The notes under the pieces are model-generated. The model saw only the letters and a list, made by a program, of their open reading frames with translations, was not told the origin of the DNA and made no database searches. From positions 1 through 45,845 of the forward strand of contig MICJ01000108.1 in NCBI GenBank assembly GCA_001830835.1: a stretch of 45,845 bases of DNA. Direction: 5' to 3'. This document shows, one piece after another, positions 1 to 45,845 of the stretch. Source of the DNA: Syntrophobacterales bacterium GWC2_56_13. Its GTDB lineage: Bacteria; Desulfobacterota; Syntrophia; Syntrophales; UBA5619. Both the position numbers and the translations under genes were made by a program. Each line of letters starts with the position of its first letter. Position 1 is the stretch's first letter.

Positions 1-2836
1 CAACGGCGGGGACGTCGACGACGCCGCCGATGTTGATGCCGCAGTGGCAGACGAAGACCCCCGTCCTCGGGCCGATCCCCCGCAGATCGCTCTCCATGGG
101 GAGTTCCTCCGCCGTGGTCAAAGTGCCCCGGCGGGAGGCGAGGAGTCCTTCCGCACAGGCGGCGGCGCCGCTCGCCTCCATGACCGTCTCGGGGATGTCC
201 TTGGGACCTCCGAAGGCGCCGCAGACAAAAACCCCTTCCCGGGAGGTCTGGACAGGATTTTCGCGCAACGTTTTACAGAAACCGTGTTCCTCGAGCTCAA
301 TGCCCAGGTTTTTCGCAAGTGCGACCGCTTCCTGCGGCGGCGTCATACCGACGGACAGGACAACCATGTCGAACTCCTCTTCGGCGAGGCTCCCGTCCTC
401 CCGGACGTACTTGACGAGAAGATTCTTCGTCTGCTGGAGTTCCTTGAGGGTCGAAGGCATGGAACGGATGTAGCGGATGCCGTACTCCTGTTTTGCACGG
501 TTGACGAAGCGGTCGAAGTCCTTGCCGTGGGCCCGGATGTCCATAAAGAAGATGGTCGGCTCCAGTCCCTTGGCGTGCTCCTTGCCGATGATCGCCTCTT
601 TCGTGGCGTACATGCAGCACACGGAAGAGCACCAACTGTTGCCGCAGGAGGTGTCGCGGGAACCCACGCACTGGATGAAGGCGATCTTCTTCGGCTCTTT
701 TCCGTCGGAGATCCGCTGGACATGGCCGAAGTAGGGACCCGAAGCGGAGAGGATCCGTTCGAACTGGATGCTGGTCACGACGTTCTGGTATAAGCCGTAG
801 CCGTACTCGCCCCGGAGGCGGGGATCGAACACCTCGAAACCGGGCGCCGCGATGATGGAGCCGACCTCGATCGTCTCCTCGGCAAAGGTCATCTCATGGT
901 CGATCGCCTTGGCCAAGCAGGCCTCGACGCACTGGTAGCACTCTGAACAGATGCCGCAGGCAAGACAGCGGTTCGCCTCCCGGACGGCCTCCTCCTCGCT
1001 GAATCCGATCCCCACTTCTCGAAAATCGTCCTTCCTCTCTTCCGGTTTCAGAAGGGGATAGCTGACCCGGGGAACCTTGGCCACCTGCGAGACGTCGGCC
1101 TTGTCGGCGAGATCCTTCGTCCAGTCCTTTGCCCTGCCCGTCCGGATCTCCTGATCGCTCAGATAGCGGTCGATGGAAACGGCCGCTTCCTTCCCGGCAT
1201 AGACGGCCTTGACGACCGTGGCCGGGCCGGTCACATTATCGCCGCCGGCGAAGACGCCGGGAACGCTGGTTGCAAAGGTGACGGGATCGACGTCGAATGT
1301 GTTCCATTTATTGATCGCGATGCCGCTCTCCTTCGGGATAAAGGAGAGATCCGCCGCCTGGCCGATTGCCGGGACGACCGTGTCCAGAGCGATTGTGAAT
1401 TCGGAGCCCTTCACGGGGAGGGGACGGCGGCGTCCGCTGGCATCGGGCTCGCCGAGTTCCATCCGGATGCATTCGATCCCCGTGACCTTCCCGCCCTCGC
1501 CAAGGATGCGGACCGGGGCCACGAGGAATTCTATCTGGATCCTTTCTTCGAGGGCCTCCTCGATCTCTTCGGGTGAAGCAGGCATCTCGGCCCGGGAGCG
1601 GCGATAAAGGATGAAGACATCCTTCGAGCCCGTGCGGATCGCCGTCCGGACGGCATCCATGGCCACATTGCCGCCGCCGATGACGGCGACCCGGTTGCCG
1701 AGGAAGACCTTCTCGCCCAGATTGACCCGTCTGAGGTAATCGACGCCATGGACGACCCCCTGGAGATCCTCGCCCGGAACGTCGAGCTTGCTGGAGAGGA
1801 CCGTCCCGCAGCCGATGAAGACGGCGTCGTAGTCCTGCCGGAGTTTTTCGAACGGGATGTCCTTGCCGATGCCGGTATTGAGGTGGATCTTTACCCCGAG
1901 ATCCTCGATGACCTCGATCTCCGCCCTCAGAACGTCCTTGGGGAGGCGGTATTCGGGGATGCCTACGGCGAGCCAACCGCCGGCCACGGGCAGGGCCTCG
2001 AACACGTCGACGTCGTAGCCTTCAATTGCAAGATAGTACGCGGCGGTGAGCCCCGCGGGACCGGCGCCGACAACGGCAACCTTCTTTCCTTTCTTTTCTT
2101 TCACCTCGGGGATGAAGCGGGTCTCCGCCCGCAGATCCAGGTCGGCCACGAAGCGCTTCAGATGCATGATGTCGATCGGTTCATCCACCTCGCCCCGCTT
2201 GCAGGCCTCCTCGCAGGGGTGGTTGCAGACCCGGCCACAGACGATGGGAAAGGGATTGTCCCTCTTGATCAGTTTCAGGGCTTCCTTGAACTTTCCCGCT
2301 GCGATCAGGGCCACATACCCCTGAACGCTGATGTGGGTGGGACAGGCCGCCTTGCAGGGGGAGGTCCCCAGCTTGTCGATCGCAAAACCGGAGGGAATGG
2401 CCTGAGGAAAGTGGCGGTAGACGGCCTTGCGGGTGTTGAGCAATTCATTGAAATCGGAAGGGACGGAGATGGGGCAGACATTGGCGCAGTCCCCGCAGCC
2501 GGTGCACTTGTCGAGGTCCACAAACCGGGGGGCTTTTGTCATCCGGACGCGGAAATGACCGGCCTCGCCCTCGACGGCCTCCACGGTCCGCCCGGTCATG
2601 ATCTCGACATTGGGATGCCGTCCGACCTCTACCAGTTTTGGGGAAAGGATGCAGGCCGAACAGTCATTCGTAGGGAAGGTCTTGTCCAACTGGGCCATGA
2701 CGCCGCCGATGCTGATCCCCCGCTCCACGAGAAATACCTTCATCCCGGAATTGGCAAGGTCAAGTGACGCCTGGATGCCTGCAATCCCCGACCCCACCAC
2801 CATAACCGCACCGACTTTATCGCTCTCTTTCAGCAC
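1..2836 (-). CDS. HdrA-like heterodisulfide reductase subunit with an inserted NfnB/GltD-like NAD(P)H-FAD module (HdrL-type fusion). The C-terminus runs off the left edge.
   Basis: Absent from the ORF track because there is no stop in the window. My own minus-strand translation from GTG 2836 (AGGGGTGA SD-like upstream) stays open to position 1. It reads VLKESDKVGAVMVVGSGIAGIQASLDLANSGMKVFLVERG...DKTFPTNDCSACILSPKLVEV (HdrA signature) and CTGCGDCANVCP (4Fe-4S). It then shows KVAVVGAGPAGLTAAYYLA...GIPEYRLPK (GltD/NfnB type), followed by CLACGICSECYQCVEAC and CSSVCCMYATKEA. The + strand ORFs listed here are antisense artefacts. Confidence 0.85.
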   Translation of the reverse strand, partial: MLKESDKVGAVMVVGSGIAGIQASLDLANSGMKVFLVERGISIGGVMAQLDKTFPTNDCSACILSPKLVEVGRHPNVEIMTGRTVEAVEGEAGHFRVRMTKAPRFVDLDKCTGCGDCANVCPISVPSDFNELLNTRKAVYRHFPQAIPSGFAIDKLGTSPCKAACPTHISVQGYVALIAAGKFKEALKLIKRDNPFPIVCGRVCNHPCEEACKRGEVDEPIDIMHLKRFVADLDLRAETRFIPEVKEKKGKKVAVVGAGPAGLTAAYYLAIEGYDVDVFEALPVAGGWLAVGIPEYRLPKDVLRAEIEVIEDLGVKIHLNTGIGKDIPFEKLRQDYDAVFIGCGTVLSSKLDVPGEDLQGVVHGVDYLRRVNLGEKVFLGNRVAVIGGGNVAMDAVRTAIRTGSKDVFILYRRSRAEMPASPEEIEEALEERIQIEFLVAPVRILGEGGKVTGIECIRMELGEPDASGRRRPLPVKGSEFTIALDTVVPAIGQAADLSFIPKESGIAINKWNTFDVDPVTFATSVPGVFAGGDNVTGPATVVKAVYAGKEAAVSIDRYLSDQEIRTGRAKDWTKDLADKADVSQVAKVPRVSYPLLKPEERKDDFREVGIGFSEEEAVREANRCLACGICSECYQCVEACLAKAIDHEMTFAEETIEVGSIIAAPGFEVFDPRLRGEYGYGLYQNVVTSIQFERILSASGPYFGHVQRISDGKEPKKIAFIQCVGSRDTSCGNSWCSSVCCMYATKEAIIGKEHAKGLEPTIFFMDIRAHGKDFDRFVNRAKQEYGIRYIRSMPSTLKELQQTKNLLVKYVREDGSLAEEEFDMVVLSVGMTPPQEAVALAKNLGIELEEHGFCKTLRENPVQTSREGVFVCGAFGGPKDIPETVMEASGAAACAEGLLASRRGTLTTAEELPMESDLRGIGPRTGVFVCHCGINIGGVVDVPAV

Positions 2837-3093
2837 CCGTTCACCCCTTTTTTCGGATTCTGGAGATGGAAGTTTGAAACGAAATTACCTTGCAGCCTTA
2901 GCTTTTGTTCATCGGTCGGTGCGGATATCACGAATCAATTTTAGAGTCAAGAGCTATTTCTGACCGGCGGTCATAAACGGGGCAAGGAATTTGCGTGCAT
3001 ATTCTGAATAATCCCGAACGGAAACTATTGCACTGGAGGATAAACTGGATTATAAAGTCCGCACTATAGGGAAAATATGGGCTGGCCGGCGAA

Positions 3094-4506
3094 ATGAAAA
3101 AACCTGTTTTCGTTTTCATTTTATTGCTCGCGTTTTTGAGCGTCTGCGTTTCAGATGCCTCAGCAATCGAATATGAGATAATGCCTGTTAATCCGGGCAT
3201 GATCGCACCTTTTATCCTGCTCCTTTTCGCCATCGCATTGATGCCTCTGGTCAATATCCATTGGTGGGAACGGAAATATCCTGCGGTTGCCGTTGGCTTG
3301 GGGATCATCCCGGTGGTCTATTATTTCTTCGTGCTTAAGAATGGCCCCCGGATGATCTCAACGGGTCTGGAATACTTCAGTTTTATTGCATTGATCGGCT
3401 CCCTGTTCGTCGTCTCGGGGGGAATCCACATCAAGATCAGGGGAAGGTCCACTCCCATGGCCAACGTCATTCTTCTGGCGATCGGAGCCGTGATCTCCAA
3501 TTTACTCGGAACAACCGGGGCTTCCATGGTTCTCATCCGGCCATATATCAGGACAAATAAGTACAGGATTTCGGGATACCACATTGTCTTTTTCATTTTC
3601 ATCGTTTCCAACATCGGCGGGATGTTGACCCCCATCGGCGATCCTCCCCTTTTCCTCGGGTATCTCAAAGGCGTTCCTTTTTTCTGGGTGATCGGCCGTG
3701 TCTGGATGATCTGGCTTATTTCCGTCTGTGCAGTTCTCCTTACGTTCTATGTCATCGACAGACACTACTACAGGAAAATGCCCGATACATTAGAACGCGA
3801 GGTCGAAGAAGAGGGCGAGCACGCAATGGTCGAAGGGCTGCACAATATCATTTTCCTGCTGGTGATCATCGGCGCCGTTTTCTTATCGGAACCGATCCGT
3901 GAGATCATTATGATCGGCGCCGCGATTGCCAGTTACTATACGACAAAAAATGAAGTTCATGAACGAAACGAGTTCAACTTCATACCCATCAAGGAAGTGG
4001 CCATCTTGTTTGTGGGGATTTTCGCTACCATGGTGCCCGCGCTTGACTGGCTGGAATTGAATGCCGGACAATTGGGCATTACCAAACCGGCTCAATTTTA
4101 TTGGGGATCTGGCGTGCTCTCCAGTTTTTTAGATAACGCTCCAACCTATTTGAATTTTCTCAGCGCCGCTTTCGGCCTTCATGGACTGAGCGTAGACAAC
4201 GCCCTCCATATGCAGGCGATGCTCGGAACGCTTTCTCCGAATGACCTGGCTCATCTTCAGACGCTTCACGTATCCGTAGTCCAGTCTGTCACTGCGGATT
4301 CATGGAAGTATATACAGGCCATATCCGCAGGCGCCGTGCTCTTTGGCGCCATGACCTATATCGGAAATGGACCAAATTTCATGGTTAAATCCATTGCCGA
4401 ACATGCGCGTGTAAAGATGCCTACCTTCATTGGGTACATGGTGAAGTATTCCATTCCGATCCTGCTCCCGATCTTTGCCCTGATCTGGTATCTCTTTTTC
4501 AGATAA
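3094..4506 (+). CDS. ArsB/NhaD-superfamily polytopic ion transporter (putative Na+/H+ antiporter)
   Basis: 470-aa ORF that is hydrophobic throughout with about 10-12 predicted TM segments. The motif NIGGMLTPIGDPPLFLGYL is typical of NhaD/CitMHS-like permeases. There is an N-terminal signal-like segment. Confidence 0.6.
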   Translation: MKKPVFVFILLLAFLSVCVSDASAIEYEIMPVNPGMIAPFILLLFAIALMPLVNIHWWERKYPAVAVGLGIIPVVYYFFVLKNGPRMISTGLEYFSFIALIGSLFVVSGGIHIKIRGRSTPMANVILLAIGAVISNLLGTTGASMVLIRPYIRTNKYRISGYHIVFFIFIVSNIGGMLTPIGDPPLFLGYLKGVPFFWVIGRVWMIWLISVCAVLLTFYVIDRHYYRKMPDTLEREVEEEGEHAMVEGLHNIIFLLVIIGAVFLSEPIREIIMIGAAIASYYTTKNEVHERNEFNFIPIKEVAILFVGIFATMVPALDWLELNAGQLGITKPAQFYWGSGVLSSFLDNAPTYLNFLSAAFGLHGLSVDNALHMQAMLGTLSPNDLAHLQTLHVSVVQSVTADSWKYIQAISAGAVLFGAMTYIGNGPNFMVKSIAEHARVKMPTFIGYMVKYSIPILLPIFALIWYLFFR

Positions 4507-4588
4507 CGCAGCAATCTTCTTGTTTTGATAAAGCACTGTTCGGTTGTCGCTGGTATTGATTCTGGTCGGGAGGGGCAACCATCAGCGA

Positions 4589-5188
4589 TCAAAGACCCGG
4601 TTCAAGCACAGTCGCCTTGATGATCTCCCGCCAGAGGATGTCCTTCCCCTCGCCCGTTTTCGCTGAGAAAGAAATCAGCGGCATTGCGGGCGAGAGGGCC
4701 AGATCCTCACCGATCCGCCGCTTGCGCTCCGCAAGCTGATTCCGCGACACCTTGTCGATCTTCGTCAGGACAATGAGAAAACGGAGACGGTAAAATTGCA
4801 ACCAGCCTATCAACTGGTGGTCTTCATCCGACGGATCGCGCCTTATGTCGAGGATCAGAACGACAAGCCGGAGGGTCTGCCGCTCCCTGAGATAGGTCTC
4901 GATCATCGGCCCCCACTGCTTCCGGATCGCCTCGGGAACCTTTGCATATCCATACCCGGGAAGATCGATGAAGGCGAATCGGTTGTTGACGGTAAAGAAG
5001 TTGATCTCCTGTGTCCGCCCCGGCGTGTTGCTGGTCCGGGCCAGTCCCTTCCGCTTCACGAGAGTATTGATGAGGGAGGATTTTCCCACATTCGACCGGC
5101 CGGCGAAGGCGATCTCCGGCAGGACGGCCGGCGGATAGTGGGCGGGTTCCTTGGCGGAGAGGACAAATTCGGCGGACAATACCTTCAT
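4589..5188 (-). CDS. engB: Ribosome-biogenesis GTPase EngB/YihA
   Basis: Reads MKVLSAEFVLSAKEP...IAFAGRSNVGKSSLINTLV (G1), DLPGYGYA (G3) and TKIDK (G4). I chose ATG 5188 (AAGGAA 9 nt upstream) rather than the track start at 5320, because 5189-5320 lies inside the RNase P RNA gene. Confidence 0.9.
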   Translation of the reverse strand: MKVLSAEFVLSAKEPAHYPPAVLPEIAFAGRSNVGKSSLINTLVKRKGLARTSNTPGRTQEINFFTVNNRFAFIDLPGYGYAKVPEAIRKQWGPMIETYLRERQTLRLVVLILDIRRDPSDEDHQLIGWLQFYRLRFLIVLTKIDKVSRNQLAERKRRIGEDLALSPAMPLISFSAKTGEGKDILWREIIKATVLEPGL

Positions 5189-5211
5189 ATTGTGATTCCT
5201 TTGGAATAGAA

Positions 5212-5597
5212 GGGTGTCCGAGCAGATCGTAAGCCGAATTCTGTTCCGCCTTCCGGTCACCCGGAGGGCGGCGATGATCATTCCTCTGGGACGGCCGTTG
5301 CCGGCCGCCTCAAGCGACACAACCCGAGAACTTTGAGGCGGGCCGCCCCGTTCTCCTATTCGGTCTTGCTCCGGATGGGGTTTACCAAGCTTTCCCGGTC
5401 GCCCGGGAAACTGGTGAGCTCTTACCTCGCCTTTTCACCCTTACCTCTCCCTGATCGGGAGAGGCGGTATATTTTCTGTGGCACTTTCCTTAGGGTCGCC
5501 CCCAGTCGCCGTTAGCGACCATCCCGCCCTGTGGAGTTCGGACTTTCCTCCGGTCCGGAATACCGGACCGGCGATCATCTGATCTGCTCGGACACTT
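5212..5597 (-). ncRNA. rnpB: RNase P RNA, bacterial type A
   Basis: The minus strand reads ...GGAGGAAAGTCCGAACTCCACAGGGCGGGATGGTCGCTAACGGCGAC...GAAAGTGCCACAGAAAA...GGTAAGGGTGAAAAGGCGAGGTAAGAGCTCACCAG...GGTAAACCCCATCCGGAGCAAGACCGAATAGG...ACAGAATTCGGCTTAC. These are the universally conserved CR-I to CR-V blocks. P1 is formed by GTGTCCGAGCAGATC (5595-5581) pairing with GATCTGCTCGGACAC (5228-5214). The ends are accurate to about +/-5 nt. Confidence 0.9.
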
Positions 5598-5746
5598 ATC
5601 ATCCCTCCATCCCCCGCCGGCGCACCTCTCCGGCCGATCTCCGTCTCATCGACGGCTTCATTTGCCAGTGCATCCGCCGGTCTATTTCGATCCCTGTATA
5701 CCTTTTCCGCCCTGCAGGCGTCAAGTGCGGAAGACGGCCACGGTCA

Positions 5747-6460
5747 TCAACCGTCTCTACGCTCCCAGTAGATGATCCGGTTGCAGTTAGGGCAGGTGAT
5801 CAGGGTTGTGGACCTTTGTAAATTATTATACAGTTGGGGGGGAATAGACATATGACACCCGTCGCAGACCTCCTTCCAGACCGACACCACGGCAACGACT
5901 CGACCGGCGTTTTTGATCTGTTCGTATTTTCTGAGGATCTCGGGAGAGATGCCCTTCTTCAGATCAGCGCTCTTCCGGACGCAAACGCCAAGCTCCCCCG
6001 CAAGCGAGTTGAGTTCCTCCTCCATCTTCTTCTTTTCCTCTCCATAACGGAGACGATGGGCGTCCAGTTCTTCTTCTCTCTTCTTCACGGACGTTTCGAG
6101 CCGGTCAAGCTCGTCCAGGAGAGAAATAATCTCGTCCTCCATGCGGCTGTTCTTCTCCTCAAGGGTTTCGATCTCCTTAAGTATAGACTGATATTCCTTG
6201 TTCGTCTTGACCTCAAAGAGCCTTTCCCGGGACCGTTTTAGGGTCTCCTGCCCCTTCTGGAGATGGATGTCCTTTTCCCGCCGGCTTTTCCTAAGGGCTT
6301 CCAACTGCTCTCGTTCCTTCTCCACCACCTCGCAACAGGCCTTGAATTCCTCTTCCAATCTGCTTATCCGGACCGGCAGATCCTTCTTTTTCGCGATAAT
6401 CCCGGCTGCTGCCGACTCCGTCTTCTGGAGTTTAATCAGGATTGCCAACTGTTCTCTCAA
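5747..6460 (-). CDS. Coiled-coil protein with C-terminal C4 zinc ribbon (COG1579/DUF164-like)
   Basis: 237-aa ORF with a long heptad-rich E/K/L region, followed by CDGCHMSIPPQ...CPNCNRIIY (CxxC...CxxC zinc ribbon). Confidence 0.75.
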   Translation of the reverse strand: MREQLAILIKLQKTESAAAGIIAKKKDLPVRISRLEEEFKACCEVVEKEREQLEALRKSRREKDIHLQKGQETLKRSRERLFEVKTNKEYQSILKEIETLEEKNSRMEDEIISLLDELDRLETSVKKREEELDAHRLRYGEEKKKMEEELNSLAGELGVCVRKSADLKKGISPEILRKYEQIKNAGRVVAVVSVWKEVCDGCHMSIPPQLYNNLQRSTTLITCPNCNRIIYWERRDG

Positions 6461-6500
6461 CCGCTTCCCCCTTTCATCTTGAAAAATTCACCGCCTCCCC

Positions 6501-6529
6501 AAAAAAAAATGCACCAGCCTCTGGTGCAT
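6501..6529 (-). terminator. Rho-independent terminator downstream of tRNA-Met
   Basis: The minus strand shows ATGCACCAG-agg-CTGGTGCAT, a perfect 9-bp stem with a 3-nt loop, followed by a run of 9 T. Confidence 0.7.
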
Positions 6530-6625
6530 TTCAGGAAATTGCTCTTCCTCCCCGATCCGATTTCACTGTCTTGATTAACGTTGATCCGCGTCTCACGCGC
6601 ATCTACTCTCCTTCCTCGTCATCCC

Positions 6626-6701
6626 TGGTGGGCCCACCTGGGTTCGAACCAGGGACCGACCGGTTATGAGCCGGTGGCTCTACCAATTGAGCTATGGGCC
6701 C
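6626..6701 (-). tRNA. tRNA-Met (anticodon CAT), elongator-type, CCA encoded. A lysidine-modified tRNA-Ile2 cannot be excluded.
   Basis: The minus strand reads GGGCCCATAGCTCAATTGGTAGAGCCACCGGCTCATAACCGGTCGGTCCCTGGTTCGAACCCAGGTGGGCCCACCA. This folds into a clean cloverleaf: 7-bp acceptor, GCTC/GAGC D stem, ACCGG/CCGGT anticodon stem with loop CTCATAA, and CCTGG/CCAGG T stem with TTCGAAC. G1-C72 is paired, so it is not an initiator. Confidence 0.93.
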
Positions 6702-6774
6702 TTCCCTTAGCAGGATGAACAGGAACTTCATTTAACCTTGTTTCTTATTACTCACCGCTGTATCTTGTCAACAT

Positions 6775-8529
<1,755 letters not shown>

Positions 8530-8611
8530 ATCGGCTTCTCCATGCAGCCTTTTTTCGGATCCGCCGGCCCACTCCAGCTGCCGACGGCTTATCAAAAAAT
8601 CGGTACGACGA

Positions 8612-10393
8612 TTAAGCAAGCATTTTTTCTTCCTGCATGAGTCTTTCCTTTTCCCTGAGAAGACGGGCGCATAATTCGCCGTTTCCGTCTTCCTCTGCCT
8701 TGCCGATCTGCCTCCGCAGGATCCTGTGCCGCTCCTTGCACCATTTCCGGCGGATCTGCCTGGTGGTATCGACCAGGAGGCGATCCATCCACTCCTCGTG
8801 ATAGGGACTCTCCCGCATCAGCAGAGCGAGGATTTTTACCCTTACCGGACCCTCCGCAAGACCGCTGACGAGGGAAGACGCATCCGGCATCTCCTCTTTT
8901 CCCGCGTCGGCCAGAATCCTCTCTCCGAGAGACTTCAACTCTTCCGTAAGAAAGCAGTTCAACACTCCGGACTCGGCCACCCTCGGGGTCAACGTCGGGT
9001 ATTCCAGCATCATATGGATCAGGCTTAGCTCCAGATGGTCTATCTCTCCGGCGGTTTTGCGCCGCGGCTGGTCAATTTGCGGGGCAGGCGCACGGGAAAG
9101 GGCGCGCTGGACCTCTGTCTTCAAGACATCCTGATCGACATTCAGTTTTTCCGAAACCTTCTTGACGAACAGATTCCTCGCGATGGCATCCTCGATCCGG
9201 CAGATGAAGGATACGGCCTCCCTCAATTTATCCCGGTCCTCCTCCAGAGTTCCCCGTCCGCCGAGGATCTCGTCAATATAATAATCTACCATCGGCAAGG
9301 CCCGGGCCACCAGTTCCTCCGTCTCTTCCCGGCCCCTGGTCCTCACAAAATCATCCGGGTCATATCCATCGGGAAGGATCACCGCCCGCGCATGGATATT
9401 TCCGGCCAGAAACAGTTCGAGACTTCTGGCCAAGGCCTTCCGGCCGGCCTCGTCGGAATCGAAAACGGCCGCCACGTGCGTCGTATAACGCCTGATCAGA
9501 TCGATCTGGGAGCGCGTCAGGGCCGTCCCCAGCGTGGCCACCACATTCGTAATTCCCGCATTCCAGAGGGAAATCAGGTCGAAATATCCCTCGATCAGGA
9601 TGGCAAAGCCTCTCTCGCGGATCGCCTCCCGTGTCCTGGCAAGCCCGTAGAGGTTATTTCCCTTCGTATAAACCGCCGACTCGGGTGAATTCACGTATTT
9701 CGGCTCACCCGCACCCATGACCCGTCCTCCGAAGGCGATGACATGGCCGTCGACGTCTTCGATGGGGATCATCAACCTTCCCCGAAACCGGTCGTAATAA
9801 CCCCGATCCTGCTGCCCCGCTCTCGGCACGATCAGACCAGCCTTTTCTGCGAGCTGGGGGGAGATACCTTTCTTCCCCAGAAAATCGAGCAGATGGCGCC
9901 ATCCGTCCGGGGCAAGGCCGAGCCGAAACGTACTGATCGCCTCCTCGCCGATTCCTCTCTTCCGGAGATATTCCCTGGCCCCCTCCCCCGCCGGTGACCG
10001 GAGCGCATCCGCGAAAAAACCAGCCGCGAGTTCATTGGTCTGACGGATCTGCTCCCGGAGGGTGCGACGCTCCTTCTCCTCGTGACTCACTGTCCTCTCG
10101 GGGATGACGACACCGGCCTTGCCCGCCAGGTGGCGGACCGCCTCGGGAAAGGTCAACTGGTTGAGCTTCATCAGAAAGGAAACGGCATCCCCTCCCTCGC
10201 TGCAACCGAAGCAGTAGAACATCTGTTTTTCAGGACTCACCGTAAACGACGGTGTTTTCTCCCGGTGAAAGGGGCAGAGCCCGAGAAAATTCTTCCCCGC
10301 CTTTCTCAGGGTCACATACTCCCCGATCAGAGAAACGATATCGGCCCGTCTCCGGATCTCCTCGATCTTGTCCTCGGGAATAGACCCCTTCAA
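8612..10393 (-). CDS. dnaG: DNA primase DnaG
   Basis: The zinc-ribbon segment reads [42 protein letters not shown] is marked by [12 protein letters not shown] ... [11 protein letters not shown]. The start is TTG 10393 with a G-rich SD upstream. Confidence 0.93.
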
Positions 10394-10405
10394 ATTCCCC
10401 TTCCC

Positions 10406-10852
10406 CTACGCGGACAATCTGGCCTTGACCTTTTCGCCGACCGCCTTGCCGTCCGCCCTGCCGGTCAGTTTCGGCATCACGACCTTCATGACCTTCCCCA
10501 TGTCCCGGGCGCTCGTGGCCCCCGTCTCACGAATAGCCTCCGTGATCGCCGCATCAAGATCTGCTTCCGATAGCTGAGCCGGAAGGAACTCTTCAATGAC
10601 TTTCAGCTCCGCCTGCTCCTTTTCCACGAGATCCATCCGACCGCCTTTTTCAAACTGTTCGATCGAATCCTTCCTCTGCTTGACCATGGAAGAGAGGAGC
10701 TGGAGAAATTCAACCTCGTCCAGTTCACGTTTCAGATCGATTTCCCGGTTATGCAGACCATTTTTCAACATGCGGAGGGCCGACAAGCGGATTTTGTCCT
10801 TGGACTTGGCCGCCAGGATCATTTCCCGGTCCACTGTTTCCTTGAACATCAT
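10406..10852 (-). CDS. yqeY: GatB/YqeY-domain protein
   Basis: 148 aa. The segments LKNGLHNREIDLKREL...EEFLP.QLSE..L...I.EAI.ETGA.S..DMGKVMK fit the YqeY family pattern. Confidence 0.85.
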   Translation of the reverse strand: MMFKETVDREMILAAKSKDKIRLSALRMLKNGLHNREIDLKRELDEVEFLQLLSSMVKQRKDSIEQFEKGGRMDLVEKEQAELKVIEEFLPAQLSEADLDAAITEAIRETGATSARDMGKVMKVVMPKLTGRADGKAVGEKVKARLSA

Positions 10853-10916
10853 GGCTTATGCGTCTCCATTTGGGTTAAGTTAGATCCTCTTTGCGTTTTG
10901 TCAATGAAAATAAGTT

Positions 10917-11261
10917 TCAGTCAAGGCCGGCCCTGAGTTTCTTGCCGCCCAGCAGATGCATGTGAAGATGGAAGATCACCTGTCCCCCTTCTTCATTGCA
11001 GTTGATCACCACCCGGAAACCGCGGCGGTCGATCTTTCTGATCCGGGCCACTTCCTGAGCGGCGGCCATCATGGCCTGCAGATCCGCCATCTCTTCCGCA
11101 CCGACATCCATCAGGGTGGCGATATGGCGCTTGGGTATGATAATGATATGGATCGGAGACAGGGGATGGATGTCCTCAAAGGCCAGGATACTCTCCGTTT
11201 CATACACCTTCAGGCTAGGAATCCCGCCGGCCGCGATTTTACAGAATATGCACTCTTCCAT
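10917..11261 (-). CDS. HIT-family (histidine triad) nucleotide hydrolase
   Basis: Reads CIFCKIAAGGIPS ... HLHMHLLGG (HxHxHxx motif). I prefer ATG 11261 because AAGGAGG lies 5 nt upstream. The track start at 11276 contains that SD. Confidence 0.85.
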   Translation of the reverse strand: MEECIFCKIAAGGIPSLKVYETESILAFEDIHPLSPIHIIIIPKRHIATLMDVGAEEMADLQAMMAAAQEVARIRKIDRRGFRVVINCNEEGGQVIFHLHMHLLGGKKLRAGLD

Positions 11262-11288
11262 AGGCGCCTCCTTCATCTATGAAACGCT

Positions 11289-12038
11289 TTACCGACCCTC
11301 ACCCGAAGCCCGGCGGCCCTTTGTGCAGGCAATCGCCTCTTCAAGGGAAAGGGCGCCCGTATAGAGGGCCTTGCCTGCGATCACACCGACGACGCCCCGC
11401 TTCTCCAGGGGCATGAGCCTCTCGATATCCCGGATCCCCGCTACCCCTCCGGAGGCGATCACCGGGATCCCTGCCGATCCGGCCAGTTCCTCTATGCCTT
11501 CGATATTGACGCCGACCTGCATCCCGTCTCTCGCGATGTCCGTGTAGACCAGGGCATCCGGCCGGTCCTCCGCAAACCGTTTTGCAAGCGCCACCGCTGT
11601 TTCCTCTGTCGTCTGCGTCCATCCCTGCACGGCGACGCGCCCCCCGACCGCATCGATGCCCAGTATCACCTGACCCGGAAACTCCCGGCAGGCCTCCCGG
11701 ACAAACCCCGGATCTCTCAAGGCAGCCGTACCGATGATCACCCACCGGACCCCGATCCACAAATAGGATCCGACGGTTTTCATATTGCGGATTCCACCCC
11801 CGACCTGAACCGGCAGCCCAGTCCCGGCAACAATATCCCGAATCACCGCCTCATGGCAGGGGACGCCCGCGAGGGACCCGTCCAGATCGACCAAGTGCAG
11901 ACGTTCGGCGCCCCGCGCCTTCCAGGCGCAGGCCACACCGACCGGATCGTCATCGTAAACGGTCATCCGCCCGAAGTCTCCCTGGGCAAGACGCACACAC
12001 CGGCCTTCTTTAAGATCGATGGCGGGAATGATGATCAC
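11289..12038 (-). CDS. hisA: ProFAR isomerase HisA
   Basis: MIIIPAIDLKEGRCVRLAQGDF...LHLVDLDGS...GGGIR... is a typical HisA (beta/alpha)8 signature. Confidence 0.9.
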   Translation of the reverse strand: MIIIPAIDLKEGRCVRLAQGDFGRMTVYDDDPVGVACAWKARGAERLHLVDLDGSLAGVPCHEAVIRDIVAGTGLPVQVGGGIRNMKTVGSYLWIGVRWVIIGTAALRDPGFVREACREFPGQVILGIDAVGGRVAVQGWTQTTEETAVALAKRFAEDRPDALVYTDIARDGMQVGVNIEGIEELAGSAGIPVIASGGVAGIRDIERLMPLEKRGVVGVIAGKALYTGALSLEEAIACTKGRRASGEGR

Positions 12039-12127
12039 TAAAGGATTCTTCTCCAGAAAACGAAGGAATTTCCACCATCGCGGAAATTCAGAATCGGGTC
12101 TACCTCACTGCGGGCCTCGCGGAGGCG

Positions 12128-12886
12128 CTACTGCATGCCGGGAAAGGTCTTCATGACCTCTTCCAGTCCCTCTTCAGCCAGTTGCTCCGCCGTGACCCAC
12201 CTCCCACCTCCCCGATAAAACGAGGGAGCTTTGAGGAGATCCTCCATCAGCGAACTCTGCGTCCTATCGAAGTAACCTCTCCAGACGAGCGCCCCATCAC
12301 TGACCTTAAGCAGATGAATCTCAAAGGCAACCGACGCCGGCTGTTCAACGGCATAGGAGACCCCCTTCCTCTCCCGAAAACGGTAGACATAACCGCTAAC
12401 GACGCCTTCCGCCTCCAGTTCGCTTCCCACGTTGCGCAGCACCTGCCGGAGGGGAATTTTGAGGGAAATCGCAGAGACCCGCCTGAAGACTGCGGCGACG
12501 CGTTCTCCGGCAATGAGACCGAATTTCCGTTTGCTTTTGTCCACTTGTTTCAGGAAGAGGTCCTCCACCAAGGCTTCCGGGCTTCCGGAGGATCGTGTTG
12601 CATCGACCATCAGCCCGCAGAGGGGGCAGCGCACGGCACCGCTGCGCGATTCTTCCGGAACGATCTGCTGAAAGGGAACCACGGCAATCCGGTCAAAAAC
12701 AACCTTCCCTTCCGGGACGGCAATACCGACGTCCTCGCGATAAAGGCAGCCCCCGACCATGAGCAGAAGGATGCAGATGGGAAAAAGGTTATATAAACCC
12801 CTGAGGAAACCGGACGACTTTTCGATGATTCTGCCCCCTTTGTCCAAGACGGCGGCAGGCTCCGTCCTTTCCGGGAAAATCTTCAC
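12128..12886 (-). CDS. Hypothetical lipoprotein inserted in the his cluster
   Basis: 252-aa ORF with a hydrophobic segment ending in a lipobox-like LLMVGGC. I recognise no family. The start (GTG 12886) is uncertain. Confidence 0.5.
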   Translation of the reverse strand: MKIFPERTEPAAVLDKGGRIIEKSSGFLRGLYNLFPICILLLMVGGCLYREDVGIAVPEGKVVFDRIAVVPFQQIVPEESRSGAVRCPLCGLMVDATRSSGSPEALVEDLFLKQVDKSKRKFGLIAGERVAAVFRRVSAISLKIPLRQVLRNVGSELEAEGVVSGYVYRFRERKGVSYAVEQPASVAFEIHLLKVSDGALVWRGYFDRTQSSLMEDLLKAPSFYRGGGRWVTAEQLAEEGLEEVMKTFPGMQ

Positions 12887-12940
12887 ATCTCCTGCCGATG
12901 CAATTCCTGCATCGCAATATTTCGAGGCATTTCCTGGTCT

Positions 12941-13531
12941 TCAGACCTCCAGGGAACCCTTGGTAGACAAGATACCCTCGATCCGTACGTCTATCGCGAT
13001 CGCATCTCTGAAGGCGCGGGCAAAGGCCTTGAAAATCGCCTCCGCCCTATGGTGTCCGTTTGTACCATAGCTGAGGTTGATGTGCAATGTTATTCCACTA
13101 TGATCCGAGAATGACTTGAAAAATTCCCGAAGAAGGGCCGGATCGAACTCCCCGATCCTCCGTTCCCCAAGCTCGGCGCGCCAGACCAGATAGGGTCTCC
13201 CGGAGAGATCCATCGCCACGTTGCAGAGACTTTCGTCCATCGGCACCGACGACCAACCGTACCGGCTGATCCCCTTCCTGTCCCCCAAGGCCTTCCTGAT
13301 GGCCTGTCCCAGGCAGATCCCCACGTCCTCCACAAGGTGATGATCGTCCACATCGATGTCGCCCTGACTGCGGATGGCCAGATCCGTCAGTCCATGTCTG
13401 GCAAAGAGGTTCAGCATGTGATCCAGGAAGGGAACCGACGTGTCGATGTCGCCCTTCCCTTTTCCGTCCAGATCGATAACCACCGAGACCTCCGTCTCCG
13501 CGGTCTTTCTTCTAATGGTCGCCTTCCGCAT
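12941..13531 (-). CDS. hisB: Imidazoleglycerol-phosphate dehydratase HisB
   Basis: RKTAETEVSVVIDLDG.G...TSVPFLDHML...DIDVDDHH..EDVGI.LG...HINL.YG.N.HH..EA.FKAFARA shows the canonical IGPD motifs. Confidence 0.92.
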   Translation of the reverse strand: MRKATIRRKTAETEVSVVIDLDGKGKGDIDTSVPFLDHMLNLFARHGLTDLAIRSQGDIDVDDHHLVEDVGICLGQAIRKALGDRKGISRYGWSSVPMDESLCNVAMDLSGRPYLVWRAELGERRIGEFDPALLREFFKSFSDHSGITLHINLSYGTNGHHRAEAIFKAFARAFRDAIAIDVRIEGILSTKGSLEV

Positions 13532-13544
13532 GATAGTCTTCCCC

Positions 13545-14417
13545 TCAGATGACCTTGTTCAGCGGGTACTCAATGATCCCCTCGGCCCCTGCCGCCTTGA
13601 GAAGGGGGATCAGTTCCCGGACGATGCTTCCGCTCACGATGGTCTCTACGGCCAGCCAGTCCTCCGAATGGAGACTGGAGATCGTCGGCGCTTTCAGTGA
13701 AGGAAGCAGGATCACCACCCGGTCGAGATTCTCCCGCGAGACATTCATCTTCAGCCCCACCTTCCCCAGCGCCTGGAGGGAACCGTTGAGGAGCAGACGG
13801 ATCTGTTCGATTTTCTTTCTTTTCCATGGGTCTTCCCATGCCCCGCGATTGGCGATCAGCTTGGTGTTGGTCTTCATCAGTTCATGGATGATCTTAAGTT
13901 TATTGGCCCGGATGGTGGTCCCCGTCTCCGTGACTTCGACAATCGCATCCACCAGCCCTTCGACCACCTTGGCCTCGGTCGCCCCCCAGGAAAATTCTAC
14001 ATGGATGTTGATGTTCCGCTCGGCGAAGTAACGCCGGGTAAAATTGACCAGTTCCGTCGACACCTTCTTTCCCTCCATGTCCTCAATCGACCGGATGGGA
14101 GAATCTTCGCGGACGACCAGGACCCACCTCGCCTGCCTCGGCGAGGTCTTGGAGTAGACCAGGTCCTGAACAGCCACGACATCCGATTCGTTTTCTATGA
14201 TCCAGTCCTGGCCGGTCAGTCCCAGATCGAGCGTGCCATCCTCCACATAGCGCGACATCTCCTGGGCGCGGACCAGCGTACAGGAAAGCTCTTCATCATC
14301 GATATCGGGAAAATAACTCCGGCTGTCATAGGTGATATGCCAGCCCGCCCTCTTGAACAGTTCCACGGTATTGGCTTCCAGGCTCCCCTTGGGAATCCCC
14401 AATTTCAACTTATTCAT
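13545..14417 (-). CDS. hisG: ATP phosphoribosyltransferase HisG (long form)
   Basis: [11 protein letters not shown]...[10 protein letters not shown]...E..TGTT.RAN.L. At 290 aa it includes the C-terminal regulatory domain. Confidence 0.9.
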
Positions 14418-14788
14418 CGATATACGTCCTTCGGATCAAAGATCCGCTCACCAACAGTAACGAAGTCCCCTTCGGCCCATTTTCTGTAAAAACATGACCG
14501 GTAACCGGTGTGACAGGCGGCGCCTCCCAGTTGTTTGACCTTCAGCAGAATGGTATCCGCGTCGCAATCCAGCAACACCTCCCGGACCAGTTGAACATGG
14601 CCGGATGTTTCCCCTTTCAGCCAGAGGCTTTGCCGGGACCGGCTCCAGTAGGTGGCCTTCCCCGTCTCGAGGGTTTTCAGCCAGGCCCCACGGTTCATGT
14701 AGGCCAGCATGAGGATCTCCCCCGTCTCATGGTCCTGGACCACGACCGGCATCAGTCCCCCGCCTTTTTCAAAATCAGGTTCCACCAT
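14414..14788 (-). CDS. hisI: Phosphoribosyl-AMP cyclohydrolase HisI
   Basis: [23 protein letters not shown]...T...[20 protein letters not shown].....[18 protein letters not shown]. It overlaps the hisG start by 4 nt. Confidence 0.9.
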
Positions 14789-15066
14789 GTCGTTCCCTTT
14801 GATCGCCTTGTTTTCGCTGTAAGTTCGGAATCTGCAGACAGAAGATGAATAATAATTTAAAACATATCATTAATCAAGCATTCTTTTCTGACGATCCGAC
14901 AGACTTTCATCTTGCCTAATCCCCCCCTCTGTGATAGGTATAACGCCACAGGAGCCGCCTTGCGGAGGGCATAATCCATTTTGCATTCGTGTAAGGTTAT
15001 TTTTTCCACAGCGGATTCCGCAGTGATCAACCCGCGGATATCCACATTAGATCAGGAGGTTCTGCG

Positions 15067-15369
15067 ATGTCCTTGCTTATCAGTGGCATTGTATCGGTCA
15101 TCCTCGGCGTGATCGGTTTCTCCATCTGGTGGAGTGAATTTGCTATCATCCTGAAGGGCGGCGTTCCCATAATGTTGATCCTCGGGGGAATCCTTGCGAT
15201 CTACGTCGGTTTTGACGCGATGCAGGACAAGCTGAGAGAGGAGAAGCTCAAACAGGAAGAGAAGCTGCAGAAGACCCTGGAGGAGATTGAACAGGTCAAG
15301 GCCCAGGCGGAACATTACCGGGAAGAGATCGATAAATTGAAGGAACAGGCGAAAAAAAATACCCCTTGA
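15067..15369 (+). CDS. Small membrane protein with a C-terminal coiled coil (hypothetical)
   Basis: 100-aa ORF with AGGAGG 7 nt upstream of the ATG. It has two hydrophobic helices followed by an E/K-rich helix. Confidence 0.5.
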   Translation: MSLLISGIVSVILGVIGFSIWWSEFAIILKGGVPIMLILGGILAIYVGFDAMQDKLREEKLKQEEKLQKTLEEIEQVKAQAEHYREEIDKLKEQAKKNTP

Positions 15370-15472
15370 CAGGAAGCTCAGAATCAAATAGAGCGCGTTC
15401 AATAATTCAGTTTTAGGATTGGTTTTTCTTCTCTTATTGTTTAACTTTGTAACTATTATTAATTATTAAGCA

Positions 15473-15766
15473 AAAATAGTACTGAACAGGCTCAAATACC
15501 GGTATGATCCCGCACTGGCTACGGGGGTCGTGGCCGCCGGCGGCAGTCTCGGGATCCTCATCCCGCCGAGCACGATCTTCATCATCTACGGGATCATGAC
15601 GAAGCAGTCCGTAGGCAAGCTCTTCATGGCCGGCATCCTCCTCGCCGTTCTTTTCATCGTCACCATCGTGGTCTGGACCCACCTGCGGCCCGGTCTCTGC
15701 GTCCCCGCGCCGAAGGCGTCTCTCCGGGAGCGGATCGCCCTCTTTCTCCCGGGGTTGATGAAGTAA
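15473..15766 (+). pseudogene. Internal fragment of a TRAP-type DctM large permease gene
   Basis: The open frame reads ...RYDPALATGVVAAGGSLGILIPPSTIFIIYGIMTKQSVGKLFMAGI..., which is the conserved mid-protein DctM block. Only about 95 codons are present. There is no N-terminal half and no proper start, and it abuts an AT-rich stretch (15370-15490). Confidence 0.65.
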
Positions 15767-15775
15767 GGAGCGCCT

Positions 15776-17221
15776 ATGGATTTTTTCTTCGATCCACAGG
15801 GAGTGGCTGTGGTCGGAGCGACCCCGAACCCCCTCAAGGGGGGAAACGCCCTCCTGAAAAACATCCTGCTCGGTTATCGCGGCGGGATCTACCCCGTCAA
15901 TCCAAAATATCCGGAGATCGAGGGCCTGACCTGCTACCCATCCGTGAGCGTTATTCCCGGCCCGGTGGACCTCGCCGTCGTCTTCATCCCCGCCCCACTG
16001 GTTCCCGCGGCAGTGGAAGACTGCGCTGTGAAAGGCGTCCGGGGCGTCATCATTGAATCGGGCGGTTTCGCCGAAACCGGCCCGGAGGGGACCCGCCTGC
16101 AGAAGGCGCTCGCCGACATCGTCGCCCGCACCGGCATCCGCCTCTGGGGTCCCAACTGCATGGGCCTGGTCGATGTTGTCCACGGCCGCATCTTTTCCTT
16201 CATGGATCCGCGGGCGCAGGAGGAAAAGGAATTCATTCCGGGGACTGTTTCCCTCGTGGTGCAGAGCGGTATGCTCTCCGCCGTCTTTCTCATCGACATC
16301 ATGAGCCACGCTATGATGGGCGTGAGCAAGGTCTGTTCCGTGGGAAACAAGGTCGATGTCAATGAATGCGACATCCTGGAATATCTTTTGACGGATCCCG
16401 ACACAAGGGTCATCGGCTTTTACCTCGAATCCTTCTCCGACGGGCGGCGTTTCATGGACCTCTGCCGCCAAAGCGATAAATCGATCTGCGTTCTCAAGGG
16501 GGGAAGGAGCCGGAAGGGTGCGGAGGCGACGTTGAGCCATACGGCGTCCCTCGCCGGAAACCAGAGGATCATCTCATGCGCCCTCAGGCAGGCGGGGGTC
16601 TACGAAGCCTGGGATTTCAAGCAGATGATGGATTTCTGCCGGTCACTTGCCCTGATAAAACCCTCGGCCAACAGGTCGTCACGCCAAGTTGCAATTCTGA
16701 CCTTCAGCGGCGGGGCGGGCATCGTCTCCACCGATTTCGTCGAAGAACAGGGTCTTTCCATGGCTGAGCTCTCTGAATCCACCAGAACCTCTCTAAAAAA
16801 ACTATTCCCGGAGTGGATGCCGGTCGCCAATCCTGTCGACCTCTGGCCGGCCATGGAAAGTCACATCGGCGCCGATGTCGATGTCTACAGCCGCTCTCTC
16901 ACGGTCGTTCTTGGCGACCCGGAGGTGGATGCAGTCTTTCTCCATATTGCTGTCGGCACTCCCCGTATCAGGCTGAACCTTTCCGATCTGGCCGTTCAGA
17001 TTTGTACGTCCGGGAAACCGGTCATCGTCTGGATCATAGGCCGGAGGGACGATGTCTATGAGTTCCAGAAGCAGGCTCTCCCTTACGGAATTCCCGTCTT
17101 TACGGAACTCTCCCGCGCCGCGGAATGCCTGGCCGTAGTCCTCGGCGGCGGCCGTAGACGCCACCATCGTCCTGGAATGACGGAGCGGATGAATTTCCGG
17201 CGGGGAAATGTCTTTGGATAG
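15776..17221 (+). CDS. ADP-forming acetyl/acyl-CoA synthetase, alpha-type subunit (CoA-binding plus ligase-CoA domains)
   Basis: FFDPQGVAVVGATPNPLKGGN...IYPVNPKY.EI.G..CYPS......PVDLAVV..PA......V..C...GV.G.III..GFAE.G marks an NDP-forming acyl-CoA synthetase N-terminal domain. I saw no ATP-grasp part. Confidence 0.8.
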   Translation: MDFFFDPQGVAVVGATPNPLKGGNALLKNILLGYRGGIYPVNPKYPEIEGLTCYPSVSVIPGPVDLAVVFIPAPLVPAAVEDCAVKGVRGVIIESGGFAETGPEGTRLQKALADIVARTGIRLWGPNCMGLVDVVHGRIFSFMDPRAQEEKEFIPGTVSLVVQSGMLSAVFLIDIMSHAMMGVSKVCSVGNKVDVNECDILEYLLTDPDTRVIGFYLESFSDGRRFMDLCRQSDKSICVLKGGRSRKGAEATLSHTASLAGNQRIISCALRQAGVYEAWDFKQMMDFCRSLALIKPSANRSSRQVAILTFSGGAGIVSTDFVEEQGLSMAELSESTRTSLKKLFPEWMPVANPVDLWPAMESHIGADVDVYSRSLTVVLGDPEVDAVFLHIAVGTPRIRLNLSDLAVQICTSGKPVIVWIIGRRDDVYEFQKQALPYGIPVFTELSRAAECLAVVLGGGRRRHHRPGMTERMNFRRGNVFG

Positions 17222-17268
17222 GGATATCTAATGCTCCTGTAGGATGCGTGCATCAGTGCGGACTGTGT

Positions 17269-17916
17269 CTACTTGATCAGTTGAATATCTTTTTCCTTGC
17301 CGATCACCACGAGGATCTCCCCATCCTTGATGACGAATTCGGCCCCGGGGACCATGTGGATCTTGTCGAACACGATATCCCGAATGGCGATGACCTCGAT
17401 GTGGTATCGGCTCCTCAGCTGGAGCTGGGCGATCGTCTTTCCCAGGAAGCTGTTGGGGGGGGCCATTTCGAAGATCATGTAGTCGTCGGAAAGGGGAAGA
17501 TAATCGATCACGTTGGGGGAGATGAGACTCTTTGCCACTTTGTGGGCGATCTCCTTTTCCGGGATCATGACCTCCGTCGCTCCGACCTTTTCGAGGATCA
17601 GCTTGTGCTCTTCGTTGGGGGCCTTGACGATGATCGTCTTGACCTTCATCTGCCGGAGATGGAGGGTGATCAGGGTTGCCGCCGCCAAATCCTCCCCGAA
17701 GGAGATGATCACGCAATCGTCCTCCTGGATGCCGATCGCTTCCATGATCTCCTTATCCGTTCCATCGGCCAGGATCGCCTTGGTGGAACAGTCCCTCACC
17801 CGCTGGACCGCGTCTTTACCCTTGTCGACGGCAATGACTTCGAAGCCGTTCTCATAGAGTTCCTTAACGATATTGAAACCGAAGATGCCCAACCCGATGA
17901 CGACCACCCTTTGCAT
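17269..17916 (-). CDS. ktrA: K+ uptake regulatory subunit KtrA/TrkA (RCK N+C)
   Basis: MQRVVVIGLGIFGFNIVKEL...G.EV.AVD is a Rossmann GxGxxG RCK_N segment. The C-terminal half is RCK_C-like. It is paired with ktrB. Confidence 0.88.
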   Translation of the reverse strand: MQRVVVIGLGIFGFNIVKELYENGFEVIAVDKGKDAVQRVRDCSTKAILADGTDKEIMEAIGIQEDDCVIISFGEDLAAATLITLHLRQMKVKTIIVKAPNEEHKLILEKVGATEVMIPEKEIAHKVAKSLISPNVIDYLPLSDDYMIFEMAPPNSFLGKTIAQLQLRSRYHIEVIAIRDIVFDKIHMVPGAEFVIKDGEILVVIGKEKDIQLIK

Positions 17917-17942
17917 GGTTCATACCTCCCCGGTGATTGATC

Positions 17943-19316
17943 CTAACCCACCATGACCGATTCTTCGGCGTATTCTATATCCTTTTTCCCCGTCAAATAC
18001 CAGGAAAAGGCCAGCGTCAGGGGGCCCACCCGGCCAGCGAACATCATCAGAACGATGGCCAGTTTCTGAATGTCGTTCAGCTTCGGCGTGATCCCCATGG
18101 AGAGTCCCACGGTGCCGAAGGCGGAGACCGTTTCGAACAGATACTCCACGAAAAAATGACGGCTCTGTTCCGGGGGCAGATCGCCCCCTCCCCCGAAGAA
18201 CAGGAGCACAGAGGTGATCAGACCGATCGAAAGGGCCGACGCGAAGATGATGGCGATCGTCCGGCCGATGATCTCCCGCGGGATCAGCCGGTTGAAGACA
18301 TTCACATGGTATCGCCCCTTCATCCGGTTCCAGATCATCAGGAGCAGGAGCGTGAAACTCGTCGTCTTGATCCCGCCGCCGGTCGAGCCGGGCGAGGCGC
18401 CGATGAACATGAGGATGATCATGACCAGAACCGTCGGGTTGGTGAGCCGGCCGATCGCCACTGTGTTGAATCCGGCGGTCCGCGGCGTGACCGACTGGAA
18501 GAGGGAATCAAGGAACTGCGTCGGGCCGGAAACGCCTTTCAGGATGTGATCCGCCTCGAACAGATAGAAGAGAACAGCTCCCGCCAGGATCAGGGCGCCG
18601 GTGGTCAGGAGCACAAGCTTTGTGTGGAGCGAGAGCCTCTTCTGAAGCCCCCTGCGCCACGCGATGACTTCATGCTGGACGATGAAGCCGATCCCGCCGA
18701 GGACGATGAGCCCCATGACGGTCAGGTTGACGATCCAGTCCCCCCGGTACGCCGTCAGGCTGTCTGAAAAAAGGGAATAGCCGCAGTTGTTGAAGGCCGA
18801 GACAGCGTTGTAGAGCGCATGGAAGAAGGCGGTGGCCGGCGGGAAATCCTGTGCGAAACGGACGAACAGGAGGACCGTTCCCACGGCCTCGATGATGAAG
18901 GTGAGCCGCAGAACCTCTTTGACAATCACGATGAAGTCGCGCCGCGGTGTGTGGAGGAACGTGCTCTGCATGATCTCCCGCTCTTTGAAGGAGATCCCCC
19001 GTCCCATCAGGCCGAAGAGGACGACGGAGAAGGTAATGATCCCCAGGCCCCCGATCTGGAAGAGAACGAGCGTCACGATCTGGCCGGGAAAGGAGAGGTC
19101 CTTCCCGACGTCGATGACGGCAAGGCCCGTCACGCAGACCGCGGCGGCGGAGGAGAAAAGGGCGTCCACAAAGCTCAGATGCCCCCGGTCCGACGCAAAG
19201 GGAAGCCGGAGGAGAATCGCCCCGATCAGGATCGCCAGGGCGAAACTGAGGATGAAGATCCTCGGAGGCGTGAGGTGCCGAGAAAGTGATATTCCGATGC
19301 GACTCTTCCTGTTCAT
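17943..19316 (-). CDS. ktrB: K+ transporter membrane subunit KtrB/TrkH
   Basis: 457-aa polytopic protein with repeated selectivity-filter-like segments (CVTGL, NNCGYS, RTAGFN, TVGLSMG). Confidence 0.88.
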   Translation of the reverse strand: MNRKSRIGISLSRHLTPPRIFILSFALAILIGAILLRLPFASDRGHLSFVDALFSSAAAVCVTGLAVIDVGKDLSFPGQIVTLVLFQIGGLGIITFSVVLFGLMGRGISFKEREIMQSTFLHTPRRDFIVIVKEVLRLTFIIEAVGTVLLFVRFAQDFPPATAFFHALYNAVSAFNNCGYSLFSDSLTAYRGDWIVNLTVMGLIVLGGIGFIVQHEVIAWRRGLQKRLSLHTKLVLLTTGALILAGAVLFYLFEADHILKGVSGPTQFLDSLFQSVTPRTAGFNTVAIGRLTNPTVLVMIILMFIGASPGSTGGGIKTTSFTLLLLMIWNRMKGRYHVNVFNRLIPREIIGRTIAIIFASALSIGLITSVLLFFGGGGDLPPEQSRHFFVEYLFETVSAFGTVGLSMGITPKLNDIQKLAIVLMMFAGRVGPLTLAFSWYLTGKKDIEYAEESVMVG

Positions 19317-19349
19317 ACCGCTAACCTGAAACGTCCAACCCTGTCGGCA

Positions 19350-19380
19350 CCTGGGGACAGATTTGAAATCTGTCCCCAGG
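19350..19380. repeat. Near-perfect 31-nt palindrome (hairpin) between lspA and ktrB
   Basis: CCTGGGGACAGATTT-G-AAATCTGTCCCCAGG has 15-nt arms. No U-tract follows on either strand. Confidence 0.6.
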
Positions 19381-19399
19381 CCCGTTGCTTATCGGTTCC

Positions 19400-19894
19400 C
19401 TATCGTTTTCCTTCAGGCCGTTCTTTTCTTCTCCGGAGGAGGATTGCCATCAGGATTGCCGCGCCGGTCGTGATCGCCGCGTCGGCCACGTTGAAGGCCG
19501 GCCAGTGGTGGGCGCCGACGTAGACGTCGAGAAAATCAACCACCTCTCCGAAACGGACGCGGTCGATCAGATTGCCGACGGCGCCGGCAAGGATGAGGGC
19601 CAGGGAAGAGACCAGCGAGAGGTCCTCGATCCTGGTTGTCCTCAGATAGCGGAGGATGAGGACAATGGCCGCCACCGTCACCGCCAGGAAGAAGACATAC
19701 CGGAATGCCGGGGAAGCCCCGGCCAGAAAGCCGAAGGCGGCGCCGGGATTCCTGACATGGGTGATATTGAAGAATCCTCCGATGACGGCAAACGATTCAT
19801 GGATGCGCAGCGTCGAGATGATCCAGGCCTTTGTCAACTGATCCAGGAGGAGCACCAGAACCGCGATCGCCAGAAAGAAGACAGTCTTCTTCAA
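19400..19894 (-). CDS. lspA: Lipoprotein signal peptidase II
   Basis: LLLDQLTKAWI ... NPGAAFG ... GAVGNLIDR ... VVDFLD ... WPAFNVAD are the LspA conserved blocks. There is no ATG near the N-terminus. I propose TTG 19894 (LKKTVFF), with GGGGAGA/AAGGAAGG upstream. The track start at 20086 adds 64 non-homologous residues. Confidence 0.8.
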   Translation of the reverse strand: MKKTVFFLAIAVLVLLLDQLTKAWIISTLRIHESFAVIGGFFNITHVRNPGAAFGFLAGASPAFRYVFFLAVTVAAIVLILRYLRTTRIEDLSLVSSLALILAGAVGNLIDRVRFGEVVDFLDVYVGAHHWPAFNVADAAITTGAAILMAILLRRRKERPEGKR

Positions 19895-19966
19895 AATCCG
19901 TCTCCCCAATCCTTCCTTAAAGCCGGCACTTGCCCACCTGCCGCCACATGAACCTCTAACAGTCTG

Positions 19967-20076
19967 TTGAAAAACGCTCATCTGCTGCGTTGCGCTACAA
20001 ACCTCATCGCTCAACGTATATTTATATACGCTTCGCTCTTCGGTTTTTACGCGCCTTGCATCTAAGCATTTTTGAA
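19967..20076. repeat. Imperfect ~110-nt palindromic element in the ileS-lspA spacer
   Basis: The arms begin TTGAAAAACGCT... and end ...AGCATTTTTGAA. The centre is CGTATAT-tt-ATATACG. By eye, roughly two thirds of arm positions are complementary. Confidence 0.4.
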
Positions 20077-20088
20077 CCGCCTGCAAAC

Positions 20089-20110
20089 CAGGGTGTTTTT
20101 CAACACCCTG
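20089..20110 (-). terminator. Stem-loop abutting the ileS stop codon (weak terminator or attenuator)
   Basis: The minus strand shows CAGGGTGTT-GAAA-AACACCCTG (9-bp stem, GAAA loop) followed by GTTTGC, a poor U-tract. Confidence 0.35.
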
Positions 20111-22900
20111 CTAAAGATTCCCCAGGCATCGCTCACAAAGGGCCGGATGCTCGGCGCTTGTTCCTACCGTCTCGCTGTAGATCCAGCAGCGATGGCACTT
20201 CTCCCCCTTCGCCCGACTCACACCGACCACAAGTCCCGGTATATCGGCGCTCCGATAGGCCTCGCCGAGCGCCTGCTCACCAACGATTCGGACATCGGAG
20301 ACGATGAGAAGGGCCCGCAGATCCTCGCGGTGCGCCGCCAGAAGGTCCCGGAGCTTCTCCGGCGCGGCGATCGCCACGGCGGCATCGAGGGAATGGCCCA
20401 GGACCTTGTTCTGTCTGGTCGTTTCGATAGCCCTGGCCACCTCCCCTCTGACGGCGATGAGCGTCTTCCATCTCTCCGCCAGCTCAGGCTGAAGGTACGC
20501 CTCGTTCATTTCCGGAAGCTGGGTCAGGTGGACGCTTCCGGCCTTGCCGGGGTAGTCAGGCAGGGCGAGCCACACCTCTTCTGCCGTGAAGGTGAGGATA
20601 GGGGCCAGGAGCCGCGCCATGGCCTCCAAGATCTCCCTCACCGCGGTCTGGGCCGACCTGCGCGCGCGGGAAGCCGCCTTCGCAGTGTAGAGACGATCCT
20701 TCAGGACGTCCAGGTAGAGCGCGGAGAGGTCCACCGTGCAGAAGTTGTGAAGGTTGTAGTAAACCACGTGGAACTGGTACTGCTCGTAGGCCTCGCGAAC
20801 CCGGCGGATGACCTCCTGGAGGCGGTGGAGGATCCAGCGGTCCATCTCCTCCATCTCCTCGTAGGGAACCGTGTCGGTTCCGGGGTTGAAGTCATAGAGA
20901 TTTCCCAGGATGAACCGGCTGGTGTTCCTGATTCGCCGGTAGGCCTCGACAAGGCGCTTGAGAATTTCTCCGGAGATCCGGATGTCCTCGGTGTAGTCCT
21001 CGGCGGCCACCCAGAGCCGGAGGATCTCGGCGCCGTACTCGTCGATGATCGTCTGGGAGTCGATGACGTTTCCGACGGATTTGGACATCTTCTTGCCTTC
21101 TCCGTCCACGACGAAACCGTGGGTCAGGACGTTCCGGTAAGGGGCCCGTCCCCGCGTCCCCACCGATTCGAGGAGCGAGGAGTGGAACCAGCCCCGATGC
21201 TGGTCGTTTCCCTCGAGGTACATGTCCGCCGGGGAACTGAGGCCGGGTCTCTGTTCCAGAACGGCGGCATGGCTCACGCCGGAGTCGAACCAGACGTCCA
21301 GGATGTTCGTCTCTTTCTTGAAGGTCTCCCCACCGCATATGGCGCAGCGGGTCCCTGCGGGCAGAAGGTCCTTCGGCTCCCGCTCGAACCAGACATCGGC
21401 GCCGTACTCCCGGACGAGACGGACCACATGGTCGAGGATCTCTTGCGTCATCACCTCGCTCCCGCAGCCCTTGCAGTAGAACATCGTGATCGGCACGCCC
21501 CAGAGGCGCTGACGGGAGATGCACCAGTCGGGACGGTTCTCGATCATCCCGTGGATCCGGTCGCGGCCCCAGGCGGGGATCCAGGTCACGGCGTCGATGG
21601 CGGCGAGCGTTTTCTTTCTGAGGTCGTTCTTCTCCATGGAGATGAACCACTGCTCCGTGGAGCGGAAAATGATGGGCTGTTTGCAGCGCCAGCAGTGGGG
21701 ATAGGTGTGCTGCATCTCCATCTCCCCGAGCAGGGCGCCCTCCTCCTTCAGTTTCTTGTTGATCTCCTCATTGGCATCGAAAACGAACCTGCCGGCAAAA
21801 TCCCTGACGTCAGGGGTGAAGCAACCGTCGTCATCGACAGGGGCATAATTATCCAGGCCGTATTTCATCCCGATCTCGTAGTCCTCCTGGCCATGTCCCG
21901 GGGCGATATGGACGCATCCGCTCCCGGCATCGAGGGTCACGAAGGGGGCTACGATCAGGAGGCTCTCCCGGTCGATCAACGGGTGGCGGCATTTGAGGCC
22001 CTCCATGACCGATCCCGGAAACTCATCCAGAATCTCGCAAGGCTCATGAGCCAAACCAAAGGCGTCCAGGCAGCAGCTTAGGAGGTCCTTCGCCAGGATC
22101 AGGACCTCGCCTTTCACCTTCACGGCCGCGTAGGTAAATCCCTCATGGAAGGCGATGGCTAGGTTTGCCGGGATCGTCCAGGGGGTCGTCGTCCAGATGA
22201 CGACGGAGATCTTCTCCCGGGCCAGCTTCGGCAGGCGTTGAGTGATATCGGAAATGAGTGCAAATTTTACGTAGATCGACGGCGTCTTGTGGTCCTGGTA
22301 CTCGACTTCGGCCTCCGCCAGGGCGGTCTTGCAGGAGGCGCACCAGTAGACGGGCTTCTTCCCCTTGTAGACGCTCCCGTTAAGATAGAGTTTTCCGAAT
22401 TCTTGAACGGTCGTCGCCTCATATGCGTAGTTCATGGTCAGGTAGGGATTTTCCCACTCGCCGAAGACCCCGAGGCGCTTGAACTGTTCGCGCTGGATTC
22501 CGACGAATTTATCGGCATAGACCCTGCAGAAGCGGCGCTTGTCAGCTTGTGACATACCGGCCTTTTTTTCGCCCAGCTCCTTGTCCACCTGGTGTTCGAT
22601 GGGCAGCCCGTGGCAGTCCCAGCCGGGGACGTAGACGCTGTCACTACCGGTCATGTTCTTTGCCTTGATGAGGATGTCCTTGATGATCTTGTTGAGCGCG
22701 GTGCCCAGATGGATGCTCCCGTTGGCGTAGGGGGGGCCGTCGTGGAGGATGTAGGGCTTCCGCCCCTGCGAATCCTCGCGGATCCTGTCGTAGATGCGCA
22801 TCGCGTTCCAGCGGGCCAGCATCTCCGGCTCCCGTTTGGGCAGATTGGCCTTCATCGGGAAATCAGTCTTAGGCAGATTCAAACTATCCTTGTAATCCAT
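20111..22900 (-). CDS. ileS: Isoleucyl-tRNA synthetase
   Basis: Reads PPYANGSIHLGTALNK (HIGH), KMSKSVGN (KMSKS) and a C-terminal zinc knuckle CHRCW...CERC. The start is ATG 22900 (MDYKDSLNLPKTDFPM) with GAGGAG upstream. Confidence 0.95.
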   Translation of the reverse strand: MDYKDSLNLPKTDFPMKANLPKREPEMLARWNAMRIYDRIREDSQGRKPYILHDGPPYANGSIHLGTALNKIIKDILIKAKNMTGSDSVYVPGWDCHGLPIEHQVDKELGEKKAGMSQADKRRFCRVYADKFVGIQREQFKRLGVFGEWENPYLTMNYAYEATTVQEFGKLYLNGSVYKGKKPVYWCASCKTALAEAEVEYQDHKTPSIYVKFALISDITQRLPKLAREKISVVIWTTTPWTIPANLAIAFHEGFTYAAVKVKGEVLILAKDLLSCCLDAFGLAHEPCEILDEFPGSVMEGLKCRHPLIDRESLLIVAPFVTLDAGSGCVHIAPGHGQEDYEIGMKYGLDNYAPVDDDGCFTPDVRDFAGRFVFDANEEINKKLKEEGALLGEMEMQHTYPHCWRCKQPIIFRSTEQWFISMEKNDLRKKTLAAIDAVTWIPAWGRDRIHGMIENRPDWCISRQRLWGVPITMFYCKGCGSEVMTQEILDHVVRLVREYGADVWFEREPKDLLPAGTRCAICGGETFKKETNILDVWFDSGVSHAAVLEQRPGLSSPADMYLEGNDQHRGWFHSSLLESVGTRGRAPYRNVLTHGFVVDGEGKKMSKSVGNVIDSQTIIDEYGAEILRLWVAAEDYTEDIRISGEILKRLVEAYRRIRNTSRFILGNLYDFNPGTDTVPYEEMEEMDRWILHRLQEVIRRVREAYEQYQFHVVYYNLHNFCTVDLSALYLDVLKDRLYTAKAASRARRSAQTAVREILEAMARLLAPILTFTAEEVWLALPDYPGKAGSVHLTQLPEMNEAYLQPELAERWKTLIAVRGEVARAIETTRQNKVLGHSLDAAVAIAAPEKLRDLLAAHREDLRALLIVSDVRIVGEQALGEAYRSADIPGLVVGVSRAKGEKCHRCWIYSETVGTSAEHPALCERCLGNL

Positions 22901-23082
22901 GCAACGCTCCTCAAGATGAAATGTCTTCGACGCCCCCCCGGTTTCTCGGGAAGGCATCCTCCTTGCAAATAGCGGAGAAAACTACCACAGATGGACCCCG
23001 GTTTCAAGCCTCATCATCTTTTTATTGCAGAATCTACCTGAGATTTCTGAGCATACGGCTATATTGACAATACGTATTTACC

Positions 23083-23127
23083 CCCCGTCGGACCAGCCGA
23101 AAGGCCTCTGGCGGGGTTTTGTTTTTT
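23083..23127 (+). terminator. Intrinsic-terminator-like hairpin oriented on the + strand, with no + strand gene upstream
   Basis: CCCCGTCGGACCAGCCGAAAGGCCTCTGGCGGGG is followed by TTTTGTTTTTT. It sits between the ileS promoter region and the end of the accessory block. Confidence 0.5.
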
Positions 23128-23196
23128 ATGACATTTGTGACTGTGGGGAAATATCATGCCTGAAGAACCTGTAGTCAAACAAAGCGGTGTCAAGTT

Positions 23197-24702
23197 TCAG
23201 CAAACATCTTTGCTCGGCGCAGCAGGAATCTCCTTTCGCCGTGGCCAAATCTGATCCGGTGTCGGATTATCGACGTCTTTCGGATAGGTGAATCCGGCGA
23301 GATCGCTTTTCTCAAAGGACAATCCATAGGCCACAGAAAGACGCCGCATCCAGCGCGTTTCCGAATCATTGAGTTCAAGGTCGCGAGGTACTGGAAGTCC
23401 AACCACATCCGGCATGATTGATTGACGAAATAACTGTCCAGAAAATTGTCCGGTGAATGGATACATCACAGCAGTTTTATAGGGATGCTCACAATGGCCG
23501 CCACCGCCAAAAATCACTTTAATATCATTCAACTGGTCTTTGACGAACAATTTCTTCTTGGTGAAGGCAAGAGTGGCTTGCGTCCCTGCCTTCAAGCCCT
23601 CGGCTATCCATTCTCTTGCATACATCAACTCACGATCGCTATCTCCCTTTTCTTTTTTTTCCCGCCACCTTTCTAAAGATACCCTGTCCACACTGCCGGA
23701 CATGCTGGCAGCTTTGTGTTCAATTTGACTTGACCCCAAAGGAAATATGCCGCCGTGGAGATAGGTCAGATGTTCGCTTTGGTTATCATTTCGGCGCATG
23801 AAGATAAAAACGCTCTGGTCCACTGTCCCCGCACCAGTATCAGAAAACAGGTAAATTCCTGGGCTGGAGACTCGGGATTTGACGAATCCCTGGACATTGG
23901 AGCTCACCTCAGGATAGATAAAACAGGCCTTGTCCAAAGAGTCATCCATGATGTTCTTGTTTTTCTCCCTTATTGCGGCAAGCTCGGGTAGAGACACCGG
24001 TGGATGTCCGGCAAGCTCACTGGCAAGGCTCCATGCTTCGCAAAGGATCTTTTGGAAAAGTGCATTGACCTCCGGCCGTTCGGCATCGGCCACAGGCACG
24101 GCAAGATTGATCGCCATATAATCATTCGGTAGCTTCCCGAAATTTGGCAGTCTTCGCCGTACATCCTCCTGAATTTGGCCAAAGGCACCAGCCAGGAAGT
24201 ACACCGCACAGGCTTCCACGAATCCGGCCAACGGGCATCCATCCACCGATCCACCGTTTTCATAGTAAGGGGCAAGGACCGGGGCGTCCCACTCCTGCCG
24301 TGCTGTCTTCACCAATGCGTGTTTTAAGTGGTAGAGTCCGTTTTCAGGATAGTGGGACCGGCAGTTGCCGACATGTCCAATGACTCCATCCTTGAGCACC
24401 AATACACTGGAAATCAGGAATGGAAGCTCTTGCTCCTGAGTTTCGGGAGGAAGATGGACCCATGCCTTGTCGATCACGATATCTCGGCAGATGCATTTGC
24501 AGTAAGAAGTACCGAAATCGAACCCGATTTGAATGAAGTAAGGAGTGCGTTTAGTTTGTGCCAACTGGATAGAGTCTGAACTTTCATGTGGGGGCGCTTT
24601 GGTTTCGCGAAGAGATGGAATCGTTTTAGAATCGGTTTGCCGTTGGTCCCGGCCAAAGAGCATTTCCTTAATATTTTTAACTAATATCGAGAACTTGCCC
24701 AT
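23197..24702 (-). CDS. Hsp70/actin-fold (ASKHA) ATPase of unknown function, partner of the SNF2 helicase
   Basis: 501 aa. It carries IGFDFGTSYCK (phosphate-1 DxG), LFSDTGAGTVDQS (phosphate-2 DxGxGTxD) and VIFGGGGHCE (adenosine motif). There is no DnaK-type substrate-binding domain. The N-terminal ~55 aa are low-complexity. GGGGAAAGGGG lies upstream of the ATG. Confidence 0.7.
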   Translation of the reverse strand: MGKFSILVKNIKEMLFGRDQRQTDSKTIPSLRETKAPPHESSDSIQLAQTKRTPYFIQIGFDFGTSYCKCICRDIVIDKAWVHLPPETQEQELPFLISSVLVLKDGVIGHVGNCRSHYPENGLYHLKHALVKTARQEWDAPVLAPYYENGGSVDGCPLAGFVEACAVYFLAGAFGQIQEDVRRRLPNFGKLPNDYMAINLAVPVADAERPEVNALFQKILCEAWSLASELAGHPPVSLPELAAIREKNKNIMDDSLDKACFIYPEVSSNVQGFVKSRVSSPGIYLFSDTGAGTVDQSVFIFMRRNDNQSEHLTYLHGGIFPLGSSQIEHKAASMSGSVDRVSLERWREKKEKGDSDRELMYAREWIAEGLKAGTQATLAFTKKKLFVKDQLNDIKVIFGGGGHCEHPYKTAVMYPFTGQFSGQLFRQSIMPDVVGLPVPRDLELNDSETRWMRRLSVAYGLSFEKSDLAGFTYPKDVDNPTPDQIWPRRKEIPAAPSKDVC

Positions 24703-24725
24703 TGGGACATACCCCTTTCCCCAGT

Positions 24726-27700
24726 TTATGGCCCAGCAACACGGAATATTCCCGCACCTACCTCAGCCTGTTCCATGTCAATTTGTGCCTTCATATTCAG
24801 TTCGTTGAGGCGCTTCTCTTTATTTTCGATAGCCGTTTTCAACCGGCCTTCCGTCAAACGGATCACCCGAGGGTCACGGCTGGCCTCCCGTAATGTGCGG
24901 AGGCGCTGCTCATCCTGTCCGATACGTCGATCGAAGAATCCCTTGACCCTCTGCACTTTGATTTGCAGGATCGTTTCGTTCTCTGCTTCGAAGTCCGTTA
25001 CCTTTTCCGAAAAACGTTTGCCCAGATCCTCTTCCAACACTTTGTGTGCATGGAGCAATGCCTGTCTGTCGCAATCAACGTAATCCCACTCTCTGCTTCT
25101 GCGCAGGAGACATTGGAGGATGGCCTCAGACTCATCCGGTGAATAATTCTTTCCGTTCGACAATGACCGTATCCCATAGGCAAGCGTCTCACGGTTAGAG
25201 ATTCCTTTCAGCCGCCAGCGCTCAATGCGGTAGCAGTAATCGCCCGTCTGCAATTCGGGATGGGCAATCCGGATCGCAGACACATCAAAGAATCCATGCG
25301 CTCTGTCCTGATTGGTTCTTGTGATCCAACGAATCAGCGGAGAGATGTGATTCACGAAATGGACAACCCTTCTCTGGCTGAGCGGGAAACGCTGGAGCAC
25401 TTCGCGCCGGAAACTAATGTTGAACTCCTTTTGCCGAAACGGTCGTGCGCTTAGAGAGCGGTCATCACGGATGAAGCCGGACAACGAGGACTGAGCCTCA
25501 TAGGTCAATCGTATTTGGAGGCAGCCTTCGGCTGGCGTATTGTGATTAACTGTGCATCCCCGGAATTCCCGCTCGAAGAAATCCGTCAGGTAATCCTCCA
25601 ACTCTTCCGCTTGCAGGTAGCGTCCCTTTTCCCGGTCTTCCTCAATTTTTTGCTGTACATAATCCGAAAGGGCAATAAGGGCGTCTCCCGATTCTTCCAA
25701 CGCCTGAATGCGAAACAGATCTCCTTCAATGACATTTTTCGACTGTTCAATAAGAAGGTCTTGTTGATCAGGGGTCAAATCTTTGCTGAGCAATTCGACC
25801 GTCAGATTTTGCACCTCTTTTCCGATCACAGCCTCCAGATCGCCTAAGCTGTTGGCGAAGCGTTCGAGTTTGGTGTGCAGCCTGTCGTAGAGGCGTTCCT
25901 CGATGGTGTCCCGAACCTTGAAATTGACGATTGAGAGGCGTTTCGCTTGCTGACCTACGCGGTCGATACGGCCGATCCGCTGTTCGACACGCATCGGATT
26001 CCACGGCAGATCGTAGTTGGCCATCACCCGGCAGAACTGCAGATCGATGCCTTCACTGCCGACCTCCGAGGAGAGTAGGACTCTTGGCCCCCGAGGATCT
26101 TTGAAACGTTCGATTTCCTCCCAGCGTTGCTCGTTCGGAACGCCGCCATGGATCACGGTTACACCAATGCCCTCCGCCGTAAGACGGCGCATGAGGTAAG
26201 CGAGTGTCGGGCGGTAATAGGCGAAGATGACAGCCTTTTCATCCGGCAGAATCTCTACCAGCATTCGGTGCAGCTCTTTATACTTGCTGTCGTTTGCCTC
26301 GAAGTCATAGGCCAGCAACTGGACGATGTCCGCTTCGCCCAGATCCTCTCCGGGATCCTCGTCGAAGAGATCATCGAACACCTCCTCGCCCATCGCCTCA
26401 CCGAAGAGATCTCCGGGGTCCCCAAACCGGCCGTCCCGAACCTCCTGGGCCAGCACTGGCAGGCAGCTTGCGGCCCGAAGCTGCAGGCCTATTGCCTGAA
26501 AAACATGAAAAGGCCGACTATCCAGGCGGCACTTGCGCCGGACGATCTGGAGGATTGCCCGGTAAAGCTCCATCTCCTCGGCAGAATAAACAACCGAAAG
26601 GACTACAGGGTCACGTAGCGGGCGGTTTTCCTTTACCTGGACCCGGCGCGTACGATTCACATAACCGCCCAGCAGGTTCAGTTTCTCCACTATGTCCTGG
26701 CATTTCGCGAGCTGGGCTTTGTCCAGTCTGTCCAGATGTTCAAGTTGTTCCAGAAACTGTTTGAACAAGGGCGCTTGGCTGATGAACCGGCTTTCACTCA
26801 TGCCTGCAACCGCCGACGCCAATAGAGAGGTATCCACCGGCGTCCGGGCCAGCGCGTTGCCCGCCTGAACCGCAGGGCGATTGGCTTCAAGCAATTCCTC
26901 GAACAACCCCTGCGTTTCAAAAAAGCTTTCATCAATCAGACGCAAAAGGCTGTGGAGATCCGTGTTGCTGTTGTTGACAGGCGTCGCCGATACACAAAGC
27001 ACCGCACCCGCATTGGCCGCAAGCCCCTCGCCGAGATGGAAGGTAGTCGTCGCCGGGTTCCGCATATAATGCGCCTCATCGAAGATCACCATATCGAAGG
27101 GATCATAACCCAGAGACCAATGGTGCAGCTCACGCAGGAGGCTGGTTTTCGGAGAGCTGGCCGGTTTGGCTTCCGGCGGCTCTTCCAGAAAACGCAATTC
27201 GGCCTTCGGAGGGCGCAGCCCCGTATAGGTGGCGATTAGAACGAATGCATGACCCGGTCCGATTTTTTTCAGCTCTATTAGCTCCCGATCCAGCTCTGCA
27301 AATGCGACCACGCGGGCGTCGAAAAGAAACTTGCTCCGGAGCTCATCACGCCATTTGTTGGCCAGGATCTTCGGACAGACCACCAGCAGTCTTTGAGCTT
27401 GTCGTCGAGCCTGCAATTCAAGCCAGATCAGGGCTGACTCGATCGTCTTGCCCAAGCCTACTTCGTCGGCGATGATGAGCCGCTCGGTGGGTGAGTTGAA
27501 GAACTTGAGAACCGGCTTGAACTGGTAGGGATAGAAATCGATCTGCGCCGCCTCCATCGAATAGATCAGCGGCCGGTAACTGTTGCCGCCGCCTGGATAA
27601 GAGAGCTGCAACATCAGATGCGGACCCGCCTTCCGCCAATGGCCGGTGTATTGTCCGGGCTGTCCCGGATTGTTCCTATCGATCACCCATTCGCCGGGGG

Positions 27701-27746
27701 AAAAGGGGATTTCACCATTGGACGGATCATCGTTCACGGTTCTCAT
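24726..27746 (-). CDS. SNF2/RapA-like superfamily-2 helicase with a long uncharacterised C-terminal region
   Basis: 1006 aa. It carries YPYQ...IIADEVGLGKTIES (motif I), MVIFDEAHYMRN (II), CVSATPVNN (III), GSEGIDLQ (V) and PWNPMRVEQRIGRIDRVGQ (VI). The ~400 aa after motif VI have no motif I can assign. TAGGAG lies upstream of ATG 27746. Confidence 0.85.
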   Translation of the reverse strand: MRTVNDDPSNGEIPFSPGEWVIDRNNPGQPGQYTGHWRKAGPHLMLQLSYPGGGNSYRPLIYSMEAAQIDFYPYQFKPVLKFFNSPTERLIIADEVGLGKTIESALIWLELQARRQAQRLLVVCPKILANKWRDELRSKFLFDARVVAFAELDRELIELKKIGPGHAFVLIATYTGLRPPKAELRFLEEPPEAKPASSPKTSLLRELHHWSLGYDPFDMVIFDEAHYMRNPATTTFHLGEGLAANAGAVLCVSATPVNNSNTDLHSLLRLIDESFFETQGLFEELLEANRPAVQAGNALARTPVDTSLLASAVAGMSESRFISQAPLFKQFLEQLEHLDRLDKAQLAKCQDIVEKLNLLGGYVNRTRRVQVKENRPLRDPVVLSVVYSAEEMELYRAILQIVRRKCRLDSRPFHVFQAIGLQLRAASCLPVLAQEVRDGRFGDPGDLFGEAMGEEVFDDLFDEDPGEDLGEADIVQLLAYDFEANDSKYKELHRMLVEILPDEKAVIFAYYRPTLAYLMRRLTAEGIGVTVIHGGVPNEQRWEEIERFKDPRGPRVLLSSEVGSEGIDLQFCRVMANYDLPWNPMRVEQRIGRIDRVGQQAKRLSIVNFKVRDTIEERLYDRLHTKLERFANSLGDLEAVIGKEVQNLTVELLSKDLTPDQQDLLIEQSKNVIEGDLFRIQALEESGDALIALSDYVQQKIEEDREKGRYLQAEELEDYLTDFFEREFRGCTVNHNTPAEGCLQIRLTYEAQSSLSGFIRDDRSLSARPFRQKEFNISFRREVLQRFPLSQRRVVHFVNHISPLIRWITRTNQDRAHGFFDVSAIRIAHPELQTGDYCYRIERWRLKGISNRETLAYGIRSLSNGKNYSPDESEAILQCLLRRSREWDYVDCDRQALLHAHKVLEEDLGKRFSEKVTDFEAENETILQIKVQRVKGFFDRRIGQDEQRLRTLREASRDPRVIRLTEGRLKTAIENKEKRLNELNMKAQIDMEQAEVGAGIFRVAGP

Positions 27747-27790
27747 CTCCTAACAACCCAGAACTTTGTCGGAACCAGAGGCCCATATGG

Positions 27791-28519
27791 TCAATATTTC
27801 CATGTCTCATGTCCCAGGGGGCCTTTATTCAGCGTTTCACGCAAAAATCTCCACTTAGGTATGAACTTGTCCATATAAGCTGTAAAGCGATCATTATGGT
27901 GGCGTTCCAGCAGATGGACCAGTTCATGAACAAGGATGTATTCAAGACATTGGATGGGCTTTTTGGCCAGATCGAGATTGAGCCATATCCGGCGGACCTT
28001 GATATTACAGGCCCCCCACTTGGTCTTCATCTTCTTGATGCCCCAATCGGCAACCTGAACATCCAGGGTCTGCTGCCACTTATCGAGTAGCGGTGGGACC
28101 AGGGCTTTTAGTTGCTCCCGATACCATTGTTGTAAAATCTTCTCTCGACGCTCTGCATCCGTTCCCGGCCGCACGTAGAGGTCTATGGCTGCCTTGTTCC
28201 GGAGCACTACTTTCCCAGCCCCGTTTTGTTCTTTTGTATTCAATCGGTAACGCTGGCCCAAAAAATAGTGGCTCTCGCCGGTGACCATCTCTCGCCGGGA
28301 CTGACGCGGCTGATCTTCAAACTTCGCCTTCTGTCGTTTGATCCAGCCAAGCCTTGAGATCACCGCCAACTTTACTGCATCATCACTCACTGCCAACGGT
28401 GCCGCCACCCGCACACGGCCATAGGGAGGATACACGCCCAGGTGCAGATTCTTTATGGCCTTGCGCACCACATCGACGGTTATACCGCTGACTTTGATTC
28501 GATGTGCTTCAATATTCAT
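27791..28519 (-). CDS. YgjP/DUF45-family zinc metallohydrolase (M48/WLM-like)
   Basis: 242 aa with KTKWGAC and YILVHELVHLLERHH (HExxH), the family pattern. This family commonly follows hsdR. It overlaps the end of the hsdR C-terminal fragment by 11 nt. Confidence 0.85.
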   Translation of the reverse strand: MNIEAHRIKVSGITVDVVRKAIKNLHLGVYPPYGRVRVAAPLAVSDDAVKLAVISRLGWIKRQKAKFEDQPRQSRREMVTGESHYFLGQRYRLNTKEQNGAGKVVLRNKAAIDLYVRPGTDAERREKILQQWYREQLKALVPPLLDKWQQTLDVQVADWGIKKMKTKWGACNIKVRRIWLNLDLAKKPIQCLEYILVHELVHLLERHHNDRFTAYMDKFIPKWRFLRETLNKGPLGHETWKY

Positions 28520-31425
28520 GCTGATTTTTCACCAGTTCTAACGTTTTCTCTGTGAGTTCTTCGTCATCCTGAAGCATAGACTTGATGGCCAGCTTCACCT
28601 TCTTCACCTTGAAGGGATTGCTGCGCCAATCGTCCTGACGGTTCTCATGAATCGCATTATCCACGGCAAGCGCCAGCGCTTCGTTTTTGCCAAGGTTATC
28701 ATACAAAGCCCGCTTGGCGCCGGTGTCCATTGCAGTAGGATAGACATAACCCGTGGATGGATTATTTACCTTTCTGGTCAGATCGACAATCCTGGCCAGG
28801 TATTCCTGATAACCCAGCGCCTCTTTCTTGCGCTGTTCGATTAGTGCGTCCAGCAGTTCCGACATTTTTTCGTAATACTTCGGATTGATCGGCTGCTCGT
28901 CGATGATCAACTTACGGACGTTATTTTCGATGGTCTCAGCCACCGCCTCTCTGTTTTCCCTGATACCTTTGGGCAGTTCCTTCACGGCATCGCTTCCGCG
29001 CTCCACGATAAGCTCGACCAGCGATAGGTCGTCAAAGGCGGAAATCTTTTCGCTCTCTTCGGCGCGGATGTAAGTGTCGATCAGGTGGCGCATAGCCGGC
29101 TCGAGCATCTTGAGGTCGACATAGTCACCGCTGGCCAGCGTTACCGGAGTCCCTGGCGCAGAAATAGCGCAGATACGCAGCCGTATCCTTCGGCGCCTCC
29201 ACCGGTTCGCACAAAGCCTTTATAGCTTCCCGAGCCTCCTCCAAACGCTCCCGGGCTTTGGTCAGGCGGTCTTCCAGCAGTCCGGCCACATCTTCCTTGT
29301 CATAGCCGTCCAGGGCCCCGGAGGTGTAATCCTTGACCGCCCCCTCCAAGCTCTTGAACAGATCCTTGTAGTCGATGATATAGCCGCATTCCTTGTCGTC
29401 GCCGTCCAGCCGGTTCACCCGGCAGATGGCCTGAAACAGGCCGTGGTCGCGCATCTGCTTGTCGATATAAAGATAGGTTGCCGGGGGCGCGTCAAAGCCG
29501 GTCAGGAGCTTGTCCACCACGATCAGGAGCTTCATTTGTCCCGGTTCTTCAACGAACTTTTTCTTGGCCTGCTTCTCAAATTCTTCCGCTTTATTAACTG
29601 CCGTTTCCGGGGCTTCATTGAACCAGTCGGCCAGCATGTCCTGGTATATGGAATACTGGTGCAGGTGTTCGGTCTCTCCTTCACCGCTCTCCTCGCCTTT
29701 CAGGTCTGCCGTTGAAGGCCTGTAGGAGGTGACGATGGCACACTTACCAGCCAGTTCAGTCTTGGCAAAAAGCTCGTAGAATTTGCACGCCTGGTAGATG
29801 CTCCCCGAGACGAGCATGGCGTTGCCCCGACCGTCCATCAGCCTCGGCCTTTTTGCCATGTTCATCAGGATATCCGCCACGATCATTTCAAGCCGGGATT
29901 TTGAACTGAGGACCTTCTGCAGAGTGCCCCATCGTTGTTTTAGCTGCGCTTTGGCAAGGTCATTCAATCCCTTGGTCTTGGCTTCAAACCATTCGTCGAT
30001 CTTCTTCTGCGAGGTGATGTTCTGGTCGACGTCTCGCGCTTCATAGCGCAGATCGAGCACCACTTTGTCTTTCACCGCCTCGTCGAACTTGTAGGTGTGG
30101 ATGTAACGGCCGAACACCTCGATGCTTTTCTGCTTGTCGGCCTTCAAGAGCGGCGTCCCGGTGAAACCGATAAACATGGCGCTGGGCAGGATGGTCTTCA
30201 TCGCTTTGTGCAGCTCACCGGACTGGGTGCGGTGGCACTCGTCCACAAAGACGAAAAGGTTGCCCTTTGCCCAAAATCCAAGCGGCAGCGCCTTCTTCAG
30301 TTCCTCGATGTAGCCGGGGATGTCGCCGACGTCCTCACCTTCCTCCTTGCCTCCGAACTTGTGGATGAGCGAGCACATTAGCCACGGCGTTGTGGCGTTG
30401 AGGGTGGCAATCAGGTCCGCGCCGCTCCGGGTGCGGTAGATGTCTTCGTTGACACCCTTGAATACCTTCTCGATCTGTTCATCCAACTCCGTGCGGTCAG
30501 TGATGATCAGTGCTCGGGCCTCCTTCACGTTCTCGCGTATCCATTTAGTGAGCCACACCATCGTCAGGCTCTTGCCCGATCCCTGCGTGTGCCAGATGAT
30601 TCCCCCCTCGCCCCGTCTCATGTTCTCCTGGGCGGCACGCACACCGAAATACTGGTTGTGCCGGCAGAGCTTTTTTACTCCGGCATCGAAGACAATAAAG
30701 TCGTGGATGAGTTCAAGGAAGCGGGTTTTGTTGCATAGCTGTGCCAGCGCCCGTTCGAGCGGGTTTTCGATGCTGCTCTGTTCTTTCCAGCTGAGATAAT
30801 ACTTCTCCGGTGCCTGGATCGCTCCGTAGCGCAGCCCCTCGGTGTCGTTGCCGGCCATGATCCACTGCATCGTGGAGAAGAAAGGCTCAATGAAGACCTT
30901 CTTTTGGTTGTCCAGATTCTGACGGATGCCCTCGGCCACCGAGACGGTGGAACGCTTCAGCTCCAGCACCCCCAGTGCGATTCCGTTGACATAGATCACG
31001 ACATCCGGTCGTTTACCGTGGGCTTTGTGGTCTACTGCCACGACGGTGACTTCTTCGGCGATGGCGAAGTCATTCTCTTGTGGGTGTTTCCAGTCGACCA
31101 GCCAGACGGTCTGCGTATTCTCGCTCACATCGGGCTTCACCTTCACGCCGTAGCGGAGCAGATCATAGACGGCGCGGTTGCGATCGTAGAGGCTTTTGCT
31201 TGTGTCGCCGGCCGTCTTTTCGAGAATATGCAGCGCCCGCGTAATAAGCGCATCCTCCACACCCTGCTTTTTCAGCCAGGCGCGCAGCAAGGTAGGCTCA
31301 ATGTTTGCGTTACCCTCTCGGTCGGTCCAGTCGCCGAGATAGTCGTAGTTGAGGCTCTCACAATGGAACTTTACCACGCGCGCTTGGGTTTTCTTTTCCT
31401 TCTGGCCGACTGTACTCATATCCAT
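28509..31425 (-). pseudogene. hsdR: Type I restriction enzyme R subunit, split into a 766-aa ORF (29125-31425) and a 199-aa ORF (28509-29108) by an internal deletion with a frameshift
   Basis: The N-terminal ORF has a PD-(D/E)xK-like VLELKR, helicase motifs HTQGSGKSLTM and FVDECHRTQ, and TGFDAP. The C-terminal ORF reads LEPAMRHLIDTYIRAEESEKISAFDD (DUF3387-type HsdR C-terminus). The two frames meet at AACGCTGGCCAGCGGTGA (about 29125-29142). Confidence 0.85.
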
Positions 31426-31443
31426 GCTTCTCAGTATCCTGTC

Positions 31444-33243
31444 CTAACCAAACAGACCCTGACACCTTGCAATAGCCCGCTTAATTTTGGTGTCGGAGAA
31501 AGCCTCACGTCCTAGTTTGGGCTGCCATTCCGGATCGATATGCAACACATTTTTAACATTTCGTAACTTGATTTCTCTGCCATCTGCCTGCAAATCTTGA
31601 ATGGCCATAGCTATTGTGGCCAGAAGTTCTATTTCATCTTTCTTTTCGTAGCGAAACTGCTCAAGCCACTCCAAGGCATTACTGCCATACCATTTGTTAA
31701 AATAGACAAGAGCCTGATTAATATTCTCGCCAGCGATGAAACCGGAATACTTGCCGGACCGCACTACCTGAACATAGCCATTCTTTTGCGCAATGCCTTC
31801 TGGTCCCTTGTATCGGGTAGATGGGTTATATGGACCAGCGGCCTTTTTCAGATAGCCTTCAGGGTTCCCTTCTACATGCCTGTGCATCAGGTAGGCCAGC
31901 TTGGTATAGCGCAATCTGCCAAGGGGATAGTCATGGGAGCCGAATTTACTGACGAGAGCCGCAATCACCACTGCCTCATTGAACGCCCAATTGTGCTTAG
32001 CCATGGAGGTGGAATGGCTTTTTTGCAGATGAATATCAGCCCTGTCTTCAGGCCATTTATGAGCCACCAGCCTGATCCTCCCGGTGAGCAGTTCCTGCAT
32101 CGTGCCCTGCTTGAGGGCACGGGTCTTGTCGCGCCTCGCTTCGAGGGCGGCGATCTCGGCGTCCATGTCGGAAAGGACGGCGGCGATGGCAATTTGTTCA
32201 AGGAGGTTTGGCACACCGATTTCTATCGGCATCAGGTCCACGGGGTGAATGTGGGGCTGGGCTCCGCCGGTTTGTCTCTTGTATATAATATCCTGCCGAA
32301 GGAGAAGTTGAAAGAAAATGAACTCGATCGAGTAGTCGCTTCCCTCGCTGATCGTGGAACAATCCGAAGCGAACAGCGGAATATCAAAGAATGCAACGTA
32401 TCCGGCATTTGCTCCTGAGGCACTCACCGTTACTGTCTTTCCAGTACGGTTTGCCAGATTGTGAAAATAGGCCGGCTTCTTGCCGCCAGCGATCACGGGA
32501 ATACTACCGGGTGCAGAGTCCTTCTCAGTGATGAGTTGACCCTTTCTGATCTCAACAACATTCCCCAACCGCTTCTCCTCCCACGCCTTGCTGAAGCCCG
32601 GCAGGCGGGTCTGGCCGGTTAGGAGCTGCTGCATGGTGGCCTGTTTGAGGTCGCGCTTCTTGGCGATGAGCTTGTCTAGCGCACCGATCAGCGCATCCAC
32701 ATCGGAGAGCGCCGCCGCAATGGTGCGTTGTTCGGGTAGTGGGGGTAAAATGATCGGGTATTTTCTAACAATATCAACATTGAGGTTGCCAACTCCACCT
32801 CCAAGGTAAACCTGATCCTTCGCGCGTTTCTTGTAGGGCGCACTGTTCAGCAACTGCATTAAGAAGTAGTTATCCAGAGATTTTCTTGGCTTGATAAGAG
32901 TCAAAGAGACATAGACGGAAAACTCAAAATCAACATCAATAACCGCAGCCTCTCCAATGGTTCCAACACGGGAATACAGGACGTCCCCCCTTTGAGGTGG
33001 ATTATTCCTGTATAGTTGGCGGTGTAAGCTCTCACCGATGTGCTTATAGTCCCTCCAGAGTATTTGGCCTTCTTTTACGTTTGTGCTTGACAAGAATGGG
33101 TATCCACGGCTTTCGGTAACGTAGTCTGGGGTGGCTGCGATTCCGCAGGTAATCAAATCCGTAACTTCAGTGAATTGCTTCACCTCCCACTCATCTGGAA
33201 TCACCCCTACCTCGGTCTGTTTGTATCCCGGCCTCAGCTCCAT
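31444..33243 (-). CDS. hsdS: Type I R-M specificity subunit HsdS fused in frame to an extra 206-aa C-terminal domain
   Basis: There are two target-recognition domains, each followed by the conserved helix (LPEQRTIAAALSDVDALIGALDKLIAKKRDLKQATMQQLLTG and LLEQIAIAAVLSDMDAEIAALEARRDKTRALKQGTMQELLTGRIRL). The frame then continues for 206 more residues (31444-32064). It overlaps the hsdM end by 10 nt. Confidence 0.85.
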   Translation of the reverse strand: MELRPGYKQTEVGVIPDEWEVKQFTEVTDLITCGIAATPDYVTESRGYPFLSSTNVKEGQILWRDYKHIGESLHRQLYRNNPPQRGDVLYSRVGTIGEAAVIDVDFEFSVYVSLTLIKPRKSLDNYFLMQLLNSAPYKKRAKDQVYLGGGVGNLNVDIVRKYPIILPPLPEQRTIAAALSDVDALIGALDKLIAKKRDLKQATMQQLLTGQTRLPGFSKAWEEKRLGNVVEIRKGQLITEKDSAPGSIPVIAGGKKPAYFHNLANRTGKTVTVSASGANAGYVAFFDIPLFASDCSTISEGSDYSIEFIFFQLLLRQDIIYKRQTGGAQPHIHPVDLMPIEIGVPNLLEQIAIAAVLSDMDAEIAALEARRDKTRALKQGTMQELLTGRIRLVAHKWPEDRADIHLQKSHSTSMAKHNWAFNEAVVIAALVSKFGSHDYPLGRLRYTKLAYLMHRHVEGNPEGYLKKAAGPYNPSTRYKGPEGIAQKNGYVQVVRSGKYSGFIAGENINQALVYFNKWYGSNALEWLEQFRYEKKDEIELLATIAMAIQDLQADGREIKLRNVKNVLHIDPEWQPKLGREAFSDTKIKRAIARCQGLFG

Positions 33244-35521
33244 ACCGCCCCCATCTTCTTGAGGTGTTCATCCACGCGGGCAGCGAGGGTTTCTAATTCC
33301 TGGGTTAGCTTCGGCAGCGGTCTGGCATAGCGTTCAGCCAGTTGGTGGATGCGGCCGCTGAGCGCCTGCGACACGCGGTCCAGCTGACTCGGCACGGCGG
33401 CTGCGATAGTGGCCAGCCATTTGTCATCCACAACCAGTGTCTTGATCTCGTCCTCCGTGAGTTTGCCATACTTGGCCGCAATCTTGGCCTCCAATTTCTT
33501 CTGGGCGTCTTTGACTCGGTTGTTGGTGTCGGTCTCCTGTTCGATGAGGGCGAGGTAGTCCATCAGCACGTTCAGCTCATCCGCAAATTTCGCATCATCC
33601 TTGATTTCCTTAATCCGTGCAATGACAGCAGCTTTGGTTACTTTCCCTTTGTCATTTTTCACCTCGGCCAGCAGCCCTTCGTCGCCCCCGTGTTCCTCGG
33701 CCATTTCTTCCATGCTCTGCACAGGGGCGGCAGCCTCGGATTCCAGGATTTCAATGGCGGCCTGCTCCGCTGCAAAGTAATGGGCAACGAGAACATTAAC
33801 GGGAATCAGATCGGCCTTGAACTTCCGCTTCCCCACCGTGAAGTCCGGTTTTTCCTTCGTCTTCCTGTCCTTGTCCTCAATGATGAGCCGGGGCTTGGTG
33901 GCTTCTTTCCAGCCGTCGCTGACGATCATATACATCGTCCTGCATGGTCTCGGCCCAGAAATCCATCAGGTGCTGATAGATGTCGTAGGCATTGATCAGC
34001 CGGGCCTTCCGAAAGGTCTCCAGCAAGTCTTCGGAGAGGGTTTCGATGAGCGTCTTGGGGTGGTCGTCCTTGGCAATGCCAGCGAGACGCGGGGCGTTGG
34101 CGGCCGTCCACTGCGCGAACAGTGTGGCGACGGAAGCGTTGAAAGCGGTGAACTCTGCATGGCTGAAGATGGCGGCCTTGATGTCGGCCACGGGCGGCTT
34201 CAGGCGGCTGTAACCGGGGCGTCCGATCGACTCGAATAGGAGCGGACGCAGGCTGGGAAAGATCCGCCAGTACCGATCAAGGTCGTCGATATCGCGGTCG
34301 GGAATGCCGCCGCGCAGGTGTCCATCGATGTCCTGTAAATCATCGGGCTCGGTGCAGTCAATGTAGCGTGGAAGGTTAAGGTTGAAGTCGTTTTTCGGGT
34401 CGCTGATCTCCGAGAGCGGTACCATTCGCGAATACTTGGGAATCTCCACCTGCCGTGTGAAGGTGTCCACGACCCTATGGATGTCCTGGGCGCGCAAGCG
34501 GTTCTTGTTGCCGTCCTTGATGTAACCCTTAGGAGGCGTCGATCATGAAAATGCCCTTGCGGGCATGGGCGTTCTCCTTGTCGAGCACAAGAATGCAGGC
34601 GGGAATGCCGGTGCCGTAAAAGAGGTTGGCCGGCAGGCCGATGATACCCTTGATGAAGCCGCGCTTGACAATCTCTCTGCGGATGGCAGCATCGGCGCCG
34701 CCGCGAAACAGTACGCCGTGGGGATGGATGACCGCGCCCTTCCCCGTGCTTTTGAGGCAGGCGAGAATGTGCAGCAGGAAAGCGAAATCGCCATTCTTCT
34801 GCGGTGGAATCCCGTAAGCGAAGCGGCCGTAAAGGTCGTTGGCCGGGTCGAAGCCGTTGCTCCATGCCTTGGATGAGAACGGGAAATTGGCAACGACGAA
34901 GTCGAACGTCTTGAGACGGCCGTCGCTGCCTTTGAAATGCGGGCTGGAGAGGGTATTGTCCTTCCAGATTTCGGCTGTAGTACAGTCGTGGAGAATCGTG
35001 TTCATCCGCGCCAGCGCGGCGGTGGCGTTGTCCATTTCCTGCCCGTAAAGGGCAAGGTCGAGGCCGGTTTGGCTTTTTGCTTCGTCGTGGGCCTTGAGGA
35101 GGAGAGACGCCGATCCGCAGGTGGGATCGTGGGCGGATTGGCTGGCGCTCCTGGCGTTGCCGATGCCGATGACCTTTGCCATGATGCGGGAGACCTCTGC
35201 CGGGGTGTAGAACTGCCCCTTGCTCTTGCCCGACTCGGTGGCGAAGTGACGCATGAGATACTCGTAGGCGTCGCCCAGGAGGTCGTCACCTTCGGCACGG
35301 TTGTTGCGGAAGTCGAGGGCCGGCGTGCTAAAGATGGCCACCAGATTGGAAAGGCGGTCCACCATTTCCTTTCCTCTACCAAGCTTTCCCTCGTCGTTGA
35401 AATCGGCTACATCGATGATACCCCTGAGACCGTTGACCTCGGCCAACTTGCCGATGATCTTGTTGATCTTGTCACCAATTTCCTTGTCGCCCTTGAGTTC
35501 TATACTTTTCTTTGGAGTGTG
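33234..35521 (-). pseudogene. hsdM: Type I R-M methyltransferase subunit HsdM, disrupted into three frame segments with the N-terminal domain missing or degenerate
   Basis: Segment A (34529-35521) reads GDKEIGDKINKIIGKLAE...LLGDAYEYLMRHFATESGKSKGQFYTPAEVSRIMAKVIG, DPTCGSASLL (motif I) and VANFPFS (motif IV). Segment B (33877-34527) reads KGYIKDGNKNRLRAQDIHRVVDTF.... Segment C (33234-33935) reads MYMIVSDGWKE.... The segments join in different frames, and an in-frame TGA lies at 35522-35524 upstream of A. Confidence 0.85.
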
Positions 35522-35773
35522 TCAAATCCGGAAGTTCAAGAAGCTGGCAAATTCCGCATCAATAGTAATGGGCGGTAAACCTGTGCACAGTTCAAAGCGT
35601 ATTCAATGGGAGGATAAGGAAATTGGACCTGAACAGTTGTATTTGAACGGGGTGAGCGCGGTTTTATCAGTGATGCCAGAATTTCTGTGTCTTCAGGTTG
35701 CTTGGTGATTTTCTGCAGGTATATCTCTGAGAAGTAGTAAGTCTCATAAAGCTCCCCGTTGATGCTAAAATGT

Positions 35774-36661
35774 TTAATTTCCAGCTATTCGTTCTGCCAG
35801 TCCAAACGCGCGGTCAAGGTCGAAGCTTTCAAAATCCACAGGACGGAGCACCGGTTTCAGTTCCGTGTTGATCTGGGCCTTGAGTTTCTCTTTACGCGCC
35901 GGAGACAGATCGATAAGAGGATTTCCCGGAACTTTCAGCTTTTCGGCAAGAAGCTGGAAGAGATGCCGATCGCTAAGATCCATCTTATTCCGGGAGGCCA
36001 GATAATCGATATCGAAGAAGTCCCGAATGGCCGGTTCCAAACGTGTCAATGCCGCCCGCAGTTTCTCGGCGATAGCCTCCTTCATGGACAGGGTGGTTAA
36101 ATCGATGTCGGGGACCGGGGATTTTCGTGTAAAAGGATTCAGCAGCAGCGTTCTGGCCTTCATTTGCGCGGGCGGCATCAGGGGCATTTCACGCAATCCC
36201 ACTTCAATCTTGATGCGGGCCGCTTCTTCCGAGAGGAAGACCGAGGGGTAAGTCACATAAGCGACGTACTGCCGGGAGCTGTTATGCCCAGTGAAATCCT
36301 CAGCGAGTGTGAGGATACTCATCTCCTCTGGTATTTGCCTCACCCATTCCCTGACCGGCGCCATCCGTTTCCGTCGCACGGAAATGCTCACTTCCGGAGG
36401 CGTCGAAATCATAAAATCGAGGTCCTCACTGAGCCGGTAGAAATCGGCATAGACCTTACCGATGCAGGTGCCTCCCCGGAAAATCAGAGGGCTATCCGGC
36501 TGGTCATATAGATATTGCAGAAGGACGGTGCAGAAATAATCCTTTTCGATGAGGGTGGCATTCAATCCGGTCTGCCCCGCAGTGAAAAGCACCGCCTCTC
36601 GGAAGAATGCCTGATCTTCGTGGATCGAGATCCTATGATCGCGGGATGGATCCATTGACAA
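35774..36661 (-). CDS. abiEii: AbiEii/AbiGii-family nucleotidyltransferase toxin (DUF1814)
   Basis: LIEKDYFCTVLLQYL...LIFRGGTCIGKVY.DFYRLSEDLDF is the family signature. At 295 aa it overlaps the upstream AbiEi gene. Confidence 0.85.
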   Translation of the reverse strand: MSMDPSRDHRISIHEDQAFFREAVLFTAGQTGLNATLIEKDYFCTVLLQYLYDQPDSPLIFRGGTCIGKVYADFYRLSEDLDFMISTPPEVSISVRRKRMAPVREWVRQIPEEMSILTLAEDFTGHNSSRQYVAYVTYPSVFLSEEAARIKIEVGLREMPLMPPAQMKARTLLLNPFTRKSPVPDIDLTTLSMKEAIAEKLRAALTRLEPAIRDFFDIDYLASRNKMDLSDRHLFQLLAEKLKVPGNPLIDLSPARKEKLKAQINTELKPVLRPVDFESFDLDRAFGLAERIAGN

Positions 36662-37451
36662 TCAACCCCCACTCTCTATTGACACTGCCTTTCGCCTCCC
36701 GGCCTGGTATCCATGGGATCAATGACCTTGTCGGAGCGAGCTGACGTTTTATCTTCCCGAGTCGATCATCTGTGATGCCGATCTGGGCAAGCAGGTATCC
36801 GATGCGCTTGACGGTTCCCTTGTTGCCGTATTGAAGCGTGTCCGCGATCAGCTTTTCTATGAGGGATGGATCTTTTTTCAGCGTTTCCGCGATCCATCCG
36901 TAGGCCCGTGGAAGGGTGTTGTACCGGGACCAGTCATAGACGGCATCAACAAGCGCCCTGGTTTTGGTGACCATGACGGCGTCGATGCCATCAGGCGTCA
37001 TCAAGTTCTTTGTCGAACCCAACCGTTTGACGTCCGTCTTGATAAAGACGAAATCGGTTCCGCCGATCTCCTTTTCTCCGAAAATCCGGTCATTGTAAAC
37101 GTAAATCCGGTTCGGGACCTGGTCGTCGAAGCCATGGAAGTTAAAGGCGCTGGGGCCGCTGATTTGATATTGGCCTTTGAGGACTTCCATGAGTTTGGAG
37201 AGGATGTAATAGCCGCTGACCGTCCACCGTCCGCCGACAGGCATACGGGAAGGGACCAGATAGACGCCCCTTTTCAAACGGATAATCAGACCTGAGGTCG
37301 CCATCCGGTTGAGGAGTTTCCATTCCTGTTCGGCACTAATATCCAAGGCGGAGGCAATTTCGCCCGAGGAGATGAATTCTTTTTTCCTGAGCTGGGCATA
37401 GGCGAGAAGCTGCATTTCAAATTTGCCCAGCTTGGTTTTTTCCTGTTTCAC
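36633..37451 (-). CDS. abiEi: AbiEi-family antitoxin/transcriptional regulator (COG5340-like)
   Basis: There is an N-terminal wHTH-like segment (FISSGEIASALDISAEQEWKLLNRMATSGLIIRLKRGVYLV). Its position and overlap with abiEii fit a type IV TA arrangement. The start is uncertain. I chose GTG 37451 because a TTGACA-N17-TATTTT promoter lies inside the longer track ORF. Confidence 0.72.
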   Translation of the reverse strand: MKQEKTKLGKFEMQLLAYAQLRKKEFISSGEIASALDISAEQEWKLLNRMATSGLIIRLKRGVYLVPSRMPVGGRWTVSGYYILSKLMEVLKGQYQISGPSAFNFHGFDDQVPNRIYVYNDRIFGEKEIGGTDFVFIKTDVKRLGSTKNLMTPDGIDAVMVTKTRALVDAVYDWSRYNTLPRAYGWIAETLKKDPSLIEKLIADTLQYGNKGTVKRIGYLLAQIGITDDRLGKIKRQLAPTRSLIPWIPGREAKGSVNREWGLIVNGSIPRS

Positions 37452-37490
37452 TATATTGTCCGTTCCTTCCTTGGCAGAGGAGTTAAGTGG

Positions 37491-37519
37491 AAAATAGTAA
37501 AACAAAGGGCTTTTGTCAA
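37491..37519 (-). promoter_or_regulatory. Sigma-70-type promoter candidate for abiEi-abiEii
   Basis: The minus strand shows TTGACA (37519-37514), a 17-nt spacer and TATTTT (37496-37491). An 8-bp inverted repeat AAGTCAAT...ATTGACTT lies about 75 nt further upstream (about 37597-37635). Confidence 0.4.
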
Positions 37520-37709
37520 ACTTTTTTTGAATCATGATTGGAAGACATTCAGATTCAACACGAGCGGGCAATACGCTGTCAAGACTTTGCCCCTTTCAAT
37601 CCGAAGTCAATAAATTCACAGGACTGGCTGTGGCATTGACTTGTATTTGAAGGGATATGTTTGCTGCAGGTACAGAAGAGACGGATAAACTTTATCGCAC
37701 ATAGCGCTT

Positions 37710-38891
37710 TCAAACCAGCCAGGATGCCGGGTCCTTGCTGAAGAACGCTTCGAGAGGAATTCCCTGGCCCCCGACGAGGAGTGCACGCGCCTTGGGATAG
37801 CGGTCGCGGAAGCGCGTCAGGCCGGTGGCCTTGCCGCTGCGGCCGCTCTTCACCTCGATGGCCCAGATGTCCCGCCCCCTGGCGACCACGTAATCGACCT
37901 CGTGCCCACCCTCCCGCCAGTAGGAGATTTCGTATTCCACCGAATAGAGACTGTTGCACAGACAGGCGCCGACGGCATTTTCCACCAGCCGCCCTCACCA
38001 AATCGTATCGTTTAGGGAATCGGCAAAAGTTCGCGTGGAAAGCGCATTGACCAGGGCGTTGTTCCAGAGGACCAGCTTCGGGCTGCTTCCGCGCTTTCGC
38101 TGTTTCCCCCTGGAGAACAGCTCCAGGCCGCTCGCCAGAAAGGCCGTTTCGAGAAGCTTCAGGTAATGGGCCAACGTCGTGGTGTTCCCCGCATCATGGA
38201 GTTGGCCGAGCATCTTGTTATAGGAGACGGATTGGGCCGGAAGGGTGGCCGCCAGGGCGAAGAGATGGCGCAGAAGGACCGGCTTGGCGATTTTGCTCAT
38301 TTGGAGCACATCGCGGGCGAGGACTGTTTCGATGAGGGAGTCTGCGATGTAGCGCTTCCAGGAGGATTCGTTTTCCGTGAAAGATGCGTCCCCTGGATAG
38401 CCGCCGAAGTAGATCCACTGCTCCAGGCTCCAGCCGAAGGCGGTGCGGCACTCTGGATACCCCCAGTGATTGCACCGATGAAGGAAGAAGCGGCCGGCTA
38501 GGCTCGACAGCCCTTCCTGCATGAGAAGCGATGACGATCCGAGGATCAGGACGCGGATCTCCGGCATTTTCGGACGGCTATCCCATAGGAGCTTGAGGGT
38601 CTCGCTCCATCCCCGCACCTTCTGCACCTCGTCTAGGATGAGGAGAATCGGGCCACCCGGCGGGGCGCCTTCGGCCATGGCGCGCCGCCATTGGGTTTCG
38701 ATCCAGGCCGAATCGAGGGGAACCGGACTGTCGGCGGTGGCATAGACAGTCGGAATGCCGATGGATTCCTCAATCCGGCGGGCGATGGTGGTTTTTCCCA
38801 CCTGCCGGGGACCGATCAGGACATGGATAACACGGGCAGGCCGCGAAAGCTCCGTATGCAGGATCGATAAGAGGGGCCGTTCATATTTCAT
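37710..38891 (-). pseudogene. COG1373-type AAA+ ATPase (DUF4143) interrupted by one in-frame TGA
   Basis: The 298-aa ORF has the Walker A LIGPRQVGKTT, LILDEVQ and DUF4143-like text. The 91-aa ORF (VENAVGACL...YWREGGHEVDYVV...IEVKSG) is the family C-terminus. Both are in the same frame and read ...DTIW-TGA-GRLVENAVG (stop at 37995-37997). Confidence 0.8.
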
Positions 38892-38931
38892 AACACTATT
38901 ATATCAAATGACTTCAACCGATGCAATAAAC

Positions 38932-38960
38932 TTTACTCAATGAATGAGTAAAATTACTCA
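38932..38960. promoter_or_regulatory. Operator-like inverted repeat plus a third half-site upstream of the COG1373 pseudogene
   Basis: TTTACTCA-atgaa-TGAGTAAA (perfect 8-bp arms) is immediately followed by ATTACTCA, in an AT-rich intergenic region. Confidence 0.3.
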
Positions 38961-39168
38961 ACTATCTACTACCAAGGCAAGATTATTAGTCTCGTCATGC
39001 CAACCAACAGCGAAGCAAGGGTAATCAGTAAACATTTCGAATCGCATTCAATGACCCGACCGATCATCCCACATCTCGCTTTGTATTTGCAACTGAGTGA
39101 GGAAGTAATCCTCAGAATTTGCCCTCGAAATTTTTTTCACGCTGCGTTCATCGTCAGAATCGCCTCGT

Positions 39169-40269
39169 TCAGGGATTACCGACGATCTTTATGCTTACGG
39201 TCACATTTCCATCCGGAACGGCAAGGAGGCTCTTTTCCAGGTTCACCCTGCCGATCGCTTCGAGTCGATCCAGGAACGCGGCGACGCTCTGCGCTGCCAT
39301 TTCAGCCTTCAGGAATTCTCCTCCCTCGCGATGCCGCCTCTCGATGATCCGGGCGTTGATTTCACCGAGGCGCTCTTCGATCTTCCGGACGGCGACATAC
39401 GTATCCCTGACCTGAATCGTCAGGTCAATGGCTGATCGCTTGATGTCTGCTGCAGCCGTCAATCGTGACGGGGCAAGCGCGGACGTCATTTTTCCGCTTT
39501 CCCCGGTCGCGGCGTCGGTATCGGCCATCTTCTCTTTCCGTTTCTGTTCCGGCAGGAGAGTTTCAAGCGCCTTGTCGGCCTCCTGCTTTCCGGCCCCGTC
39601 CTGCGCCTTGCTCAACGCCTCCGCTCCGACCGGCGGACCCTCCTTTTCTCTCGCCGCCATGACCGGAGCCGCGGGTTTCATGGCCGATGGACGTTCTTCT
39701 TTTATCGGCGCTCGTGAATCGGCTATCCTGTGCGCTTTCTCCCCGTTTTCGATCGGGGGGGCGACAAACCGCTGCCAGTTCTTTTCGGGAAGATCCCCGG
39801 CGGGCGCCCGCTTGGCCGGTGTGACGGCAGAAGGGGCTACGCGAGCTTGGGGGGATTCAGCCGTGACCTGGCCCTTCCCGAGTTCGGTCAGGGGGATGGG
39901 AAGCGGCGCCAGTTGTTTCATTTCCGGCTCGTCTTTCTGGTAGACATAGAAGACAAGGACGGCAACGAGAAGCGTGGCCAGGGCCTGGATGGGAATCTTC
40001 ATGTGCAGCGGATAGAAGAACTTCCGGAAGATCCCCTGTTTCTGCCCGGCCTCTTCCCTGACCCGGGACATGATCCTCTCCTCGAAGAAAGGCGGAGGTT
40101 CCAACTCTCCGAGGCCGTGCACAAGCTCTTCCGCTTTCTTCAGGTCCGCAAAGGCCCGGCCGCAACGGGGACAGGAGGCAAGATGGCCCGCGATGTCTTT
40201 TTTCTCTTCCGGGGAGAGGAGATCCTCCAGGTAGGCCGGAAGCCGATTTTCGATCTCGCCGCACGTCAT
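39169..40269 (-). CDS. Membrane-spanning anti-sigma factor (zf-HC2 type)
   Basis: MTCGEIENRLPAYLEDLLSPEEKKDIAGHLASCPRCGRAF is an HxxxCxxC anti-sigma N-terminal domain. It has one TM helix (IPIQALATLLVAVLVFYV). It overlaps the ECF sigma gene stop by 4 nt. Confidence 0.8.
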   Translation of the reverse strand: MTCGEIENRLPAYLEDLLSPEEKKDIAGHLASCPRCGRAFADLKKAEELVHGLGELEPPPFFEERIMSRVREEAGQKQGIFRKFFYPLHMKIPIQALATLLVAVLVFYVYQKDEPEMKQLAPLPIPLTELGKGQVTAESPQARVAPSAVTPAKRAPAGDLPEKNWQRFVAPPIENGEKAHRIADSRAPIKEERPSAMKPAAPVMAAREKEGPPVGAEALSKAQDGAGKQEADKALETLLPEQKRKEKMADTDAATGESGKMTSALAPSRLTAAADIKRSAIDLTIQVRDTYVAVRKIEERLGEINARIIERRHREGGEFLKAEMAAQSVAAFLDRLEAIGRVNLEKSLLAVPDGNVTVSIKIVGNP

Positions 40270-40916
40270 TTCAGATCACCGAATACCCGGAGAAGTCTGT
40301 CTTTCAGGGCGTTTCTGGTCCGGAAGAGCCGCGACCTGACCGTTCCCTGGGGCAGTTTCAGCATCATACCGATCTCTTCGTAAGAAAAGCCCTGGATGTC
40401 CCGAAGGACCAGGACTTCCCTCTGTTCGCCGTCGAGGGAGCCGATGCATTCCTGAACCTTCGCGTCCCGCTCCCGCTTTTCGAGCCGCTCGACAACCGAC
40501 TCCTCCTGGGAACGGGGCTCGTTCAGGAAACTTCCGCCTTCCGATTTCACGGGATCATCGAGCGACCCTGCCTCGTGGCGCGAACGGGCGGTCTTCCGCT
40601 TTATATGACTTCTCGAATGATTCAGGACGATGCCGCAGAGCCAGGTGGAGAACCGGGCATCTCCCCGGAATTTTCCGATCGCCCGGTAGGCGGAGAGGAA
40701 GGCCTCCTGCACCACATCGCAGGCCTCGTCGTAGTCGCCGATCATTCTGTAGGCGATGTTGAGCATCTTCTTCTGGTGCCTCCTGACCAGGACCGAGAAT
40801 GCTTCGGTCTCGCCCCGCTGGCAGCTTGCGACAAAACCGGCGTCATCATCCCCGATGGTCCGGTTCTGCGCACCCACTGGATCAGGGTTCTGCGGCAAGG
40901 CGTTTACTCCTGTCAT
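40266..40916 (-). CDS. ECF-family RNA polymerase sigma factor (RpoE-like)
   Basis: Region 2 reads FSVLVRRHQKKMLNIAYRMIGDYDEACDVVQEAFLSAYRAIGKFRGDARFSTWLCGIVLN. Region 4 reads REVLVLRDIQGFSYEEIGMMLKLPQGTVRSRLFRTRNALK. The start is taken as ATG 40916, which is uncertain. The track start is GTG 40985. Confidence 0.88.
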   Translation of the reverse strand: MTGVNALPQNPDPVGAQNRTIGDDDAGFVASCQRGETEAFSVLVRRHQKKMLNIAYRMIGDYDEACDVVQEAFLSAYRAIGKFRGDARFSTWLCGIVLNHSRSHIKRKTARSRHEAGSLDDPVKSEGGSFLNEPRSQEESVVERLEKRERDAKVQECIGSLDGEQREVLVLRDIQGFSYEEIGMMLKLPQGTVRSRLFRTRNALKDRLLRVFGDLK

Positions 40917-41024
40917 AGCGTGCGGAGCGAGGCAATCCTGTAAATAGACGTTACATTTTAAGGCTAACACGTTGCTCAGCTCCACGCAATGATAGAAAAC
41001 CCGTCGTTCCCATCTCGCGCCCTC

Positions 41025-41861
41025 TCAGGGACGAAAGCTCAGCGGAGGCGGGGCGGCGTAACCGTCATTGTCCCAGAAGCGGTTGGGCGGGCGGCGGGGC
41101 AGCTTGGCGCATTCAACCACCCCCAATTTACAGAGGGTCGAACGCCACTCGTACTTGAGGTAGATGGTTTCCGTCGCCCATTTCTCCGGCTCGAAGGCCA
41201 CGATCTGCGAGGGGGAATACTCATCCCGGCCATAGCCGGTGCCGGCGCTCTCCAGCGCCTGTTCCGACCGGGCGTCCTTTTCCTTCATCAGCTTGCCGGC
41301 GGTTTCTGCTTTGTCGGCCGAACCTTCCGCCTTGCCTTCATAGCCGCGTGGGAAGGAGGGGGGTGCCTGGAACAGGGGTTTCGGCAGTTCGCAGCGCCGC
41401 ACCTCGGGATAGACCGCCACGGCGATCACCCCCATAGCGCTCTCGTCGCCGAAGGCCGCGGCGTAGGAGTCGGGTACGTCGGTGAAGTAGAAACGGTTGA
41501 TGTGATCCTGGGTTGTGCGCCAGCCCGCAAATTCTCCCGAACTGTATGGTTCCAGGATGTACATGCGCTCGCTGTTCTTCAGCCAGGATTTCGTGCCGCT
41601 GATGATGTTGCGGCCATCCACCGCGATGACCAGCCCGACCCGCCGGTTGAGACGGTTCTTCACCTCGATGCGGTAGTGGTCCCCTTTGATCGCCTCGGCG
41701 TACACCTTGCGCACGCCATGGCGCATTTTCACCGGGTAGGTCGGCAACGTCCGGCCGTCATCGGTCACGATCCGCACCTCCACGGCGTCCCCGACGCCCC
41801 CTGCCCACGCGCTTGCCGTGCACACCACGATTGCCAGAATGACGATTGCAATGGTCTTCAT
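41025..41861 (-). CDS. Secreted hypothetical protein, first gene of the ECF operon
   Basis: It has the signal peptide MKTIAIVILAIVVCTASAWA and AAGGAGGAG upstream. I recognise no family. The overlapping 364-aa + ORF is an antisense artefact. Confidence 0.6.
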   Translation of the reverse strand: MKTIAIVILAIVVCTASAWAGGVGDAVEVRIVTDDGRTLPTYPVKMRHGVRKVYAEAIKGDHYRIEVKNRLNRRVGLVIAVDGRNIISGTKSWLKNSERMYILEPYSSGEFAGWRTTQDHINRFYFTDVPDSYAAAFGDESAMGVIAVAVYPEVRRCELPKPLFQAPPSFPRGYEGKAEGSADKAETAGKLMKEKDARSEQALESAGTGYGRDEYSPSQIVAFEPEKWATETIYLKYEWRSTLCKLGVVECAKLPRRPPNRFWDNDGYAAPPPLSFRP

Positions 41862-41895
41862 GATCTGCTCCTCCTTTTAAGTTGTCTTTGTAACC

Positions 41896-41924
41896 TTAGA
41901 CAGGAGGAGGCAGAGAAAAGTTCC
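41896..41924 (-). promoter_or_regulatory. ECF (sigma-E-type) promoter
   Basis: The minus strand shows GGAACTT (41924-41918), a 17-nt spacer and TCTAA (41900-41896), about 35 nt upstream of ATG 41861. This matches the GGAACTT-N16/17-TCnnA consensus of RpoE-like sigma factors. Confidence 0.6.
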
Positions 41925-42202
41925 CGGAAAGTTTTTTTGCGTTATGCATCAGGAGGCGCGGGGCTTCCTGGCGGCCCTGGACGCCGGCTTTCAGGCAACC
42001 TCGTGGAGGTTCATCGCTGTTTCAAGGCAGAGATTTCGGTTGAAATTACTTTTTCCTTCGGAAGGCTTGGGTGCCTGGTCTAGGCGCTGGAGAAAGCGGA
42101 ACGCCGGGCCGCCCACATCAAGGGGCAGGACGGCGCCAGCGGTCAGGTTTCGCTAATCGATGATCACTCGTATCTTTCCCAAAAGGAATTGGACCGATCC
42201 TC

Positions 42203-43765
42203 TTATACCTTCCGTTCTCGACTTCCCCAATAACGGACCCGCAGATCCCTTTTCAATATCTTTCCATAGTTATTCTTGGGCAGCTCATCTATAAAGTCCA
42301 CCGATCGAGGCTTTTTGTAACCGGCAATGTGATTCTTGCAAAAAGCGATCAACTCCTCCGCCGTAACCGACCGTCCTTCCACAAGGGATACAACCGCCTT
42401 GACAGCCTCTCCCCATTGGGGATCGGGGACCCCGATCACGGCGACCTCCCGAACGGCCGGATGTTGGATGAGGACTTCTTCGATCTCCCGGGGATAGATA
42501 TTCTCTCCCCCGCTGATGATCATGTCCTTTGAACGATCCATGATGAACAGATAGCCCTTCTCATCCATATACCCCACATCCCCGGTATGAAGCCATCCCC
42601 CCTTGAGAGCGGCTTTTGTCGCTTCGGGGTTCCGCCAGTACCCCCTCATCACGAAATCCGAGCGGGTCACAATTTCCCCCGTCTCCCCGGGCGGGAGTTC
42701 CCTGTCTTCCCCGTCAAAGGTCTTTACCTCCACATCCGTTCGCGAGAAACCGGCAGAGGCAAGGCGTTTCATCTGCTCAGGAGACCCATCCAACACATGG
42801 TCGCTATGGGGCAGATAGGTGATGGTCATAGGCGATTCGGCCTGCCCGTATAATTGCACGAGGCAAGGCCCCAGCTTTGCCATCGCCTTCTTCAGGTCTT
42901 CAACCAGCATGGGCGCACCGCCATAATTGAGGGCCCTCATGGAAGTGTGGTCATACCTGTCCGCATGAGGGCTCTCGATCATCAATTTGATCATGGTCGG
43001 GGCGGCAAACATGTTGGTCACACGATGGTCCTGAATGGATTTAAAGATGAGCTCGGGATCAAAGGACTTTGACGGCAAGATGACGTTTGCCGCGCCTTTG
43101 GCCACATTGGGCAGAGCATAGAGGCCGCTTCCATGGGAAAGAGGCGCGGCGTGCAAGATGGCGTCATCCGGACCGAACCCCGGACAGATATCCGCAAAGA
43201 AGTTCATGGTCATTGCCAACAGATTTCGATGGGTCAGCATGACTCCCTTGGGTTGGCCCGTCGTCCCTGAAGTATAGAAGAGCCACGCGAGATCATCGGG
43301 ATGAACCCCCACGTCCGAAAACCTATCGGAACCCTTTGAGATGAGGTCTTCATAATCCAGGAGCTCGCCCTCTGCACCCGATAAGGCAATAAGATGGCGG
43401 GCGTTTGGAAAATGTTCTCGTACTTCGATGATCGGCCCATTGAACTCCGGAGACAGGATCACCGCCTCAGCCTCGGAGTGGTCGATAATAAAAGAAACCT
43501 CTTTGGGATGGAGCCGCCAGTTGATGGGGACCGCCCCATATCCGGCCTTGAAACAAGCGAACATTGATTCCAGCATCTCGGGGTAATTATATTGAAGCAA
43601 AGCCACTTTGCCCCCCTGTCTGACGCCCAGATGGTTCAAGGCATTTGCCAGCCGATTCACCCTGGCGTTGAACTGAGCGTAAGACAGTTTCCTTGGCCCG
43701 TGGACGATCGCCGGCCTATCAGGAAATGTCCTGGCCGTCTTTGTCAAGAGATTGCCGATATTCAT
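42203..43765 (-). CDS. AMP-dependent acyl-CoA synthetase/ligase
   Basis: It carries LFYTSGTTGQPKGVMLTH (AMP-binding motif), YGQAE, GWLHTGDVGYMDE.GY and ISGGENIYPREIE. The start is ATG 43765 (MNIGNLL) with GGAGGA upstream. Confidence 0.88.
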   Translation of the reverse strand: MNIGNLLTKTARTFPDRPAIVHGPRKLSYAQFNARVNRLANALNHLGVRQGGKVALLQYNYPEMLESMFACFKAGYGAVPINWRLHPKEVSFIIDHSEAEAVILSPEFNGPIIEVREHFPNARHLIALSGAEGELLDYEDLISKGSDRFSDVGVHPDDLAWLFYTSGTTGQPKGVMLTHRNLLAMTMNFFADICPGFGPDDAILHAAPLSHGSGLYALPNVAKGAANVILPSKSFDPELIFKSIQDHRVTNMFAAPTMIKLMIESPHADRYDHTSMRALNYGGAPMLVEDLKKAMAKLGPCLVQLYGQAESPMTITYLPHSDHVLDGSPEQMKRLASAGFSRTDVEVKTFDGEDRELPPGETGEIVTRSDFVMRGYWRNPEATKAALKGGWLHTGDVGYMDEKGYLFIMDRSKDMIISGGENIYPREIEEVLIQHPAVREVAVIGVPDPQWGEAVKAVVSLVEGRSVTAEELIAFCKNHIAGYKKPRSVDFIDELPKNNYGKILKRDLRVRYWGSRERKV

Positions 43766-43875
43766 GTGTCCTCCGCGTTGCAGATACCTTTCGGGGTTTT
43801 GCGCGGGAGAAGCCGCACTATGGAAACCATCCGTTTCGCGGCTGGAAAGCCGCTCCCACAAAGGGAGTGCCTCCT

Positions 43876-45845
43876 TTATTTGAGCGGTTTCTTTTCAATC
43901 TGGACGAGGCATGTGCTCCCGGTAAAGGCGCCGCCCGGGGACTTTTGGTCCCGGGTCAGGACGTTCACGCAGCCGCCGTGGTCGAGCCCCTGGGCATCAG
44001 GGCGGTACCACGCGCCCTGGTCCAGGCTCGCGACCCCCTTCAGGATGCGCTCCGTGACCTTGACTGTGGCGAGGAGCTGGCCGCGGCCGTTGTAGACTCG
44101 AACCGAGTCGCCGGTGGCGATGCCCCGGGGTTCCGCGTCCGCGGGGTTGAGCCAGAGGATGTCGTCCGCAAGGGCTTTCATCCGCTGAACGTTGTCCCCC
44201 TGGGAGTTGATCCTGCCCTTCGAGTGGGGGCTCACAAGCTGAAGAGGGTAGGTCTCGGCCAGCGGGTCGCCCGGCCCCTCCCAGGGGGGGATGTACGTGG
44301 GAATGGGGGGGATCAGGGGATTCTTCATGTCGGCCAGGATCTGGCTGTAGATCTCGATCTTTCCGGACGGGGTCCGGAAGGGGTTTCGGGCGGGGTTCTC
44401 GATCTGCTCGCGAAACGCCACGTAGGGCCCGTCGAGCTCCACCCGGTGCACGCCCTGCTCCCTGAGGGTCTCATACGCCGGCAGGCCCGGGGTGGCGGCC
44501 ACGAATGCCCGGAGCCACTCCTCGTCGGACTTGGGATTGTAGTCGGCCAGGCCCAGCCGGGAGGCGAGCTCGGAGAAGACGGACAGATCCGACCGCGTGC
44601 CCGGCAGCGGGTCCAGGGCCTTCCCCATGTGGATGAAGTAAGGTCCGCCCGCCCACGGCTGACCCACATCCTCCCGCTCCAGGAAATGAGTGACAGGCAG
44701 GATGATGTCGGCGTGCCGGGCCGTGGGGGTGAGGAAGAGCTCGTGGGCCACGATGAACTCAGGCGCTTTCAAGGCCTGTACGCCTTTGTTGACATTCAGG
44801 AACTGGTTCAGGAAGTTGCTGGCGACCACGTAGAGGAGCTTGATATCGCTCGGGTAGCCGCCCGCCTTTCCCCGGAGTAGCGCGTCATAGAGCTCGGTCA
44901 CGTGGACGGAGGGGTTCTCGCCCTTGGGCACGGGAAACGACTGGGCCAAGTTGCCCAGGGGCATGATGCCGGTGCCGCCGCCGACGTAGCCCCCCTTGAC
45001 GCCGATGTTCCCCGTCATGGCGGCGAGCACCTGGGCGGCCCGGTGGAACTGCTCGCCGAACGCGCTGCGGCCGGGGGCCCACCCCGCGCATAAGGCTGCC
45101 GGCTTTGCGCCCGCATACTCCCGGGCGAGCCGCTCCGCCGTCGGGGCCGGCACCCCGGTGATGCGCTCCGCCCAGCCGGGGGTCTTCGGCTCCCCGTCCT
45201 CCTTGCCCGTCACGTAGTCCCGAAAAGCCTCGAAGCCCGAGGTGTAGGCGTCAACGAACCGGTGGTCGTAGAGGTCCTCGGCGATCATGACGTGCGCCAT
45301 GGCAATGAGAAGCGCCGCATCGGTTCCGGGCCGGATGGGGATCCACTCGTCGGCCAGCGCCTTGGCCGAAGGGGTTTGGCGGGGATCCACGCAGAGGACC
45401 CGGGCGCCTCTTTTTCTGACCTCTTCGAGGTAGCACGCCGTGTCCGGGCCGAACCGCGTCACCTCCGGGTTCCAACCCCAGAAGAGGATCAGCCGAGAGT
45501 GGAGCAGGGTGTCCCGGGTCGCGCCCGTAATGGCCGAGCCGAAGGTCGCCCGGGAGGCGAAGATCGCCGCCTCCAGGGAGGTGTTTCCCCGGGGCGTCGT
45601 ACATCTTCCAAAGAGCGCGAAAAACCGCCGCGCCGCCTTTCCAGCGTCGTGAAGCGCGCCAATGGCCCCTCGGGAGTCCATGAGGAAAATCGAGTGGGAC
45701 CCATGTTGCTCCTTGACCCGGCTGAGTTCCCCGCACACGGCGCCCAGGGCCTCATCCCAGGAGATGGGTTCGAAGGCCCCACTGCCCCGCTCGCCCACGC
45801 GCTTGAGGGGCTCGGTTAGGCGGTCCGGGGCGTGCACCACGTGCC
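43876..45845 (-). CDS. Molybdopterin (bis-MGD) oxidoreductase catalytic subunit, DMSO-reductase superfamily. The N-terminus is outside the window.
   Basis: The text is typical of the family: [38 protein letters not shown] and the C-terminal beta-barrel GD.V.V.N.RG.L. The frame is open to the right edge. Confidence 0.85.

What the first reader, a model, noticed from the sequence alone, without database searches (positions are those of the whole stretch)
23197..27746. Intact SNF2 helicase plus Hsp70/actin-fold ATPase pair at the end of a decayed type I R-M operon: candidate undescribed defence module
What the sequence shows: two co-directional minus-strand genes are separated by only 23 nt, with a G-rich SD in the gap. 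Gene 1 (1006 aa) carries a complete SNF2 motif set (DEVGLGKT, DEAH, SATP, QRIGRIDRVGQ). It also has a short N-terminal module and about 400 C-terminal residues that I cannot assign, with no visible nuclease motif. Gene 2 (501 aa) carries the three ASKHA signatures (DFGTS, DTGAGTVD, FGGGG) but no chaperone substrate-binding domain, so it is not a DnaK/HscA paralogue. Context: the pair is the distal end of a single-strand gene train (hsdM-hsdS-hsdR-ygjP-SNF2-ATPase) inside an AT-richer block that also holds AbiE. The neighbouring hsdM, hsdR and COG1373 genes are all broken, yet these 4.5 kb of coding sequence are uninterrupted, which suggests ongoing selection. Established knowledge: SNF2 helicases occur in DISARM (DrmD) and Zorya (ZorD), and Hna is a single-gene helicase defence. 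None of these is paired with an Hsp70-like ATPase, and none of their partner genes (drmABC, zorABC) is present. Inference: this is a two-gene (possibly three with the upstream DUF45 hydrolase) NTP-dependent conflict system that I cannot match to a named family.
Basis: partly seen in the sequence, partly recalled or inferred. Interest (0 to 1): 0.85.

Follow-up and report, generated by a model that had tools for sequence, protein, structure and literature searches.

The report
Conserved SNF2 helicase–Hsp70-like ATPase gene pair
A RapA/DrmD-like SNF2 motor gene and a gene for a divergent Hsp70-type ATPase always travel together as a compact two-gene cassette, mostly inside bacterial anti-phage defence islands, which makes them a credible undescribed defence module, although the copy in this window has lost a conserved 45-residue piece of the helicase.

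Summary
Both ORFs exist exactly as described: 24726-27746(-), 1006 aa, SNF2; and 23197-24702(-), 501 aa, separated by a 23-nt gap. All the quoted motifs are present. An AlphaFold model of the 501-aa protein matches only Hsp70 nucleotide-binding domains, and the protein has no hit above threshold in Pfam, NCBIfam or PADLOC.

The pairing is real and deep. In 18 of 18 independent loci, including two chosen from the SNF2 side, the genes are adjacent on the same strand, and gene order is reversed in two lineages. Their divergences correlate (r = 0.97). No third gene recurs.

Homology to near relatives starts about 31 nt before the SNF2 start codon and ends about 13 nt after the second stop codon, so the unit is a 4.6-kb cassette. 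Neighbours vary: BREX, type I R-M, Azaca, DRT1, GmrSD/HEC-05, Dsr1, AbiE, CRISPR, integrases and plasmids.

- The SNF2 is a full-length RapA/DrmD-like protein (PADLOC DrmD E = 4e-187), but it scores below NCBI's DrmD cutoff and has no DISARM partners.
- YgjP is not part of the module.
- The local SNF2 is not intact. It uniquely lacks 45 conserved residues through a clean 135-bp in-frame deletion.

Eight literature searches found no description of this pair. Verdict: an undescribed variant of SNF2-based defence modules. Its function is inferred, not shown.

The parts
24726..27746 (-). RapA/DrmD-like SNF2 (Swi2/Snf2) ATPase, 1006 aa. It has an N-terminal beta-barrel domain, a helicase core with intact motifs I, II, III and VI, and a DrmD/RapA-type C-terminal module (alpha/beta domain, long coiled-coil hairpin, terminal beta-hairpin). 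No nuclease domain was detected.
27564..27572 (-). Junction of a 135-bp (45-codon) in-frame deletion within codon 60 of the SNF2 gene. The deletion removes the conserved helical linker between the N-terminal beta-domain and ATPase lobe 1 (P0271 residues 61-105).
   Evidence: Protein alignment A2, DNA alignment with L024, model of P0271
24703..24725 (-). 23-nt intergenic spacer with a G-rich Shine-Dalgarno-like GGGGAAAGGGG. In relatives the spacing ranges from a short overlap to ~100 nt, which fits co-transcription and possibly coupled translation.
23197..24702 (-). Hsp70-NBD-like (ASKHA-fold) ATPase, 501 aa. It has a conserved N-terminal helix (residues 3-15), a disordered linker (16-47) and an NBD-like core (about 55-470). 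All nucleotide-binding motifs are conserved: D61/G63/T64, K126, P263-E264, D287-G289-T292-D294, G398-G401 and the AVAYGLS motif. There is no substrate-binding domain.
23184..27777 (-). Extent of the two-gene cassette. Nucleotide homology to the nearest relatives (L024, L023) begins ~31 nt upstream of the SNF2 ATG and ends ~13 nt after the stop codon of the Hsp70-like gene. The flanks beyond those points are unrelated.
27791..35446 (-). Context only, not part of the module: YgjP-like metallopeptidase (27791-28519) and a decayed type I R-M operon, with hsdR split into 28509-29108 and 29125-31425, hsdS at 31444-33243, and hsdM fragments across 33234-35446.

Best explanation
The region is one copy of a widespread, self-contained two-gene cassette that most likely acts in defence against phages or other mobile DNA.

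Shown:
- The two genes are an obligate, co-inherited pair.
- One encodes a RapA/DrmD-type SNF2 ATPase with intact motor motifs.
- The other encodes a divergent Hsp70-NBD-fold protein whose ATP-binding and hydrolysis motifs are conserved across the whole family.
- No nuclease or other effector domain is detectable in either protein.
- The cassette lands in variable defence islands and on plasmids.

Inferred mechanism:
- The two proteins form a complex in which the SNF2 subunit is an ATP-driven dsDNA translocase or remodeller. Like RapA on RNA polymerase, it would engage and strip or stall protein-DNA complexes on invading DNA.
- The faster-evolving Hsp70-like subunit is a nucleotide-gated clamp that senses an infection cue or holds the motor inactive until one appears.
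- Because the cassette has no nuclease, it either blocks replication or transcription without cutting DNA, or it exposes DNA to co-resident nucleases such as HsdR, GmrSD or PLD proteins.

In this window the SNF2 copy carries a 45-residue in-frame deletion of a conserved linker, so it may be weakened or dead.
For: Linkage:
- 18 of 18 independent loci have the two genes adjacent on the same strand.
- Two lineages (L015, L020) have the reverse gene order.
- A further 31 exact contig-length matches link the hit lists.

Co-divergence: r = 0.97 over 105 locus pairs. Mean identity is 39% for the Hsp70-like protein and 52% for the SNF2.

No third conserved gene. Tight cassette boundaries.

Active-site conservation: SNF2 motifs are invariant. 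Hsp70-type motifs are conserved even in members ~23% identical to the window protein.

Folds: Hsp70 NBD. RapA matched over its full length.

Defence context: BREX-1 in two loci, type I R-M in two, plus Azaca, DRT1a, HEC-05/GmrSD, Dsr1, PDC-S06, AbiE in three loci and CRISPR I-D. Integrases, transposases and plasmids are also present.

The related SNF2 clade is a component of DISARM I, BREX-3 and ARMADA, and ArmA is experimentally essential for ARMADA II defence (PMC13463889; 10.1101/2025.09.15.676423).

The patchy distribution, low GC relative to the flanks and frequent pseudogenisation are typical of defence genes.
Against: - There is no experimental evidence of defence for any member.
- No effector domain was found, so the killing or blocking step is unknown.
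- Physical interaction was not tested, because no multimer prediction was available.
- Some loci have no defence neighbours: L011 lies among metabolic genes and L018 has none.
- The sample of loci is small (18) and biased towards long metagenomic contigs.
- The SNF2 model has low overall confidence (pLDDT 69, pTM 0.44).
- The local copy has a deletion in a conserved segment.
Confidence: 0.55

Rival explanations
1. The pair is not autonomous. It is an accessory or booster module for methylation-based self/non-self systems (type I R-M, BREX, PglX-type MTases). It would play the role that the related SNF2 proteins DrmD, BrxHII and ArmA play inside DISARM, BREX-3 and ARMADA, and rely on the neighbour's methyltransferase for discrimination and on its nuclease for killing.
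For: Six of about 16 informative loci place the pair co-oriented and directly beside such a system:
- type I R-M in the window and in L023, where hsdR is intact and immediately upstream;
- BREX-1 in L001 (PglZ-BrxL-GmrSD-pair) and L025 (pair-BrxA-BrxB-BrxC-PglX);
- PglX-like MTases in L012 and L013.

The cassette has no nuclease or methyltransferase of its own. All characterised relatives of this SNF2 clade work inside MTase-containing systems.
Against: - The pair stands without any MTase nearby in L005, L011, L015, L018, L020 and L021.
- The partner system differs from locus to locus, and its position (upstream or downstream) varies.
- Cassette homology ends within ~31 nt and ~13 nt of the two ORFs.
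- No neighbour family recurs.
- BREX and R-M loci are known hotspots where unrelated defence genes accumulate.
Confidence: 0.2
2. The cassette serves the mobile element that carries it, for example in plasmid or island maintenance, in competition with other elements, or as an anti-defence function, rather than serving host immunity.
For: It occurs on plasmids (Leptolyngbya NZ_CP046159 and the conjugative Sphingobium pSF1, next to partition and relaxase genes) and in islands bounded by integrases, resolvases and transposases. It behaves as a compact mobile cassette.
Against: - Most copies are chromosomal and sit among bona fide defence genes.
- There are no homologues in 50,697 phage genomes, in IMG/VR by pattern scan or among phage proteins in BFVD.
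- Defence genes are themselves commonly carried on such elements, so this context does not discriminate between the two readings.
Confidence: 0.1
3. Housekeeping reading: a RapA paralogue with a dedicated Hsp70-like co-factor that recycles or rescues RNA polymerase (or another DNA-bound machine) under stress, unrelated to genetic conflict.
For: RapA is the closest solved structure over the full length. Hsp70-type ATPases are classic remodelling partners. A few loci (L011, L018) lie among ordinary genes.
Against: - The score against NCBIfam RapA is 139 bits, against a cutoff of 576.
- The distribution is patchy and cassette-like, with unrelated flanks even between 90%-identical copies.
- GC is lower than in the host flank.
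- Frameshifts, an IS insertion and a deletion occur in 4 of 18 independent loci, plus one variant copy (L004).
- Most loci have defence-island neighbours.
Confidence: 0.07
4. Local-copy caveat, which is compatible with any of the explanations above: in this genome the cassette is a decaying relic, like the neighbouring hsdM and hsdR, and no longer functions.
For: The window has a unique 45-aa deletion of a block that is near-invariant in the 26 other clade members. The adjacent type I R-M genes and the AAA_14/DUF4143 gene are fragmented.
Against: - The deletion is in frame.
- All catalytic motifs and the whole downstream gene are intact.
- The lost segment is a linker rather than a catalytic element.
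- A MAG consensus or assembly artefact cannot be excluded.
Confidence: 0.35

Closest known systems
DrmD of class 1 DISARM (with its relatives BrxHII of BREX type 3 and ArmA of ARMADA)
   Same: The SNF2 has the same full-length RapA-like architecture: N-terminal beta-domain, Swi2/Snf2 core and a characteristic C-terminal module. PADLOC DrmD model PDLC02623 matches residues 60-991 at E = 4e-187. NCBIfam DISARM_DrmD aligns residues 483-992. The setting is a defence island, often beside MTase-based systems.
   Different: - The score is below NCBI's DrmD equivalog cutoff (333 vs 610 bits).
- DrmA, DrmB, DrmC, DrmMI, PglX/PglZ and the YprA-type helicase are absent from the window, and none travels with the pair in the other 17 loci.
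- Instead the helicase is always paired with an Hsp70-like ATPase, which none of those systems contains.
RapA (E. coli RNA polymerase-associated Swi2/Snf2 ATPase)
   Same: It is the best structural and sequence match among solved structures, aligned over about 1,040-1,110 columns at E = 4e-25. RapA also lacks a nuclease and acts by ATP-driven remodelling.
   Different: Identity is about 16-18%, and the NCBIfam RapA score is far below the cutoff. RapA is a conserved housekeeping gene with no Hsp70-like partner. This clade is cassette-borne and patchy.
CnuD / Hsp70-like modules of CoCoNuT and NxD-McrBC systems (Bell et al., eLife 2024, PMC11090510)
   Same: These are divergent Hsp70-like ATPases recruited into a predicted defence system as a non-chaperone regulatory or recognition subunit.
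   Different: - CnuD has NBD plus SBD, often with HEAT repeats, and degenerate Walker-A-like motifs. It partners McrB/McrC GTPase systems.
- The protein here is NBD-only with fully conserved catalytic motifs, and it partners an SNF2 helicase.
- No McrBC is present in any locus. Direct homology between the two families was not tested.
Hsp70-family components of GTPase-centric conflict systems (Kaur et al., eLife 2020, PMC7159879)
   Same: They include stand-alone Hsp70 NBD proteins without a peptide-binding domain in predicted conflict systems.
   Different: Those are linked to GAP1-N2/DO-GTPases, tubulin, GrpE and DnaJ, not to SNF2 helicases. None of those partners occurs here.
Hma / BR systems (DUF499 ATPase, DUF1156 MTase, SNF2-nuclease) and Hna, ZorD
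   Same: These are SNF2-family helicases used in anti-phage defence. PADLOC HmaA hits at E = 5e-45 and ZorD at about 1e-20.
   Different: The matches cover the helicase core only. Those helicases carry or accompany nucleases and different partners. None has an Hsp70-like partner.

Membership tests
DISARM class 1 (DrmD) | The SNF2 helicase reaches the curated DrmD equivalog score (NCBIfam NF038317, cutoff 610 bits) | tested here: not met
   332.6 bits, and only residues 483-992 align as the best stretch. PADLOC's uncurated DrmD model PDLC02623 does match full length at E = 4e-187, so this is a sister clade rather than DrmD proper.
DISARM class 1 (DrmD) | Core partners DrmA (YprA-type helicase) and DrmB (DUF1998), with or without DrmC (PLD) and the DrmMI methyltransferase, in the same locus | tested here: not met
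   Every substantial ORF of the island (23-39 kb) is accounted for and none is DrmA, DrmB, DrmC or DrmMI. None accompanies the pair in the other 17 loci.
BREX type 3 (BrxHII) / ARMADA (ArmA) | A RapA-like SNF2 encoded together with a PglX-like methyltransferase, plus PglZ/BrxC (BREX-3) or the YprA-like ArmC (ARMADA) | tested here: not met
   The window has only a decayed type I hsdM and no PglX, PglZ, BrxC or YprA gene. PADLOC BrxHII scores 151 bits on a partial match.
RapA (RNAP-recycling ATPase) | Reaches the NCBIfam PRK04914 equivalog cutoff (576 bits) | tested here: not met
   138.8 bits. The fold resemblance is full length, so it is RapA-like in architecture but not a RapA orthologue.
Swi2/Snf2 ATPase superfamily | SNF2-related N-lobe and Helicase_C with motifs I (GxGKT), II (DEAH), III (SAT) and VI (QRxGRxxRxGQ) | tested here: met
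   Pfam PF00176 at 84 bits (cutoff 24.9) and PF00271 at 83 bits (cutoff 23.5). The motifs are read directly from the translation and are invariant in the clade.
ASKHA superfamily, Hsp70-NBD-like branch | Two-lobed actin/Hsp70 ATPase fold with phosphate-1, connect-1, phosphate-2 and adenosine motifs | tested here: met
   The AF2 model has pLDDT 80. Foldseek top hits are all Hsp70-family chains, with TM up to 0.57 normalised to NBD-only targets. The motifs GxDxGT[SA], [FL]K, PE[VI]xA, DxGxGTxD, GGGG and AVAYGLS are conserved in all 18 aligned sequences, distant members included.
Canonical Hsp70/DnaK/HscA chaperones | Match to the Pfam HSP70 family and presence of a C-terminal substrate-binding domain | tested here: not met
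   There is no hit above threshold in Pfam or NCBIfam. The model ends after the NBD with a ~40-residue tail.
CoCoNuT (CnuD Hsp70-like component) | The Hsp70-like NBD/SBD protein is encoded with, or fused to, McrB-like GTPase and McrC (DUF2357) genes | tested here: not met
   No McrB or McrC gene lies in the window island or in any of the 18 loci. Sequence relatedness to CnuD itself was not tested.

The most novel reading that the evidence does not exclude
The pair is a nuclease-free immune (or conflict) machine of a new type: a prokaryotic Swi2/Snf2 remodeller that works as a holoenzyme with an actin/Hsp70-fold ATPase. It would parallel the way eukaryotic INO80, SWR1 and BAF remodellers use actin and Arp subunits docked on a helix N-terminal to the motor. 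On this reading, the conserved helical segment just upstream of the ATPase core (the one deleted in this window) is the docking or regulatory element. The complex would defend by evicting or stalling polymerases or replisomes on foreign DNA rather than by cutting it.
Probability: 0.12. Interest if true: 0.85.

Novelty: new variant of a known kind. Interest (0 to 1): 0.62.

Why it matters
RapA-like SNF2 helicases are shared by DISARM, BREX-3, ARMADA and BR/Hma systems, yet what they do in defence is still unclear.

Here the same type of motor appears in its most stripped-down setting. It has one obligate partner, no methyltransferase and no nuclease, which makes it a simple system in which to ask what the motor does.

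The partner is also unusual. It is an Hsp70-NBD-fold ATPase with an intact active site, and the family is large: 999 representatives at 50% identity with E ≤ 1e-10. It has no Pfam, NCBIfam or PADLOC model and is annotated only as 'hypothetical'.

If the pair is validated, three things follow:
- It would add a defence gene pair that current finders miss or mislabel as an orphan 'DrmD'.
- It would give the Hsp70-like family a function.
- It would provide a bacterial example of an SNF2 motor working with an actin/Hsp70-fold ATPase.

Tried and rejected
1. Three-gene system including YgjP/DUF45: rejected. No neighbour family recurs among 119 flanking ORFs, L023 lacks YgjP, and the cassette boundary lies 31 nt upstream of the SNF2 ATG.
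2. Incomplete DISARM, BREX-3, ARMADA or Hma: rejected, because the partner genes are absent.
3. CoCoNuT-type or GTPase-centric Hsp70 systems: rejected, because there is no McrBC, GTPase or tubulin.
4. Hidden effector in the N-terminal extensions of longer variants (Hsp70-like proteins of 744-800 aa, an SNF2 of 1365 aa): Pfam finds only weak coiled-coil-type signals.
5. Phage origin: no hits in INPHARED, in the IMG/VR pattern scan or among phage proteins in BFVD.
6. Promoter and terminator scan of 22.8-28.7 kb: counts were no higher than in shuffled sequence, so it was uninformative.
7. N-terminal truncation as the cause of the short SNF2: rejected. The N-terminus is identical to that of the homologues and the loss is internal.
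8. The genome-contig scan with a single sequence found only 2 loci.
9. Sequence-level hhalign against DnaK was weak. The Hsp70 assignment therefore rests on the fold search and the motifs.
10. Eight literature searches (one search was rejected for syntax) and five papers read found no description of an SNF2 plus Hsp70-like pair.
11. A heterodimer prediction was not possible with the tools available (single-chain only, 1200-aa limit, both jobs used).


Full report
**1. Observation**

They are separated by 23 nt that contain GGGGAAAGGGG.

Pfam finds SNF2-rel_dom and Helicase_C in the first protein and nothing in the second. NCBIfam also finds nothing for the second. PADLOC gives only a non-significant PDC-M61B match (E = 0.0097).

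The surrounding island runs from about 23.0 to 38.9 kb. It contains a YgjP-like peptidase, an hsdR split into two ORFs, hsdS, hsdM in at least three fragments, AbiEii/AbiEi and a truncated AAA_14/DUF4143 gene. It is flanked by ileS/lspA on one side and a sigma/anti-sigma pair on the other. GC across the pair is 0.48-0.57, against 0.57-0.62 for the ileS side. The window matches a Syntrophobacterales MAG (GWF2_56_9).

**2. The 501-aa protein**

An AlphaFold2 model built on 35 homologues is confident (pLDDT 80.3, pTM 0.78). It shows an N-terminal helix (residues 3-15), a disordered linker (16-47) and a folded core (about 55-470).

All 50 top Foldseek PDB hits are Hsp70-family chains (BiP, DnaK, mortalin, Hsp110 and relatives), mostly nucleotide-binding-domain constructs, at E = 1e-9 to 5e-8 and 12-15% identity. 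The viral library likewise returns only Hsp70s of giant viruses and closteroviruses, and no phage protein at significant E-values. There is no substrate-binding domain.

The nucleotide-binding motifs are GxDxGT[SA], a [FL]K that aligns with the DnaK Lys70 region, PE[VI]xA, DxGxGTxD and GGGG. The Hsp70-type AVAYGLS motif is also present. All are conserved in members only about 23% identical to the window protein, which argues for an active ATPase.

The family is large and unannotated. It has at least 488 clusters at 90% identity in the word-index search. In the exhaustive search it has 1830 representatives at 50% identity with E ≤ 1e-3, 999 with E ≤ 1e-10 and 185 with E ≤ 1e-30. Every source name is 'hypothetical protein'.

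**3. The SNF2 protein**

It is not unassignable. One PADLOC DrmD model (PDLC02623) matches residues 60-991 at E = 4e-187. NCBIfam DISARM_DrmD aligns residues 483-992 but scores 333 bits against a cutoff of 610. RapA scores 139 bits against a cutoff of 576.

RapA is the closest solved sequence. It is also by far the closest structure to the model of the 90%-identical P0271: E = 4e-25 over about 1,100 aligned columns, while the next hit, Chd1, is at 8e-10. The SNF2 model has low overall confidence (pLDDT 69, pTM 0.44), but its N- and C-terminal parts are confident.

The 'unassigned' C-terminal ~400 residues are therefore the C-terminal module shared by the RapA/DrmD/BrxHII/ArmA clade. In the model this is an alpha/beta domain, a long coiled-coil hairpin and a terminal beta-hairpin, at pLDDT 75-95. 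No nuclease domain is detected by any library. Source databases call these proteins only 'helicase-related' or 'SNF2 family helicase', never DrmD.

**4. Not intact**

Close homologues are about 1,048 aa long. The N-terminus of the window's protein is identical to theirs. What the window's protein alone lacks is a 45-residue internal block, alignment columns 80-124, which is present in all 26 other clade members and carries many near-invariant positions (GHFGKVRDLQRLITYEKLKGTLHEV).

The DNA alignment with L024 shows a clean 135-bp deletion in otherwise ~97%-identical sequence, with 2-bp (TG) microhomology at about 27567-27569. In the model the lost segment is the helical linker between the N-terminal beta-barrel and ATPase lobe 1.

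Related copies are also often damaged. SNF2 frameshifts occur in L004, L011 and L014, and an IS element cuts the Hsp70-like gene in L029.

**5. The pairing is obligate**

I examined 18 independent loci: the window, L001, L005, L008, L010-L015, L018, L020-L025 and L029. In all 18 an SNF2 of this clade lies directly beside the Hsp70-like gene on the same strand, with spacing from a short overlap to about 100 nt.

- The set includes very distant members (P0175, P0263, a Leptolyngbya plasmid, Shinella, Sphingobium pSF1).
- Two lineages have the reverse gene order.

Pairwise identities of the two proteins correlate at r = 0.97 across 105 locus pairs. The Hsp70-like protein is the faster-evolving partner, at 39% mean identity against 52%.

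No third gene recurs among 119 neighbouring ORFs. Homology with near relatives begins about 31 nt upstream of the SNF2 ATG and ends about 13 nt after the second stop codon. The unit is therefore a 4.6-kb two-gene cassette, and YgjP belongs to the type I R-M neighbourhood, not to the cassette.

**6. Context**

Neighbours differ from locus to locus but are mostly defence genes or mobility genes:

| Neighbour | Loci |
|---|---|
| BREX type 1 | L001 (PglZ, BrxL, GmrSD); L025 (BrxA/B/C, PglX) |
| Type I R-M | window; L023 (intact there) |
| Azaca and AbiE | L008 |
| DRT1a, GmrSD_N and a PglX-like MTase | L012 |
| HEC-05, PDC-S06, integrase | L013 |
| Dsr1, NERD, AbiE | L014 |
| CRISPR I-D on a plasmid | L020 |
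| Resolvase and integrase | L021 |
| Conjugative plasmid with PLD-like and GIY-YIG genes | L022 |

Two loci (L011, L018) have no defence neighbours. No homologue was found in phage collections.

**7. Comparison with known systems**

The related SNF2 clade serves in DISARM I (DrmD), BREX-3 (BrxHII), ARMADA (ArmA, which is experimentally required for defence) and BR/Hma systems. In all of these it works with a PglX-like or DUF1156 methyltransferase and other partners, never with an Hsp70-like protein.

Hsp70-like proteins have been predicted in CoCoNuT/McrBC systems and in GTPase/tubulin systems, never with SNF2. The auxiliary effectors catalogued for BREX are nucleases.

Eight literature searches found nothing on this pair. 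The membership tests for DISARM, BREX-3/ARMADA, RapA, canonical Hsp70 and CoCoNuT all fail on defining features. Membership of the Swi2/Snf2 and ASKHA superfamilies is met.

**8. Mechanism**

What is shown: an obligate, co-inherited pair of two NTPases with conserved active sites, no detectable effector domain, and cassette-like mobility into defence islands.

What is inferred (confidence about 0.55 for a defence or anti-MGE role, lower for the details): the SNF2 subunit is a dsDNA translocase or remodeller that acts on protein-DNA complexes of invading DNA, by analogy with RapA on RNA polymerase. The faster-evolving Hsp70-like subunit would be a nucleotide-gated sensor or regulator. The outcome would be either a non-nucleolytic block or a hand-over of DNA to co-resident nucleases.

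The main rival (about 0.2) is an accessory role for methylation-based systems, suggested by 6 of about 16 informative loci lying directly beside R-M, BREX or PglX genes. Against it are the stand-alone copies and the tight cassette boundaries. MGE-selfish and housekeeping roles are less likely. Independently of all these, the local allele may be non-functional (about 0.35).

**9. Verdict**

Three corrections apply: the helicase is DrmD/RapA-like, YgjP is excluded, and the local SNF2 is deleted rather than intact.

It is best classed as a new variant of the known kind 'SNF2-helicase-based defence modules'. Interest is moderate to high (0.62). The partner family and the nuclease-free two-ATPase architecture are unusual and the system is experimentally tractable, but function rests on context alone and many candidate defence pairs already exist.

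Noticed in passing
window 27564-27572 (SNF2 codon 60): A clean 135-bp in-frame deletion relative to all 26 aligned homologues, with TG microhomology at the junction. It is visible only by comparison with relatives. It could be a genuine hypomorphic or dead allele, a population variant or a MAG assembly artefact.
   Followed up: yes
window 31444-33243 (-): The hsdS ORF is 599 aa, about 150-200 aa longer than typical type I specificity subunits. The best PADLOC Specificity_I model covers only residues 3-393. The C-terminal ~200 aa may be an extra or partial target-recognition domain, or a fusion created by the same decay that broke hsdM.
   Followed up: no
window 28509-29108 / 29125-31425 and 33234-35446 (-): hsdR is split into 766-aa and 199-aa ORFs, which cover positions 1-759 and 835-1023 of a 1034-position model, so about 75 positions are missing. 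hsdM is in at least three overlapping ORF fragments. In the near relative L023 the equivalent type I R-M operon upstream of the pair is intact and has two hsdM genes.
   Followed up: partly
window 23197-24702 (-), residues 1-47 and 498-501: The Hsp70-like protein has a conserved, possibly amphipathic N-terminal helix (consensus MxKFSxLIxxxKEKLFG), then a ~30-residue disordered linker, and a nearly invariant C-terminal KDxC. The helix is present only in the close (~494-aa) subfamily. It could be a docking peptide for the SNF2 or a membrane-targeting helix like those of MreB and FtsA.
   Followed up: partly
L015 5452-7803, L020 8155-10389 (also P0269, P0251): In the distant variants with reversed gene order, the Hsp70-like protein carries a 150-360-aa N-terminal extension with no Pfam domain. 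P0269 shows only weak coiled-coil-type signals.
   Followed up: partly
L005 5066-9981: One sub-lineage has a 1365-aa SNF2 with a ~315-aa N-terminal extension. It is preceded by a 273-aa gene that overlaps it by 4 bp and gives weak alpha/beta-hydrolase hits, so this may be a three-gene variant.
   Followed up: no
L022 4886-14581 (Sphingobium fuliginis pSF1, NZ_CP041018): The most distant version looks like a four- or five-gene operon: SNF2, the Hsp70-like gene (587 aa), a 533-aa unknown, an 822-aa protein with weak PLD/ZacB similarity, and then a GIY-YIG nuclease. This may be a form of the module that carries its own nuclease.
   Followed up: partly
L023 1-2655: A second, unrelated SNF2-family gene (best PADLOC hit PDC-M27C) sits upstream of the type I R-M operon that precedes the pair, so this island carries two different SNF2 helicases.
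   Followed up: no
L001 12282-15908 (-): A 1208-aa protein with ParB_N and a weak MgsA_C hit lies immediately downstream of the pair and has no PADLOC match. It is a possible further uncharacterised defence-island gene.
   Followed up: no
window 40989-42083 (+) and 15434-16540 (-): Two ORFs of 364 aa and 368 aa have no Pfam match. The second overlaps a CoA-ligase-like gene on the opposite strand and is probably spurious.
   Followed up: no
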